From Candidatus Electrothrix yaqonensis (GTDB lineage Bacteria > Desulfobacterota > Desulfobulbia > Desulfobulbales > Desulfobulbaceae): 32,000 bases of DNA. A program made the translations under genes and the position numbers. The number at the start of each line of letters is the position of its first letter. Positions within the stretch are counted from its first letter, which is position 1. This document shows positions 1-32,000 of the stretch, piece after piece. The notes beneath the pieces were generated by a model that worked only from the letters and a program-made list of their open reading frames with translations, was not told the DNA's origin and did no database searches. Location of the stretch: positions 1,530,001 through 1,562,000 of the forward strand of contig CP178758.1 of the NCBI GenBank assembly GCA_047651235.1, read 5' to 3'.

Positions 1-201
1 TTTGTTGCCGGTTTATTTCGGCTCCGGCAGGGTTCGACACGTTTCGTCCATCGGCTCACGCTGGATTTACCGACTCCGAAACGGGCTGCGGTTTTTTCGA
101 AACTCAGACCGTCCCGCTCTTTGACTTCCAAAATTTTACGGCGAAAATCTATTGAATATGTCATGCCGATATAATACTCATTTTATTCTGCTTCAGCTAT
201 A
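1..201 (-). mobile_element. IS630-family element, 5' part only (left IR plus transposase N-terminus), cut by the window edge
   Basis: Bases 1-321 are the exact reverse complement of 7203-7523 (checked over 1-120 and the ends). The IR TATAGCTGAAGCAG lies on the reverse strand at 188-201, and the transposase ATG on the reverse strand at 162-164. Confidence 0.85.
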
Positions 202-214
202 TCAGAGCCTTGGA

Positions 215-321
215 TATAGCTGGAGCAACATAATTTGAATATGCCCACAAGAGGCATAAGTTTTGCCTTCACGCCTTTCAGATAGCTGATCCTGTATTCA
301 GTTTATACTGCTCCAGCTATA
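215..321 (-). mobile_element. 107-bp MITE with IS630-type terminal inverted repeats (copy 1)
   Basis: Perfect 13-bp TIRs, TATAGCTGGAGCA and TGCTCCAGCTATA. The sequence matches the copies at 7203-7309 and 8026-8132. It is flanked by TA and has no coding capacity. Confidence 0.8.
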
Positions 322-850
322 AGACAACGTTCCTTGTCATCAGTCCAGCTTTTCGGTAAATACAGCCGATAGTCGATTGGCGTGGAAAAACGGCCATATC
401 CCAAAGTCGCGAACACTGCTACCTGACAGTTGTCGGTTTTACCAAGCTGCCCGCACCATTGACGAGAAACCCCAACAGACATTTTACCCTTTTTGGGTAT
501 CCCGGATTCATCAATAAAAAGAGCGCTATCTTCCTTTCCTCCAAAAATGTTATCCGCATCTTTAGCTACTTGGTTGTTTACAGGACGCCAATCCCAGTTC
601 GATTCGGAAAGAAAATACTGGAGGGGCTCATATTTAACGCCCGGAACCTTTTCCTCCATACGTTCCATGTTTTTTTGTCAGACTGGAATAAACCTTTCAA
701 GTATTGGAATGCTTTATCTGACAAACTTACTGTATGTCTCTTAAAAAAGAGATGATATCTTTCGTGAAAAGACGTAAGTTGCCGGGCGATGCCGGTCAAC
801 TCAAAGAATTTGTCATGGGGACTTCTTTTTTCGGGGCTGGGAGCGTTCAT
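322..850 (-). pseudogene. IS701-family DDE transposase, N-terminal fragment (two frames joined at a T7/A7 run at 670-676)
   Basis: The translation contains QYFLSESNWDW and ALFIDESGIPKKGKMSVGVSRQWCGQLGKTDNCQV, the classic IS701-family N-terminal/first-Asp region. The upstream frame (578-850) carries the family N-terminus up to QSDKK. Confidence 0.75.
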
Positions 851-1025
851 AAAAAGAATAAAGTTATAATCAGGGCGATTGACGGGTATTTTTTTGATAG
901 CTGTTATCAGGTGCTAGCTTGATCAAAAAGCGATAAAATCTTCCTAATGAAAGATACAACTTTATCCGGATATTGCAAGAAGTTTTTACAAATAGATCAA
1001 AAGGTTATGGTTGACAAAGTAGAAG
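322..1025 (-). mobile_element. IS701-family element copy A: left end and 5' half, truncated at 321/322 by the MITE/IS630 insertion
   Basis: The terminal sequence CAAAGTAGAAG at 1015-1025 matches the ends of copies B and C. The internal sequence is near-identical to 15544-16250. Confidence 0.8.
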
Positions 1026-1097
1026 TAAACCCAGTTGCTTTAGATTTCCTTTGCAGATTAATTTTAAAGTGTTCGATCTGCATCTGGATAAAATTAT

Positions 1098-1967
1098 TCA
1101 GCCTAAATTGGAGGTTACCGCCGCAACAGCAAAAAACTCCACCCCGTGTCGATCTGACCCCTTGATTAATTCCGGTGCCTCTCTCCAGCTATGTTTCTGC
1201 AAGAACGACGAAAGCTCTTCAGGCCGGATACTCCACACCCACGGCTCGCCGACAACTCTTTGCAGCCAAAGCATCAACCCGGTCCACCTCCCCACATATG
1301 GCCGACCATCTTCGCCGCTGGGAATGTAGGAAAAGGCGATGCGCGATCCCTGACCGACACTTGCCGCGCATTGCCTGAACAAGGATTGCACAGCTTCCGT
1401 TGGTAAATACATGACAAGCCCTTCGGCAAGGATAACGCTTTGCGCAGTTACGTCCCAATTCGCATTTGTTCCCAGCACATCAGACAGTTCCCTCTCACCC
1501 AAATCCTCAGCGATCAGATGCAAATTCTCACTTGCTCCTAACGCCTCAATCCCTTTCTGTTTCAGAGAAGATGTGGCCGGATGATCAATTTCAAAAAAAT
1601 GTACGCCCGGAAACTCCGGTGCCAATCGACAGCACAGGGTATCATATCCTGCTCCGAGGACAAGCACCTGGGTCGCTCCGCTGCTGATACTGTCTCGTAC
1701 CTGCTGTTCACAGAAGGCCTTGCGATGGGCAAATGCCTCAAACTGACCCGGCAACATCCAGTCAAAGGCTTCATACACAGCAATCATTCTGGGAGAGCGG
1801 GCCAACCGGACTGTCCTTTCCCCGGCAGCACCTGATGCAACAAGTAACTGTGCCGTGGCATCAACAATCCCGTGCGGAAGAACCGCGTCCATTCCGGGTT
1901 GAGAGCCAAGAGTGACAATGTTCAGAGCGACCTTGCGGGCCGTCATGCTCGGTTTGTTGTGCTTCAT
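1098..1967 (-). CDS. Class I SAM-dependent methyltransferase (leucine carboxyl / TIGR00027-like O-methyltransferase family)
   Basis: 289-aa ORF. Contains VLVLGAGYDT (SAM-binding glycine motif), EIDHP and ILAEGLVMYL, typical of the LCMT/PF04072 family. Its start overlaps the stop of the upstream gene by 4 nt. Confidence 0.75.
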   Translation of the reverse strand: MKHNKPSMTARKVALNIVTLGSQPGMDAVLPHGIVDATAQLLVASGAAGERTVRLARSPRMIAVYEAFDWMLPGQFEAFAHRKAFCEQQVRDSISSGATQVLVLGAGYDTLCCRLAPEFPGVHFFEIDHPATSSLKQKGIEALGASENLHLIAEDLGERELSDVLGTNANWDVTAQSVILAEGLVMYLPTEAVQSLFRQCAASVGQGSRIAFSYIPSGEDGRPYVGRWTGLMLWLQRVVGEPWVWSIRPEELSSFLQKHSWREAPELIKGSDRHGVEFFAVAAVTSNLG

Positions 1968-2542
1968 CTGATAATTTTTACGATTTCAGCTTCCTTTCTC
2001 TTGGGCACAGGAGGGATGTTTTCCGGGTAGCCCAGGATGATCGGGGCAACAATTGTACAGTTGTCCGGTATCGCCAGCTCCTTCAGCATCTCTGGGTCAT
2101 GTATCTCAGTGCCGAGATTCACCCAGCATGTTCCCAAGCCTCTGGAGCTTGCCGCCATCATGAAATAACTGGCTGCCAAGGCACAATCGACAGAGAGATT
2201 CTTCAGATGAGAAAGTCCGAGAATCATCACCAGACATGGCGCATTGTAGAAGACATTGAACGATTCATTCTCCAGCATCCCTTGGTATTTCTTGGCATAA
2301 TCATCGGGATTGGCGGCAATGCGGGCCAGGATGTTTTTCTTGCTCTCGTCCGAGATTTTCTGCAGCATCTCCCTGTTGTTAACGATGATAAACTTCCAGG
2401 GCTGCTCGTTCCCTGCATTGGGGGCAAGCGTGCTTTCCTTGATCATCTCCTGGATAAGATCGACAGCTACAGGTTTGTCCTGGTATTTCCCTACGGAGCG
2501 TCGATTCTTGAGTAACTCTTTAAATGTCATAATGTTATCCAC
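1964..2542 (-). CDS. Nitroreductase-family protein
   Basis: 192-aa ORF with RRSVGKY near the N-terminus, a PNAGNEQPW motif and typical nitroreductase length. It overlaps the downstream methyltransferase start by 4 nt (1964-1967), which suggests an operon. Confidence 0.8.
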   Translation of the reverse strand: MDNIMTFKELLKNRRSVGKYQDKPVAVDLIQEMIKESTLAPNAGNEQPWKFIIVNNREMLQKISDESKKNILARIAANPDDYAKKYQGMLENESFNVFYNAPCLVMILGLSHLKNLSVDCALAASYFMMAASSRGLGTCWVNLGTEIHDPEMLKELAIPDNCTIVAPIILGYPENIPPVPKRKEAEIVKIIR

Positions 2543-2578
2543 CGAGATTCTGATTGGATGAGGTCGTTTTGCCGTAGC

Positions 2579-3583
2579 CTATCTAGTAACCCTGAATAAT
2601 ACAAACGACGGAATCAGCATTTCACTTTTAATTTTACGATAGCCTGCTTTTTTTAGCTGATCATGTATTTGCTTTGGACTAGGAAGAGGGCCGTAGCCAT
2701 CTGTCATGGAGGTCCATAAATTCATAAGACTCAGAGATGGATCCTTCCCCTTACACATACTTGTTAATATTAATTCGCCACCGGGCTTTAAATGCTCCCC
2801 AAGTTCTTTTAAAAGATCAATTCTTTCATCAAGAGGGAAGTAATAGATAAGATTATAAAATGTAACCAGATCAAAATCTGACTTGCTTTCATATTTTCGA
2901 ATATCTGTATTTTCAATATCGACGCGATCTTCAAAGTCCCAGGTTTTAATATTTTCTCTTGCGAAATCCGCAACGCTTTGCTGAACTTCCAAGCCAACCG
3001 CAGTTAATAAGGGATTCAGTTCACAGGCACGTTTAATATAAATTCCTGAGCCACAACCGACCTCCAACAATCGATAGGGTTTGCTTTTGGGTATAATTTT
3101 ATCAACAACATCAAGCAAAACAGGCTCAAGTGTTCGTGAGGATCTGGCAACTAGTTCCCCATGAGCTTCGCTGTATTTAAACTGCATATTTTTTTTGAGC
3201 ATTGAAGGTGTATTAACAATAAAATTATAAAAAACCTCAGATCGTACTTGTAAAAACGCATGCCATGTATCATTGGATGGCTTTACAAGTTCTTTAGAGA
3301 GTTTGCCTTTAATGGAATACCCCCTGGCGCTTTTTTTAAGTTCACCAAGACTGACACCTAAATCGAGCCACGCCCTGAGGCCTTCAGAATTGAAATCCGA
3401 TTGAAATAATTTTTGTATTTCCTCAAATGTAGCAGGCTTAGATTGCATGATATCATACATGCCTTCAGAAATTGCCGTTAAGACAAAACCTGTACGACAG
3501 GTCTCTTTAGTTAATTTGCCGATACGGAGCATCAGCATTACAGGTGTGTTCGAAAAGAATTTAATTAATGATTTTATCGCCAT
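2579..3583 (-). CDS. Class I SAM-dependent (O-)methyltransferase with N-terminal helical/dimerisation region
   Basis: 334-aa ORF with LLEVGCGSGIY (motif I), a DLVTFYNLIYYF acidic-loop region and LKPGGELIL (motif III). It is visibly more AT-rich than neighbouring genes. Confidence 0.75.
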   Translation of the reverse strand: MAIKSLIKFFSNTPVMLMLRIGKLTKETCRTGFVLTAISEGMYDIMQSKPATFEEIQKLFQSDFNSEGLRAWLDLGVSLGELKKSARGYSIKGKLSKELVKPSNDTWHAFLQVRSEVFYNFIVNTPSMLKKNMQFKYSEAHGELVARSSRTLEPVLLDVVDKIIPKSKPYRLLEVGCGSGIYIKRACELNPLLTAVGLEVQQSVADFARENIKTWDFEDRVDIENTDIRKYESKSDFDLVTFYNLIYYFPLDERIDLLKELGEHLKPGGELILTSMCKGKDPSLSLMNLWTSMTDGYGPLPSPKQIHDQLKKAGYRKIKSEMLIPSFVLFRVTR

Positions 3584-3710
3584 ATGAACTCCTTGATAAG
3601 AAAATTTGCCTTGTGGGTTATGATTAAAAACACATAACGTTTAGCTGTGCCGCCCTGCTTTTTGGGTCGGCACAAGTGGTTGTCTGGGCAGCATGATAAC
3701 TGCTTACAAA

Positions 3711-4202
3711 TTAATATATTCCAGGAATCAACCTATATCGTACCCGTCGTACATATACTTTATATCCTCTCAATTCTTCATGAAGCGTTCTGTCTTCTAT
3801 TTTCGTTCTTATCACGGCGATTATTATGGCTATGACTACTGGAATCAATGTCCACACTGAACCTAAAGCAAGAACAATACCTGGAAGTGCCAACATATTT
3901 CCGGCATAGCCCGGATGTCGCACAATCCGATAGGGACCACTGTCACACACTACATGCCCTCGGTCCACCTGAATACGCACCACGCTGGAGAAAAAGCGAT
4001 TCTCTATCAATGCCCACTCAGCGAAAGCGTATCCGATCGAGATCAAAAGGAAACCGAGCATGATGAGCCACAACGGGAATACGGGTGACCAGCCAAAACG
4101 ATGATCTAACCCGGCCACAATGACAAGTGGGAAACTCACACTCAGTGCCATCAATGGTGCAAGTACTTTGTCCCAAGCTTTCGCGCCTTGGACTTTCTCC
4201 AT
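3711..4202 (-). CDS. Isoprenylcysteine carboxyl methyltransferase (ICMT/PEMT)-family membrane protein, probably 5'-truncated by IS copy B
   Basis: Contains GPYRIVRHPGYAGNML plus several hydrophobic helices. The listed ORF start (4265) lies inside IS-derived sequence (IS end at 4223), so the first non-IS Met is at 4202. The reading frame stays open into the IS. Confidence 0.65.
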   Translation of the reverse strand: MEKVQGAKAWDKVLAPLMALSVSFPLVIVAGLDHRFGWSPVFPLWLIMLGFLLISIGYAFAEWALIENRFFSSVVRIQVDRGHVVCDSGPYRIVRHPGYAGNMLALPGIVLALGSVWTLIPVVIAIIIAVIRTKIEDRTLHEELRGYKVYVRRVRYRLIPGIY

Positions 4203-4222
4203 ATTTTGTCGTTCAGCTGTTA

Positions 4223-5400
4223 CTTCTACTTTGGCACTCACAAAGGCTGTGGTAATAATTTGCAATTCCGTTGTTTCTCATATGCGAAATCAATCGAAGC
4301 TTGCCTCTTTTCATGCCGTTGACAAAGCTGTCTTATAACTTCATCTTCGTTTACATCTCGACGTGGAAAATTGACTTGAGTAATGTTGTTATATCAGCGC
4401 AACTCAATAACGGGACACCGACTTGATGGTATAATCGTTGCTCGACCATAAACAACATGGCCATCATGACCATAGTCATATGATGATGCCAAGCCAGCCA
4501 TCCCCGAGCCTGATAATCACCCATTCCACATTCATTTTTTGCATCCTGAAATGGCCGTTCAACCCAATATCGTTGAGCTTGCATATATGCAAGTCGTCTT
4601 GTTGACGTGTTACTTTCCGCATTACTTAGGCTATATTTAATTTTTTTCGGGGACTTAACCTCACGTCTGACAACTAATTCTACTTTGGTGACCATACCAT
4701 TAACTATTTAATAATATTAATAATACTAAAAACAGGGGTTTTTAAATACTTAATAAAAATAAGCTAGTTATGTTTATGATCGCCAAAGTAGAACTACTTG
4801 ACAGTTGTCGGTTTTACCAAGCTGCCCGCACCATTGACGAGAAACCCCAACAGACATTTTACCCTTTTTGGGTATCCCGGATTCATCAATTAAAAGAGCA
4901 CTGTTTTTCCTCCCTCCTAAAAGTTTATCTGCATCTTTAGCTACTTGGTTGTTTACAGGACGCCAATCCCAGTTCGATTCGGAAAGAAAATACTGGAGGG
5001 GCTCATATTTAACGCCCGGAACCTTTTCCTCCATACGTTCCATGTTTTTTTGTCAGACTGGAATAAACCTTTCAAGTATTGGAATGCTTTATCTGACAAA
5101 CTTACTGTATGTCTCTTAAAAAAGAGATGATATCTTTCATGAAATGACGCAAGTTGTGGGGCGATGCCGGTCAACTCAAAGAATTTGTCATGGGGACTTC
5201 TTTTTTCGGGGCTGGGAGCGTTCATAAAAAGAATAAAGTTATAATCAGGGCGATTGACGGGTATTTTTTTGATAGCTGTTATCAGGTGCTATCTTGATCA
5301 AAAAGCGATAAAATTTTCCTAATGAAAGATACAACTTTATCCGGATATTGCAAGAAGTTTTTACAAATAGATCAAAAGGTTATGGTTGACAAAGTAGAAG
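4223..5400 (-). mobile_element. IS701-family element copy B: both ends present, catalytic middle replaced by a 116-bp AT-rich insert
   Basis: The ends are CTTCTACTTTGGCAC (4223-) and GACAAAGTAGAAG (-5400). N-terminal transposase fragment at 4797-5225. C-terminal fragment at 4351-4677 with YWVERPFQDAKNECGMGDYQARGWLAWHHH (Y-x2-R-x3-E region). Confidence 0.8.
4678..4793. mobile_element. 116-bp AT-rich MITE-like insert carrying the same termini as the IS701-like element
   Basis: It starts TTCTACTTTGGTG (4678-4690) and ends CGCCAAAGTAGAA (4781-4793). These are inverted repeats of each other and match the IS termini. The interior is non-coding and very AT-rich. Confidence 0.6.
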
Positions 5401-5441
5401 TGAGACATTCACTGAGAAGCCGCTTCAACTTGTTGTAAAGT

Positions 5442-5469
5442 TGTCGGAACACCTACCCTATGAAGAGGG
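5442..5469 (+). repeat. Hairpin repeat copy R1 (3' tail diverged)
   Basis: TGTCGGAACACCTACCCTATGAAGAGGG. It shares the GTCGGAACACC leader and the TACCCT-ATGAAG-AGGG stem-loop with R2-R4. Confidence 0.75.
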
Positions 5470-5526
5470 GGGAAGACAAAGAGGCGGTCCTTGTGATCAC
5501 CTTTTTTTTCTCGTTACTCTCCAGAG

Positions 5527-5556
5527 TTGCAAGTATCACCCAATATCAGCTACAAT
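5527..5556 (+). promoter_or_regulatory. Candidate sigma70-type promoter for the vapBC-1 cassette
   Basis: TTGCAA (5527-5532), an 18-nt spacer, then TACAAT (5551-5556), about 60 nt upstream of the antitoxin ATG at 5618. Confidence 0.4.
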
Positions 5557-5617
5557 AGTTTGTAGAGATCATACCCTTCACGCAACGAAATTACGCAGAC
5601 ACGAGGAAATAAACATT

Positions 5618-5884
5618 ATGGACGCAGTACTTGAACAGCTTCTTGAGGATGCTGGTGGTCTCCCGAAGGAAATGCAAAAAGAGGCACTAAACTTTGTGCG
5701 TTTTCTGAAAAGCAGGTTACCCACTCAGCAGTCTCGGGCAAAAGAACAGAAACCCAATGGTGAAAAATTGATCCGTTTGCTCCAGGAAGCCTCAGGAAAA
5801 AAATTATTCTCTCATATTCAGGATCCGGCTGCCTGGCAGCGGGATCTGCGCTGCGACAGATCTCTTCCGGGGAGAGAAGCCTGA
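5618..5884 (+). CDS. DUF2281-type antitoxin (VapB-like partner of the downstream PIN toxin)
   Basis: The internal Met at 5618 has a GAGGAA RBS 8 nt upstream. Contains LPKEMQKEALNFVRFLKSR and the C-terminal WQRDLRCDRSLPGRE signature. The stop overlaps the vapC ATG. The longer listed ORF (from 5441, TTG) starts inside repeat R1 and is not credible. Confidence 0.7.
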   Translation: MDAVLEQLLEDAGGLPKEMQKEALNFVRFLKSRLPTQQSRAKEQKPNGEKLIRLLQEASGKKLFSHIQDPAAWQRDLRCDRSLPGREA

Positions 5885-6243
5885 TGCTTCTTGATAGCAA
5901 TATTATTATTTACTCCTTTCTTCCTGAATTTCAAATTCTTCAGGAAATCTTGAGGAACAGCGAGGTTTCCTGTTCCGTCATCAGCTGTGTGGAAACTCTG
6001 GGGTATCACGCACTGTCAGAAGATGAACAACATTACTTGCAATTGTTCTTTGAGACGATTGCAGTATTACCGATAACGCAGTCTGTTATCGACACAGCCA
6101 TTGTATTGCGCCAACAGAGAAAAATGTCGTTGGGGGATGCTCTGGTCGCGGCTACGGCCCTTGAGCACCATCAGACTCTTGCGACACGAAATGTTAAAGA
6201 TTTTGAATGGGTGGAGGGGCTGAAGGTGATTAATCCTCTCTGA
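5884..6243 (+). CDS. vapC: PIN-domain toxin VapC
   Basis: 119 aa. It has the MLLDSNIIIY N-terminal acidic motif and a C-terminal LGDALVAATA...LATRNVKDF. It is translationally coupled to the upstream antitoxin. Confidence 0.85.
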   Translation: MLLDSNIIIYSFLPEFQILQEILRNSEVSCSVISCVETLGYHALSEDEQHYLQLFFETIAVLPITQSVIDTAIVLRQQRKMSLGDALVAATALEHHQTLATRNVKDFEWVEGLKVINPL

Positions 6244-6280
6244 CAACTGCCTATCCTATGAAGAGGGTATTAAGATGTAG
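6241..6280 (+). repeat. Hairpin repeat copy R2
   Basis: TGACAACTGCCTATCCTATGAAGAGGGTATTAAGATGTAG. It begins with the vapC stop codon. The stem TATCCT/AGGGTA carries one C-to-T change that still pairs as G-U in sense RNA. Confidence 0.8.
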
Positions 6281-6307
6281 GGGCGACCGGTCGGTCGCCC
6301 TTTTTTT
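6281..6307 (+). terminator. Rho-independent terminator after vapBC-1 and R2
   Basis: GGGCGACC-GGTC-GGTCGCCC stem-loop followed by T7 (6301-6307). Confidence 0.8.
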
Positions 6308-6388
6308 GTGCCCCCGAAAAACATCAGTCAAACACAAGAACAAGGAAATGCTCTGTACGCCTGTCATGGAATGAGATATAATTGATCC

Positions 6389-6682
6389 ATGATACAGTCG
6401 TTCAAAAACGCGGGTACAGAAGATATTTTTGACGGCTCAGCATCCCGAGCTGCAAGAAAATGCTGTCCGAAGTCCATTTGGCCTGTGGCCCGTCGAAAGC
6501 TGGATCAAATTAACCGAATCAGAGAAATCGGTGAACTCAGGATTCCTCCTGGAAACCGCCTGGAACGCCTCAGAGGTGACCGGGATGATCAATACAGCAT
6601 ACGAATTAATCAGCAGTATCGAATCTGCTTTCAATGGGAGAACAGCCATGCATGCGAAGTCGAAATCACTGACTACCACTGA
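6389..6682 (+). CDS. higB: HigB-family toxin (RelE/ParE superfamily, plasmid-maintenance killer protein)
   Basis: 97 aa with RKLDQINRIREIGELRIPPGNRLERLRGDRDDQYSIRINQQYRICFQWE...VEITDYH, a near-consensus HigB (PF05015) signature. Confidence 0.9.
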   Translation: MIQSFKNAGTEDIFDGSASRAARKCCPKSIWPVARRKLDQINRIREIGELRIPPGNRLERLRGDRDDQYSIRINQQYRICFQWENSHACEVEITDYH

Positions 6683-7011
6683 AAGACCAGCTGGTCGGCG
6701 CCTGCCCCGGCAACGCCCTCCGACGCATCCCGGCGAGATGCTTGCCGAGGAGTTTGTCAAACCCCTGGGTATAACAAGAAAAGAACTTGCTCGACGTTTA
6801 GATGTTTCATACTCTTCTCTTATTGATATCGCTCAAGGAGCGACGCTCAATAACTCCATACACCGCCCTTCGGCTATCTCAGGTGCTCGGTATGTCAGCG
6901 GACTTCTGGTTGGGGCTCCAGCAGGATTGGGATCTTTGGCACGCCATGAACAGCCCTGAAGCAAAAAAGATTTCCCGTTTAAAACCCATTGCAACGCTTG
7001 CGAATAAATAA
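6648..7011 (+). pseudogene. higA: HigA-family HTH antitoxin, apparently frameshifted within the HTH (about 6825-6845)
   Basis: The N-terminal part sits in the frame of ORF 6429-6959 (PTHPGEMLAEEFVKPLGITRKELARRLDVSYSSLIDIAQG). The C-terminal part sits in the frame of ORF 6802-7011 (RRSITPYTALRLSQVLGMSADFWLGLQQDWDLWHA). The total of 364 nt is not a multiple of 3. Confidence 0.7.
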
Positions 7012-7012
7012 T

Positions 7013-7088
7013 CCACCCCCAAAGGGGGTGGTATTGGGTTTACCCCTAAAAGGGGATAAGGATGCCTCTTGCCCCCAGAGGGGGCGAG
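7013..7088. repeat. Three tandem C-run / 3-nt loop / G-run hairpins
   Basis: CCACCCCC-AAA-GGGGGTGG (7013-7031), CCCCT-AAA-AGGGG (7043-7055) and CTTGCCCCC-AGA-GGGGGCGAG (7068-7088, one G-U). Confidence 0.7.
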
Positions 7089-7107
7089 GTGTTGTCCCCG
7101 ATTTAAA

Positions 7108-7200
7108 TTAGAATAACCGTAGTTGGTTACGTTCGGCTTGGCGTTCTTTTTCTTCCTGATACTTTACGTAGCGACGTATTTTCTCAGCGCCTAAACCTAC
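7108..7200 (-). pseudogene. C-terminal remnant of an IS200/IS605-type (Y1) TnpA or RAYT-like transposase, truncated by the MITE at 7203
   Basis: The minus-strand translation VGLGAEKIRRYVKYQEEKERQAERNQLRLF* resembles the conserved TnpA C-terminus (STVG..e.vr.YI..QE.ed...dql.l). There are only 30 codons, so the assignment is tentative. Confidence 0.45.
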
Positions 7201-7202
7201 AG

Positions 7203-7309
7203 TATAGCTGGAGCAGTATAAACTGAATACAGGATCAGCTATCTGAAAGGCGTGAAGGCAAAACTTATGCCTCTTGTGGGCATATTCAAATTATGTTGCT
7301 CCAGCTATA
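7203..7309 (+). mobile_element. 107-bp IS630-type MITE (copy 2)
   Basis: Same sequence as 8026-8132 and the reverse complement of 215-321, with TIRs TATAGCTGGAGCA and TGCTCCAGCTATA. Confidence 0.8.
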
Positions 7310-7322
7310 TCCAAGGCTCTGA

Positions 7323-8025
7323 TATAGCTGAAGCAGAATAAAATGAGTATTATATCGGCATGACATATTCAATAGATTTTCGCCGTAAAATTTTGGAAGT
7401 CAAAGAGCGGGACGGTCTGAGTTTCGAAAAAACCGCAGCCCGTTTCGGAGTCGGTAAATCCAGCGTGAGCCGATGGACGAAACGTGTCGAACCCTGCCGG
7501 AGCCGAAATAAACCGGCAACAAATATTGACATGGAACTGCTCGCCCGTGATGTTGAACTGTATCCCGATGCGTATCAGTATGAACGGTCGGAACGGTTCG
7601 GATGCAGCCAGCGCGGTATAGGGGAAGCTCTGAAACGCCTGAAAATCAGCCGTAAAAAAAACTCTTTCGCATCCGAAGGCGGATGAAAAGAAACGCTCTG
7701 TCTTTGTCGATAAAATCAGCACATATGAGGAATCCGGTTTTCCTCTGATTTATATTGATGAAAGCGGCTTCGCTCATGATATGCCGCGCACCTGCGGATA
7801 TGCGCCCGTAGGTGAACGATGCTCCGGTATTCATAATTGGCGGGAGAAGGGCCGTATCAATGCTGTCGGCGCACTGTCCGGGAAAAATCTGCTGACGGTG
7901 ACTCTGTTCGACGGGACCGTCAATTCCGATGTGTTTTATGCATGGATCAGGCAGGATTTATTACCGAAACTGCCTGAACGCAGTGTGGTTGTCATGGACA
8001 ACGCCTCTTTTCATAAACGTCGGGA
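7323..8025 (+). mobile_element. IS630-family element, left IR and about 60% of the transposase gene, truncated by MITE copy 3
   Basis: The left IR TATAGCTGAAGCAG at 7323 closely resembles the MITE TIR. The transposase sequence stops abruptly at NASFHKRRD, before the usual PPYSPDLNPIE region carrying the third catalytic residue. Confidence 0.8.
7360..8025 (+). pseudogene. IS630-family transposase (HTH N-terminus plus partial DDE domain), two frames joined at an A8 run, 3'-truncated
   Basis: Frame 1 (7360-7686) has the HTH region GLSFEKTAARFGVGKSSVSRW. The next frame continues TLSHPKADEKKRSVFVDKI...LIYIDESGFAHDMPRTCGYAPVGERC...SVVVMDNASFHK. The frames meet at A8 (7654-7661). Confidence 0.8.
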
Positions 8026-8132
8026 TATAGCTGGAGCAGTATAAACTGAATACAGGATCAGCTATCTGAAAGGCGTGAAGGCAAAACTTATGCCTCTTGT
8101 GGGCATATTCAAATTATGTTGCTCCAGCTATA
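8026..8132 (+). mobile_element. 107-bp IS630-type MITE (copy 3)
   Basis: Identical motif and TIRs. It interrupts the IS630 transposase on its left and abuts the IS701 3' end on its right. Confidence 0.8.
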
Positions 8133-8242
8133 AGACAGCTTTGTAAACGGCATGAAAAGAGGCAAGCTTCGATTGATTTCGCATATGAGAAACAACGGAA
8201 TTGCAAATTATTACCACAGCCTTTGTGAGTGCCAAAGTAGAA
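8133..8242 (+). mobile_element. IS701-family element, terminal 110 bp of the right end (remnant)
   Basis: It matches 16435-16543 of copy C (AGACAGCTT.GT.AACGGCATGAAAAGAGGCAAGCTTCGATTGATTTCGCATATGAG...GTGCCAAAGTAGAA). Confidence 0.8.
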
Positions 8243-8277
8243 TTAATACCCTCTTCATAGGGTAGGTGTTCCAACTG
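8243..8277 (-). repeat. Hairpin repeat copy R3 (3' tail cut by the IS701 end)
   Basis: The sense (minus-strand) sequence is CAGTTGGAACACCTACCCTATGAAGAGGGTATTAA. It starts immediately after the brnA stop codon (8278-8280). Confidence 0.8.
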
Positions 8278-8544
8278 TTAAGATGCCTTTGCCGCCGGGG
8301 AGGAAATTTTAGGCATATTTTGAATGAGCGCACGCAGGACAGCCTTTACGTCCTCGGCAGAAGAAAAGACTTGAGCCACATCCGAGTCAAGCACAACCAC
8401 CACGTTATCCTCGGTAACCCGTTCGGCAAACCGATTGGGGCGTGCCTTGCTGTAATCGAATCTGTACTCAGGTTGCAAGTCATCATGGCTTGAATGATCA
8501 GCTTTTTTCTTCATAATCCCTCTGCTCATGTTTCGTGGCTGCAC
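8278..8544 (-). CDS. brnA: BrnA-like antitoxin (start may be an internal Met, e.g. 8514)
   Basis: Contains PEYRFDYSKARPNRFAERV followed by VVVVLDSDVAQVF...VLRALI, typical of the antitoxins paired with DUF497/BrnT toxins. Confidence 0.65.
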   Translation of the reverse strand: MQPRNMSRGIMKKKADHSSHDDLQPEYRFDYSKARPNRFAERVTEDNVVVVLDSDVAQVFSSAEDVKAVLRALIQNMPKISSPAAKAS

Positions 8545-8770
8545 GCGAACTAATTATTCGAATAACGTCTTGTAACCGCTCAGTATAGCTTACCAGTAGT
8601 AGCCGCCTTTTTACAGATGCAGTGGCTTTCCGGCCTGAAAATATACGAATTATCGCCGTTTCCACGTCAATATGTTTTGCAACAGCAGGAAACTTGCTAC
8701 GACTGTATTTTCTGTAGAAAGGTCTCCGGTGTATGAACTTCCAACCCTGACTCCAATAAATCTTTTTCAT
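8498..8770 (-). CDS. brnT: BrnT-like (DUF497) toxin
   Basis: RRLLLVSYTERLQDVIRIISSRAATKHEQRDY matches the BrnT C-terminal signature, and FYRKYSRSKFPAVAKH aligns with FEWD..K...N..KH. The only plausible Met (8770) lies inside the 3' end of the upstream PIN gene, so the start is uncertain. Confidence 0.6.
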   Translation of the reverse strand: MKKIYWSQGWKFIHRRPFYRKYSRSKFPAVAKHIDVETAIIRIFSGRKATASVKRRLLLVSYTERLQDVIRIISSRAATKHEQRDYEEKS

Positions 8771-9110
8771 TTCTTGTGATAATGATTGAGATATTCTTCT
8801 GTTGAGCGGAATAGGCCTGCACTGCATCTTCAAAGTCCGACATATCAGATTGTAGCGCCCTCATAATCACCTCTTTATCCACCGATGCAACGTCAAAAAA
8901 ACAGAGCAGATCGTCGATAAATGACAATGCGGTCTCTCTTCCTTTTGCCTTACTGGTGATATAATACAAATCTGTAATTGTCGTGGCCGTCATGACCAAT
9001 TGGATTGAATGCTGCTGAGCTTCTTTAAAGAATCTTACGGCGTGTTCGACAAATGGTTCTCTGTTCAAGGCGATATCAAGAATCACATTTGTATCAACCA
9101 GAACCTTCAC
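8697..9110 (-). CDS. vapC: PIN-domain toxin VapC (second copy, unrelated in sequence to the first)
   Basis: A GTG start at 9110 overlaps the antitoxin stop (GTGA). Contains VLVDTNVILD, then DFEDAVQAYSA, then IITRNEKD, the PIN acidic residues. Confidence 0.8.
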   Translation of the reverse strand: MKVLVDTNVILDIALNREPFVEHAVRFFKEAQQHSIQLVMTATTITDLYYITSKAKGRETALSFIDDLLCFFDVASVDKEVIMRALQSDMSDFEDAVQAYSAQQKNISIIITRNEKDLLESGLEVHTPETFLQKIQS

Positions 9111-9337
9111 TTGTATTTTTCCTTTAAATATTGAAGCTTCAAATCGTCTGAGACGGTTCCCCGTAAAAAACCTGTCCACTTTTCCAGGAATTGCTCCATA
9201 CTTCGCTCCTGACTGGTGTTCTCTGCCTGCTTGATGACAACAAAAACCTCAACCTGCCTTTCGGCATATTGAGAAATTTCAGGGAGTTTAATCACTCCAT
9301 TTCTCAATACCGTAGTTTTAAACTTATACGCTTCCAT
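9107..9337 (-). CDS. Small antitoxin, AF2212/DUF104-like partner of the PIN toxin
   Basis: 76 aa. VLRNGVIKLPEISQYAERQVEVFVV resembles the GV.KPLE...LPEG..V.V pattern of DUF104 antitoxins. It is translationally coupled to vapC. Confidence 0.6.
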   Translation of the reverse strand: MEAYKFKTTVLRNGVIKLPEISQYAERQVEVFVVIKQAENTSQERSMEQFLEKWTGFLRGTVSDDLKLQYLKEKYK

Positions 9338-9491
9338 TTTTTCTATCCTTTTCCTGTTGAGCAGAGAAACTCTGCACAGATAACTGCTTGCAGTGAATTA
9401 TCGAAGCTGACAGAAATATTGTACCCGATTTCAGCTGGGGGTGTTCGTTCTGTCTCGGTGGAAACATCAAGGGCAGACACATGGGGCTGCT

Positions 9492-9532
9492 CTACATTAA
9501 AATACCCTCTTCATAGGGTAGGTGCTACGACA
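9492..9532 (-). repeat. Hairpin repeat copy R4
   Basis: The sense (minus-strand) sequence is TGTCGTAGCACCTACCCTATGAAGAGGGTATTTTAATGTAG. It lies 64 nt downstream of the cas6 stop and upstream of the vapBC-2 cassette. Confidence 0.8.
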
Positions 9533-9596
9533 GCGGCCTTGATTTAAACAATAATGGATTCAGCAAATTAAGCAAGTAAAATTTTACCATACAAGC

Positions 9597-10541
9597 TCAC
9601 CGGCACAGCACCTGATACCGCCCAAACCCCTTACTGGCTTGCTTGCCGATATGGAGCCACTGACCAAGCAAGAGAAAAGGCCAGAACAGCTCCGGCTCTG
9701 CAGGCGCAAAATCTACCGTCCCCAGAAATCCCCTGAACTCGACCACCTTGCCCTGTCGCGCTGACCAGCAGGTGGTCTTGTGCGAACGCAGATCAATACT
9801 GATAAGCTCGGATTGCGTAGCACATTCCTTGAGTGCCCGGAAGTCGGCCTCCAGGGGACAACCCATATAAAAATACTGGAGCAGGGAAATGCGCCGAATC
9901 ACCGCCATGATCAGGCGGCTGATCTCAAGCCTTTCCGGGCGAAAGGACTTGTCCGAGGGCAGGTAGGGGGTGAGGAACTGGATGCGCACAGCAGCGGGTG
10001 CAGGCGGCATCGGGATTGGTTCCATCATACTGTCCCGAACCTCCCCCTGCTGCTCCCAAATCAGCCGTTGACCATTGGGCAGCACCTGACTGACCTGAAC
10101 CAGTTCAGCCTTTGCCCTGTCCGATCCAAAGCCCAGCTGCCCTGATTTTGCCATGGCCCGAACCACCGCAGGCAAGCGTTTGCAGGCCGCCCCGGCCAGC
10201 ACCAGCCCGTGGCTGAATTGCCCACCCGGCGAAATATTCGCCTCACCGCATTGCTCACTGTGAAAGATATGGGGCAACGGCACGGTGCCCACCTTGCGCA
10301 TCATCCTGGCTTCTGGCGGCCTGGGGCCTTTGATGAAAAAGGCGAAATCGCATTGATGACAAAGCATGCAGTCGCTACAATCGGCATTCGGGGCGATGCA
10401 GCTCTGCTGATGCAAGGCCAGCCCGAACACACTGCGGCGGAGCGGATCGGAAAATTCCGGCAGGGTCAGGGAGTCACTGGCTGTAAAGGTGAAGCGGTAT
10501 TGGGCGATAATGAGGTTTGGAGCACACCGTACCCCGCTCAT
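9597..10541 (-). CDS. cas6: Cas6-family RAMP endoribonuclease (PF10040/DUF2276-like), solitary
   Basis: 314 aa. Has an N-terminal Cys cluster C-x6-C-x2-C-x2-C-x2-C (CIAPNADCSDCMLCHQC), an internal FLTPY...RRISLL segment, and the C-terminal glycine-rich loop WLHIGKQASKGFGRYQV, characteristic of this Cas6 family. Confidence 0.7.
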   Translation of the reverse strand: MSGVRCAPNLIIAQYRFTFTASDSLTLPEFSDPLRRSVFGLALHQQSCIAPNADCSDCMLCHQCDFAFFIKGPRPPEARMMRKVGTVPLPHIFHSEQCGEANISPGGQFSHGLVLAGAACKRLPAVVRAMAKSGQLGFGSDRAKAELVQVSQVLPNGQRLIWEQQGEVRDSMMEPIPMPPAPAAVRIQFLTPYLPSDKSFRPERLEISRLIMAVIRRISLLQYFYMGCPLEADFRALKECATQSELISIDLRSHKTTCWSARQGKVVEFRGFLGTVDFAPAEPELFWPFLLLGQWLHIGKQASKGFGRYQVLCR

Positions 10542-10843
10542 GCTCTGTCTCTTGTCAGGTTCATGATTTCGTCGGTGCTCATTTTTACCGTTGCTCTGCC
10601 GCGCAGCATGTCAAATTTGACACTCGGCTTGTATGTCTTGCATTTTAATGAGTTATTTTTGTTTTTCAGGGCAGGCAGATCCATGCCTTCGTTTTTATAT
10701 ATCTCAATCCACTCATCGACGATTCCGCAGAGTTCACGAAAAACTTCCTCTTCCTTTTCTCCGTGACAGCAGCGACCTATCCAGCCGGAAACCGAGCCAA
10801 TATAGCATTGATCTTCTTCCGACCACTCAACAAGCTTTATATA
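10538..10843 (-). pseudogene. HicB-like antitoxin-domain ORF lacking its own start, separated from upstream sequence by the IS5-family insertion
   Basis: The minus-frame translation is YIKLVEWSEEDQCYIGSVSGWIGRCCHGEKEEEVFRELCGIVDEWIEIYKNEGMDLPALK, the HicB_lk_antitox pattern (EWSEED.CY...PGC.AHG.T.EEA...W.E...). The stop TGA overlaps the cas6 ATG (ATGA, 10538-10541). There is no in-frame ATG/GTG/TTG before residue 54. Confidence 0.6.
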
Positions 10844-10845
10844 TC

Positions 10846-11878
10846 AGACCTCCTGCAAAACTTGGTGATTTGACAGAAACGGCGGATGCTGATATTTTTT
10901 CGGTCACTTTTTCGATTATCAACCCCGGAGGTCTGAAAATCATGCTCACATTCGAAAAACTCTCCCGCCGCCCTGAAACATTCCGCCGTCTGACCGGTGT
11001 CGATATTGATCTTTTCAACGGAATGACGGAAAAGATCCGCCCTTTATGGGAAGAGCGGAGAGATAATTTTGAAAAGGGCGGGAGAAAGCACAACTTGGAA
11101 GGAGCTGAAAACCACCTTCTCGCCATGCTCCTGCGAAGTCTTCGCTTATCTATTACCGTTGTTACGTGACATATGAGTTCCTCAGTTTTTTCTTCGATTC
11201 CGATGAGACGACGGTGATGCGCGCAGTGAAACGGATGGAAAAAATCGCGGTACGGGTGATTCATATTGAAAAAAAGCGTGAAATCACACGGGAAGATGCG
11301 GAATACCTGATAATCGATGCGACGGAACAGCCGGTTCAGCGCCTGAAGAAAGGACAGAAGAAGTATTACAGCGGAAAGAAGGGAAAACACACGCTCGGAA
11401 CGCAGTTTACCGCCGGTCCCGACGGACGGATTTTTTCGGTTTCGGCGTCGTATCCCGGAAGTGTTCATGATTTCAGGATATATAAGGAACAGAAGGGGCG
11501 GGAGCGTTTTCACGGTATTCCGAAGAAGGCCGACAGCGGATATCAGGGAATCGCGGCATATGACCGGCGCGCCGAAATTCCCTTTAAAAAGCCCCGGAAC
11601 GGTGAACTGACCGCCGAACAGAAGGCATATAATCTTGATTTATCGAAAAAACGTATCAAAGTTGAGCATGTCATAAGAGAGGTGAAGGTATTTAAAATCA
11701 TGTCGGAAACATACCGGAACAGGCTTAAAGGCCATAATATAAAGAAAAATATCATATCCGGCATAGTGAATATGAAGGTTGCGGCACGGAAAATGAAGAA
11801 AGCTGCCTGAAGCGGAAAATTTTGAAAAAGGGAAAAACCTCACCGCCTGAGAAGAACAGGCAGTTCTGCAGGAGGTCT
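10846..11878 (+). mobile_element. IS5-family (DDE_Tnp_4-type) insertion sequence, about 1.03 kb
   Basis: The terminal inverted repeats are AGACCTCCTGCAAAACT (10846-) and AGTTCTGCAGGAGGTCT (-11878). It encodes a two-ORF transposase. Confidence 0.8.
10942..11810 (+). pseudogene. DDE_Tnp_4-type transposase in two frames (10942-11169 and 11166-11810); a -1 shift is needed near 11135-11150
   Basis: OrfA is MLTFEKLSRRPETFRRLTGVDIDLF...GGRKHNL..ENHLLAMLL. OrfB is YYRCYVTYEFLSFFFDSDETTVMRAVKR...LIIDATEQPVQR...SGKKGKHTL..Q......GRIF.VS.SYPGSVHDF..Y. No obvious slippery heptamer lies at the junction, so the gene may be inactivated. Confidence 0.7.
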
Positions 11879-11880
11879 AA

Positions 11881-12144
11881 GGTAGCAGCGATCTTCTCCC
11901 TATCCGGTTCAGGCTTGCGTGCCTGGAGTTCCGCGCCAGCCACCTCATGCTCCAGCTCAGCCCGTACCTCGTTCGGCAGGCCGGGCAGCTCGGTCTTGAG
12001 GGCGGCGATGATTTTGAGCAGATCCTCCACCGGGGCCTGCGGCCCGCCGAGATTAACCTGCTTGCCGATGGCTCCGTCGCCCTGAGCGATGTTCTGATCA
12101 CCGCTGCCGCTGTTAATGGTGGTATTGTTATAGCTGTTTCCCAT
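11881..12144 (-). pseudogene. N-terminal part of an IS-disrupted gene (Asn/Gly-rich segment plus helical segment; function unknown)
   Basis: The ATG at 12144 has a strong RBS (GAGGTG, 6-nt spacer). The translation is MGNSYNNTTINSGSGDQNIAQGDGAIGKQVNLGG...LKTELPGLPNEVRAELEHEVAGAELQARKPEPDREKIAATL, and then the IS begins. Confidence 0.5.
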
Positions 12145-12289
12145 ATCTTCCACCTCACTCCTGTTTTCCTTCTCCGCATAATACACCCGAACAAGCCAAA
12201 AACACGCTTGAGCAAATGCTTCCGCACCAGTATGATGTACAGGTTTACCTGTCTGAATCTACAAACAACTGTACCATAATCTTCCTGCC

Positions 12290-15175
12290 TTGTCAGCAGG
12301 ATACAAAGAGCATATTCCCGTGAGTTCCGAACCAAAATACATCTCCGTGCGCGGAGCACGGATGCATAACCTGAAGAATATCTCCGTCGATCTGCCCCGC
12401 AACCAGCTGGTGGTCTTCACCGGTCTGTCCGGCTCCGGCAAATCCACCCTGGCCTTTGACACCCTCTATGCCGAGGGCCAACGCCGTTACGTGGAATCCC
12501 TGTCCACCTATGCCCGCCAGTTCCTCGGGCAGATGGACAAGCCGGACGTGGACCTGCTGGAGGGCCTGTCACCGGCGGTCTCCATTGAGCAGAAGACCAC
12601 CTCCAAGAATCCGCGCTCCACCGTGGGCACGGTCACCGAGATCTACGATCATCTGCGCCTGCTCTTTGCTCGGGCCGGGCAACCCCATTGCCCGAAATGC
12701 GGCGATCCTATCAGCTCCCAGTCCATTGAGGACATGGTCAATACTCTGCTGAATCGTTCTAAGGGGGCAGAGCGACCGGAGAAGGTCATCCTGCTCTCTC
12801 CGTTGGTGGTTCGCAAAAAGGGCAGTCACGAGCAGATCCTTCAGGAGCTGCGCAAGGACGGCTATGTCCGGGTGCGGGTGGACGGCGAGGTTCGTGCCCT
12901 GAGTGAAGAGATCAAGCTCAACAAGAACACCTTTCACTCCATTGAGGCGGTGGTGGATCGGCTGGTGCTCAAGCCGGGGATTCGCAGGCGGCTGGATGAG
13001 TCGGTGTCCACGGCAGTGGGGCTGAGTGAAGGTACCATGCTGGTCCAGTTCCCGGACAGCGGTGAAGAGGTCCTGTTCTCCGAATCCGCCGCCTGTCATT
13101 CCTGCGGGATCTCGGTGCAGGAGCTGTCCACCCAGTTGTTCTCCTTTAATAATCCCCAGGGAGCCTGTCCAGAATGCAGCGGTCTTGGGGTCAAGCAGGT
13201 CTTTGCCGAGCAGCTCATCGTGCCTGACCCGCGCCTCTCGCTGGAGGAGGGAGCCATTGCCCCGTGGTCGCGGCGCAAGCTGGCTACCCATAATGCCCAA
13301 TGGATTCAGGCTTTGGCAGCCCATTACGGATTTGATCCGGCAATGCCTTTTAACAAGCTCTCTGATGAAGTCCAGCAGGTCTTTCTCTACGGTTCGGGGA
13401 CGCAGCGTATCGAATTCCGCTATAGCCAGGGCAACCGGCGTTTGGTTTCTCAGATCCCCTTTGAGGGCATTATCCCGCGCATGGATCGCCTCTTCCTGGA
13501 AACCACCTCGTCTAGGGTGCGGGAGGAAACAGCCCGTTTCATGAAGGAACAGCCCTGCCCGGTCTGTCATGGGGATCGACTCAAGCCCGAGGCCCTGGCA
13601 GTGCGCGTCGGGGGGCGTAGCATTATTGATCTCACCCGGATGTCCATTGATCACCTTATTGCAGAGCTGCACGGCATGGTGTTCAGCGGGCATTATCAGA
13701 TGATTGCTGAACCTGTGCTCAAGGAGGTGCAGGAGCGGCTGGGTTTCCTGCATGGAGTGGGACTAGGCTATCTTTCTCTGGAGCGCAAGGCCGGGACCCT
13801 GTCTGGCGGCGAGGCCCAGCGGATTCGGCTGGCCTCTCAGATAGGCTCCCGGCTGGCCGGGGTCTTGTACATCCTGGATGAACCCAGCATTGGTCTGCAC
13901 CAGCGCGATAATAATAAGCTGATCAAGACCCTGCTCAGTCTCCGCGATCTTGGCAATACGGTCATCGTGGTGGAGCACGACACCGACACCATTGCAGCGG
14001 CGGATCATATCCTGGATATCGGCCCTGGTGCCGGGGTGCATGGCGGCGAGATCCTCTACTCCGGCCCGGTCCCGGGCCTGCTGGATTGTGCGGACTCCCT
14101 GACCGGCGGCTATCTCTCCGGCAGGCTGTCCATCGCCATTCCGAAGAAACGGCGCAAGATACGCAAGGGAGCCAAGTACGGCCTGACAGTCAAGGGCGCG
14201 ACCATCAATAATCTTTGTGATATGACTGTCCGCTTTCCTCTGGGCGTGATGACCTGCGTCACCGGGGTGTCCGGATCGGGCAAGAGTTCTCTGGTTATGG
14301 AGACCCTGTACAAGGAGGCCCACGCCGTGCTTCAGGACGGCGACAGGCCCAGGCTGCTGCACGGGCTGGAGCATGTTGATAAGGTCATTGATATTGACCA
14401 GAGTCCTATCGGCCGGACACCACGCTCCAATCCTGCCACCTATACCGGGGTGCTTACGCCAATCCGCGAGCTGCTGGCCCGCCTGCCCGAGTCCAGAGCG
14501 CGGGGCTATAAGCTGGGGCGGTTCAGCTTTAACATGAAGGGCGGCCGCTGTGAGGCCTGCGAGGGCGACGGGGTGTTGCGCATTGCCATGCATTTTCTCC
14601 CGGATATCTATGTCACCTGCGAGACCTGCCAGGGCAGACGCTATAACCGGGAGACCCTGGAGATCAAGTATCGGGGCAAGAATATAGCTGACATCCTGGA
14701 GATGACCGTGGAAGAGGCCCTGGATTTTTTCCAGAATATCCCGCCCATCAAGAACCGGCTCCAGACCGTGCTGGACGTGGGGCTGGGCTACATCACCCTG
14801 GGCCAGTCCTCAGTGACCCTGTCCGGGGGCGAGGCCCAGCGGGTCAAGCTGGCTCGTGAACTGAGCAAACGCTCCACCGGCAAGACCCTGTACATTCTGG
14901 ATGAACCTACTACTGGCCTTCATCCGGCGGATATCCAGCACCTGCTGCTGGTGCTCAACCGACTGGTGGACAGCGGCAATACCGTGGTGGTGATTGAGCA
15001 TAACCTGGATGTGATCAAGACGGCGGATCATACTATTGATATCGGCCCGGAAGGCGGGGACGGGGGAGGGCAGGTGGTGGCCTGCGGCACGCCCGAAGCG
15101 GTGGCTGAGGTGCCGGAGTCGTTTACCGGGAGGTTTTTGCAGCAGGTGTTGGGTGAGGGGTTTGGGAAAGCGTAA
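12290..15175 (+). CDS. uvrA: Excinuclease ABC subunit UvrA
   Basis: 961-aa ORF. Has two ABC ATPase modules ([25 protein letters not shown]), LSGGEAQR signatures x2 and zinc-finger Cys pairs (CPKCG, CPECSG, CPVCHG, CEAC..CETCQG). The true start may be the GTG at 12320 rather than the TTG at 12290. Confidence 0.97.
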
Positions 15176-15543
15176 CTCGGCGGGGGTACTTTCCCAAACC
15201 CTATCTTGCCATTTTTGTATAACTATTGTTCTGTCTTTTACCGCTTGCACCGACTTATTGGTTTTGTTCAAACGGTTCAGATTGTGGCTCGCTGCGCTCG
15301 CACAATCTAACCTTATTCGATGGAGTTGTGAAGAATTTTGCGCCTCCGCTGACACCAATTACCGTAGTAATTAATGCCACATAATGCAGAATACGAGTGG
15401 AATGAGCTTGGAAAGTGCGGTGAAAATGCCACGTGACTTATTCAGCCCCTCTCTCTGTTCTTTTAGATCCGTCAGAACAGTTGGAATTCGCTTGGTTCGG
15501 AACTTTATCAATGCGGTTTCCGCATCAGTAAGGTGAAACATAG

Positions 15544-16544
15544 TTCTACTTTGTCAACCATAACCTTTTGATCTATTTGTAAAAACTTCTTGCAATATCC
15601 GGATAAAGTTGTATCTTTCATTAGGAAGATTTTATCGCTTTTTGATCAAGCTAGCACCTGATAACAGCTATCAAAAAAATACCCGTCAATCGCCCTGATT
15701 ATAACTTTATTCTTTTTATGAACGCTCCCAGCCCCGAAAAAAGAAGTCCCCATGACAAATTCTTTGAGTTGACCGGCATCGCCCGGCAACTTACGTCTTT
15801 TCACGAAAGATATCATCATTTTTTTAAGAGACATACGGTAAGTTTGTCAGATAAAGCATTCCAATACTTGAAAGGTTTATTCCAGTCTGACAAAAAAACA
15901 TGGAACGTATGGAGGAAAAGGTTCCGGGCGTTAAATATGAGCCCCTCCAGTATTTTCTTTCCGACTCGAACTGGGATTGGCGTCCTGTAAACAACCAAGT
16001 AGCTAAAGATGCGGATAACATTTTTGGAGGAAAGGAAGATAGCGCTCTTTTTATTGATGAATCCGGGATGCCCAAAAAGGGGAAGATGTCTGTCGGGGTT
16101 TCTCGTCAATGGTGCGGGCAGCTTGGTAAAACCGACAACTGTCAGGTAGCAGTGTTCGCGACTTTGGGATATGGCCGTTTTTCCACGCCAATCGACTATC
16201 GGCTGTATTTACCGAAAAGCTGGACGGATGACAAGGAACGTTGTCTTAAGGCTAAGGCTCGGGGATGGCTGGCTTGGCATCATCATATGACTATGGTCAT
16301 GATGGCCATGTTGTTTATGGTCGAGCAACGATTATACCATCAAGTCGGTGTCCCGTTATTGAGTTGCGCTGATATAACAACATTACTCAAGTCAATTCTT
16401 CCACGTCGAGATGTAAACGAAGATGAAGTTATAAGACAGCTTCGTCAACGGCATGAAAAGAGGCAAGCTTCGATTGATTTCGCATATGAGAAACAACCGA
16501 ATTGCAAATTATTACCACAGCCTTTGTGAGTGCCAAAGTAGAAG
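15544..16544 (+). mobile_element. IS701-family element copy C: both ends present, internal deletion derivative (about 1 kb)
   Basis: The ends are TTCTACTTTGTCAACC (15544-) and GTGCCAAAGTAGAAG (-16544). The 209-aa ORF fuses the N-terminal 116 residues directly to the C-terminal ARGWLAWHHH... segment, so the catalytic core is missing. Confidence 0.85.
15718..16529 (+). pseudogene. IS701-family transposase, internally deleted (frames 15718-15990 and 15900-16529 joined at an A7 run)
   Basis: It has the same N-terminal motifs as copy A, and the A7 run lies at 15892-15898. The deletion junction is at about 16248-16262 (ERCLKAKARGWLAWHHH). Confidence 0.8.
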
Positions 16545-16752
16545 TAACCATCGGCTTCTGTTTGATGCTGATGGTCTTGATCAGCTTGATATAGCTGCGA
16601 GTAATACAAGGGAGAATTGAGGCTCTATCCAAATCGATTGTCCACGCATTGTGCCGAGATCCAAGCTCTGCCTAAAGGCTGTTCGTTCAGCCCTTTGATG
16701 AGCTTCAGAAACTCAGAACGGTGTAACATCAGCTTTTCCCGGAAAAGATGTA

Positions 16753-17532
16753 ATGTTGGAACAGTATCCGATAGCTGCCCCGCAGGACAGACTGCACTGC
16801 ATTCGCTCCAGCCTTCTTGCCGGGATCCCGCACGGCATGTTCTGCTGCGGCGGTGGGGTGAGCAGACCGCCTTTTGCTGGACTGAATCTCAGTTCTACTG
16901 TCGGCGATTCCCCTGTTGCAGTCCGTCGGAACAGAGAACGGGTAAAACAGGTTCTGGGTATCCGGCATCTTGCCTCGGCAATCCAGGTGCACGGCCGCCG
17001 AATCGCCCTGGTTGCAACAAATACTGCAGATCAGGAATACGCAGATACGGATGCGTTGATAACCAATCAGAGCGGGGTGGGACTGCTTATTCAGCAGGCT
17101 GACTGTCAGGCTGTTTTACTGCATGACCCGCAGCGGAAGGCCATAGCTGCGATCCATAACGGCTGGAGAGGCAGTGCGGCAAATATTCTTGCAGCAACAG
17201 TCAGAGCGTTGGAGGAAAATTTCCGTGTGCATCCGGCAGATCTCAGAGCGGTTATCAGTCCGTCTCTGGGCCCCTGTTGCTCGGAGTTCCTTCATTATGC
17301 CGAAGAACTGCCGGAGACGTTGCACAGATACCAAGTCAAGGAAAATTATTTTGATTTTTGGGCGATCAGCCGCAGGCAGCTTGCTGATGCAGGAGTGCGG
17401 AGTGAATATATTGAAACCGTGGGAGTCTGCACGGTGTGCAACCGGAACTTCTTTTCGTACCGCAGGGCAATGCGGCAGCCGGAAAGTACCGGAAAAACCG
17501 GTCGGAACGGATCCGTTATCTCATTACCGTAG
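16753..17532 (+). CDS. pgeF: YfiH/PgeF-family protein (DUF152, laccase-domain / peptidoglycan editing factor)
   Basis: 259 aa. Contains DALITNQSGVGLLIQQADCQAVLL, IAAIHNGWRG, SPSLGPCCSEF and CTVCN..FFSYRR, the conserved His/Cys motifs of the family. Confidence 0.85.
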   Translation: MLEQYPIAAPQDRLHCIRSSLLAGIPHGMFCCGGGVSRPPFAGLNLSSTVGDSPVAVRRNRERVKQVLGIRHLASAIQVHGRRIALVATNTADQEYADTDALITNQSGVGLLIQQADCQAVLLHDPQRKAIAAIHNGWRGSAANILAATVRALEENFRVHPADLRAVISPSLGPCCSEFLHYAEELPETLHRYQVKENYFDFWAISRRQLADAGVRSEYIETVGVCTVCNRNFFSYRRAMRQPESTGKTGRNGSVISLP

Positions 17533-17768
17533 CAGTATTGTAAAAGTAACTTTTCCCCTGTTATGGTTCCGGTGCTGAAGCGCCGGGAGAAAAGACTCAT
17601 TTTGTTCCGATGGGCAGTATAACTCTGATCCTTCTATATCGATATCCCTGTTTTACCGAAGGGCCGGTGAATCCGTTCAGGACATAGCCACAGGAAAAAT
17701 CGATCAGAAACAATTTAGGGTGCGCCATGTACATTCCACAATCAGTCAGTAATCGGTTATAAGCAGGA

Positions 17769-18518
17769 TTATTCTTCCGGCTCCTCCCCCTCCTGCCCGC
17801 TGTACCAGAGGAACTTCCTACACACCCCGCGAATCAAGCTGGCCTCTTTCTTCTTGATCTTGGTCCGGCTGAGAAACTGGCGGATATTGCGCATCCAGTA
17901 GGTTCTGTTGGTGTGGCGAATAAAGGTGATCCTGCTGAGCGCCTCCTCGATATGCTCGTACATGCCTTCCAGATCATAGGAGTTGGCATAGACACCTTCC
18001 TTGTCCGATTTTTCTTCCTGATTGACCGCCCTGGACAGCTCGTAGCAGTGGATGGCCACGGCCTGGGCCAGATTGAGCGAGGAGAAATCCGCAGTGGGGA
18101 TGGTGGAGGTGAATTGACAGAAGTCGAGGTCTTCGTTGGTCAGGCCGGTATTTTCCGGGCCGAACATCAGGGCTGTCTGATGTCCGGCAGTCAGCGGGAC
18201 CAGCTCGGCCATGGCCTGATCCGGGGTATTTTCCAGTACCCGGTGTTTGCCCCGGCGCGCGGTTGTGCCGACAATAAAATGATACGGAGCTGCTGCTTCG
18301 CGGGTCGTGGCAACGAACTGGAGATTATGGATGAGATGGGCCGCCTTGTGGGTGGCCATTTTCAGCATCCGGGCCTGATCCGGCAGCTCATCAGCAACCA
18401 CGCTGAGCTGCTCAATCCCGAAGTTGCAGGCGATACGGGCAGAGGCCCCGATATTTTCCGGATATTTGGGCCGGACCAGGATAATACCGGTGCCGGGCAG
18501 CGCGTTGACAGGCTCCAT
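17769..18518 (-). CDS. trmJ: SpoU/TrmH-family RNA 2'-O-methyltransferase, TrmJ/LasT-like
   Basis: 249 aa. Contains ILVRPKYPENIGASARIACNFG, ALMFGPENTGLTNEDL and IPTADFSSLNLAQAVAIHCYEL, the SPOUT motifs. Confidence 0.8.
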   Translation of the reverse strand: MEPVNALPGTGIILVRPKYPENIGASARIACNFGIEQLSVVADELPDQARMLKMATHKAAHLIHNLQFVATTREAAAPYHFIVGTTARRGKHRVLENTPDQAMAELVPLTAGHQTALMFGPENTGLTNEDLDFCQFTSTIPTADFSSLNLAQAVAIHCYELSRAVNQEEKSDKEGVYANSYDLEGMYEHIEEALSRITFIRHTNRTYWMRNIRQFLSRTKIKKKEASLIRGVCRKFLWYSGQEGEEPEE

Positions 18519-18531
18519 TATTTACAAATAG

Positions 18532-19053
18532 TTACAGATTGGCCGGATCTTCCAGCTCAAGATGCCGGTTCTTCGGTTTCTTTTCTTCGGAAGCAGAATA
18601 CGAGGCAGGCGATGATCCGGTCATCCGTTTAAAAAAGGGCAGCAGACCTTTTTCCGCTTTGCGCATCTCCTCTTCCGCCTCTTTCAGGGTGATCTGCCAG
18701 GCCGGGGCAAAGCCGGGAGATTTTTCAAACATGGTTTCCACTGCCTTCTGATAAACCTGGGCCTGCCGGATCTCCTGTTTGCCCGGTTTCTGATTCAGCA
18801 CCTGAATCATGTTGCGCAGGTTGTCCCGTTCCTGGCGGAGCTGGGTCATCTCCTGCTTGCGACGTTCATTATCTGCGGACTCAATCTCGAATTTGGTGTG
18901 CAGATGCTCACGCAGTTTTTTGATGTCCGCATACAGCCCCCGCACTTTGATCAGAGAGCGGACCCAGAGGATCAGGGCAATGAGCAGGCCGATAATCAGG
19001 CCGCGTAAAAAGAGATTGCCGAACACCATTGCAAGCCAGCTTGTTTCTTCCAT
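18532..19053 (-). CDS. Membrane-anchored coiled-coil protein, function unknown
   Basis: 173 aa with one N-terminal hydrophobic helix (LRGLIIGLLIALILWV) followed by a charged heptad-like region. It sits between rnr and trmJ on the same strand with short gaps. Confidence 0.6.
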   Translation of the reverse strand: MEETSWLAMVFGNLFLRGLIIGLLIALILWVRSLIKVRGLYADIKKLREHLHTKFEIESADNERRKQEMTQLRQERDNLRNMIQVLNQKPGKQEIRQAQVYQKAVETMFEKSPGFAPAWQITLKEAEEEMRKAEKGLLPFFKRMTGSSPASYSASEEKKPKNRHLELEDPANL

Positions 19054-19138
19054 GAGATACCTCGTCTGTTCGTCTTACCGTGTTAATTATCGGGAGTATA
19101 GAAACATATTTTTATTTGAATTCATCCCCTTCGTCAAG

Positions 19139-21373
19139 CTATTCCGCACCCTGTGCCGCAAGGGAGAAGGTTATTTTTCTGCTCAGCATATCCACATGGT
19201 CGAGCCGCACCAGGACCAGATCACCCAGCCGGTACTGCCTGCCTGTCCGCTCGCCGACCAGCTGATGCTGCTTTTCGTTGTACCGGTAATAATCGTCCTC
19301 CATATCCTTGACCGGCACAGCGCCGCTGATCAGGCAATCAACCAGCTCGACAAACAGGCCGAAACCGGTCACCCCGGAGATCACCGCATCAAATTCCTCC
19401 GTGATTTTATCGCGCAGAAACAGGGCGGCAAGTCGGGCCTGGACACTGCGCTCCGCATCCACAGCCACCCGTTCACGAGCGGAGAGAAAGGTGCCTGCCT
19501 CTTCGGGGCTGAGTGTATCAGGCAATATCCTGCTCTGCCTTCCTTTGCTCCTTTTATTCTTTCCGGGATTTTTCCTGGCCAGCAGATGCTGCAGCACCCG
19601 ATGGACCACCAGATCCGGATAGCGGCGGATGGGCGAGGTAAAATGCAGGTAGTATTCTGCAGCCAGGCCGAAATGCCCCAGATTCTGCGGCGTGTACCGG
19701 GCCCGCTGCATGGTGCGGAGCAGGAGGTTGTTGACCACATATTCGGCCGGAGAATCGTTGGCCGCTGCCAGCGCTCCGGCAAACCAGGCAGGCGTAACCT
19801 CGGTTCTGGGGAGCTGAAGGCCCAACGATCCGGCCAGCTCGGCAAAATCCTTCACCTTGTCCGCATCCGGGTCTTCATGCACCCGGAAAAGCACCGGCAC
19901 TCCGGCCCGGTCAAGGGTCTCTGCCACGGCCTCATTGGCCGCCAGCATAAATTCCTCAATCAGCAGATGGGCCTGATTGCGTTTGAGCCGACTGACCGCA
20001 GCAACAGCGTCATCCTCCAAGCGGATTTCAGCCTCCGGAATGGTGAATCCGAGAGAGCCGCGCCTGATCCGCTGTTCCTGAAGCAGGGCAGCCAGCTGTT
20101 TCGCCTTTTCCAGCATGGGCAGCAGGGATTTATGCTGCCGCCGTACTTCCCTGTCTTGCAGATAAATGGCCTCATTGACCGTATCGTAGGTGAACCGCTG
20201 ATGGCTGCGGATCAGGCTTCGGGTGAATTTTTCACTGATCCGCCTGCCCTGCTGGTCAAACTCCATAATTGCGGTAAAGGCCGGGCGGTCTTGGTCAGGG
20301 ACCAAGGAGCAGAGGTCGTTGGAGAGCCGTTCCGGCAGCATGGGCAGAACCATGTCAGGCAGATAGACGCTGGTGCCCCGCTGATAGGCTTCCCGGTCAA
20401 TGGCTGATCCCGGCTGCACGTAATGGCTGACATCGGCAATGGAGACAAATAGTCGGAAACCCTTTTTTGTCTTCTGCACCACAACAGCATCATCAAAATC
20501 CTTGGCTGTTGCCCCGTCAATGGTAACGTGCCGCAGATAGCGGAGGTCTTTTCTGCCCGGCTCCGGCTCAGTCAGAGGGATGAGGGCAGCTGCGGCCTGC
20601 TCTACCTCGGTAGGAAAGGAACGGGGCAGGCTGAACTGTTCGATTGCCAAACGGAGCTGCACCTGTACGGAATCCGGCGGCCCCAATATTTCCACGATCC
20701 GACCGATTGGCGGTCGCTGTCCGGTGCCGTAATCCAGAATTTCCGCCACCACGGCCATGCCGTCTTCGGCCTGCATATCGTCCGGCCGTCGGATCTGGAC
20801 CGTAAAGGGCAGCTTATCGTTATCCGGCGTCACAGAGCCGGTATTCTTGCCACTCATGTAGACACCACAGATATGGGTGAAGGCCCGTTCTTCCACCTGC
20901 ACAACTTCCCCTTCAGGCCGTCTGACCGAGCGGCCGGTCAGCTGCACCTGGACGGTGTCACCATGCGTTGCTCCTTTCATAGCCGAGGCCGGGATAAAGA
21001 TATCTTTCTGCTGTCTGGCAATATCTCCCTCCCGGACAGCAAAGCCGAATCCTTTGGCAGTCAGGGAGAGCGTGGCTTTAATCGGCTTTCCTCCGCCTGC
21101 TGTCTGCCAGCGCTGTTTTTTCTGCTGCAGCCGTCCATTTTTTTCCAGACCGGCAAGGATTTCTTTGATGCTTTTCCGGGACGCTCCCTTTGGTGCGCAA
21201 TCCTGCATGATGGTGTCCAGAGAAACCGGTCGGCTCTGTTTATGGAGAAAAGACAGGAGCCTGTCGCTCAGAGGAAGCTCTCTTCCCTGCCGTCTTTCCT
21301 GCCGATTCTGTCCTCCCGGATGTGCTCTGTCTTTATGCCCTCTGTATTGTGTTTGCTTTTTTTTCTTTGCCAT
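19139..21373 (-). CDS. rnr: Ribonuclease R (RNB family 3'-5' exoribonuclease with C-terminal S1 domain)
   Basis: 744 aa. The RNB motifs are TIDGATAKDFDDAV, SIADVSHYV, RGTSVYLPDMVLPMLPE and HFGLAAEYYLHFTSPIRRYPDL. The S1 region is GVISGVTGFGLFVEL. Confidence 0.95.
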   Translation of the reverse strand: MAKKKKQTQYRGHKDRAHPGGQNRQERRQGRELPLSDRLLSFLHKQSRPVSLDTIMQDCAPKGASRKSIKEILAGLEKNGRLQQKKQRWQTAGGGKPIKATLSLTAKGFGFAVREGDIARQQKDIFIPASAMKGATHGDTVQVQLTGRSVRRPEGEVVQVEERAFTHICGVYMSGKNTGSVTPDNDKLPFTVQIRRPDDMQAEDGMAVVAEILDYGTGQRPPIGRIVEILGPPDSVQVQLRLAIEQFSLPRSFPTEVEQAAAALIPLTEPEPGRKDLRYLRHVTIDGATAKDFDDAVVVQKTKKGFRLFVSIADVSHYVQPGSAIDREAYQRGTSVYLPDMVLPMLPERLSNDLCSLVPDQDRPAFTAIMEFDQQGRRISEKFTRSLIRSHQRFTYDTVNEAIYLQDREVRRQHKSLLPMLEKAKQLAALLQEQRIRRGSLGFTIPEAEIRLEDDAVAAVSRLKRNQAHLLIEEFMLAANEAVAETLDRAGVPVLFRVHEDPDADKVKDFAELAGSLGLQLPRTEVTPAWFAGALAAANDSPAEYVVNNLLLRTMQRARYTPQNLGHFGLAAEYYLHFTSPIRRYPDLVVHRVLQHLLARKNPGKNKRSKGRQSRILPDTLSPEEAGTFLSARERVAVDAERSVQARLAALFLRDKITEEFDAVISGVTGFGLFVELVDCLISGAVPVKDMEDDYYRYNEKQHQLVGERTGRQYRLGDLVLVRLDHVDMLSRKITFSLAAQGAE

Positions 21374-21560
21374 ACATTTTCCGGCTCCGCCTCGTCCACC
21401 CGTTTCCGGGGCAGAGCGGAGCAGATTTTTCCCTCTTTGTTTCGGTTGAGTCCAGTTCAGTTCGGTTCAGTAATCCTGGTTTGCTTATCACGGATTGTAG
21501 TGTACATTACTCTTCGGTAAATAAAAACGTCTAAGTAAAGGCCAGGTAAAGGAACAGCAC

Positions 21561-23663
21561 ATGGGGCAGTTTGATCTTAAAGGGTACCGACAGGAAATGG
21601 CGTCGTTTATCGGCACGGGAGATGACACTTTGGTGTTCTGCAATGCGCTGGATTTTTCTGTTGCCGCCCATGAGGGCCAGATGCGGAAATCCGGTGATCC
21701 GTACATTGTCCATCCCTGCGCAACAGCCCGTATCCTGGCCGAAGAAATGGAGATCAGGAACTGCGAAATTCTGGCTGCTGCCCTGCTCCATGATACGATT
21801 GAGGATGTGGAGGAGATCACTGCGGAGACTCTTGAAGAACGATTCGGTGCCCATGTGGCAGCGATTGTTGTCGGTTGTACCAAGGTAAAACATCACAGCG
21901 GTGACAAACAGGCTCTGAAAAAACTCGTGCACCGCAGGCTGTTTACCGGAGCAGCAGTCAGGCCGGAGGTCATGGTGGTCAAGCTGGCCGACCGGATGCA
22001 CAACCTGCGTACCCTCGGTTCCATGCCGCGCCGAAAACGGCAGCGTATTGCCGAAGAAACCCTAGATTTTTATGCTCCCCTTGCCACCATTCTCGGCCTG
22101 TTTGCCTTGAAGCGCGAACTGTACACCCGTGCCCTTGCTTATAAGTTTCCAAAACAGGGGCAAAAACTGAAACAGCATATCGACAGGCTGGCAAACAATC
22201 CTGAACTGGCAGCCCTGACCGACAACCTGAAAAATTCCCTGACAGCAGCCGGGGTCAACGGTCAGGTGTCTGTCCGGACCAAGGGACTATGGGGTTATTA
22301 TGATATCAAAAATCAAATCCTGAAAAAAGAACTGGAGGTGCCTCAGGAGATTCTGATCAGAGTGGAAAAGCGGACCTGCTGCTACAAGGCACTCGGCGTC
22401 CTTAACGAACTTTATCCCCCTATCCCGCGGACTATCCGTGATTTTATTGCCAACCCCAAGCCCACTGGTTATCAGGGGATTCATGCACGGGCCATTGTTG
22501 AGGGCAATAAATATCTGTTCAAAATCCGTACCGAAGAAATGGCCCGCAGGGCCCGGCACGGCCTGGTGAAGGACTGGAATCCCAATGAAAAAAAACAGGG
22601 TCGTTTTATTCATGAAATTCAGGAGATGTTTGAGATCCTCGGCAACAACGAGGCGGTTTCCTATCGGGATATGATTGCCGCCGGAGGACGCAAGGAGATC
22701 TACACCTACACCCCGCAGGGCGACCTTATCTGCCTGCCGGTGAACTCGGTTGTCCTAGATTTCGCTTTCCGCATCCATACGGACATCGGGCACAGCTGCA
22801 TTGGCGCCATTATTGGCGAACGCAGGGTCGGGCCGGATCAGGTGCTGAAGGACGGCAATGTGGTCAACATTCTCCGGCAGACCAGACCAGTCGATTTTGA
22901 ACTGCATATACAGACCTGCTGCCAGACCCCGCGCGCCCGCAGCGAGCTGGCCAAGGCCTTCCGCAAACGGATACAGACAGTTTCCGTGGAAACCGGTCGG
23001 GCCGTGCTGGAACAGGAAATGCGCCGTTACGGGCTTTCTTTTGATCTGCTGGACCGGCCGGCCGTGGAGAACCTGCTGGTCTATTTCAACATCAATTCCA
23101 AAGAAGAACTGTTGCAGGAAGTAGGCCAGGGGCAGATCCGGATGCGGGAGCTGATTTATGAAATTCGTCACGGCCTGCGGATGTGGACCCAAGAATTTCT
23201 GCCGCAGCCGACCGGCATCCTGAACCGTATCGAACTGACCACGGTTGATCCGGTGGTGGTCAAATCATCTGCCTGCTGCCGACCGACCCCTCTGGATAAG
23301 GGAACTGTGGGGCTGCTCAGCAGACGGGGAATTTCACTGCACTGCAAGGACTGTTTTCAGTTGAAAAAGCTGAAATTTCAGCGTGAGGATGCAGTGGAGG
23401 TGCGCTGGAAGATGGCTGCCACACCAGTGAAGAAGCTGCAGAAATTTCTTCTTCAGGCAACAAAGGAAAAGCAGCTTTTCAGTATACTTTCCTTTGCGCC
23501 GGATTCTCTGCATATCACGGATATTCTTCGGAAAGGAAAGAAAATTGCTGCTGTGCCGGACTGGGAGGTGCATTTCACAGTGGCGAATCTTCAGGGGTTG
23601 AAGAAGATCATCCGTCATCTCGACCGGTCAGGCGTCAGGTATCTTTTTGATTTTGAGCAGTAA
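21561..23663 (+). CDS. Long RelA/SpoT homolog (HD hydrolase, SYNTH-like, TGS and ACT-like domains)
   Basis: 700 aa. The HD motifs are intact (HEGQMRKSGDPYIVHP, LLHDTIED, KLADRMHNLRTL). A synthetase-like region is present but divergent (see findings). The TGS segment is IYTYTPQGDLICLPVNSVVLDFAFRIHTDIG. Confidence 0.85.
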   Translation: MGQFDLKGYRQEMASFIGTGDDTLVFCNALDFSVAAHEGQMRKSGDPYIVHPCATARILAEEMEIRNCEILAAALLHDTIEDVEEITAETLEERFGAHVAAIVVGCTKVKHHSGDKQALKKLVHRRLFTGAAVRPEVMVVKLADRMHNLRTLGSMPRRKRQRIAEETLDFYAPLATILGLFALKRELYTRALAYKFPKQGQKLKQHIDRLANNPELAALTDNLKNSLTAAGVNGQVSVRTKGLWGYYDIKNQILKKELEVPQEILIRVEKRTCCYKALGVLNELYPPIPRTIRDFIANPKPTGYQGIHARAIVEGNKYLFKIRTEEMARRARHGLVKDWNPNEKKQGRFIHEIQEMFEILGNNEAVSYRDMIAAGGRKEIYTYTPQGDLICLPVNSVVLDFAFRIHTDIGHSCIGAIIGERRVGPDQVLKDGNVVNILRQTRPVDFELHIQTCCQTPRARSELAKAFRKRIQTVSVETGRAVLEQEMRRYGLSFDLLDRPAVENLLVYFNINSKEELLQEVGQGQIRMRELIYEIRHGLRMWTQEFLPQPTGILNRIELTTVDPVVVKSSACCRPTPLDKGTVGLLSRRGISLHCKDCFQLKKLKFQREDAVEVRWKMAATPVKKLQKFLLQATKEKQLFSILSFAPDSLHITDILRKGKKIAAVPDWEVHFTVANLQGLKKIIRHLDRSGVRYLFDFEQ

Positions 23664-23672
23664 ACAGACGGT

Positions 23673-23845
23673 ATGAACAGCGACCTGTGTCGTAGAATAA
23701 AAAATCTTTTTGCCCCGATATCCCTGCCGATTTTCTTTCCGGCTGCGATTCTGCTCGGAACAGTGCTGCTGCACGCTCCTTTCAGCTGCCGGGGCAGAGC
23801 GCCTTCTGGCTGGCTGCCTTGTTTACCGCGACTTCTGCAGTCTGT
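23673..23845 (+). pseudogene. 5' remnant of a TrkH/KtrB-family K+ transporter gene (one frameshift, truncated after about 58 codons)
   Basis: The frame of ORF 23673 gives LFAPISLPIFFPAAILLGTVLLHAP (first membrane helix pattern). The adjacent frame continues FQLPGQSAFWLAALFTATSAVC, i.e. the conserved DALFTATSAVCVTGL motif, which breaks off after C at 23845. Confidence 0.6.
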
Positions 23846-24773
23846 TTTGTCTACCTGACGGCTTGGCTGAGCCGATGCCGAATTTCGCACGCGATCTCCC
23901 GTGAATCCTCCGGCGGCACGAGAGCCAGTAGCGGACAAGCAGCCGCGCCGGGAACGAGGGGCCCTTCATCATCCGCCGGAGCTTATTGGCTTGGGGGCCG
24001 TCTGCCTTGAGGCTCCGGCGTGCATCCTTCAGTCTGTAGCCAAGGTGTCTGACGGCTTTACCATACCGGAAATCAAGGTAGTCGTGGTAGAAACCCACCA
24101 GGGGATCGAAAGAGCTGGTTGCATACGAAGTGAAGTATGGCTCGTTGAGATTACTGAGGTTAGGAATCCGATCAGTCCCGAGTCCGCCTGCAGTACCCAT
24201 GGCGTCAAAAATTGCATTCAATGTTCCTCGCAGATTATCCACCAAATCCTCATAGCGGACGTCTATGGCATGGTTGATGTGCGCTCTGTCCTTTTCCCAG
24301 ACCCTATAGCAGTTGATCCAGTGGAGCAGGTGCGTAGATAGCCTCAACCCCACCCATTTGTTGCACGCAAGAGCGACCGCTACCGGATGTCGCCGGACAA
24401 TCACGAACAGCGCCTCAGGGAACAGAGCTTGCAGAAAACGCGTTCGGAGCATGTTGCCCGGGCTCTTCTCGACCAGGAACGCCCTCCCGCTGCTTGCCCA
24501 GTACGGTGTCCATGCTTCAAGAAGAGCAGCCCGACTGCTGTTGCTGACCAGCGACGAAGTTTCGTCAAGGTACGCTGCCGGGTGAAACCCGAAGTAGCCG
24601 ACTCCACCAAGCTCATTGTCGGGGAGGTAGATGCATTGGAGGTGCTGGCCCTCGTCCTTGGAAACACCAGTATCGACGAGCCCTGTGGCCTCAGGATGGT
24701 TGGCAAGCAAATTAGCCAACAGGGTGGTTCCGCTGCGATGTAATCCACCAATAAAGACATGGCGCGGCTTCAT
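23823..24773 (-). CDS. Sulfotransferase-family protein
   Basis: 316 aa. FIGGLHRSGTTLLANLL (5'-PSB P-loop) and VRRHPVAVALA (3'-PB-like). The basic, low-complexity C-terminal tail runs into the antisense of the trkH remnant, so the native 3' end may be lost. Confidence 0.75.
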   Translation of the reverse strand: MKPRHVFIGGLHRSGTTLLANLLANHPEATGLVDTGVSKDEGQHLQCIYLPDNELGGVGYFGFHPAAYLDETSSLVSNSSRAALLEAWTPYWASSGRAFLVEKSPGNMLRTRFLQALFPEALFVIVRRHPVAVALACNKWVGLRLSTHLLHWINCYRVWEKDRAHINHAIDVRYEDLVDNLRGTLNAIFDAMGTAGGLGTDRIPNLSNLNEPYFTSYATSSFDPLVGFYHDYLDFRYGKAVRHLGYRLKDARRSLKADGPQANKLRRMMKGPSFPARLLVRYWLSCRRRIHGRSRAKFGIGSAKPSGRQNRLQKSR

Positions 24774-25226
24774 ACTCTCTCATACCCCAACTGGTTAAAG
24801 AAGCTGTCTCCCGGCAGGAACCGGTCCGGCTAACGATGTTAATAACTGAAAATTTTCCATGCGCTATCGGCAGTAATATATTACCACACTTTCTGATTAT
24901 ACTGATATTAAACTGTGAATGATCAAGAAGTAATGATAGACATTTTTCTTTAAATATCAATATCCTTAGTATTATCTGTTGTGATATTAAAGGTGATAGT
25001 AGTTACGGTTATTACTTTGGTGTTTATTCAATCATACTGAACGGAGAAAGTAAAGGCATTTTTAATCACAGGGCAAAAACGGTTTGCGCAGTGGCGGGGG
25101 ATCGAAGCCCCGAATTCTGCTCAGCATGAGCGGTTCACTTGACTAAGGTCACAGATTCGTGTATTTCTGAGATCAATAATAATTCTGGGAAGTCGGAAAG
25201 ACTCCCTTCAACTTTCAACGAACACA

Positions 25227-26048
25227 ATGAAAAACGAGATGGAAACAAACCTTCCCTGGCAGATACGCATGTTCCGCAAGACGCTGAAAAAGCAGATGCG
25301 GCTGAAGGAGCTGACCGGACTTCTGGGTACTATTCAACCGGAGGAAAAATGTCTGCTGGTCACCTGCGGGGATAATAATGGAGCAATGAATTATTTTCTG
25401 CGCGAGCTCGGCGGCACATGGTCCTGGTCGGAACTGGAGCCCCAGTCCATCGATGAAATGCGGCAGCTGCTCGGAGAAGAGGTGCAGCAGGATTCTTTTG
25501 ACAAACTGCATTTCCCTGACCGGCATTTTGACCGGGTGGTTTCCATTGACTGCCTGGAGCATATTGAAGACCCGTATGTGTTTACCCGTGAACTCCATCG
25601 GATCTGTAAAACCGGCGGTCAGGTCATCATCACCATTCCCGGCGGAGACCAGAAGAAGATCGTCAATAAACTGAAAAATATGGTCGGCATGACCAAGGAG
25701 GAATACGGCCATGTCCGCGACGGCCTGACAGTTGCTGAACTGGAGCCGATCATGACCGGTGCCGGGTTTGAACCGAACAGGCGGGTGACTTTTTCCCGTT
25801 TCTTTACCGAAATGGTCGAGCTGTCCATCAACGTCCTGTATGTCAAGGTGCTGGCGAAAAAGAGCGAGGCAAAAGTGGAGCAGGGCACCATTGCTCCTGC
25901 CACCGAAGATCAGCTGAAATCAGTTGCAAAACAGTATCGGATGTATGCCGTTGTGTACCCTATTTTCAAAGCCATCTCCTCGCTGGATGTCCTGCTGAGC
26001 TGCTCTGAGGGCTACGTCACTATGGTGGAAGGGAGACGCAATGACTGA
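25227..26048 (+). CDS. Class I SAM-dependent methyltransferase (Methyltransf_11-like)
   Basis: 273 aa. Contains LLVTCGDNNG, FDRVVSIDCLEHIEDP and CKTGGQVIITIP. The stop overlaps the start of the downstream epimerase by 8 nt. Confidence 0.75.
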   Translation: MKNEMETNLPWQIRMFRKTLKKQMRLKELTGLLGTIQPEEKCLLVTCGDNNGAMNYFLRELGGTWSWSELEPQSIDEMRQLLGEEVQQDSFDKLHFPDRHFDRVVSIDCLEHIEDPYVFTRELHRICKTGGQVIITIPGGDQKKIVNKLKNMVGMTKEEYGHVRDGLTVAELEPIMTGAGFEPNRRVTFSRFFTEMVELSINVLYVKVLAKKSEAKVEQGTIAPATEDQLKSVAKQYRMYAVVYPIFKAISSLDVLLSCSEGYVTMVEGRRND

Positions 26049-27030
26049 ACGCAGCAAAAATATACTGGTTACCGGGGCAGGCGGTTTTCTGGGCTGGCAC
26101 ACGGCCAATTATTTTTCCGGCCTCGGGCATCAGGTCGACGGCATGGATATCCACTTCCCGGATCAGCCTGTTGACGGACGGAATCCGTTATTCAACATAC
26201 TGGAACAGGATTTCCGGGATTGGAGCCGGACAGAAAAGGCGCTTGCCGAGAAAGATGTTGTTTTTCATCTTGCCAGCGCCCATCTGCAGATCAGCCTCGG
26301 GGAAAGCGAGTACTGGGATATTAACGTGCATGGTCTGCGTACTTTGCTGGAGAAGGCGCATCAGACCGGGGTCCGGCGCTTTGTCCACATCAGCTCGGTG
26401 GGCGTGTACGGCAAACTTGCTGCTGTACCGGCGGATGAAAACACCCCCTGTCACCCCCAGTCCATCTACGGGGAGACCAAATTGGCCGGGGAAAAAGAGG
26501 TGGTTGCCTTCTGCAGAGAATCCGGCATGGACTATGTTATCCTGCGACCGGCCTGGATTTACGGGCAGGGCTGCCCGAGGACCGCCAAGCTGCAGCGGAT
26601 GCTCAAAAAAAAGCGTTTCATCATGATCGGTAAAGGGGAAAACAAACGGCACCCCATGTACATCAAAGATATGCTGGAGAGCTTCCGGCTGGCAATGGAG
26701 CGGGATGAGGCAGTGGGGAAAATGATGATCATCGGCGGCGATCAGATCGTCACCACCCATGAGCTGGTCTCCGCTTTTTCCTCTGTCCTGAACCTACCCA
26801 AGCCGCTGGTCACGCTGCCGTACCCGTTGGGAGCAGCTCTGGCCGCTGCTGCGGAAACCCTGTTCGGCCTCATCGGCAAGGAACCGCCTGTTTCCCGGCG
26901 CACGCTGGAATTCTTTAATACCGACAACGGATTTGATATCAGCAAATCAAAAAGAATCCTGAACTTCACGCCGCAGTATACCCTGAAACAGGGACTGAGG
27001 GATTACGCGGAAGGCATCAGCACTTTTTAA
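26041..27030 (+). CDS. NAD-dependent epimerase/dehydratase (extended SDR)
   Basis: 329 aa. ILVTGAGGFLGWH (Rossmann GxxGxxG) and the YGETKLAGE catalytic YxxxK. Confidence 0.85.
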   Translation: MTERSKNILVTGAGGFLGWHTANYFSGLGHQVDGMDIHFPDQPVDGRNPLFNILEQDFRDWSRTEKALAEKDVVFHLASAHLQISLGESEYWDINVHGLRTLLEKAHQTGVRRFVHISSVGVYGKLAAVPADENTPCHPQSIYGETKLAGEKEVVAFCRESGMDYVILRPAWIYGQGCPRTAKLQRMLKKKRFIMIGKGENKRHPMYIKDMLESFRLAMERDEAVGKMMIIGGDQIVTTHELVSAFSSVLNLPKPLVTLPYPLGAALAAAAETLFGLIGKEPPVSRRTLEFFNTDNGFDISKSKRILNFTPQYTLKQGLRDYAEGISTF

Positions 27031-28711
27031 GCATTTCAATGGCAAACAGACGGCGCAGGAGATTAAGGAGCAAAGCCGGGGGCATCTGCGGCTGATCCTC
27101 CACCTGTCTGAACCACTGGTCCAGGATATCAACCGTCTGGTCCATGACTGCCGGATCATAATATATTCGATTGTTCCGCGTTGTCACGTTGCAGTCATGA
27201 TTTGCCCGCTTTAAGGTATGATATTCTTTCGGCCAGGATGTTCTGCAGTAATACCATTGCAGAAAGCGTTTCTCCGGTCCGGATTCACGTTCTCCGTCCA
27301 GAAAGAGGACCGGTTTATGACGCCAGCCGGAAAAGTAGGGCAGAAAATGCACCATATCCCGCTCCAGAATCTGCTGCCGCCAGACCTCCTTGGTGAACCA
27401 ATCCGGAAACCGGTGCTTATTGTACACGGTTTTTCGAACATGGTGCGCCCAATACCAGAAAAAATCCACGTCCGGCTGAAAGTGAAACCTTTCGTGAACC
27501 ATGCGGGGCGGCCCGATCAGGGCCATGGATCGGACAGCTCCTGCCGTGCTTCCGACACTGATTGCCGGATCAGCACCCATGGAATGCCCCACCAGATGAA
27601 GTCTATTCTCATCTACCCCTGACTGCTGACGCAGGAACTGCAGCCCGGAAACAGCATCCTCATGCAGGGCAAATCCCCTGCGATTTCCTGCAATAAACGG
27701 ATCGGCTGATTTTCCATGTCCGGCAAAGTCCATTGCCAGTACCACGTATCCCCTGCGGGCAAGTTCTGCACCCAGAACGCGATAAAGCGGGACATTGCTC
27801 CCTTGCGGATAATTGCCGTGCAGGAGCAGAACCGCCGGTTGTTTGCCGTCCCCTTCTGTAGTATAGAGCAAACCGGCAAGGGGCAGGCCATCCTCCTGCC
27901 GTTGAAAGGTAACCGATTGTGCTGAAAGGTCGAACGGATAGGGGATAAAATTATGCTCTCCCGGATCTTCGCCCAAGGAATTCTTTCCCTCGAAATGCCA
28001 TAACAGCACGCCTCCGGCAAGCCCTGCTGCGCCGAAGAAAAGAAACAGCAAGTGCAGAGAACGCAAGGCGGCGGAGAACAGCCTGCTGTTCTGCCGGGTT
28101 CTTCCGGTAACAGCAGGAAAGATGCGTACGGCAGGAGGGCGGAACAGGAAAAGAAGAAGCTGAAGGATACAGTAGAATATGCAGGTCAGTGCAAGAGCGG
28201 GCAGGATCCTGAATCCGTAATGATTTGGGAGTGACGGGAAAAAATCGAAGGATAACTGGGGGTCGGCTCCTTTGATTTTTACCTGCACACCCTGTCTGTC
28301 TGTCCGGACCACCTCGACGTTGTTCAGGGCGGTCAGATGACTTGGATTCAGCGGACGGATCGTGACAGTATGCCTGCCTTCAATTGCCATATCGACAATT
28401 CTGATATCTGCATCCGGATCGATACGGAGAGCAGAAATATGCCGGGCCGGGACAGTAAAATACAGTGACTTCAGGCCGTCTCCGCTTCCTGTTTTTTTGA
28501 TTTCACTGTATTTTTCCTGAAAACTCCCTTCTATCTTGAAATAGACCTGAATGTTGACCTGCTGCTCTGCAGCCAGCTTCAGAAAAAGAAGACAGGGACG
28601 TCGGTATGTATTTCCCAGAACTGCGGTCAACGAAAATGCCGACACCAAGGCTGTCAGCAGACAGAGTCCGCAGGGTTGACCGGCAAAAGAAAAAAAACGA
28701 AAACGGGACAT
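27017..28711 (-). CDS. Membrane protein with an N-terminal beta-rich extracytoplasmic-like domain, TM segments and a C-terminal alpha/beta-hydrolase domain
   Basis: 564 aa. Contains VLLLHGNYPQGS, LAMDFAGHGKS and the nucleophile elbow VGHSMGA, plus hydrophobic helices around residues 170-250. Its 3' end converges on and overlaps the epimerase gene by 14 nt. Confidence 0.7.
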   Translation of the reverse strand: MSRFRFFSFAGQPCGLCLLTALVSAFSLTAVLGNTYRRPCLLFLKLAAEQQVNIQVYFKIEGSFQEKYSEIKKTGSGDGLKSLYFTVPARHISALRIDPDADIRIVDMAIEGRHTVTIRPLNPSHLTALNNVEVVRTDRQGVQVKIKGADPQLSFDFFPSLPNHYGFRILPALALTCIFYCILQLLLFLFRPPAVRIFPAVTGRTRQNSRLFSAALRSLHLLFLFFGAAGLAGGVLLWHFEGKNSLGEDPGEHNFIPYPFDLSAQSVTFQRQEDGLPLAGLLYTTEGDGKQPAVLLLHGNYPQGSNVPLYRVLGAELARRGYVVLAMDFAGHGKSADPFIAGNRRGFALHEDAVSGLQFLRQQSGVDENRLHLVGHSMGADPAISVGSTAGAVRSMALIGPPRMVHERFHFQPDVDFFWYWAHHVRKTVYNKHRFPDWFTKEVWRQQILERDMVHFLPYFSGWRHKPVLFLDGERESGPEKRFLQWYYCRTSWPKEYHTLKRANHDCNVTTRNNRIYYDPAVMDQTVDILDQWFRQVEDQPQMPPALLLNLLRRLFAIEMLKKC

Positions 28712-28749
28712 GCAATGAGTATACAGGAAATACGGAAAATACGGAAACG

Positions 28750-29679
28750 TTACCTTTTCCTTCCGATTGCCAGCTTTTTCCGCAGCCTGTATTTGATTGC
28801 CGCAGCAAGCAGATACGCCTGTTCACGCACACTTGGCTCCCCCTGTCCGGCAAGCTCGGCCCGGACCTGATCCAGCTCATCCCTGAGTTCCAGCAGCCGG
28901 TCCGTTCCAGCAGCAGCAAGTTTTCTGTATTCTCTGGGCAGGGCTGCCAGCATATATTTGCGGATGATTTCCAGATCCTGCTGCCGTCCGATGACGGCGG
29001 CCTCGCTCAGGGTGTTGCCGTCATGAATCCGGTAATAGAGCAGCCTTTCATCATCCAGGTAGTGCACCTGACCGGGAAAAGCCAGCATCATCCGGAAAAT
29101 ATAGTCATAATCGTGCAGATAACGCAGGGAGCAGAATTTTCCCACCTGCTGTACCGCCTCAGCGGTCATGAACAGGTTGGAGGTGGTGACCATAAAATTC
29201 CCTTTCAGGAAACCGGTATACAGATCACCGCAGGCAAAGTACCTGTTCCGGTTTTTCCGATGCCAGATATTCCAGCCGAAATTCGGATCCGTGAATTCCT
29301 CGCCTGCATCAGAGATCGGAATGACATCGGTGAACAGACAGGCTGCTCCGGTTTTCCGCTGCAGGGTGACCAGTTTTTCCAGACGGTCGGTGGTATAGAT
29401 GTCGTCCGAATTGAGGATGGCAATATAGTCTCCCTTAGCCATTCCCAGGCCCCGGTTGATGGTGTTGAAGGCGTCCTGGTTCTCCTGATAATAATAGGAA
29501 AGCCGAGGATCGGTATAGCCCTGCACCACGGCACCAGTTGCATCGGTTGAACCGTCGTCGATGACGATCAGCTCCAGATCGCGCCACGTCTGGTTCAGCA
29601 CGGAATCAATAGCCGGGCCGATGAACCGTTCATGGTTATACGCGGGAATGATAACAGAGATCAGCGGATCGTTTTTCAT
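28750..29679 (-). CDS. Family 2 glycosyltransferase
   Basis: 309 aa. ISVIIPAYNHERFIGPAIDSVLNQTWRDLELIVIDDGSTD and ILNSDDIY (DxD-type motifs). Confidence 0.85.
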   Translation of the reverse strand: MKNDPLISVIIPAYNHERFIGPAIDSVLNQTWRDLELIVIDDGSTDATGAVVQGYTDPRLSYYYQENQDAFNTINRGLGMAKGDYIAILNSDDIYTTDRLEKLVTLQRKTGAACLFTDVIPISDAGEEFTDPNFGWNIWHRKNRNRYFACGDLYTGFLKGNFMVTTSNLFMTAEAVQQVGKFCSLRYLHDYDYIFRMMLAFPGQVHYLDDERLLYYRIHDGNTLSEAAVIGRQQDLEIIRKYMLAALPREYRKLAAAGTDRLLELRDELDQVRAELAGQGEPSVREQAYLLAAAIKYRLRKKLAIGRKR

Positions 29680-29758
29680 GAATTCTGCAAGCCGGTGAAC
29701 TGGGTGAACAGATATACTGCAGGATACATAAGCGGTTATGCGATAATACTCAGGGCGT

Positions 29759-29786
29759 AAAAAAGGGATACGCAGCGCGCATCCCT
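29759..29786 (-). terminator. Rho-independent terminator downstream of secDF
   Basis: On the minus strand: AGGGATGCGC-GCT-GCGTATCCCT (one mismatch) followed by T6, 25 nt after the secDF stop. Confidence 0.75.
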
Positions 29787-29811
29787 GATTAATCGTCGTT
29801 TAGATTGTCGC

Positions 29812-32000
29812 TTATCGCTTCTTCAGAGACAGAAGAGGGCTGGCAATAAAGATGGAGGAGTAGGTTCCCACCATCACGCCAGCCAGCAGAGCAAAAGAAA
29901 AATCGTGGATAGCGGAACCGCCGAAAAAGAACAGGGCAATCAGAACCAAGCCGGTGGTCAGCGAGGTGACAATACTGCGGCCTAGGACATCGTTGATGCT
30001 GATATTGATCAGTTCGTCAAAAGGTTTGTCATGCAGTTTGCCCATGTTTTCCCGGATTCTGTCAAACACCACCACCGAGTCGTTGAGCGAGTAGCCAGCC
30101 AGGGTGAGCAGGGCCGTGACCAGGAGCAGATTCACCTCAACATCGATCAGCCAGCAGATGCCGAGTACAACTAGGACATCGTGGAAGGTGGCAGCGGCCG
30201 CAGCCAGTCCGAAGCTGAAATCAAAACGGAGGGCAAGATAGAAAAGGACACCAAGCAGGGAGATGGCAATGGCCTCAATCGCCTTGTTGCGCAGCACCTC
30301 AGAAATTGAAGAGCCGATCTCCGACTGGCTCTCCAGGACAAAGCTGTTGCCCTGCTGCCCGGCCAGCAGAGCAGTAATCTCGTCGCCGAAATGCCCGACC
30401 GTATCTTCAGATTTTTTGATTTTGACGATCAGGCGATTTTCCCCGGTCACTTCCTGCAGATCAATATCGCCGAACCCCTTCTCTTTCAGCAGGGAACGGA
30501 CCTCATCCAGCGGAAAGGATTTCTCCGCCTTATACTGGAGCATGGAACCGCCGGAAAAGTCAACCCCGAGATTGGCCTTGCCGAGCAGGATCTCAACAAA
30601 GGACACTGTGCCGAAGATCACCAGAAGGGCTGATACAGTGAAGGCGATTTTTCTGATGCCCATGAAGTTAAAATTCGGTTTTTTGACAAAACGCATGAAC
30701 CGCAGCTCACGTAGTTTGCGGCCGCTGAACAGCCAGTCGTACATGAGCCGGCTGCAGAAGAGTACGGCAAAGAGATTGAAGATAATCCCCAGGGACAGGG
30801 TAATGGCAAAGCCCTTGATCGGCCCGGTACCGAAGAGAAACAGGGCCAGCGCCGTGATCAGCGTGGTGACCTGGGAATCGACAATGGACCAGAACGCCTT
30901 GTCAAAACCTGTATCCACTCCAGACCGCACGGATTTCCCCAAGGCGAACTCCTCCCGCATCCGCTCGAAGATCAGAACATTGGCATCAACCGCCATACCG
31001 ATGGACAGGATGATACCGGCAATACCGGGCAGGGTCAGGGTGGCCCCGAGCATAGCCAGTCCGGCAAAGAGGAACAGGATGTTCAGAGCCAGAGAAAGAT
31101 CAGCAAACACCCCGGAAAGCCGGTAGTAGATAATCATGAAGACCAGGACCATCAGGGCACCGAACAGACCGGATGTCAGGCCCTTGCTGATGGAGTCGTG
31201 GCCCAGGCTGGCACCCACGGTCAGGTTCTGGATAATTTCCACCGGAGCGGGCAGAGCACCGACCCGGAGAACAATAGCCAGATCGCTGGCCTCTTCGTGG
31301 GTGAAGCTCCCGGAAATCTGGGCGGAACCCCCGATAATCCGTTCCCGGATCACCGGGGCTGAACGCACGACCCCATCCAGGACAATGGCCAGCCGCCTCT
31401 GGACATTTTTTTCCGTAATGTTGCCAAAAATTTTGCCGCCCCGACCGGTGAGATCAAGACTGACATAAGGTTCGTTGAACTGGCCGCCGATCCTGGGCTG
31501 GGCATTTTTGACCATGTCTCCGGTCATCAGGATCGGGCTTTCCAGGAGCATGGGAACCTTGCTCTCTTTTTTGGTCTGCGGATCAACGAGCCGCTGAAAG
31601 GAGATTTCTGTTCCCTTGGGCAGGCTTCCCTGCAGGGCAAGGTTGAGCTGTTTCGGCTCATCGTCTTCTTTCCATTGGCCGCCAGCAATGGCCTGGGCAA
31701 CAAGACCCTTCAGATCCAGGCCGCTGTCCTCGGCAACGATCTTGAATTCCAGCTGGGCAGTCTGGCCGATCAGATCCAGAGCCCGGTCGGGATCTTTGAC
31801 ACCGGGCAGCTGGACCACGATTTCATCTTCACCCTGGCGGATGATCACCGGCTCGGCCACACCGAACTGATCAATCCGGTTCCGGATGATCTCCAGCGAC
31901 TGGGCTACAGCATTTTTGCGGATAAATTGTATTTCATCATCCGTGAGTTTCAGGGTGATCCGAGGGAAACTCCCTTCTTCCGCCTCTACGTCAATATCCA
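29812..32000 (-). CDS. secDF: Fused protein-export membrane protein SecD/SecF (5' end beyond the window)
   Basis: The frame stays open from 29812 to the window end. The SecD motifs are RNRIDQFGVAEPVIIRQGEDEIVVQLPGVKDP and LDGVVRSAPVI. A SecF-like half follows in the same ORF (FNFMGIRK...GVDFSGGSMLQY...). Confidence 0.93.
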   Translation of the reverse strand, partial: DIDVEAEEGSFPRITLKLTDDEIQFIRKNAVAQSLEIIRNRIDQFGVAEPVIIRQGEDEIVVQLPGVKDPDRALDLIGQTAQLEFKIVAEDSGLDLKGLVAQAIAGGQWKEDDEPKQLNLALQGSLPKGTEISFQRLVDPQTKKESKVPMLLESPILMTGDMVKNAQPRIGGQFNEPYVSLDLTGRGGKIFGNITEKNVQRRLAIVLDGVVRSAPVIRERIIGGSAQISGSFTHEEASDLAIVLRVGALPAPVEIIQNLTVGASLGHDSISKGLTSGLFGALMVLVFMIIYYRLSGVFADLSLALNILFLFAGLAMLGATLTLPGIAGIILSIGMAVDANVLIFERMREEFALGKSVRSGVDTGFDKAFWSIVDSQVTTLITALALFLFGTGPIKGFAITLSLGIIFNLFAVLFCSRLMYDWLFSGRKLRELRFMRFVKKPNFNFMGIRKIAFTVSALLVIFGTVSFVEILLGKANLGVDFSGGSMLQYKAEKSFPLDEVRSLLKEKGFGDIDLQEVTGENRLIVKIKKSEDTVGHFGDEITALLAGQQGNSFVLESQSEIGSSISEVLRNKAIEAIAISLLGVLFYLALRFDFSFGLAAAAATFHDVLVVLGICWLIDVEVNLLLVTALLTLAGYSLNDSVVVFDRIRENMGKLHDKPFDELINISINDVLGRSIVTSLTTGLVLIALFFFGGSAIHDFSFALLAGVMVGTYSSIFIASPLLSLKKR

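What the first reader, a model, noticed from the sequence alone, without database searches (positions are those of the whole stretch)
5442..9532. CRISPR-repeat-like hairpin repeat brackets toxin-antitoxin cassettes beside an orphan cas6
**The four copies.**
- R1, 5442-5469 (+): TGTCGGAACACCTACCCTATGAAGAGGG
- R2, 6241-6280 (+): TGACAACTGCCTATCCTATGAAGAGGGTATTAAGATGTAG
- R3, 8243-8277 (-): CAGTTGGAACACCTACCCTATGAAGAGGGTATTAA
- R4, 9492-9532 (-): TGTCGTAGCACCTACCCTATGAAGAGGGTATTTTAATGTAG

**Architecture.** Each copy has a GTCG-type leader, a 6-bp stem TACCCT/AGGGTA with a 6-nt loop, and an A/T-rich tail. The unit is about 37-41 nt, which is the size and layout of many class 1 CRISPR repeats.

**Placement.** Every copy has the same orientation as the TA genes it flanks.
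- R2 begins with the vapC stop codon and precedes a terminator.
- R3 begins right after the brnA stop codon.
- R4 lies 64 nt downstream of cas6 and upstream of vapBC-2.

**Hint of an RNA role.** The only stem substitution (R2, C to T) still pairs as G-U in the sense RNA but would be an A-C mismatch on the other strand. This is a single observation, so the hint is weak.

**Interpretation.** The units between repeats are 0.8-1.2 kb gene cassettes, so this is not a CRISPR array. The layout of cas6, then repeat, cassette(s), repeat suggests three possibilities:
- Cas6-type processing of TA transcripts;
- a cassette recombination site;
- a REP-like element.
Basis: partly seen in the sequence, partly recalled or inferred. 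Interest (0 to 1): 0.8.

Follow-up and report, generated by a model that had tools for sequence, protein, structure and literature searches.

The report
Toxin-antitoxin cassettes embedded in CRISPR array
The four hairpin repeats are genuine CRISPR repeats of a cable-bacterium type III-B system, and here, as in many related genomes, whole toxin-antitoxin operons sit between them where spacers normally would, an arrangement I did not find described in the searchable literature.

Summary
Four copies of one 36-nt unit lie at 5443-5477(+), 6241-6276(+), 8240-8275(-) and 9496-9531(-).

- **They are real CRISPR repeats.** The core is identical to the repeat of bona fide ~70-bp-period arrays in Candidatus Electrothrix genomes. 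Those arrays flank a type III-B (cmr) operon.
- **R4** follows a conserved CRISPR leader directly behind a standalone, intact cas6. It is a zero-spacer array.
- **R3 and R1** are most simply two neighbours of a mini-array with a 36-nt spacer, split by an IS insertion and an inversion.
- **R2** is a junction repeat followed by an intrinsic terminator.
- **Inferred ancestral order on one strand:** cas6-leader-R4-[vapBC2, brnT'A]-R3-spacer-R1-[vapBC1]-R2-[higBA'].
- **The architecture recurs** in more than 20 loci from other Electrothrix genomes and metagenomes. The genes are always co-oriented with the repeats. Homology between loci breaks at the repeats, and the same cassettes occur in different orders behind different arrays.

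Most likely reading: the repeat-plus-terminator junction is where cassettes are exchanged. Toxin-antitoxin cassettes persist because losing them is lethal. Each operon's 3' UTR carries an intact Cas6 site. Cas6 cleavage is inferred, not shown. REP and integron readings are rejected. I rate this a new variant of a known kind.

The parts
10541..10843 (-). HicB/UPF0150-like antitoxin remnant. It is truncated upstream by an IS, and its stop overlaps the cas6 start (ATGA).
   Evidence: Weak Pfam hit PF21748 (E 0.0019). The overlap was read from the sequence. HicB lies upstream of leader+array in L073, L077 and L081.
9597..10541 (-). Standalone, intact cas6 (314 aa).
   Evidence: PF10040 at E 2.7e-11, above the cutoff. 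The G-rich loop GKQASKGFGRY and all invariant columns are kept. Electrothrix homologs are 79-87% identical. A 55% homolog heads a cas6-Cas_NE0113-cmr1-6 operon.
9532..9590 (-). Conserved CRISPR leader end (59 nt, ...TTTTACTTGCTTAAT.TGCTGAAT...AAGGCCGCT).
   Evidence: It matches the sequence immediately upstream of the first repeat of arrays in L001, L010, L031, L034, L039, L073 and L082.
9496..9531 (-). R4: a leader-proximal CRISPR repeat forming a zero-spacer array. Its 3' handle is degenerate (ATTTTAAT).
   Evidence: CM score 47.1 bits, E 6e-13. The same leader+single-repeat units occur in L002, L003, L013, L023, L028 and L072.
9427..9495 (-). Post-array trailer element (GTAGAGCAGCCCCATGTGTCTGCCCTTGATGTTTCCACCGAGACAG...). 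It has a degenerate hairpin and no T-run.
   Evidence: It is homologous to the sequence after terminal or solitary repeats in L002, L013, L028, L053 and L078.
9107..9337 (-). vapB2-like antitoxin (76 aa).
   Evidence: ORF immediately upstream of and overlapping the PIN gene. No Pfam hit.
8697..9110 (-). vapC2 PIN toxin (137 aa as called on the Logan contig).
   Evidence: PF13470 PIN_3 at E 2e-20. Gene call.
8501..8617 (-). brnT toxin remnant (C-terminal ~40 aa only).
   Evidence: PF04365, partial, E 1.2e-6, below the cutoff. tblastn matches to the 3' part of the brnT region in L037 and L033; an intact 95-aa BrnT is called at the same place in L080, the same contig as L037.
8278..8514 (-). brnA antitoxin (78 aa).
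   Evidence: 83-91% identical to BrnA partners of intact BrnT in Electrothrix.
8247..8275 (-). R3: a CRISPR repeat starting 2 nt after the brnA stop, truncated in its 3' handle by an IS end.
   Evidence: CM score 42.7 bits. The same brnA-repeat junction occurs in 11 of 11 gene-first Electrothrix loci. IS end analysis.
8126..8246 (.). 121-nt end fragment of the ~1-kb DDE_5 IS that abuts R3.
   Evidence: Repeat families D2 and I6. End alignment.
7203..8132 (+). IS630-like element or remnant with 107-nt terminal MITE-like repeats, inserted into the IS fragment.
   Evidence: HTH_Tnp_IS630 and DDE_3 hits. Repeats D4, I3 and I7.
6648..7011 (+). higA antitoxin, frameshifted near 6835 (pseudogene).
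   Evidence: TIGR02607 at E 2.9e-10 on the N-terminal half only. Two overlapping frames. An intact homolog is in L030.
6389..6682 (+). higB toxin.
   Evidence: PF05015 at E 1.5e-17. 96% identical to the L030 copy.
6279..6310 (+). Intrinsic terminator / REP-like hairpin (GGGGCGACCGGTCGGTCGCCC + T7) directly after R2.
   Evidence: 10-bp stem plus T-run. The same hairpin family follows terminal and junction repeats in many loci, and also occurs elsewhere.
6241..6276 (+). R2: a junction CRISPR repeat. Its 5' ten nt are replaced by the vapC1 end (the TGA stop is bases 1-3). The hairpin carries a G-U pair, and the handle is ATTAAGAT.
   Evidence: CM score 42.3 bits. Homologous vapC1-repeat junctions occur in L030 and L042.
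5884..6243 (+). vapC1 PIN toxin.
   Evidence: PF01850 at E 2.5e-10. 85% identical to the L030 and L042 copies.
5618..5884 (+). vapB1 antitoxin.
   Evidence: Weak NF050009 hit. 84-85% identical to the L030 and L042 copies.
5527..5556 (+). Promoter-like site TTGCAA-18-TACAAT for vapBC1.
   Evidence: The motif is conserved upstream of vapB1 in L030, L042 and L077.
5483..5509 (+). Weaker terminator-like hairpin plus T8 after R1.
   Evidence: Seen in the fold of 5430-5520. Homologous to GGGCGATCCTTGTGATCGCCC+T terminators in L005, L027, L041, L042 and L064.
5443..5477 (+). R1: a CRISPR repeat with a degenerate 3' stem arm (one deletion, GGG for TATT).
   Evidence: CM score 30 bits, E 2.7e-7.
5404..5442 (+). 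'GAC' (the missing 3' end of R3) plus a 36-nt spacer ATTCACTGAGAAGCCGCTTCAACTTGTTGTAAAGTT.
   Evidence: It begins exactly at the IS end. Joining it to R3 restores a full repeat, then a spacer of normal length, then R1. This is an inference.
4220..5403 (.). Copy of the DDE_5 IS whose inverted partner end abuts R3. It is the agent of the inversion that put R1/R2 and R3/R4 on opposite strands.
   Evidence: Inverted repeats I2, I4, I5 and I6. DDE_5 hit on the full copy at 15541-16548. Logan contigs of the same strain break at these IS ends.

Best explanation
The locus is the tail of a CRISPR array. The array belongs to the type III-B-associated repeat family of Candidatus Electrothrix (cable bacteria). 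Toxin-antitoxin operons occupy the positions of spacers.

**Layout.** A standalone cas6 is followed by the conserved leader and one repeat (R4). Next come a vapBC2/brnT'A cassette, a two-repeat mini-array (R3-spacer-R1, now split by an IS and inverted), a vapBC1 cassette, R2 with a terminator, and a decaying higBA cassette.

**How it works (inferred).**
1. Each cassette is its own transcription unit: promoter, antitoxin, toxin, CRISPR repeat, intrinsic terminator.
2. The ~60-70-bp 'repeat + terminator hairpin' junction is shared by all cassettes and by array ends. It is where cassettes are swapped among the genome's many arrays, most simply by homologous recombination.
3. DNA between direct repeats is easily deleted. 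What persists is what kills on loss, which would explain the enrichment for TA and nuclease modules.
4. Every cassette mRNA carries an intact Cas6 hairpin and cleavage site between its stop codon and its terminator. Cas6 is therefore expected to cut the 3' UTR 8 nt before the repeat end.

**Shown:** repeat identity, the leader, the recurrent architecture, co-orientation, and homology breakpoints at repeats.
**Inferred:** the recombination mechanism, the persistence argument, and Cas6 cleavage and any consequence of it.
For: **Repeat identity**
- The core is the repeat of true arrays (67-73-bp period, up to 31 repeats) in E. aarhusensis, E. laxa, E. marina, E. communis and related MAGs.
- Arrays of this family flank a Cmr1/2/3/5/6 locus (L049).
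- A 55% Cas6 homolog heads a cas6-NE0113-cmr1-6 operon.

**The four window copies**
- R4 is preceded by the conserved leader and followed by the conserved post-array element.
- L072 shows the same cas6-leader-single repeat layout.
- The R3|IS|GAC+36 nt+R1 reconstruction comes.

**Recurrence**
- In every one of 23 intervals of 0.37-2.5 kb between two repeats that I examined, the recognisable genes are co-oriented with the repeats (read).
- Their contents are UPF0175/PIN, MNT/HepT, BrnT/BrnA, VapBC, HigBA, YhgA-Rpn nucleases, XisH, Uma2 and AAA-ATPase/PDDEXK.
- 19 of 25 leaderless solitary repeats have a co-oriented ORF stop within -12..+60 nt upstream, against 14% of random positions. Binomial P is 6e-12, or about 1e-6 after collapsing to 11 cassette types.

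**Unbiased gene-first test**
- All 11 testable Electrothrix BrnA loci have the repeat 3 nt after the stop.
- They lie behind arrays of three different repeat subtypes and leaders, with four different downstream neighbours.
- Non-Electrothrix BrnTA homologs have no repeat.

**Cassette exchange**
- Homology between loci ends within the last ~5 nt of the repeat.
- L030 carries the window's cassettes in another order, between genuine repeat-spacer-repeat segments.

**Transcription units**
- Terminators follow the junction repeats, and a conserved promoter-like site precedes vapB1.
Against: - There are no RNA data, so Cas6 cleavage is unproven. R1 has lost its 3' stem arm and R4 its handle, so some copies are decaying rather than maintained.
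- Covariation is not significant.
- The first set of comparison loci was ascertained with the hairpin core itself. That biases any 'hairpin is conserved' argument. In the gene-first set the stem is invariant, but with only 7 distinct sequences the support is marginal (about P 0.04).
- Homologous recombination on 36-70 bp is assumed, not demonstrated.
- A cassette present in several copies per genome weakens a simple post-segregational-killing argument.
- The R3-R1 reconstruction rests on a 3-nt match plus spacing. No uninterrupted relative was found.
Confidence: 0.6

Rival explanations
1. Selected Cas6-dependent control ('guard'). The repeat in each TA 3' UTR is maintained so that Cas6 binding or cleavage sets TA mRNA fate. 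Loss or inhibition of Cas6, for example by phage repeat mimics, would unbalance toxin and antitoxin and trigger dormancy. This protects the CRISPR system in the way CreTA does.
For: - The hairpin and the Cas6 cleavage position are kept even where the 5' ten nt of the repeat are replaced by gene sequence.
- Repeats sit tightly after stop codons and before terminators.
- Orientation is 100% sense.
- A standalone cas6 travels with these cassettes in the window, L003, L011, L013, L028 and L072.
- There is a precedent in CRISPR-coupled TA systems (PMC9458426; bioRxiv 10.1101/2024.01.05.574328).
Against: - No expression or cleavage data exist.
- Several copies are visibly decaying: R1, L042:5087 and L006:5658.
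- The 8-nt handle is not conserved at brnA junctions (AAGAC, AAGGT, CACGT).
- The conservation statistics are weak and partly biased by ascertainment.
- One BrnA cassette behind an array lacks the repeat (L033).
Confidence: 0.2
2. Passive debris. The solitary repeats are independent collapsed arrays that happen to lie between TA genes in a defence island. There is no cassette exchange and no functional link.
For: - R4-type units are clearly collapsed or empty arrays that still have a leader.
- A leader remnant is visible before the repeat in L006:5658.
- The window is heavily rearranged by IS elements.
- TA genes are known to cluster with CRISPR loci (PMC4390879; bioRxiv 10.1101/2023.03.03.530964).
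Against: - Most junction repeats have no leader and start 0-50 nt after a stop codon.
- An identical BrnTA+repeat module lies behind arrays with three different leaders and repeat subtypes, and before four different neighbours.
- The recognisable genes are co-oriented with the repeats in all 23 intervals.
- Cassette order differs between the window and L030.
Confidence: 0.1
3. Dedicated site-specific capture. The repeat acts as an attC-like site for a recombinase (integron-like), or cassettes are inserted by Cas1-Cas2 or an RT-linked adaptation module.
For: - The layout resembles an integron: trains of co-oriented ~1-kb cassettes, each ending in a conserved hairpin element, rich in TA genes.
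- RVT_1 reverse-transcriptase fragments lie next to several leaders.
- The upstream cassette boundary often falls exactly at the repeat's 3' end.
Against: - No integrase, cas1 or cas2 was found among 40 ORFs scanned in the window.
- The repeat does not fit the attC R''/R' consensus, by inspection of the sequences.
- The 5' side of junction repeats is ragged, which does not look site-specific.
- Cas1-Cas2 measures ~30-40-bp prespacers (established knowledge).
Confidence: 0.05
4. A generic REP/MITE-like interspersed element unrelated to CRISPR.
For: - It is a short hairpin repeat in intergenic DNA.
- A separate REP-like GC hairpin (GGGCGACCnnnnGGTCGCCC) really is dispersed, and often abuts the repeats.
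Against: - The unit forms regular arrays with unique spacers and a leader.
- It occurs at only 4-8 loci per genome.
- It occurs four times in 32 kb, all within the cas6/TA island.
Confidence: 0.02

Closest known systems
Standalone (ectopic) CRISPR repeats and mini-arrays with TA 'cargo' in CRISPR-cas loci (Shmakov et al., bioRxiv 10.1101/2023.03.03.530964)
   Same: - CRISPR repeats occur outside regular arrays.
- They are enriched near TA genes.
- The region is a variable hotspot of gene shuffling.
[quoted passage not shown]
   Different: - There, two repeats enclose a normal-length spacer that is partly complementary to a promoter, giving a regulatory crRNA-like guide. This was found mostly in type I systems, and no targets were found for type III.
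- Here, whole protein-coding TA operons lie between repeats. The repeat sits in the operon's 3' UTR before a terminator.
- The one real spacer has no self-target in the window.
CreTA, CRISPR-regulated toxin-antitoxin RNA pairs (PMC9458426, PMC8501985)
   Same: - Degenerate CRISPR repeats are coupled to a toxin-antitoxin module next to cas genes.
- Cas6 processing of the repeat-flanked RNA is part of the mechanism.
- The logic is addiction: the module guards the CRISPR system.
   Different: - CreT and CreA are small RNAs, and repression works through Cascade guided by CreA.
- Here the modules are ordinary type II protein TA systems (VapBC, HigBA, BrnTA, MNT/HepT).
- No guide-target relation was found.
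- The system is type III-B.
Integron gene-cassette arrays, especially chromosomal integrons with TA cassettes (from my own knowledge)
   Same: - Trains of co-oriented ~1-kb cassettes.
- Each cassette ends in a conserved hairpin-forming element.
- TA cassettes carry their own promoters.
- Cassette order varies between relatives.
   Different: - No intI was found.
- There is no attC R''/R' core.
- The boundary element is the host's CRISPR repeat plus a terminator.
- Normal spacer arrays are interleaved with the cassettes.
vapBC pairs interspersed in cas gene cassettes of Sulfolobales (PMC4390879)
   Same: TA pairs are physically mixed with CRISPR-Cas modules and are proposed to help maintain them.
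   Different: - There the TA genes lie among cas genes, not between CRISPR repeats.
- That review stresses that the repeat-spacer substructure of arrays is almost never irregular.
Solitary repeat units / RNA anti-CRISPRs of phages (PMC10651486)
   Same: Single CRISPR repeats outside arrays whose RNA is bound by Cas6 or other Cas proteins.
   Different: - Those are phage-encoded decoys.
- These are chromosomal, tied to TA operons and array ends.
- Only one doubtful viral hit was found (L046).

Membership tests
CRISPR array (Electrothrix type III-B-associated repeat family) | The repeat sequence matches the repeats of bona fide arrays of the lineage. | tested here: met
   The core is identical to the repeats of arrays with 2-31 units and a 67-73-bp period in several Electrothrix genomes. 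CM scores are 30-47 bits.
CRISPR array (Electrothrix type III-B-associated repeat family) | Regular repeat-spacer periodicity, with several repeats separated by ~30-40-nt unique spacers. | tested here: not met
   No tandem array was found. Spacings are 798, 1999 and 1256 bp. Only after reconstruction across the IS do R3 and R1 form one repeat-36 nt-repeat unit.
CRISPR array (Electrothrix type III-B-associated repeat family) | A conserved leader lies immediately upstream of the first repeat. | tested here: met
   The 59 nt upstream of R4 match the leaders of L001, L010, L031, L034, L039, L073 and L082. R1, R2 and R3 have no leader.
CRISPR array (Electrothrix type III-B-associated repeat family) | Associated cas genes are present. 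| tested here: inconclusive
   Only cas6 is in the window. The cmr operon lies next to arrays of this family elsewhere (L049; L069; L080).
Cas6 endoribonuclease (PF10040 family) | A profile match above the curated cutoff, the C-terminal glycine-rich loop, and linkage to a CRISPR effector operon in relatives. | tested here: met
   44.5 bits against a cutoff of 25. GKQASKGFGRY is conserved in 10 homologs. A homolog is the first gene of a cmr operon. Catalytic activity is not testable here, and no sequence relative has a solved structure.
Regulatory mini-array / crRNA-like guide (Shmakov 2023; CreA-like) | A spacer between two repeats that is partly complementary to a nearby promoter or gene. | tested here: not met
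   The best match of the 36-nt spacer elsewhere in the window is a 10-mer, which is chance level.
Integron cassette array | An adjacent intI tyrosine recombinase. | tested here: not met
   No integrase was found among 40 ORFs scanned in the window.
Integron cassette array | An attC site with R'' (RYYYAAC) and R' (GTTRRRY) cores flanking an imperfect palindrome. | tested here: not met
   By inspection of the repeat variants, neither end of the unit, on either strand, fits the cores. The boundary element is the 36-nt CRISPR repeat.
REP/BIME-type interspersed palindromes | High copy number scattered through intergenic regions, independent of arrays. | tested here: not met
   The core occurs at 4-8 loci per genome, in arrays, leader units or cassette junctions. 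It occurs four times in this window, all within the island.
Type II toxin-antitoxin modules | Paired small genes with recognised toxin and antitoxin domains. | tested here: met
   PIN, PIN_3, HigB-like, HigA and BrnT(partial) hits. brnT and higA are degraded in the window.

The most novel reading that the evidence does not exclude
In cable bacteria, CRISPR arrays double as integron-like platforms. Defence and TA operons are captured, shuffled and kept between CRISPR repeats. The Cas6 site in each operon's 3' UTR wires these abortive-infection modules to the health of crRNA processing, so that a phage blocking Cas6 would set off the toxins. This would give the CRISPR repeat and Cas6 a second, non-guide function.
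Probability: 0.2. Interest if true: 0.85.

Novelty: new variant of a known kind. Interest (0 to 1): 0.65.

Why it matters
CRISPR arrays are regarded as strictly regular repeat-spacer structures. Ectopic repeats are known mainly as parts of small regulatory guides. Here, kilobase-sized protein-coding toxin-antitoxin operons sit in spacer positions, each closed by a repeat and a terminator. They are exchanged among the many arrays of one lineage.

If the repeats only serve as recombination junctions, this is a new example of how defence islands are built. It would also be a natural analogue of integron cassette arrays that needs no integrase. If Cas6 cleavage of the TA transcripts matters, it would extend the CreTA idea, in which toxins guard CRISPR, to ordinary type II TA systems and to type III-B. 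It would also give Cas6 an mRNA-processing role.

Both ideas are directly testable with one purified protein and a few transcripts.

Tried and rejected
- **A fifth degenerate copy after higA (about 7040-7075).** Rejected by the covariance model. Those are three unrelated small CCCC(C)-n4-GGGG(G) hairpins.
- **Rfam.** No family matched in the window or in six related loci.
- **PDB sequence search for Cas6.** No relative found.
- **Covariation in the stem.** Only one compensatory pair, no better than shuffles. A diverged repeat in L069 adds one C-G to U-A change, but that concerns arrays, not the solitary copies.
- **An uninterrupted R3-spacer-R1 in relatives, sought by exact-protein look-ups.** The contigs of the same strain break at the IS ends.
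- **A protospacer for the 36-nt spacer.** None in viral contigs. No self-target in the window.
- **Integron reading.** No integrase and no attC cores.
- **REP reading.** Rejected on copy number and array context.
- **Read-through co-transcription of all cassettes from the leader.** Terminator hairpins follow most junction repeats and array ends, so this is unlikely except for R4 into vapBC2.
- **'The hairpin is more conserved than the 5' part' as evidence of selection.** Discounted, because the first loci were found with the hairpin core itself. The gene-first set gives only marginal support.

Full report
**1. The observation**

The 18-nt core CCTAYCCTATGAAGAGGG occurs four times in the window, at 5452(+), 6250(+), 8249(-) and 9505(-). 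Shuffles gave no matches. A covariance model built from related repeats recovers exactly these four: 9496-9531(-), 8240-8275(-), 6241-6276(+) and 5443-5477(+), with E from 6e-13 to 3e-7. Nothing else scores better than E=1.2. No tandem array and no Rfam family is present.

- cas6 at 9597-10541(-), PF10040 at E 2.7e-11;
- vapB1/vapC1 at 5618-6243(+);
- higB and a frameshifted higA at 6389-7011(+);
- vapB2/vapC2, a brnT remnant and brnA at 9337-8278(-).

Three corrections are needed:
- The unit is 36 nt. The trailing 'GTAG' belongs to a flanking hairpin, not to the repeat.
- R1 extends to 5477 and has a degenerate 3' stem arm.
- R3 is cut by an IS.

**2. What the repeat is**

A scan of one genome per species found the core in 42 stretches. 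The ones outside cable bacteria are single matches that share nothing with the repeat beyond the searched core, so I take them as chance. The rest are Candidatus Electrothrix and related Desulfobulbaceae.

In those genomes the core is the repeat of ordinary CRISPR arrays with a 67-73-bp period and up to 28 units. A metagenome scan added 22 more loci.

The consensus is GT[CT]G[TG]A[GA]CACC-TACCCT-ATGAAG-AGGGTA-TTAAGAC. Subtypes differ only in the first ~10 nt, or in ATTGAGAC in place of ATTAAGAC.

Arrays of this family flank a Cmr1/Cmr2/Cmr3/Cmr5/Cmr6 locus (L049). A 55%-identical Cas6 is the first gene of a cas6-Cas_NE0113-cmr1-6 operon, followed by a small array with a diverged repeat that keeps the hairpin through one C-G to U-A change (L069). 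The repeat family is therefore type III-B-associated. The window's copies are in the sense (crRNA) orientation.

**3. The four copies individually**

*R4.* The 59 nt upstream of R4 match the conserved leader that precedes the first repeat of many arrays. The ~70 nt downstream match the element that follows terminal repeats. R4 is therefore a leader plus one repeat, an array with no spacers, sitting directly behind cas6.
- Identical leader+single-repeat units occur in L002, L003, L013, L023 and L028.
- An 85%-identical cas6 in another Electrothrix contig is likewise followed by a leader remnant and one degenerate repeat (L072).

*R2.* Its first ten nt are replaced by the end of vapC1, but it keeps the hairpin and handle. 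It is followed by a strong intrinsic terminator.

*R3 and R1.* R3 ends at ...GGGTATTAA, where the end of a ~1-kb DDE_5 IS begins. The other end of that IS family, at 5403, is followed by 'GAC', then 36 nt, then R1. Joining the two restores a full repeat, a spacer of normal length, and the next repeat.

Inverted IS arms at 4220-4340 and 8126-8246 (98% identical) can explain the inversion that put R1/R2 on the opposite strand from R3/R4. Short contigs of the same strain from an independent data set break exactly at these IS ends. I therefore could not find an uninterrupted version, and this step remains an inference.

The inferred ancestral order on one strand is: cas6-leader-R4-[vapBC2, brnT'A]-R3-spacer-R1-[vapBC1]-R2-[higBA'].

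**4. The same architecture elsewhere**

In other Electrothrix loci, arrays are followed by further repeats 0.4-2.5 kb apart that enclose genes. Cassette contents:
- UPF0175/PIN
- MNT/HepT
- BrnT/BrnA
- VapBC and HigBA
- YhgA/Rpn-type nucleases
- XisH
- a Uma2 endonuclease
- AAA-ATPase/PD-(D/E)XK proteins

*Orientation.* In all 23 intervals I examined, the recognisable genes point the same way as the repeats. The only opposite-strand ORFs are unannotated ones that overlap a repeated non-coding element, and I take them to be spurious.

*Position.* Of 25 leaderless solitary repeats, 19 have a co-oriented ORF stop within -12 to +60 nt upstream, against 14% of random positions. Binomial P is 6e-12, or about 1e-6 if homologous cassettes are collapsed to 11 types. 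By contrast, only 4 of 47 leader-bearing first or solitary repeats do.

*Ascertainment control.* These loci were found with the hairpin core, so I repeated the test starting from a gene. BrnA homologs were retrieved by protein similarity and their contigs fetched.
- In all 11 Electrothrix loci where the sequence continues past the gene, the repeat starts 3 nt after the brnA stop.
- Upstream lie arrays of three different repeat subtypes and leaders, followed by the same terminator+brnTA module.
- Downstream lie four different neighbours: an Rpn nuclease, a vapB-like/PIN pair, vapBC1, or housekeeping genes.
- BrnTA homologs outside Electrothrix have no repeat.

*Other comparators.*
- L077 shows a long train: BrnA-R-vapBC1-R'-RT-HicB-leader-array(8)-brnTA-R-Rpn-R-MNT/HepT-R-S-R-Rpn.
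- L030, a 2-kb contig, carries the window's cassettes in another order, between true repeat-spacer-repeat segments: R-S-R-higBA-brnA'-R-vapBC1-R-S-R.
- In alignments of homologous cassettes, similarity runs through the gene and the repeat and stops within the last ~5 nt of the repeat.

**5. How it most likely works**

*Shown:*
- The repeats are the boundaries of exchangeable cassettes.
- Each junction is a CRISPR repeat plus a GC-rich hairpin, usually with a T-run.
- vapBC1 carries a conserved promoter-like site.
- cas6 is intact and tends to lie among these cassettes.

*Inferred:*
- Exchange occurs by homologous recombination within the shared 36-70-bp junction. I found no integrase, cas1 or cas2 in the window, and the 5' sides of junction repeats are ragged.
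- TA and nuclease cassettes predominate because segments between direct repeats are easily deleted, so only addictive ones persist.
- The hairpin and the cleavage position are intact between the stop codon and the terminator, so Cas6 should cut these mRNAs 8 nt before the repeat end.

Whether that cut is selected for is open. Arguments for and against are set out under the rival explanations.

I put 0.6 on the structural reading (array tail with repeat-bounded, exchangeable TA cassettes, and Cas6 cleavage as an expected consequence). I put 0.2 on a selected Cas6-dependent 'guard' function, 0.1 on passive debris, 0.05 on a dedicated recombinase or adaptation-type capture, and 0.02 on a REP-like element.

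**6. Comparison with what is known**

- Standalone repeats and mini-arrays near TA cargo have been described, mostly in type I systems. There, two repeats enclose a short spacer aimed at a promoter. [quoted passage not shown]
- CreTA couples degenerate repeats to an RNA toxin through Cascade (PMC9458426, PMC8501985).
- vapBC pairs are interspersed among cas genes in Sulfolobales. The same review stresses how rarely the repeat-spacer substructure is irregular (PMC4390879).
- Integron cassette arrays share the layout but not the parts.
- Six full-text searches found no description of protein-coding TA operons in spacer positions, and nothing on CRISPR in cable bacteria beyond passing mentions. 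The library is incomplete, so this is absence of evidence.

**7. Verdict**

- It is a genuine, IS-scrambled CRISPR array tail, not a look-alike.
- The cassette-boundary idea is supported.
- Cas6 processing is plausible but untested.
- The REP idea is refuted.

I rate it a new variant of a known kind, with interest 0.65.

Noticed in passing
window 7013-7099: Three small hairpins of one type lie directly after the higA pseudogene: CCACCCCCAAAGGGGGTGG, TACCCCTAAAAGGGGATA and a third CCCCC-AGAG-GGGGG-type one (TTGCCCCCAGAGGGGGCGAGG). They are not CRISPR-repeat copies. They occupy the position where other higBA cassettes carry a repeat (L053).
   Followed up: partly
window 1-331, 7203-8132; 315-1028, 4220-5403, 8126-8246, 15541-16548: The region holds nested mobile elements. 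One is an IS630-like element with 107-nt MITE-like terminal repeats. The other is a ~1-kb DDE_5 IS present in several full or partial copies, in both orientations. This implies more than one inversion or recombination in the region. A further DDE_Tnp_4 IS lies at about 10830-11810.
   Followed up: partly
window 10538-10843 / 10541: The cas6 start codon overlaps the stop of a HicB/UPF0150-like antitoxin remnant (ATGA). In L073, L077 and L081 an RVT_1 reverse-transcriptase fragment and an intact HicB lie just upstream of leader+array. RT-HicB-(cas6)-leader may therefore be a conserved module.
   Followed up: partly
L046:2049-2066 (IMGVR_UViG_3300030108_003946): A viral contig carries 22 nt identical to the repeat (AACACCTACCCTATGAAGAGGG), followed by a different sequence that can pair back on it. 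It could be chance or a phage repeat mimic.
   Followed up: no
window 6281-6300; many loci (e.g. L005:7542, L013:20, L037:5377, L038:3576): A REP-like GC hairpin family, GGGCGACC-n(2-8)-GGTCGCCC, occurs with or without a T-run. It abuts most terminal and junction repeats at slightly different offsets (ATT|GTAGGGG, ATTA|TAGGGG, ATTAAGAC|GTAGGGG). It also occurs away from repeats.
   Followed up: partly
L002:329-676, L019:5357-5723, L077:5515-5844: A conserved ~330-nt element lies after some solitary repeats. It starts GTAGGGGCAGA...TTTCCACCGAGACAGG..GAACATGCAGAATACTCAG and carries a 108-116-codon ORF on the opposite strand with no Pfam hit. It is probably a MITE-like non-coding element. It has no Rfam match.
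   Followed up: no
L049:9139-9621; L028 (161-aa ORF next to cas6): A ~160-aa predicted membrane protein with no Pfam hit lies next to cmr6 in one locus and next to standalone cas6 in another. It may be an accessory gene of this type III-B system.
   Followed up: no
L001-L042 as a set: Electrothrix genomes carry many small arrays and leader+1-2-repeat units scattered next to housekeeping genes, without cas genes nearby. One example is the orthologous pair L016 and L063, with one and two repeats respectively.
   Followed up: partly

Follow-up and report, generated by a model that had tools for sequence, protein, structure and literature searches.

The cas6 gene and its product

The window, i.e., the whole 32-kb stretch of DNA that was analysed, carries on its minus strand a 314-aa ORF (9597–10541), which we call cas6 on the basis of PF10040, PADLOC, an AF2 model compared by Foldseek, family-invariant residues and dN/dS. 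Upstream it overlaps an antitoxin-like frame, which in turn abuts an IS element, and downstream it is followed by the remnant of a CRISPR leader and a single repeat. The initial annotation had taken the ORF for a Cas6-family RNase, and this assignment holds. The product, in which HIGKQASKGFGRY is present, matches PF10040 with an E-value of 2.7e-11 and 44.5 bits (cutoff 25) in the Pfam profile search, and PADLOC Cas6 PDLC01477 with an E-value of 8.8e-69; the latter match spans positions 3–294 of 296 and is therefore full-length. Homologues contain both PF27225 (AF_1859_N) and PF10040 (CRISPR_Cas6), the domain pair of type III-B Cas6. The HMM searches proposed along with the annotation had a mixed outcome, in that PF10040 scored above its cutoff, but TIGR01877 reached 14.2 bits against a cutoff of 58.65, and UPF0150 on the antitoxin-like frame 18.5 against 27.3. 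TIGR01877 is the model of a different Cas6 subfamily, and because the score lies far under its cutoff, the family assignment is based on PF10040, PADLOC and the fold.

The AF2 model (pLDDT 88.2, pTM 0.87) adopts a tandem ferredoxin-like/RRM fold, as in the double-RRM type III-B Cas6 proteins, and its top Foldseek matches in the PDB are Cas6 structures (best E 5e-13); a PDB search with the sequence returned no meaningful match. Structural relatives are Sulfolobus 4ILL, TTHB231 of T. thermophilus (4C9D) and the Cas6 domain of the Marinomonas Cas6-RT-Cas1 protein (6DD5). A cysteine cluster C-x6-C-x2-C-x2-C-x2-C had been named as a hallmark of the family. All five cysteines (C48, C55, C58, C61 and C64) are present in the window protein, but only four of them (C48, C55, C58 and C64) are kept across the family, C61 being R or G in most homologues. 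The resulting CX6CX2CX5C motif in the N-domain sets this family apart from type III-B Cas6 at large, as does the TIGR01877 score. By contrast, the C-terminal G-rich loop, GKQASKGFGRY, conforms to the GKxAxxGFGxY of type III-B Cas6. In an alignment of 15 Cas6 homologues, K300, G305 and G307 show no variation and G299 and Y309 almost none, and every family-invariant residue is kept in the window copy.

The dN/dS of cas6 against its homologues is 0.10–0.16, and it is 0.12–0.13 for two comparison pairs among other homologues. Judged by its sequence, the gene looks intact and under purifying selection, and the protein, if expressed, would probably still cleave repeat RNA. We infer that it acts as an ordinary metal-independent endoribonuclease on repeat hairpins, with a predicted cut in the pre-crRNA 8 nt from the 3′ end of the repeat; its substrates would be arrays elsewhere in the genome or the nearby solitary repeats, and it would not be a toxin. 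A promoter scan toward cas6 returned weak consensus matches (9/12) at 10922–10894, inside the IS end, and at 10669–10642, inside the antitoxin-like frame, which are no evidence of expression.

CRISPR remnants and mobile DNA around cas6

It had been noted earlier that no other cas gene and no array accompany cas6. Indeed, cas6 is the only cas gene of the 32-kb window, which lacks a multi-repeat array, and tblastn with Cmr1–6 and Csx1 from L007, one of the relatives' loci (numbered with L) discussed below, found nothing in it. In lacking cmr genes and a multi-spacer array, the window differs from type III-B loci, whose cas6 orthologues adjoin cmr1–6 and arrays of a 36-nt hairpin repeat ending in ATTAAGAC. 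However, a leader, a repeat and a trailer beside cas6, as well as three further solitary repeats, had been missed. The leader remnant (9532–9592, minus strand) lies directly 3′ of the cas6 stop codon and is followed by solitary repeat R1 (GTCGTAGCACCTACCCTATGAAGAGGGTATTTTAAT; 9496–9531, minus strand), a 36-nt terminal-type repeat with a degenerate 3′ end, and then by an array trailer with a GC-rich hairpin (9450–9495, minus strand). Window positions 9501–9590 are 94% identical to the leader and first repeat of the L007 array (L007 14362–14451), and the 65 nt from the cas6 stop to the repeat match the distance in L012. Over positions 1–31 of its 36, R1 is an exact match to the array repeat GTCGTAGCACCTACCCTATGAAGAGGGTATTAAGAC, and its hairpin has a 6-bp stem and a 6-nt loop. 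Homologous trailers follow the end of the L007 array as well as the solitary units at L007 16124–16170 and in L006. What cas6 precedes here is a spacerless leader-repeat-trailer unit and no array. The unit is conserved at 89% in L007 and L006 and may for this reason predate the rearrangement of the window. An "orphan" cas gene can retain a leader and one repeat that are invisible to array searches.

The other three repeats lie farther from cas6. R2 (8243–8275, minus strand) stands directly after orf88, an 88-aa ORF, and has lost its 3′ end to an IS whose terminus lies at 8242; the same arrangement recurs in L019 (12398–12702), where an orf88 homologue (92%) adjoins a repeat. R3 (5443–5477, plus strand) is 35 nt long with both ends recognisable and lies upstream of a PIN cassette. 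R4 occupies 6244–6276 of a unit on the plus strand (6244–6307) that also includes a terminator-like hairpin and T-run (6280–6307); the repeat directly follows the PIN stop codon, its 5′ part has been replaced, and the unit is 95% identical to L006 1496–1557. All four solitary repeats are members of one repeat family, of which about 40 copies stand in a run in an E. aarhusensis locus. An identity of the 24–36-nt repeat as integron attC or REP was considered and dropped on account of this run of about 40 repeats, its spacing of about 70 nt and the 42 exact matches in that locus. An Rfam scan of the window returned no CRISPR-DR and no other family at the gathering score.

Between R1 and R2 lies a TA cassette (8278–9337, minus strand) comprising a 76-aa putative antitoxin (9107–9337), a toxin (8697–9179) matching Pfam PIN_3 with an E-value of 2e-20, and orf88 (8278–8544). 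TA cassettes are recurrently placed between CRISPR repeats. The island had been described as made almost entirely of TA modules; PIN/antitoxin and HigB modules do lie near cas6 (Pfam, ORF list), but IS debris (DDE_5, IS630 and DDE_Tnp_4 fragments) and methyltransferase genes are equally prominent.

An IS element on the plus strand (10846–11878) abuts the antitoxin-like frame. Its DDE_Tnp_4/DDE_Tnp_1 transposase (Pfam) is split into two frames (about 10942–11169 and 11166–11810), and its terminal inverted repeats are 17 nt long (10846–10862 and 11862–11878). Neither flank holds a matching target duplication or the missing 5′ end of the antitoxin-like frame, which indicates an IS-associated rearrangement.

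A chimeric antitoxin frame joined to cas6

The frame upstream of cas6, here hicB′ (10538–10843, minus strand), had been described as a HicB-like ORF. The residues quoted for it are present and its N-domain appears to be of the HicB type, but the ORF is incomplete. It is open for 101 codons from an in-frame TGA at the IS end, and its first ATG, GTG or TTG is at 10684, from where the product would be only 48 aa long. Compared with its full-length homologues P0030/P0031, which start MKERDQ-YIKLVEW, it lacks the first six codons (MKERDQ), and it has no start codon because the 1,033-bp IS removed them.

Codons 1–57 make up a probable HicB/UPF0150-type N-domain, with a predicted beta-beta-beta-alpha secondary structure and 55–62% identity over some 57 residues to HicB proteins of HicAB modules (PF05534/PF21748, UPF0150-like). 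The AF2 model of the frame (pLDDT 44) is unusable. Apart from the sub-threshold Pfam score and the missing start codon, hicB′ differs from these HicB proteins in that no C-terminal RHH/HTH DNA-binding domain was found, a VapB-type tail taking the place of the RHH segment in an alignment with canonical homologues, and in that no HicA gene occurs among the window ORFs and Pfam scans or beside hicB′ in L007–L011.

The tail (about codons 58–101) belongs to a different kind of system. VapBC modules consist of an AbrB/SpoVT-type VapB (MazE_antitoxin, PF04014) and a PIN toxin, VapC (PF01850); an intact example, PIN + MazE_antitoxin by Pfam, lies at L017 19911–20539. The likeness of the window to VapBC covers the last ~35 residues of hicB′ (KPSxKFxxLRGxATxKMSTDEIMxLTRDR), the ATGA overlap and the next ~3 codons, whereas hicB′ is 5′-truncated, has a HicB-type domain in place of the AbrB DNA-binding N-domain, and is followed by cas6 instead of vapC. 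Homologues of the tail were found in L017 VapB and at 65 metagenomic loci. The AbrB/SpoVT-type motif is present at 49 of these 65, a downstream ORF at 59, and of the latter 51 show the VapC-type start pattern and 33 the same ATGA overlap. On these alignments hicB′ reads as a chimera, in which a HicB N-domain has been combined with the C-terminal part of a VapB of the AbrB type, an antitoxin that is normally paired with a PIN toxin (VapC); it clearly illustrates how antitoxins shuffle their domains. When metagenomes were scanned with P0030, the HicB-N and VapB-tail families turned up separately, and no further full-length chimera was found. The dN/dS of hicB′, 0.15–0.23, implies that it was once a working gene; the truncated frame itself is presumably a pseudogene without control over Cas6.

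The ATGA at 10538–10541 that had been reported to link the cas6 ORF to the upstream open frame (10541–10843) is real. Homology to the L017 vapB-vapC pair continues across it and ends at 10531. The junction ATGAGCGGGGTAC (10529–10541, minus strand) comprises the overlap of vapB stop and vapC start plus vapC codons 2–4, in frame with cas6 at about codon 4 (compare ATGAGCGGGGT with ATGAACGGAGT). The window Cas6 begins MSGVR-CAPNL, while its close homologues begin M-x-x-C-T-P-x-L and the VapC partners of the hicB′ tail family begin M-x-G-[VIL]; unlike in other type III-B Cas6 proteins, the N-terminal 4–5 residues are thus those of a vapC start. It appears from these comparisons that the overlap is a vapB-vapC junction, and that the deletion of vapC spared its first four codons (MSGV), which are now fused in frame to cas6. 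The vapC 5′ remnant is short (10 matches in 13 nt), and the breakpoint between vapC and cas6 is placed at this position by inference. Beyond the first ~10 nt of the vapC start, no PIN gene overlapping the VapB-type tail is present at the window junction. The other end of the gene is preserved in L007–L009, where the last 19 vapC codons stand after hicB′ (89% identity in amino acids, 91% in nucleotides). In all, vapC is lost at three different junctions with the antitoxin surviving. An intact intermediate, with cmr1 diverging from hicB′-vapC-cas6, was found in no genome examined.

Loci of relatives and the origin of the arrangement

A neighbourhood survey of close Cas6 homologues, as had been proposed, covered 13 contexts in Candidatus Electrothrix and Electronema. 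The HicB-like neighbour is not conserved, and cas genes and arrays are not absent: cmr (type III-B) genes and/or an array of the same family are adjacent or within ~10 kb, and hicB′ stands directly upstream of cas6 in none of the 13. Conversely, hicB′, whose proteins form two distinct clusters (L007–L009 and L010–L011), is paired with cas6 at none of these loci. The L002 Cas6 (55% identity) heads cas6-csx1-cmr1–6; in L004/L020 and in L014 a cmr operon diverges from cas6, which is followed by the array; repeats follow cas6 in L012 and L016; and cmr genes lie 1–8 kb from cas6 in L018, L017, L015 and L001. The general layout in relatives is cmr6 to cmr1 on one strand, and cas6, a leader of ~65 nt and the array on the other.

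In some lineages a TA cassette fills the gap between cmr1 and cas6. The cmr1-adjacent slot is occupied by a divergent hicB′ in L007–L009 and L010–L011, and by an intact vapB-vapC pair in L017, next to a cmr1-like gene, whereas L003 and L019 have an unrelated 133-aa HicB with an RHH domain. hicB′ has no similarity to the L003 HicB, and the two are independent insertions. In L019, the HicB replaced the first 233 codons of cas6 and now stands upstream of the cas6 fragment, and hence it arrived by destructive insertion.

Taken together, we consider it likely (probability about 0.8) that a type III-B (Cmr) CRISPR-Cas locus, in a cable bacterium resembling Candidatus Electrothrix, has here decayed to a stump and been scrambled by IS elements. 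The initial annotation had offered such decay and IS-driven scrambling of a CRISPR-Cas locus as its alternative, and the contexts of the homologues, the leader and repeat remnants and the IS truncation all support it. The original cassette would have consisted of the chimeric antitoxin gene (HicB N-domain plus VapB tail) followed by the PIN toxin gene vapC. Deletion of vapC would then have brought the ATGA overlap, together with the first four codons of vapC, into frame with cas6, so that Cas6 took over the translation start of the toxin gene. Later, the 1-kb IS with its associated rearrangement would have removed the antitoxin promoter and first six codons, and split cas6 from the cmr operon. 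If so, a neat overlap of 4 nt that links an RNase gene to an antitoxin-like frame can arise as the scar of a deletion, and the case shows type III-B loci breaking down in cable bacteria under the traffic of IS elements and TA cassettes.

Improbable, though better placed than a toxin role for Cas6, is that the type III-B loci of Electrothrix use the HicB-type genes as functional accessories, for example to regulate the divergent cmr/cas6 promoters or, through addiction, to keep the locus stable, and that a real hicB′-cas6 operon was later hit by the IS. The divergent position of hicB′ beside cmr1 in L007–L009 and L010–L011, its dN/dS and the unrelated RHH-domain HicB in the same slot of L003/L019 speak for such a role, and clusters of TA genes with CRISPR loci have precedents such as pSYSA (PMC4963859). 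However, hicB′ has no DNA-binding domain, L004, L014 and L012 have cmr1 and cas6 diverging with no HicB-type gene between them, the L019 HicB came by insertion into cas6, and the vapC remnants place hicB′ in a PIN TA module. A CRISPR-related role of antitoxin-like genes such as hicB′ is at best conceivable, in view of the purifying selection, the recurrence by cmr1 in three lineages and the L019 HicB.

A similarly low probability is assigned to a repurposed RNA circuit, formed by the four solitary repeats together with the orphan Cas6, that would tie TA expression to CRISPR parts, whether by Cas6 processing of hairpins bordering TA-cassette transcripts or by repeat units acting as decoys for Cas6 or as regulators resembling crRNA. 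In the window, two TA cassettes have repeats on their flanks, as do similar ones in L006, L017 and L019, and solitary leader-repeat-trailer units are well conserved between genomes, at the 89% given above. Regulatory or anti-CRISPR roles have been documented for solitary repeat units (10.1101/2024.12.27.630466; PMC10651486), and the window repeats resemble CreA/crlRNA regulators and Racr anti-CRISPR RNAs in being isolated repeats outside arrays, some of them beside TA genes. They differ in their leader/trailer flanks, their IS-cut ends and the lack of detected spacer-like complementarity. No complementarity of at least 10 nt to neighbouring DNA was found after R1, R3 or R4, and the crlRNA/CreA-type reading was rejected for this reason. 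Moreover, the window has no Cmr effector, and R2 and R4 are truncated or degenerate with IS ends abutting, which fits debris of arrays invaded by mobile DNA. The window repeats are therefore best read as array remnants, for which a regulatory role is only a candidate.

Slightly less probable still is that CRISPR repeats and leader/trailer units of cable bacteria are sites at which TA and other small cassettes land or recombine, and that a stand-alone Cas6 is kept for the border hairpins and was here captured into a vapBC-type toxin slot. This would amount to a Cas6-dependent layer of TA or defence-gene regulation for which no Cmr effector is needed.

Returning to the decayed type III-B locus, it leaves very little room for the pairing proposed in the initial annotation, in which Cas6 would have been recruited into a TA-like pair, as its toxin or as an effector that processes RNA, with the HicB-like protein neutralising it. 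In its favour, 4-nt overlaps such as this ATGA are characteristic of TA operons, Cas6 belongs to the RNases, many TA genes lie around it, and it physically fills the position of the deleted toxin gene. Against it, the antitoxin frame is IS-cut and has no start codon, its tail is the VapC-binding tail of a VapB and, like the ATGA, derives from a vapB-vapC pair whose toxin gene was deleted, the HicB DNA-binding domain is missing, the pairing is unique to the window (0/13 other cas6 contexts and no hicB′ context), with the homologues located within type III-B loci and arrays or next to them, a leader and repeat still stand 3′ of cas6, and the conservation pattern of Cas6 equals that of its array-linked orthologues.

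CRISPR remnants around an intact cas6

The Cas6 in the window is intact and belongs to a type III-B family; a leader, a single repeat and a trailer lie next to its gene. The product of cas6 (9597-10541, minus strand; 314 aa) is a bona fide Cas6. It scores above threshold with Pfam CRISPR_Cas6, the PADLOC Cas6 model covers it end to end (E 8.8e-69), its AlphaFold model is confident (pLDDT 88) with Cas6 structures as the strongest PDB neighbours, and it retains the G-rich loop together with all residues that are invariant in the family. All of this agrees with the family assignment in the initial annotation. The TIGR01877 score falls below that profile's cutoff and, of the cysteine cluster described there, CX6CX2CX5C is the conserved family motif whereas the fifth cysteine is variable. 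The dN/dS estimates (Nei-Gojobori; 0.10-0.16 against eleven homologues, 0.12-0.13 in two comparison pairs among other cas6 homologues) give no sign of relaxed constraint on the window gene.

A CRISPR leader of ~60 nt lies directly 3' of the cas6 stop, with 94% identity to the leader and first repeat of the E. aarhusensis locus (L007), and is followed by a terminal-type repeat (R1, 9496-9531) and an array trailer (9450-9495). The stop-to-repeat distance of 65 nt equals that in locus L012, whose contig ends where the repeat sequence begins. A 24-nt word recurring in the window matches, 20-nt-for-20-nt, the repeat run of L007, in which about 40 copies are spaced ~70 nt apart; of the 42 exact matches in L007, one is a separate solitary unit. 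The repeat is GTCGTAGCACCTACCCTATGAAGAGGGTATTAAGAC, with a 6-bp hairpin stem. Further solitary repeats are R2 (8243-8275, minus strand), R3 (5443-5477, plus) and R4 (6244-6276, plus). Solitary repeat units elsewhere act as crRNA-like regulators (10.1101/2024.12.27.630466) or RNA anti-CRISPRs (PMC10651486). For those of the window a quick check showed no spacer-like complementarity, and they are therefore treated as array remnants. Cas6 is predicted still to cleave the repeat hairpin, leaving the usual 8-nt ATTAAGAC tag, and its substrates would be arrays elsewhere or the local solitary repeats.

A decayed type III-B locus

The closest homologues (72-87% identity) all come from Candidatus Electrothrix or Electronema, and the family is already annotated as Cas6 in Electrothrix MAGs; the window protein is a new member of this known family. 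Homologue contexts are type III-B loci. The gene order is cas6-csx1-cmr1-cmr2-cmr3-cmr4-cmr5-cmr6 in L002, a cmr operon divergent from cas6 and its array in L004/L020 and L014, and cas6 followed by repeats in L012 and L016; cmr genes lie 1-8 kb from cas6 in L015, L017, L018 and L001, and an AAA-ATPase/PDDEXK_9 gene lies 5' of cas6 in L003/L019, L006 and L013. The HicB-like gene of the window was found directly upstream of cas6 in none of 13 contexts, contrary to a conserved pairing, and a literature search returned no described Cas6-HicB system. Nothing supports either part of the proposal that Cas6 is a toxin controlled by the HicB-like frame.

The window locus is instead a decayed example of this known locus type, which supports the alternative raised initially, a CRISPR-Cas locus scrambled by IS activity; the original observation is partly confirmed. 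Its statement that other cas genes and arrays are absent holds for cmr genes, none being detectable in the window by tblastn, but overlooks the leader, repeat, trailer and three solitary repeats. Outside the island, the larger ORFs have housekeeping functions, among them RNase R, SpoT and glycosyltransferases. A literature search on cable-bacterium CRISPR loci found nothing specific.

A truncated chimeric antitoxin and its vapBC ancestry

Upstream of cas6 is an IS-truncated chimeric antitoxin frame (hicB'; 10843 down to 10541, minus strand), whose tail and junction are of vapBC ancestry. Its end overlaps the cas6 start through ATGA (10538-10541), as first described. However, it is not a complete ORF, since the frame has no ATG, GTG or TTG before 10684. 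It opens right after an in-frame TGA (10846-10844) inside the terminus of an IS element (10846-11878; 1,033 bp, 17-nt inverted repeats, DDE_Tnp_4 transposase split over two frames), and lacks the first six codons (MKERDQ) present in P0030 (107 aa) and P0031 (120 aa), its full-length homologues. On the far side of the IS lies a different gene, likewise truncated, with no target duplication to match, which points to an IS-associated rearrangement rather than a simple insertion. A 144-aa ORF (11752-12186, minus strand), its 3' end cut by the IS at 11878, has weak PADLOC matches (E 2e-4) to PDC-M14B, a candidate defence protein, and no other annotation.

The frame is a chimera: over its first ~57 residues it shares 55-62% identity with HicB antitoxins annotated under PF05534, whereas its tail is the C-terminal part of a VapB antitoxin of the AbrB/SpoVT type. 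Beyond the GKF motif common to both, KPSVKFDMLRGRATVKMSTDEIMNLTRDRA stands where PF05534 proteins have a ribbon-helix-helix segment. The intact VapB of E. laxa (L017) terminates in ...KMSTDEIMSLTRDRT, and its gene overlaps that of a 134-aa PIN protein via ATGA. A metagenome scan recovered 65 loci with the tail seen in hicB'. Of these, 49 have the AbrB-type motif, and in 59 an ORF follows at the junction; 51 of these 59 ORFs begin with the VapC-type start M-x-x-[VILF]-[LFIV]-[VIL]-D-[ST], mostly M-x-G-[VIL], and 33 of the 59 junctions have the ATGA overlap seen in the window.

In L007-9 the last 19 vapC codons trail hicB' (89% aa and 91% nt identity to L017), indicating an internal deletion of vapC, and in L010-11 homology ends at the hicB' stop codon, after which a brnTA pair follows. 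In the window, homology to vapBC spans the ATGA and about 7 nt more (ATGAGCGGGGT vs ATGAACGGAGT), and Cas6 begins MSGVR-CAPNL, compared with M-x-x-C-T-P-x-L, ~two residues shorter, in relatives. The simplest reading of these alignments is a deletion from about vapC codon 5 to about cas6 codon 3, which would have placed cas6 in frame behind the start of vapC. The "translational coupling" would then be an inherited vapB-vapC junction. This fusion probably came first; an IS would later have removed the 5' end of the antitoxin gene and the cmr side, and cas6 would now be transcribed by read-through or from a weak outward promoter. The dN/dS of hicB' (0.15-0.23; N-domain ~0.1, tail 0.22-0.35; Nei-Gojobori) indicates that the chimera used to be a working protein, even though truncation has since affected the copy in the window.

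The chimera (the window frame, P0030 and P0031), in which domain shuffling joined a HicB N-domain at GKF to the toxin-binding tail of a VapB, was seen in three Electrothrix-type lineages only. In all three it adjoins type III-B genes, and vapC was lost at different junctions with the antitoxin kept under purifying selection.

Toxin-antitoxin traffic, cassettes and IS debris

In L007-9 and L010-11, hicB' is divergent from cmr1 at about 190 nt, exactly the place of cas6 in L004, L014 and probably L012. Intact vapBC in L017 lies next to a cmr1-like gene that belongs to a second Cmr operon. An unrelated 133-aa HicB (PF15919 plus RHH_5) occurs in L003/L019 (L003 3467-4189, L019 3822-4541), where it separates cmr1 from a fragment of cas6 (aa 234-314) and has no HicA in its vicinity. 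This fragment and the window Cas6 share 86-89% identity, against 83% for the intact copy on the same contig; the HicB insertion destroyed the cas6 copy from which the fragment remains. Different TA genes therefore entered the cmr1-cas6 interval repeatedly, which fits the known clustering of TA and CRISPR loci, e.g., the nine TA modules of CRISPR plasmid pSYSA (PMC4963859).

TA and other small-gene cassettes also lie between III-B-family repeats, like giant spacers (window 5443-6307, plus strand, and 8243-9592, minus strand; L006 860-1560; L017 9526-9990; L019 6150-7640 and 12398-12702), their last gene often followed directly by a terminal-type repeat and a GC-rich hairpin/terminator. Those of the window read R3-[ORF+PIN]-R4 and leader/R1-[antitoxin+PIN+orf88]-R2, and the junction of orf88 (an 88-aa ORF) with the repeat is kept in L019 (92% aa). 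We consider it very improbable that the repeats serve as cassette borders processed by the retained Cas6. In three Electrothrix-type loci (L006 2200-4036, L007 14357-16201, L019 12674-13977), a PF04754 Transposase_31 gene (Rpn-like PD-(D/E)XK) lies between solitary leader-repeat-trailer units or at an array leader end, a placement that suggests repeat-associated recombination or leader duplication.

IS debris is dense at 1-8246 and 15541-16548, comprising DDE_5 copies or fragments (315-1027, 4794-5399, 15541-16253; 96-98% identical) and IS630-type fragments (7203-8132, with an inverted copy at 1-321), with common terminal sequences TTATGGTTGACAAAGTAGAAGT. The inversions and deletions by which the locus was scrambled likely had these copies and shared termini as substrates. 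IS copies also bracket a series of genes of methyltransferase type (LCM-like, class I SAM MTase, PEMT/ICMT-like) and a nitroreductase gene (1098-4265, minus strand), unrelated to the CRISPR and TA remnants.
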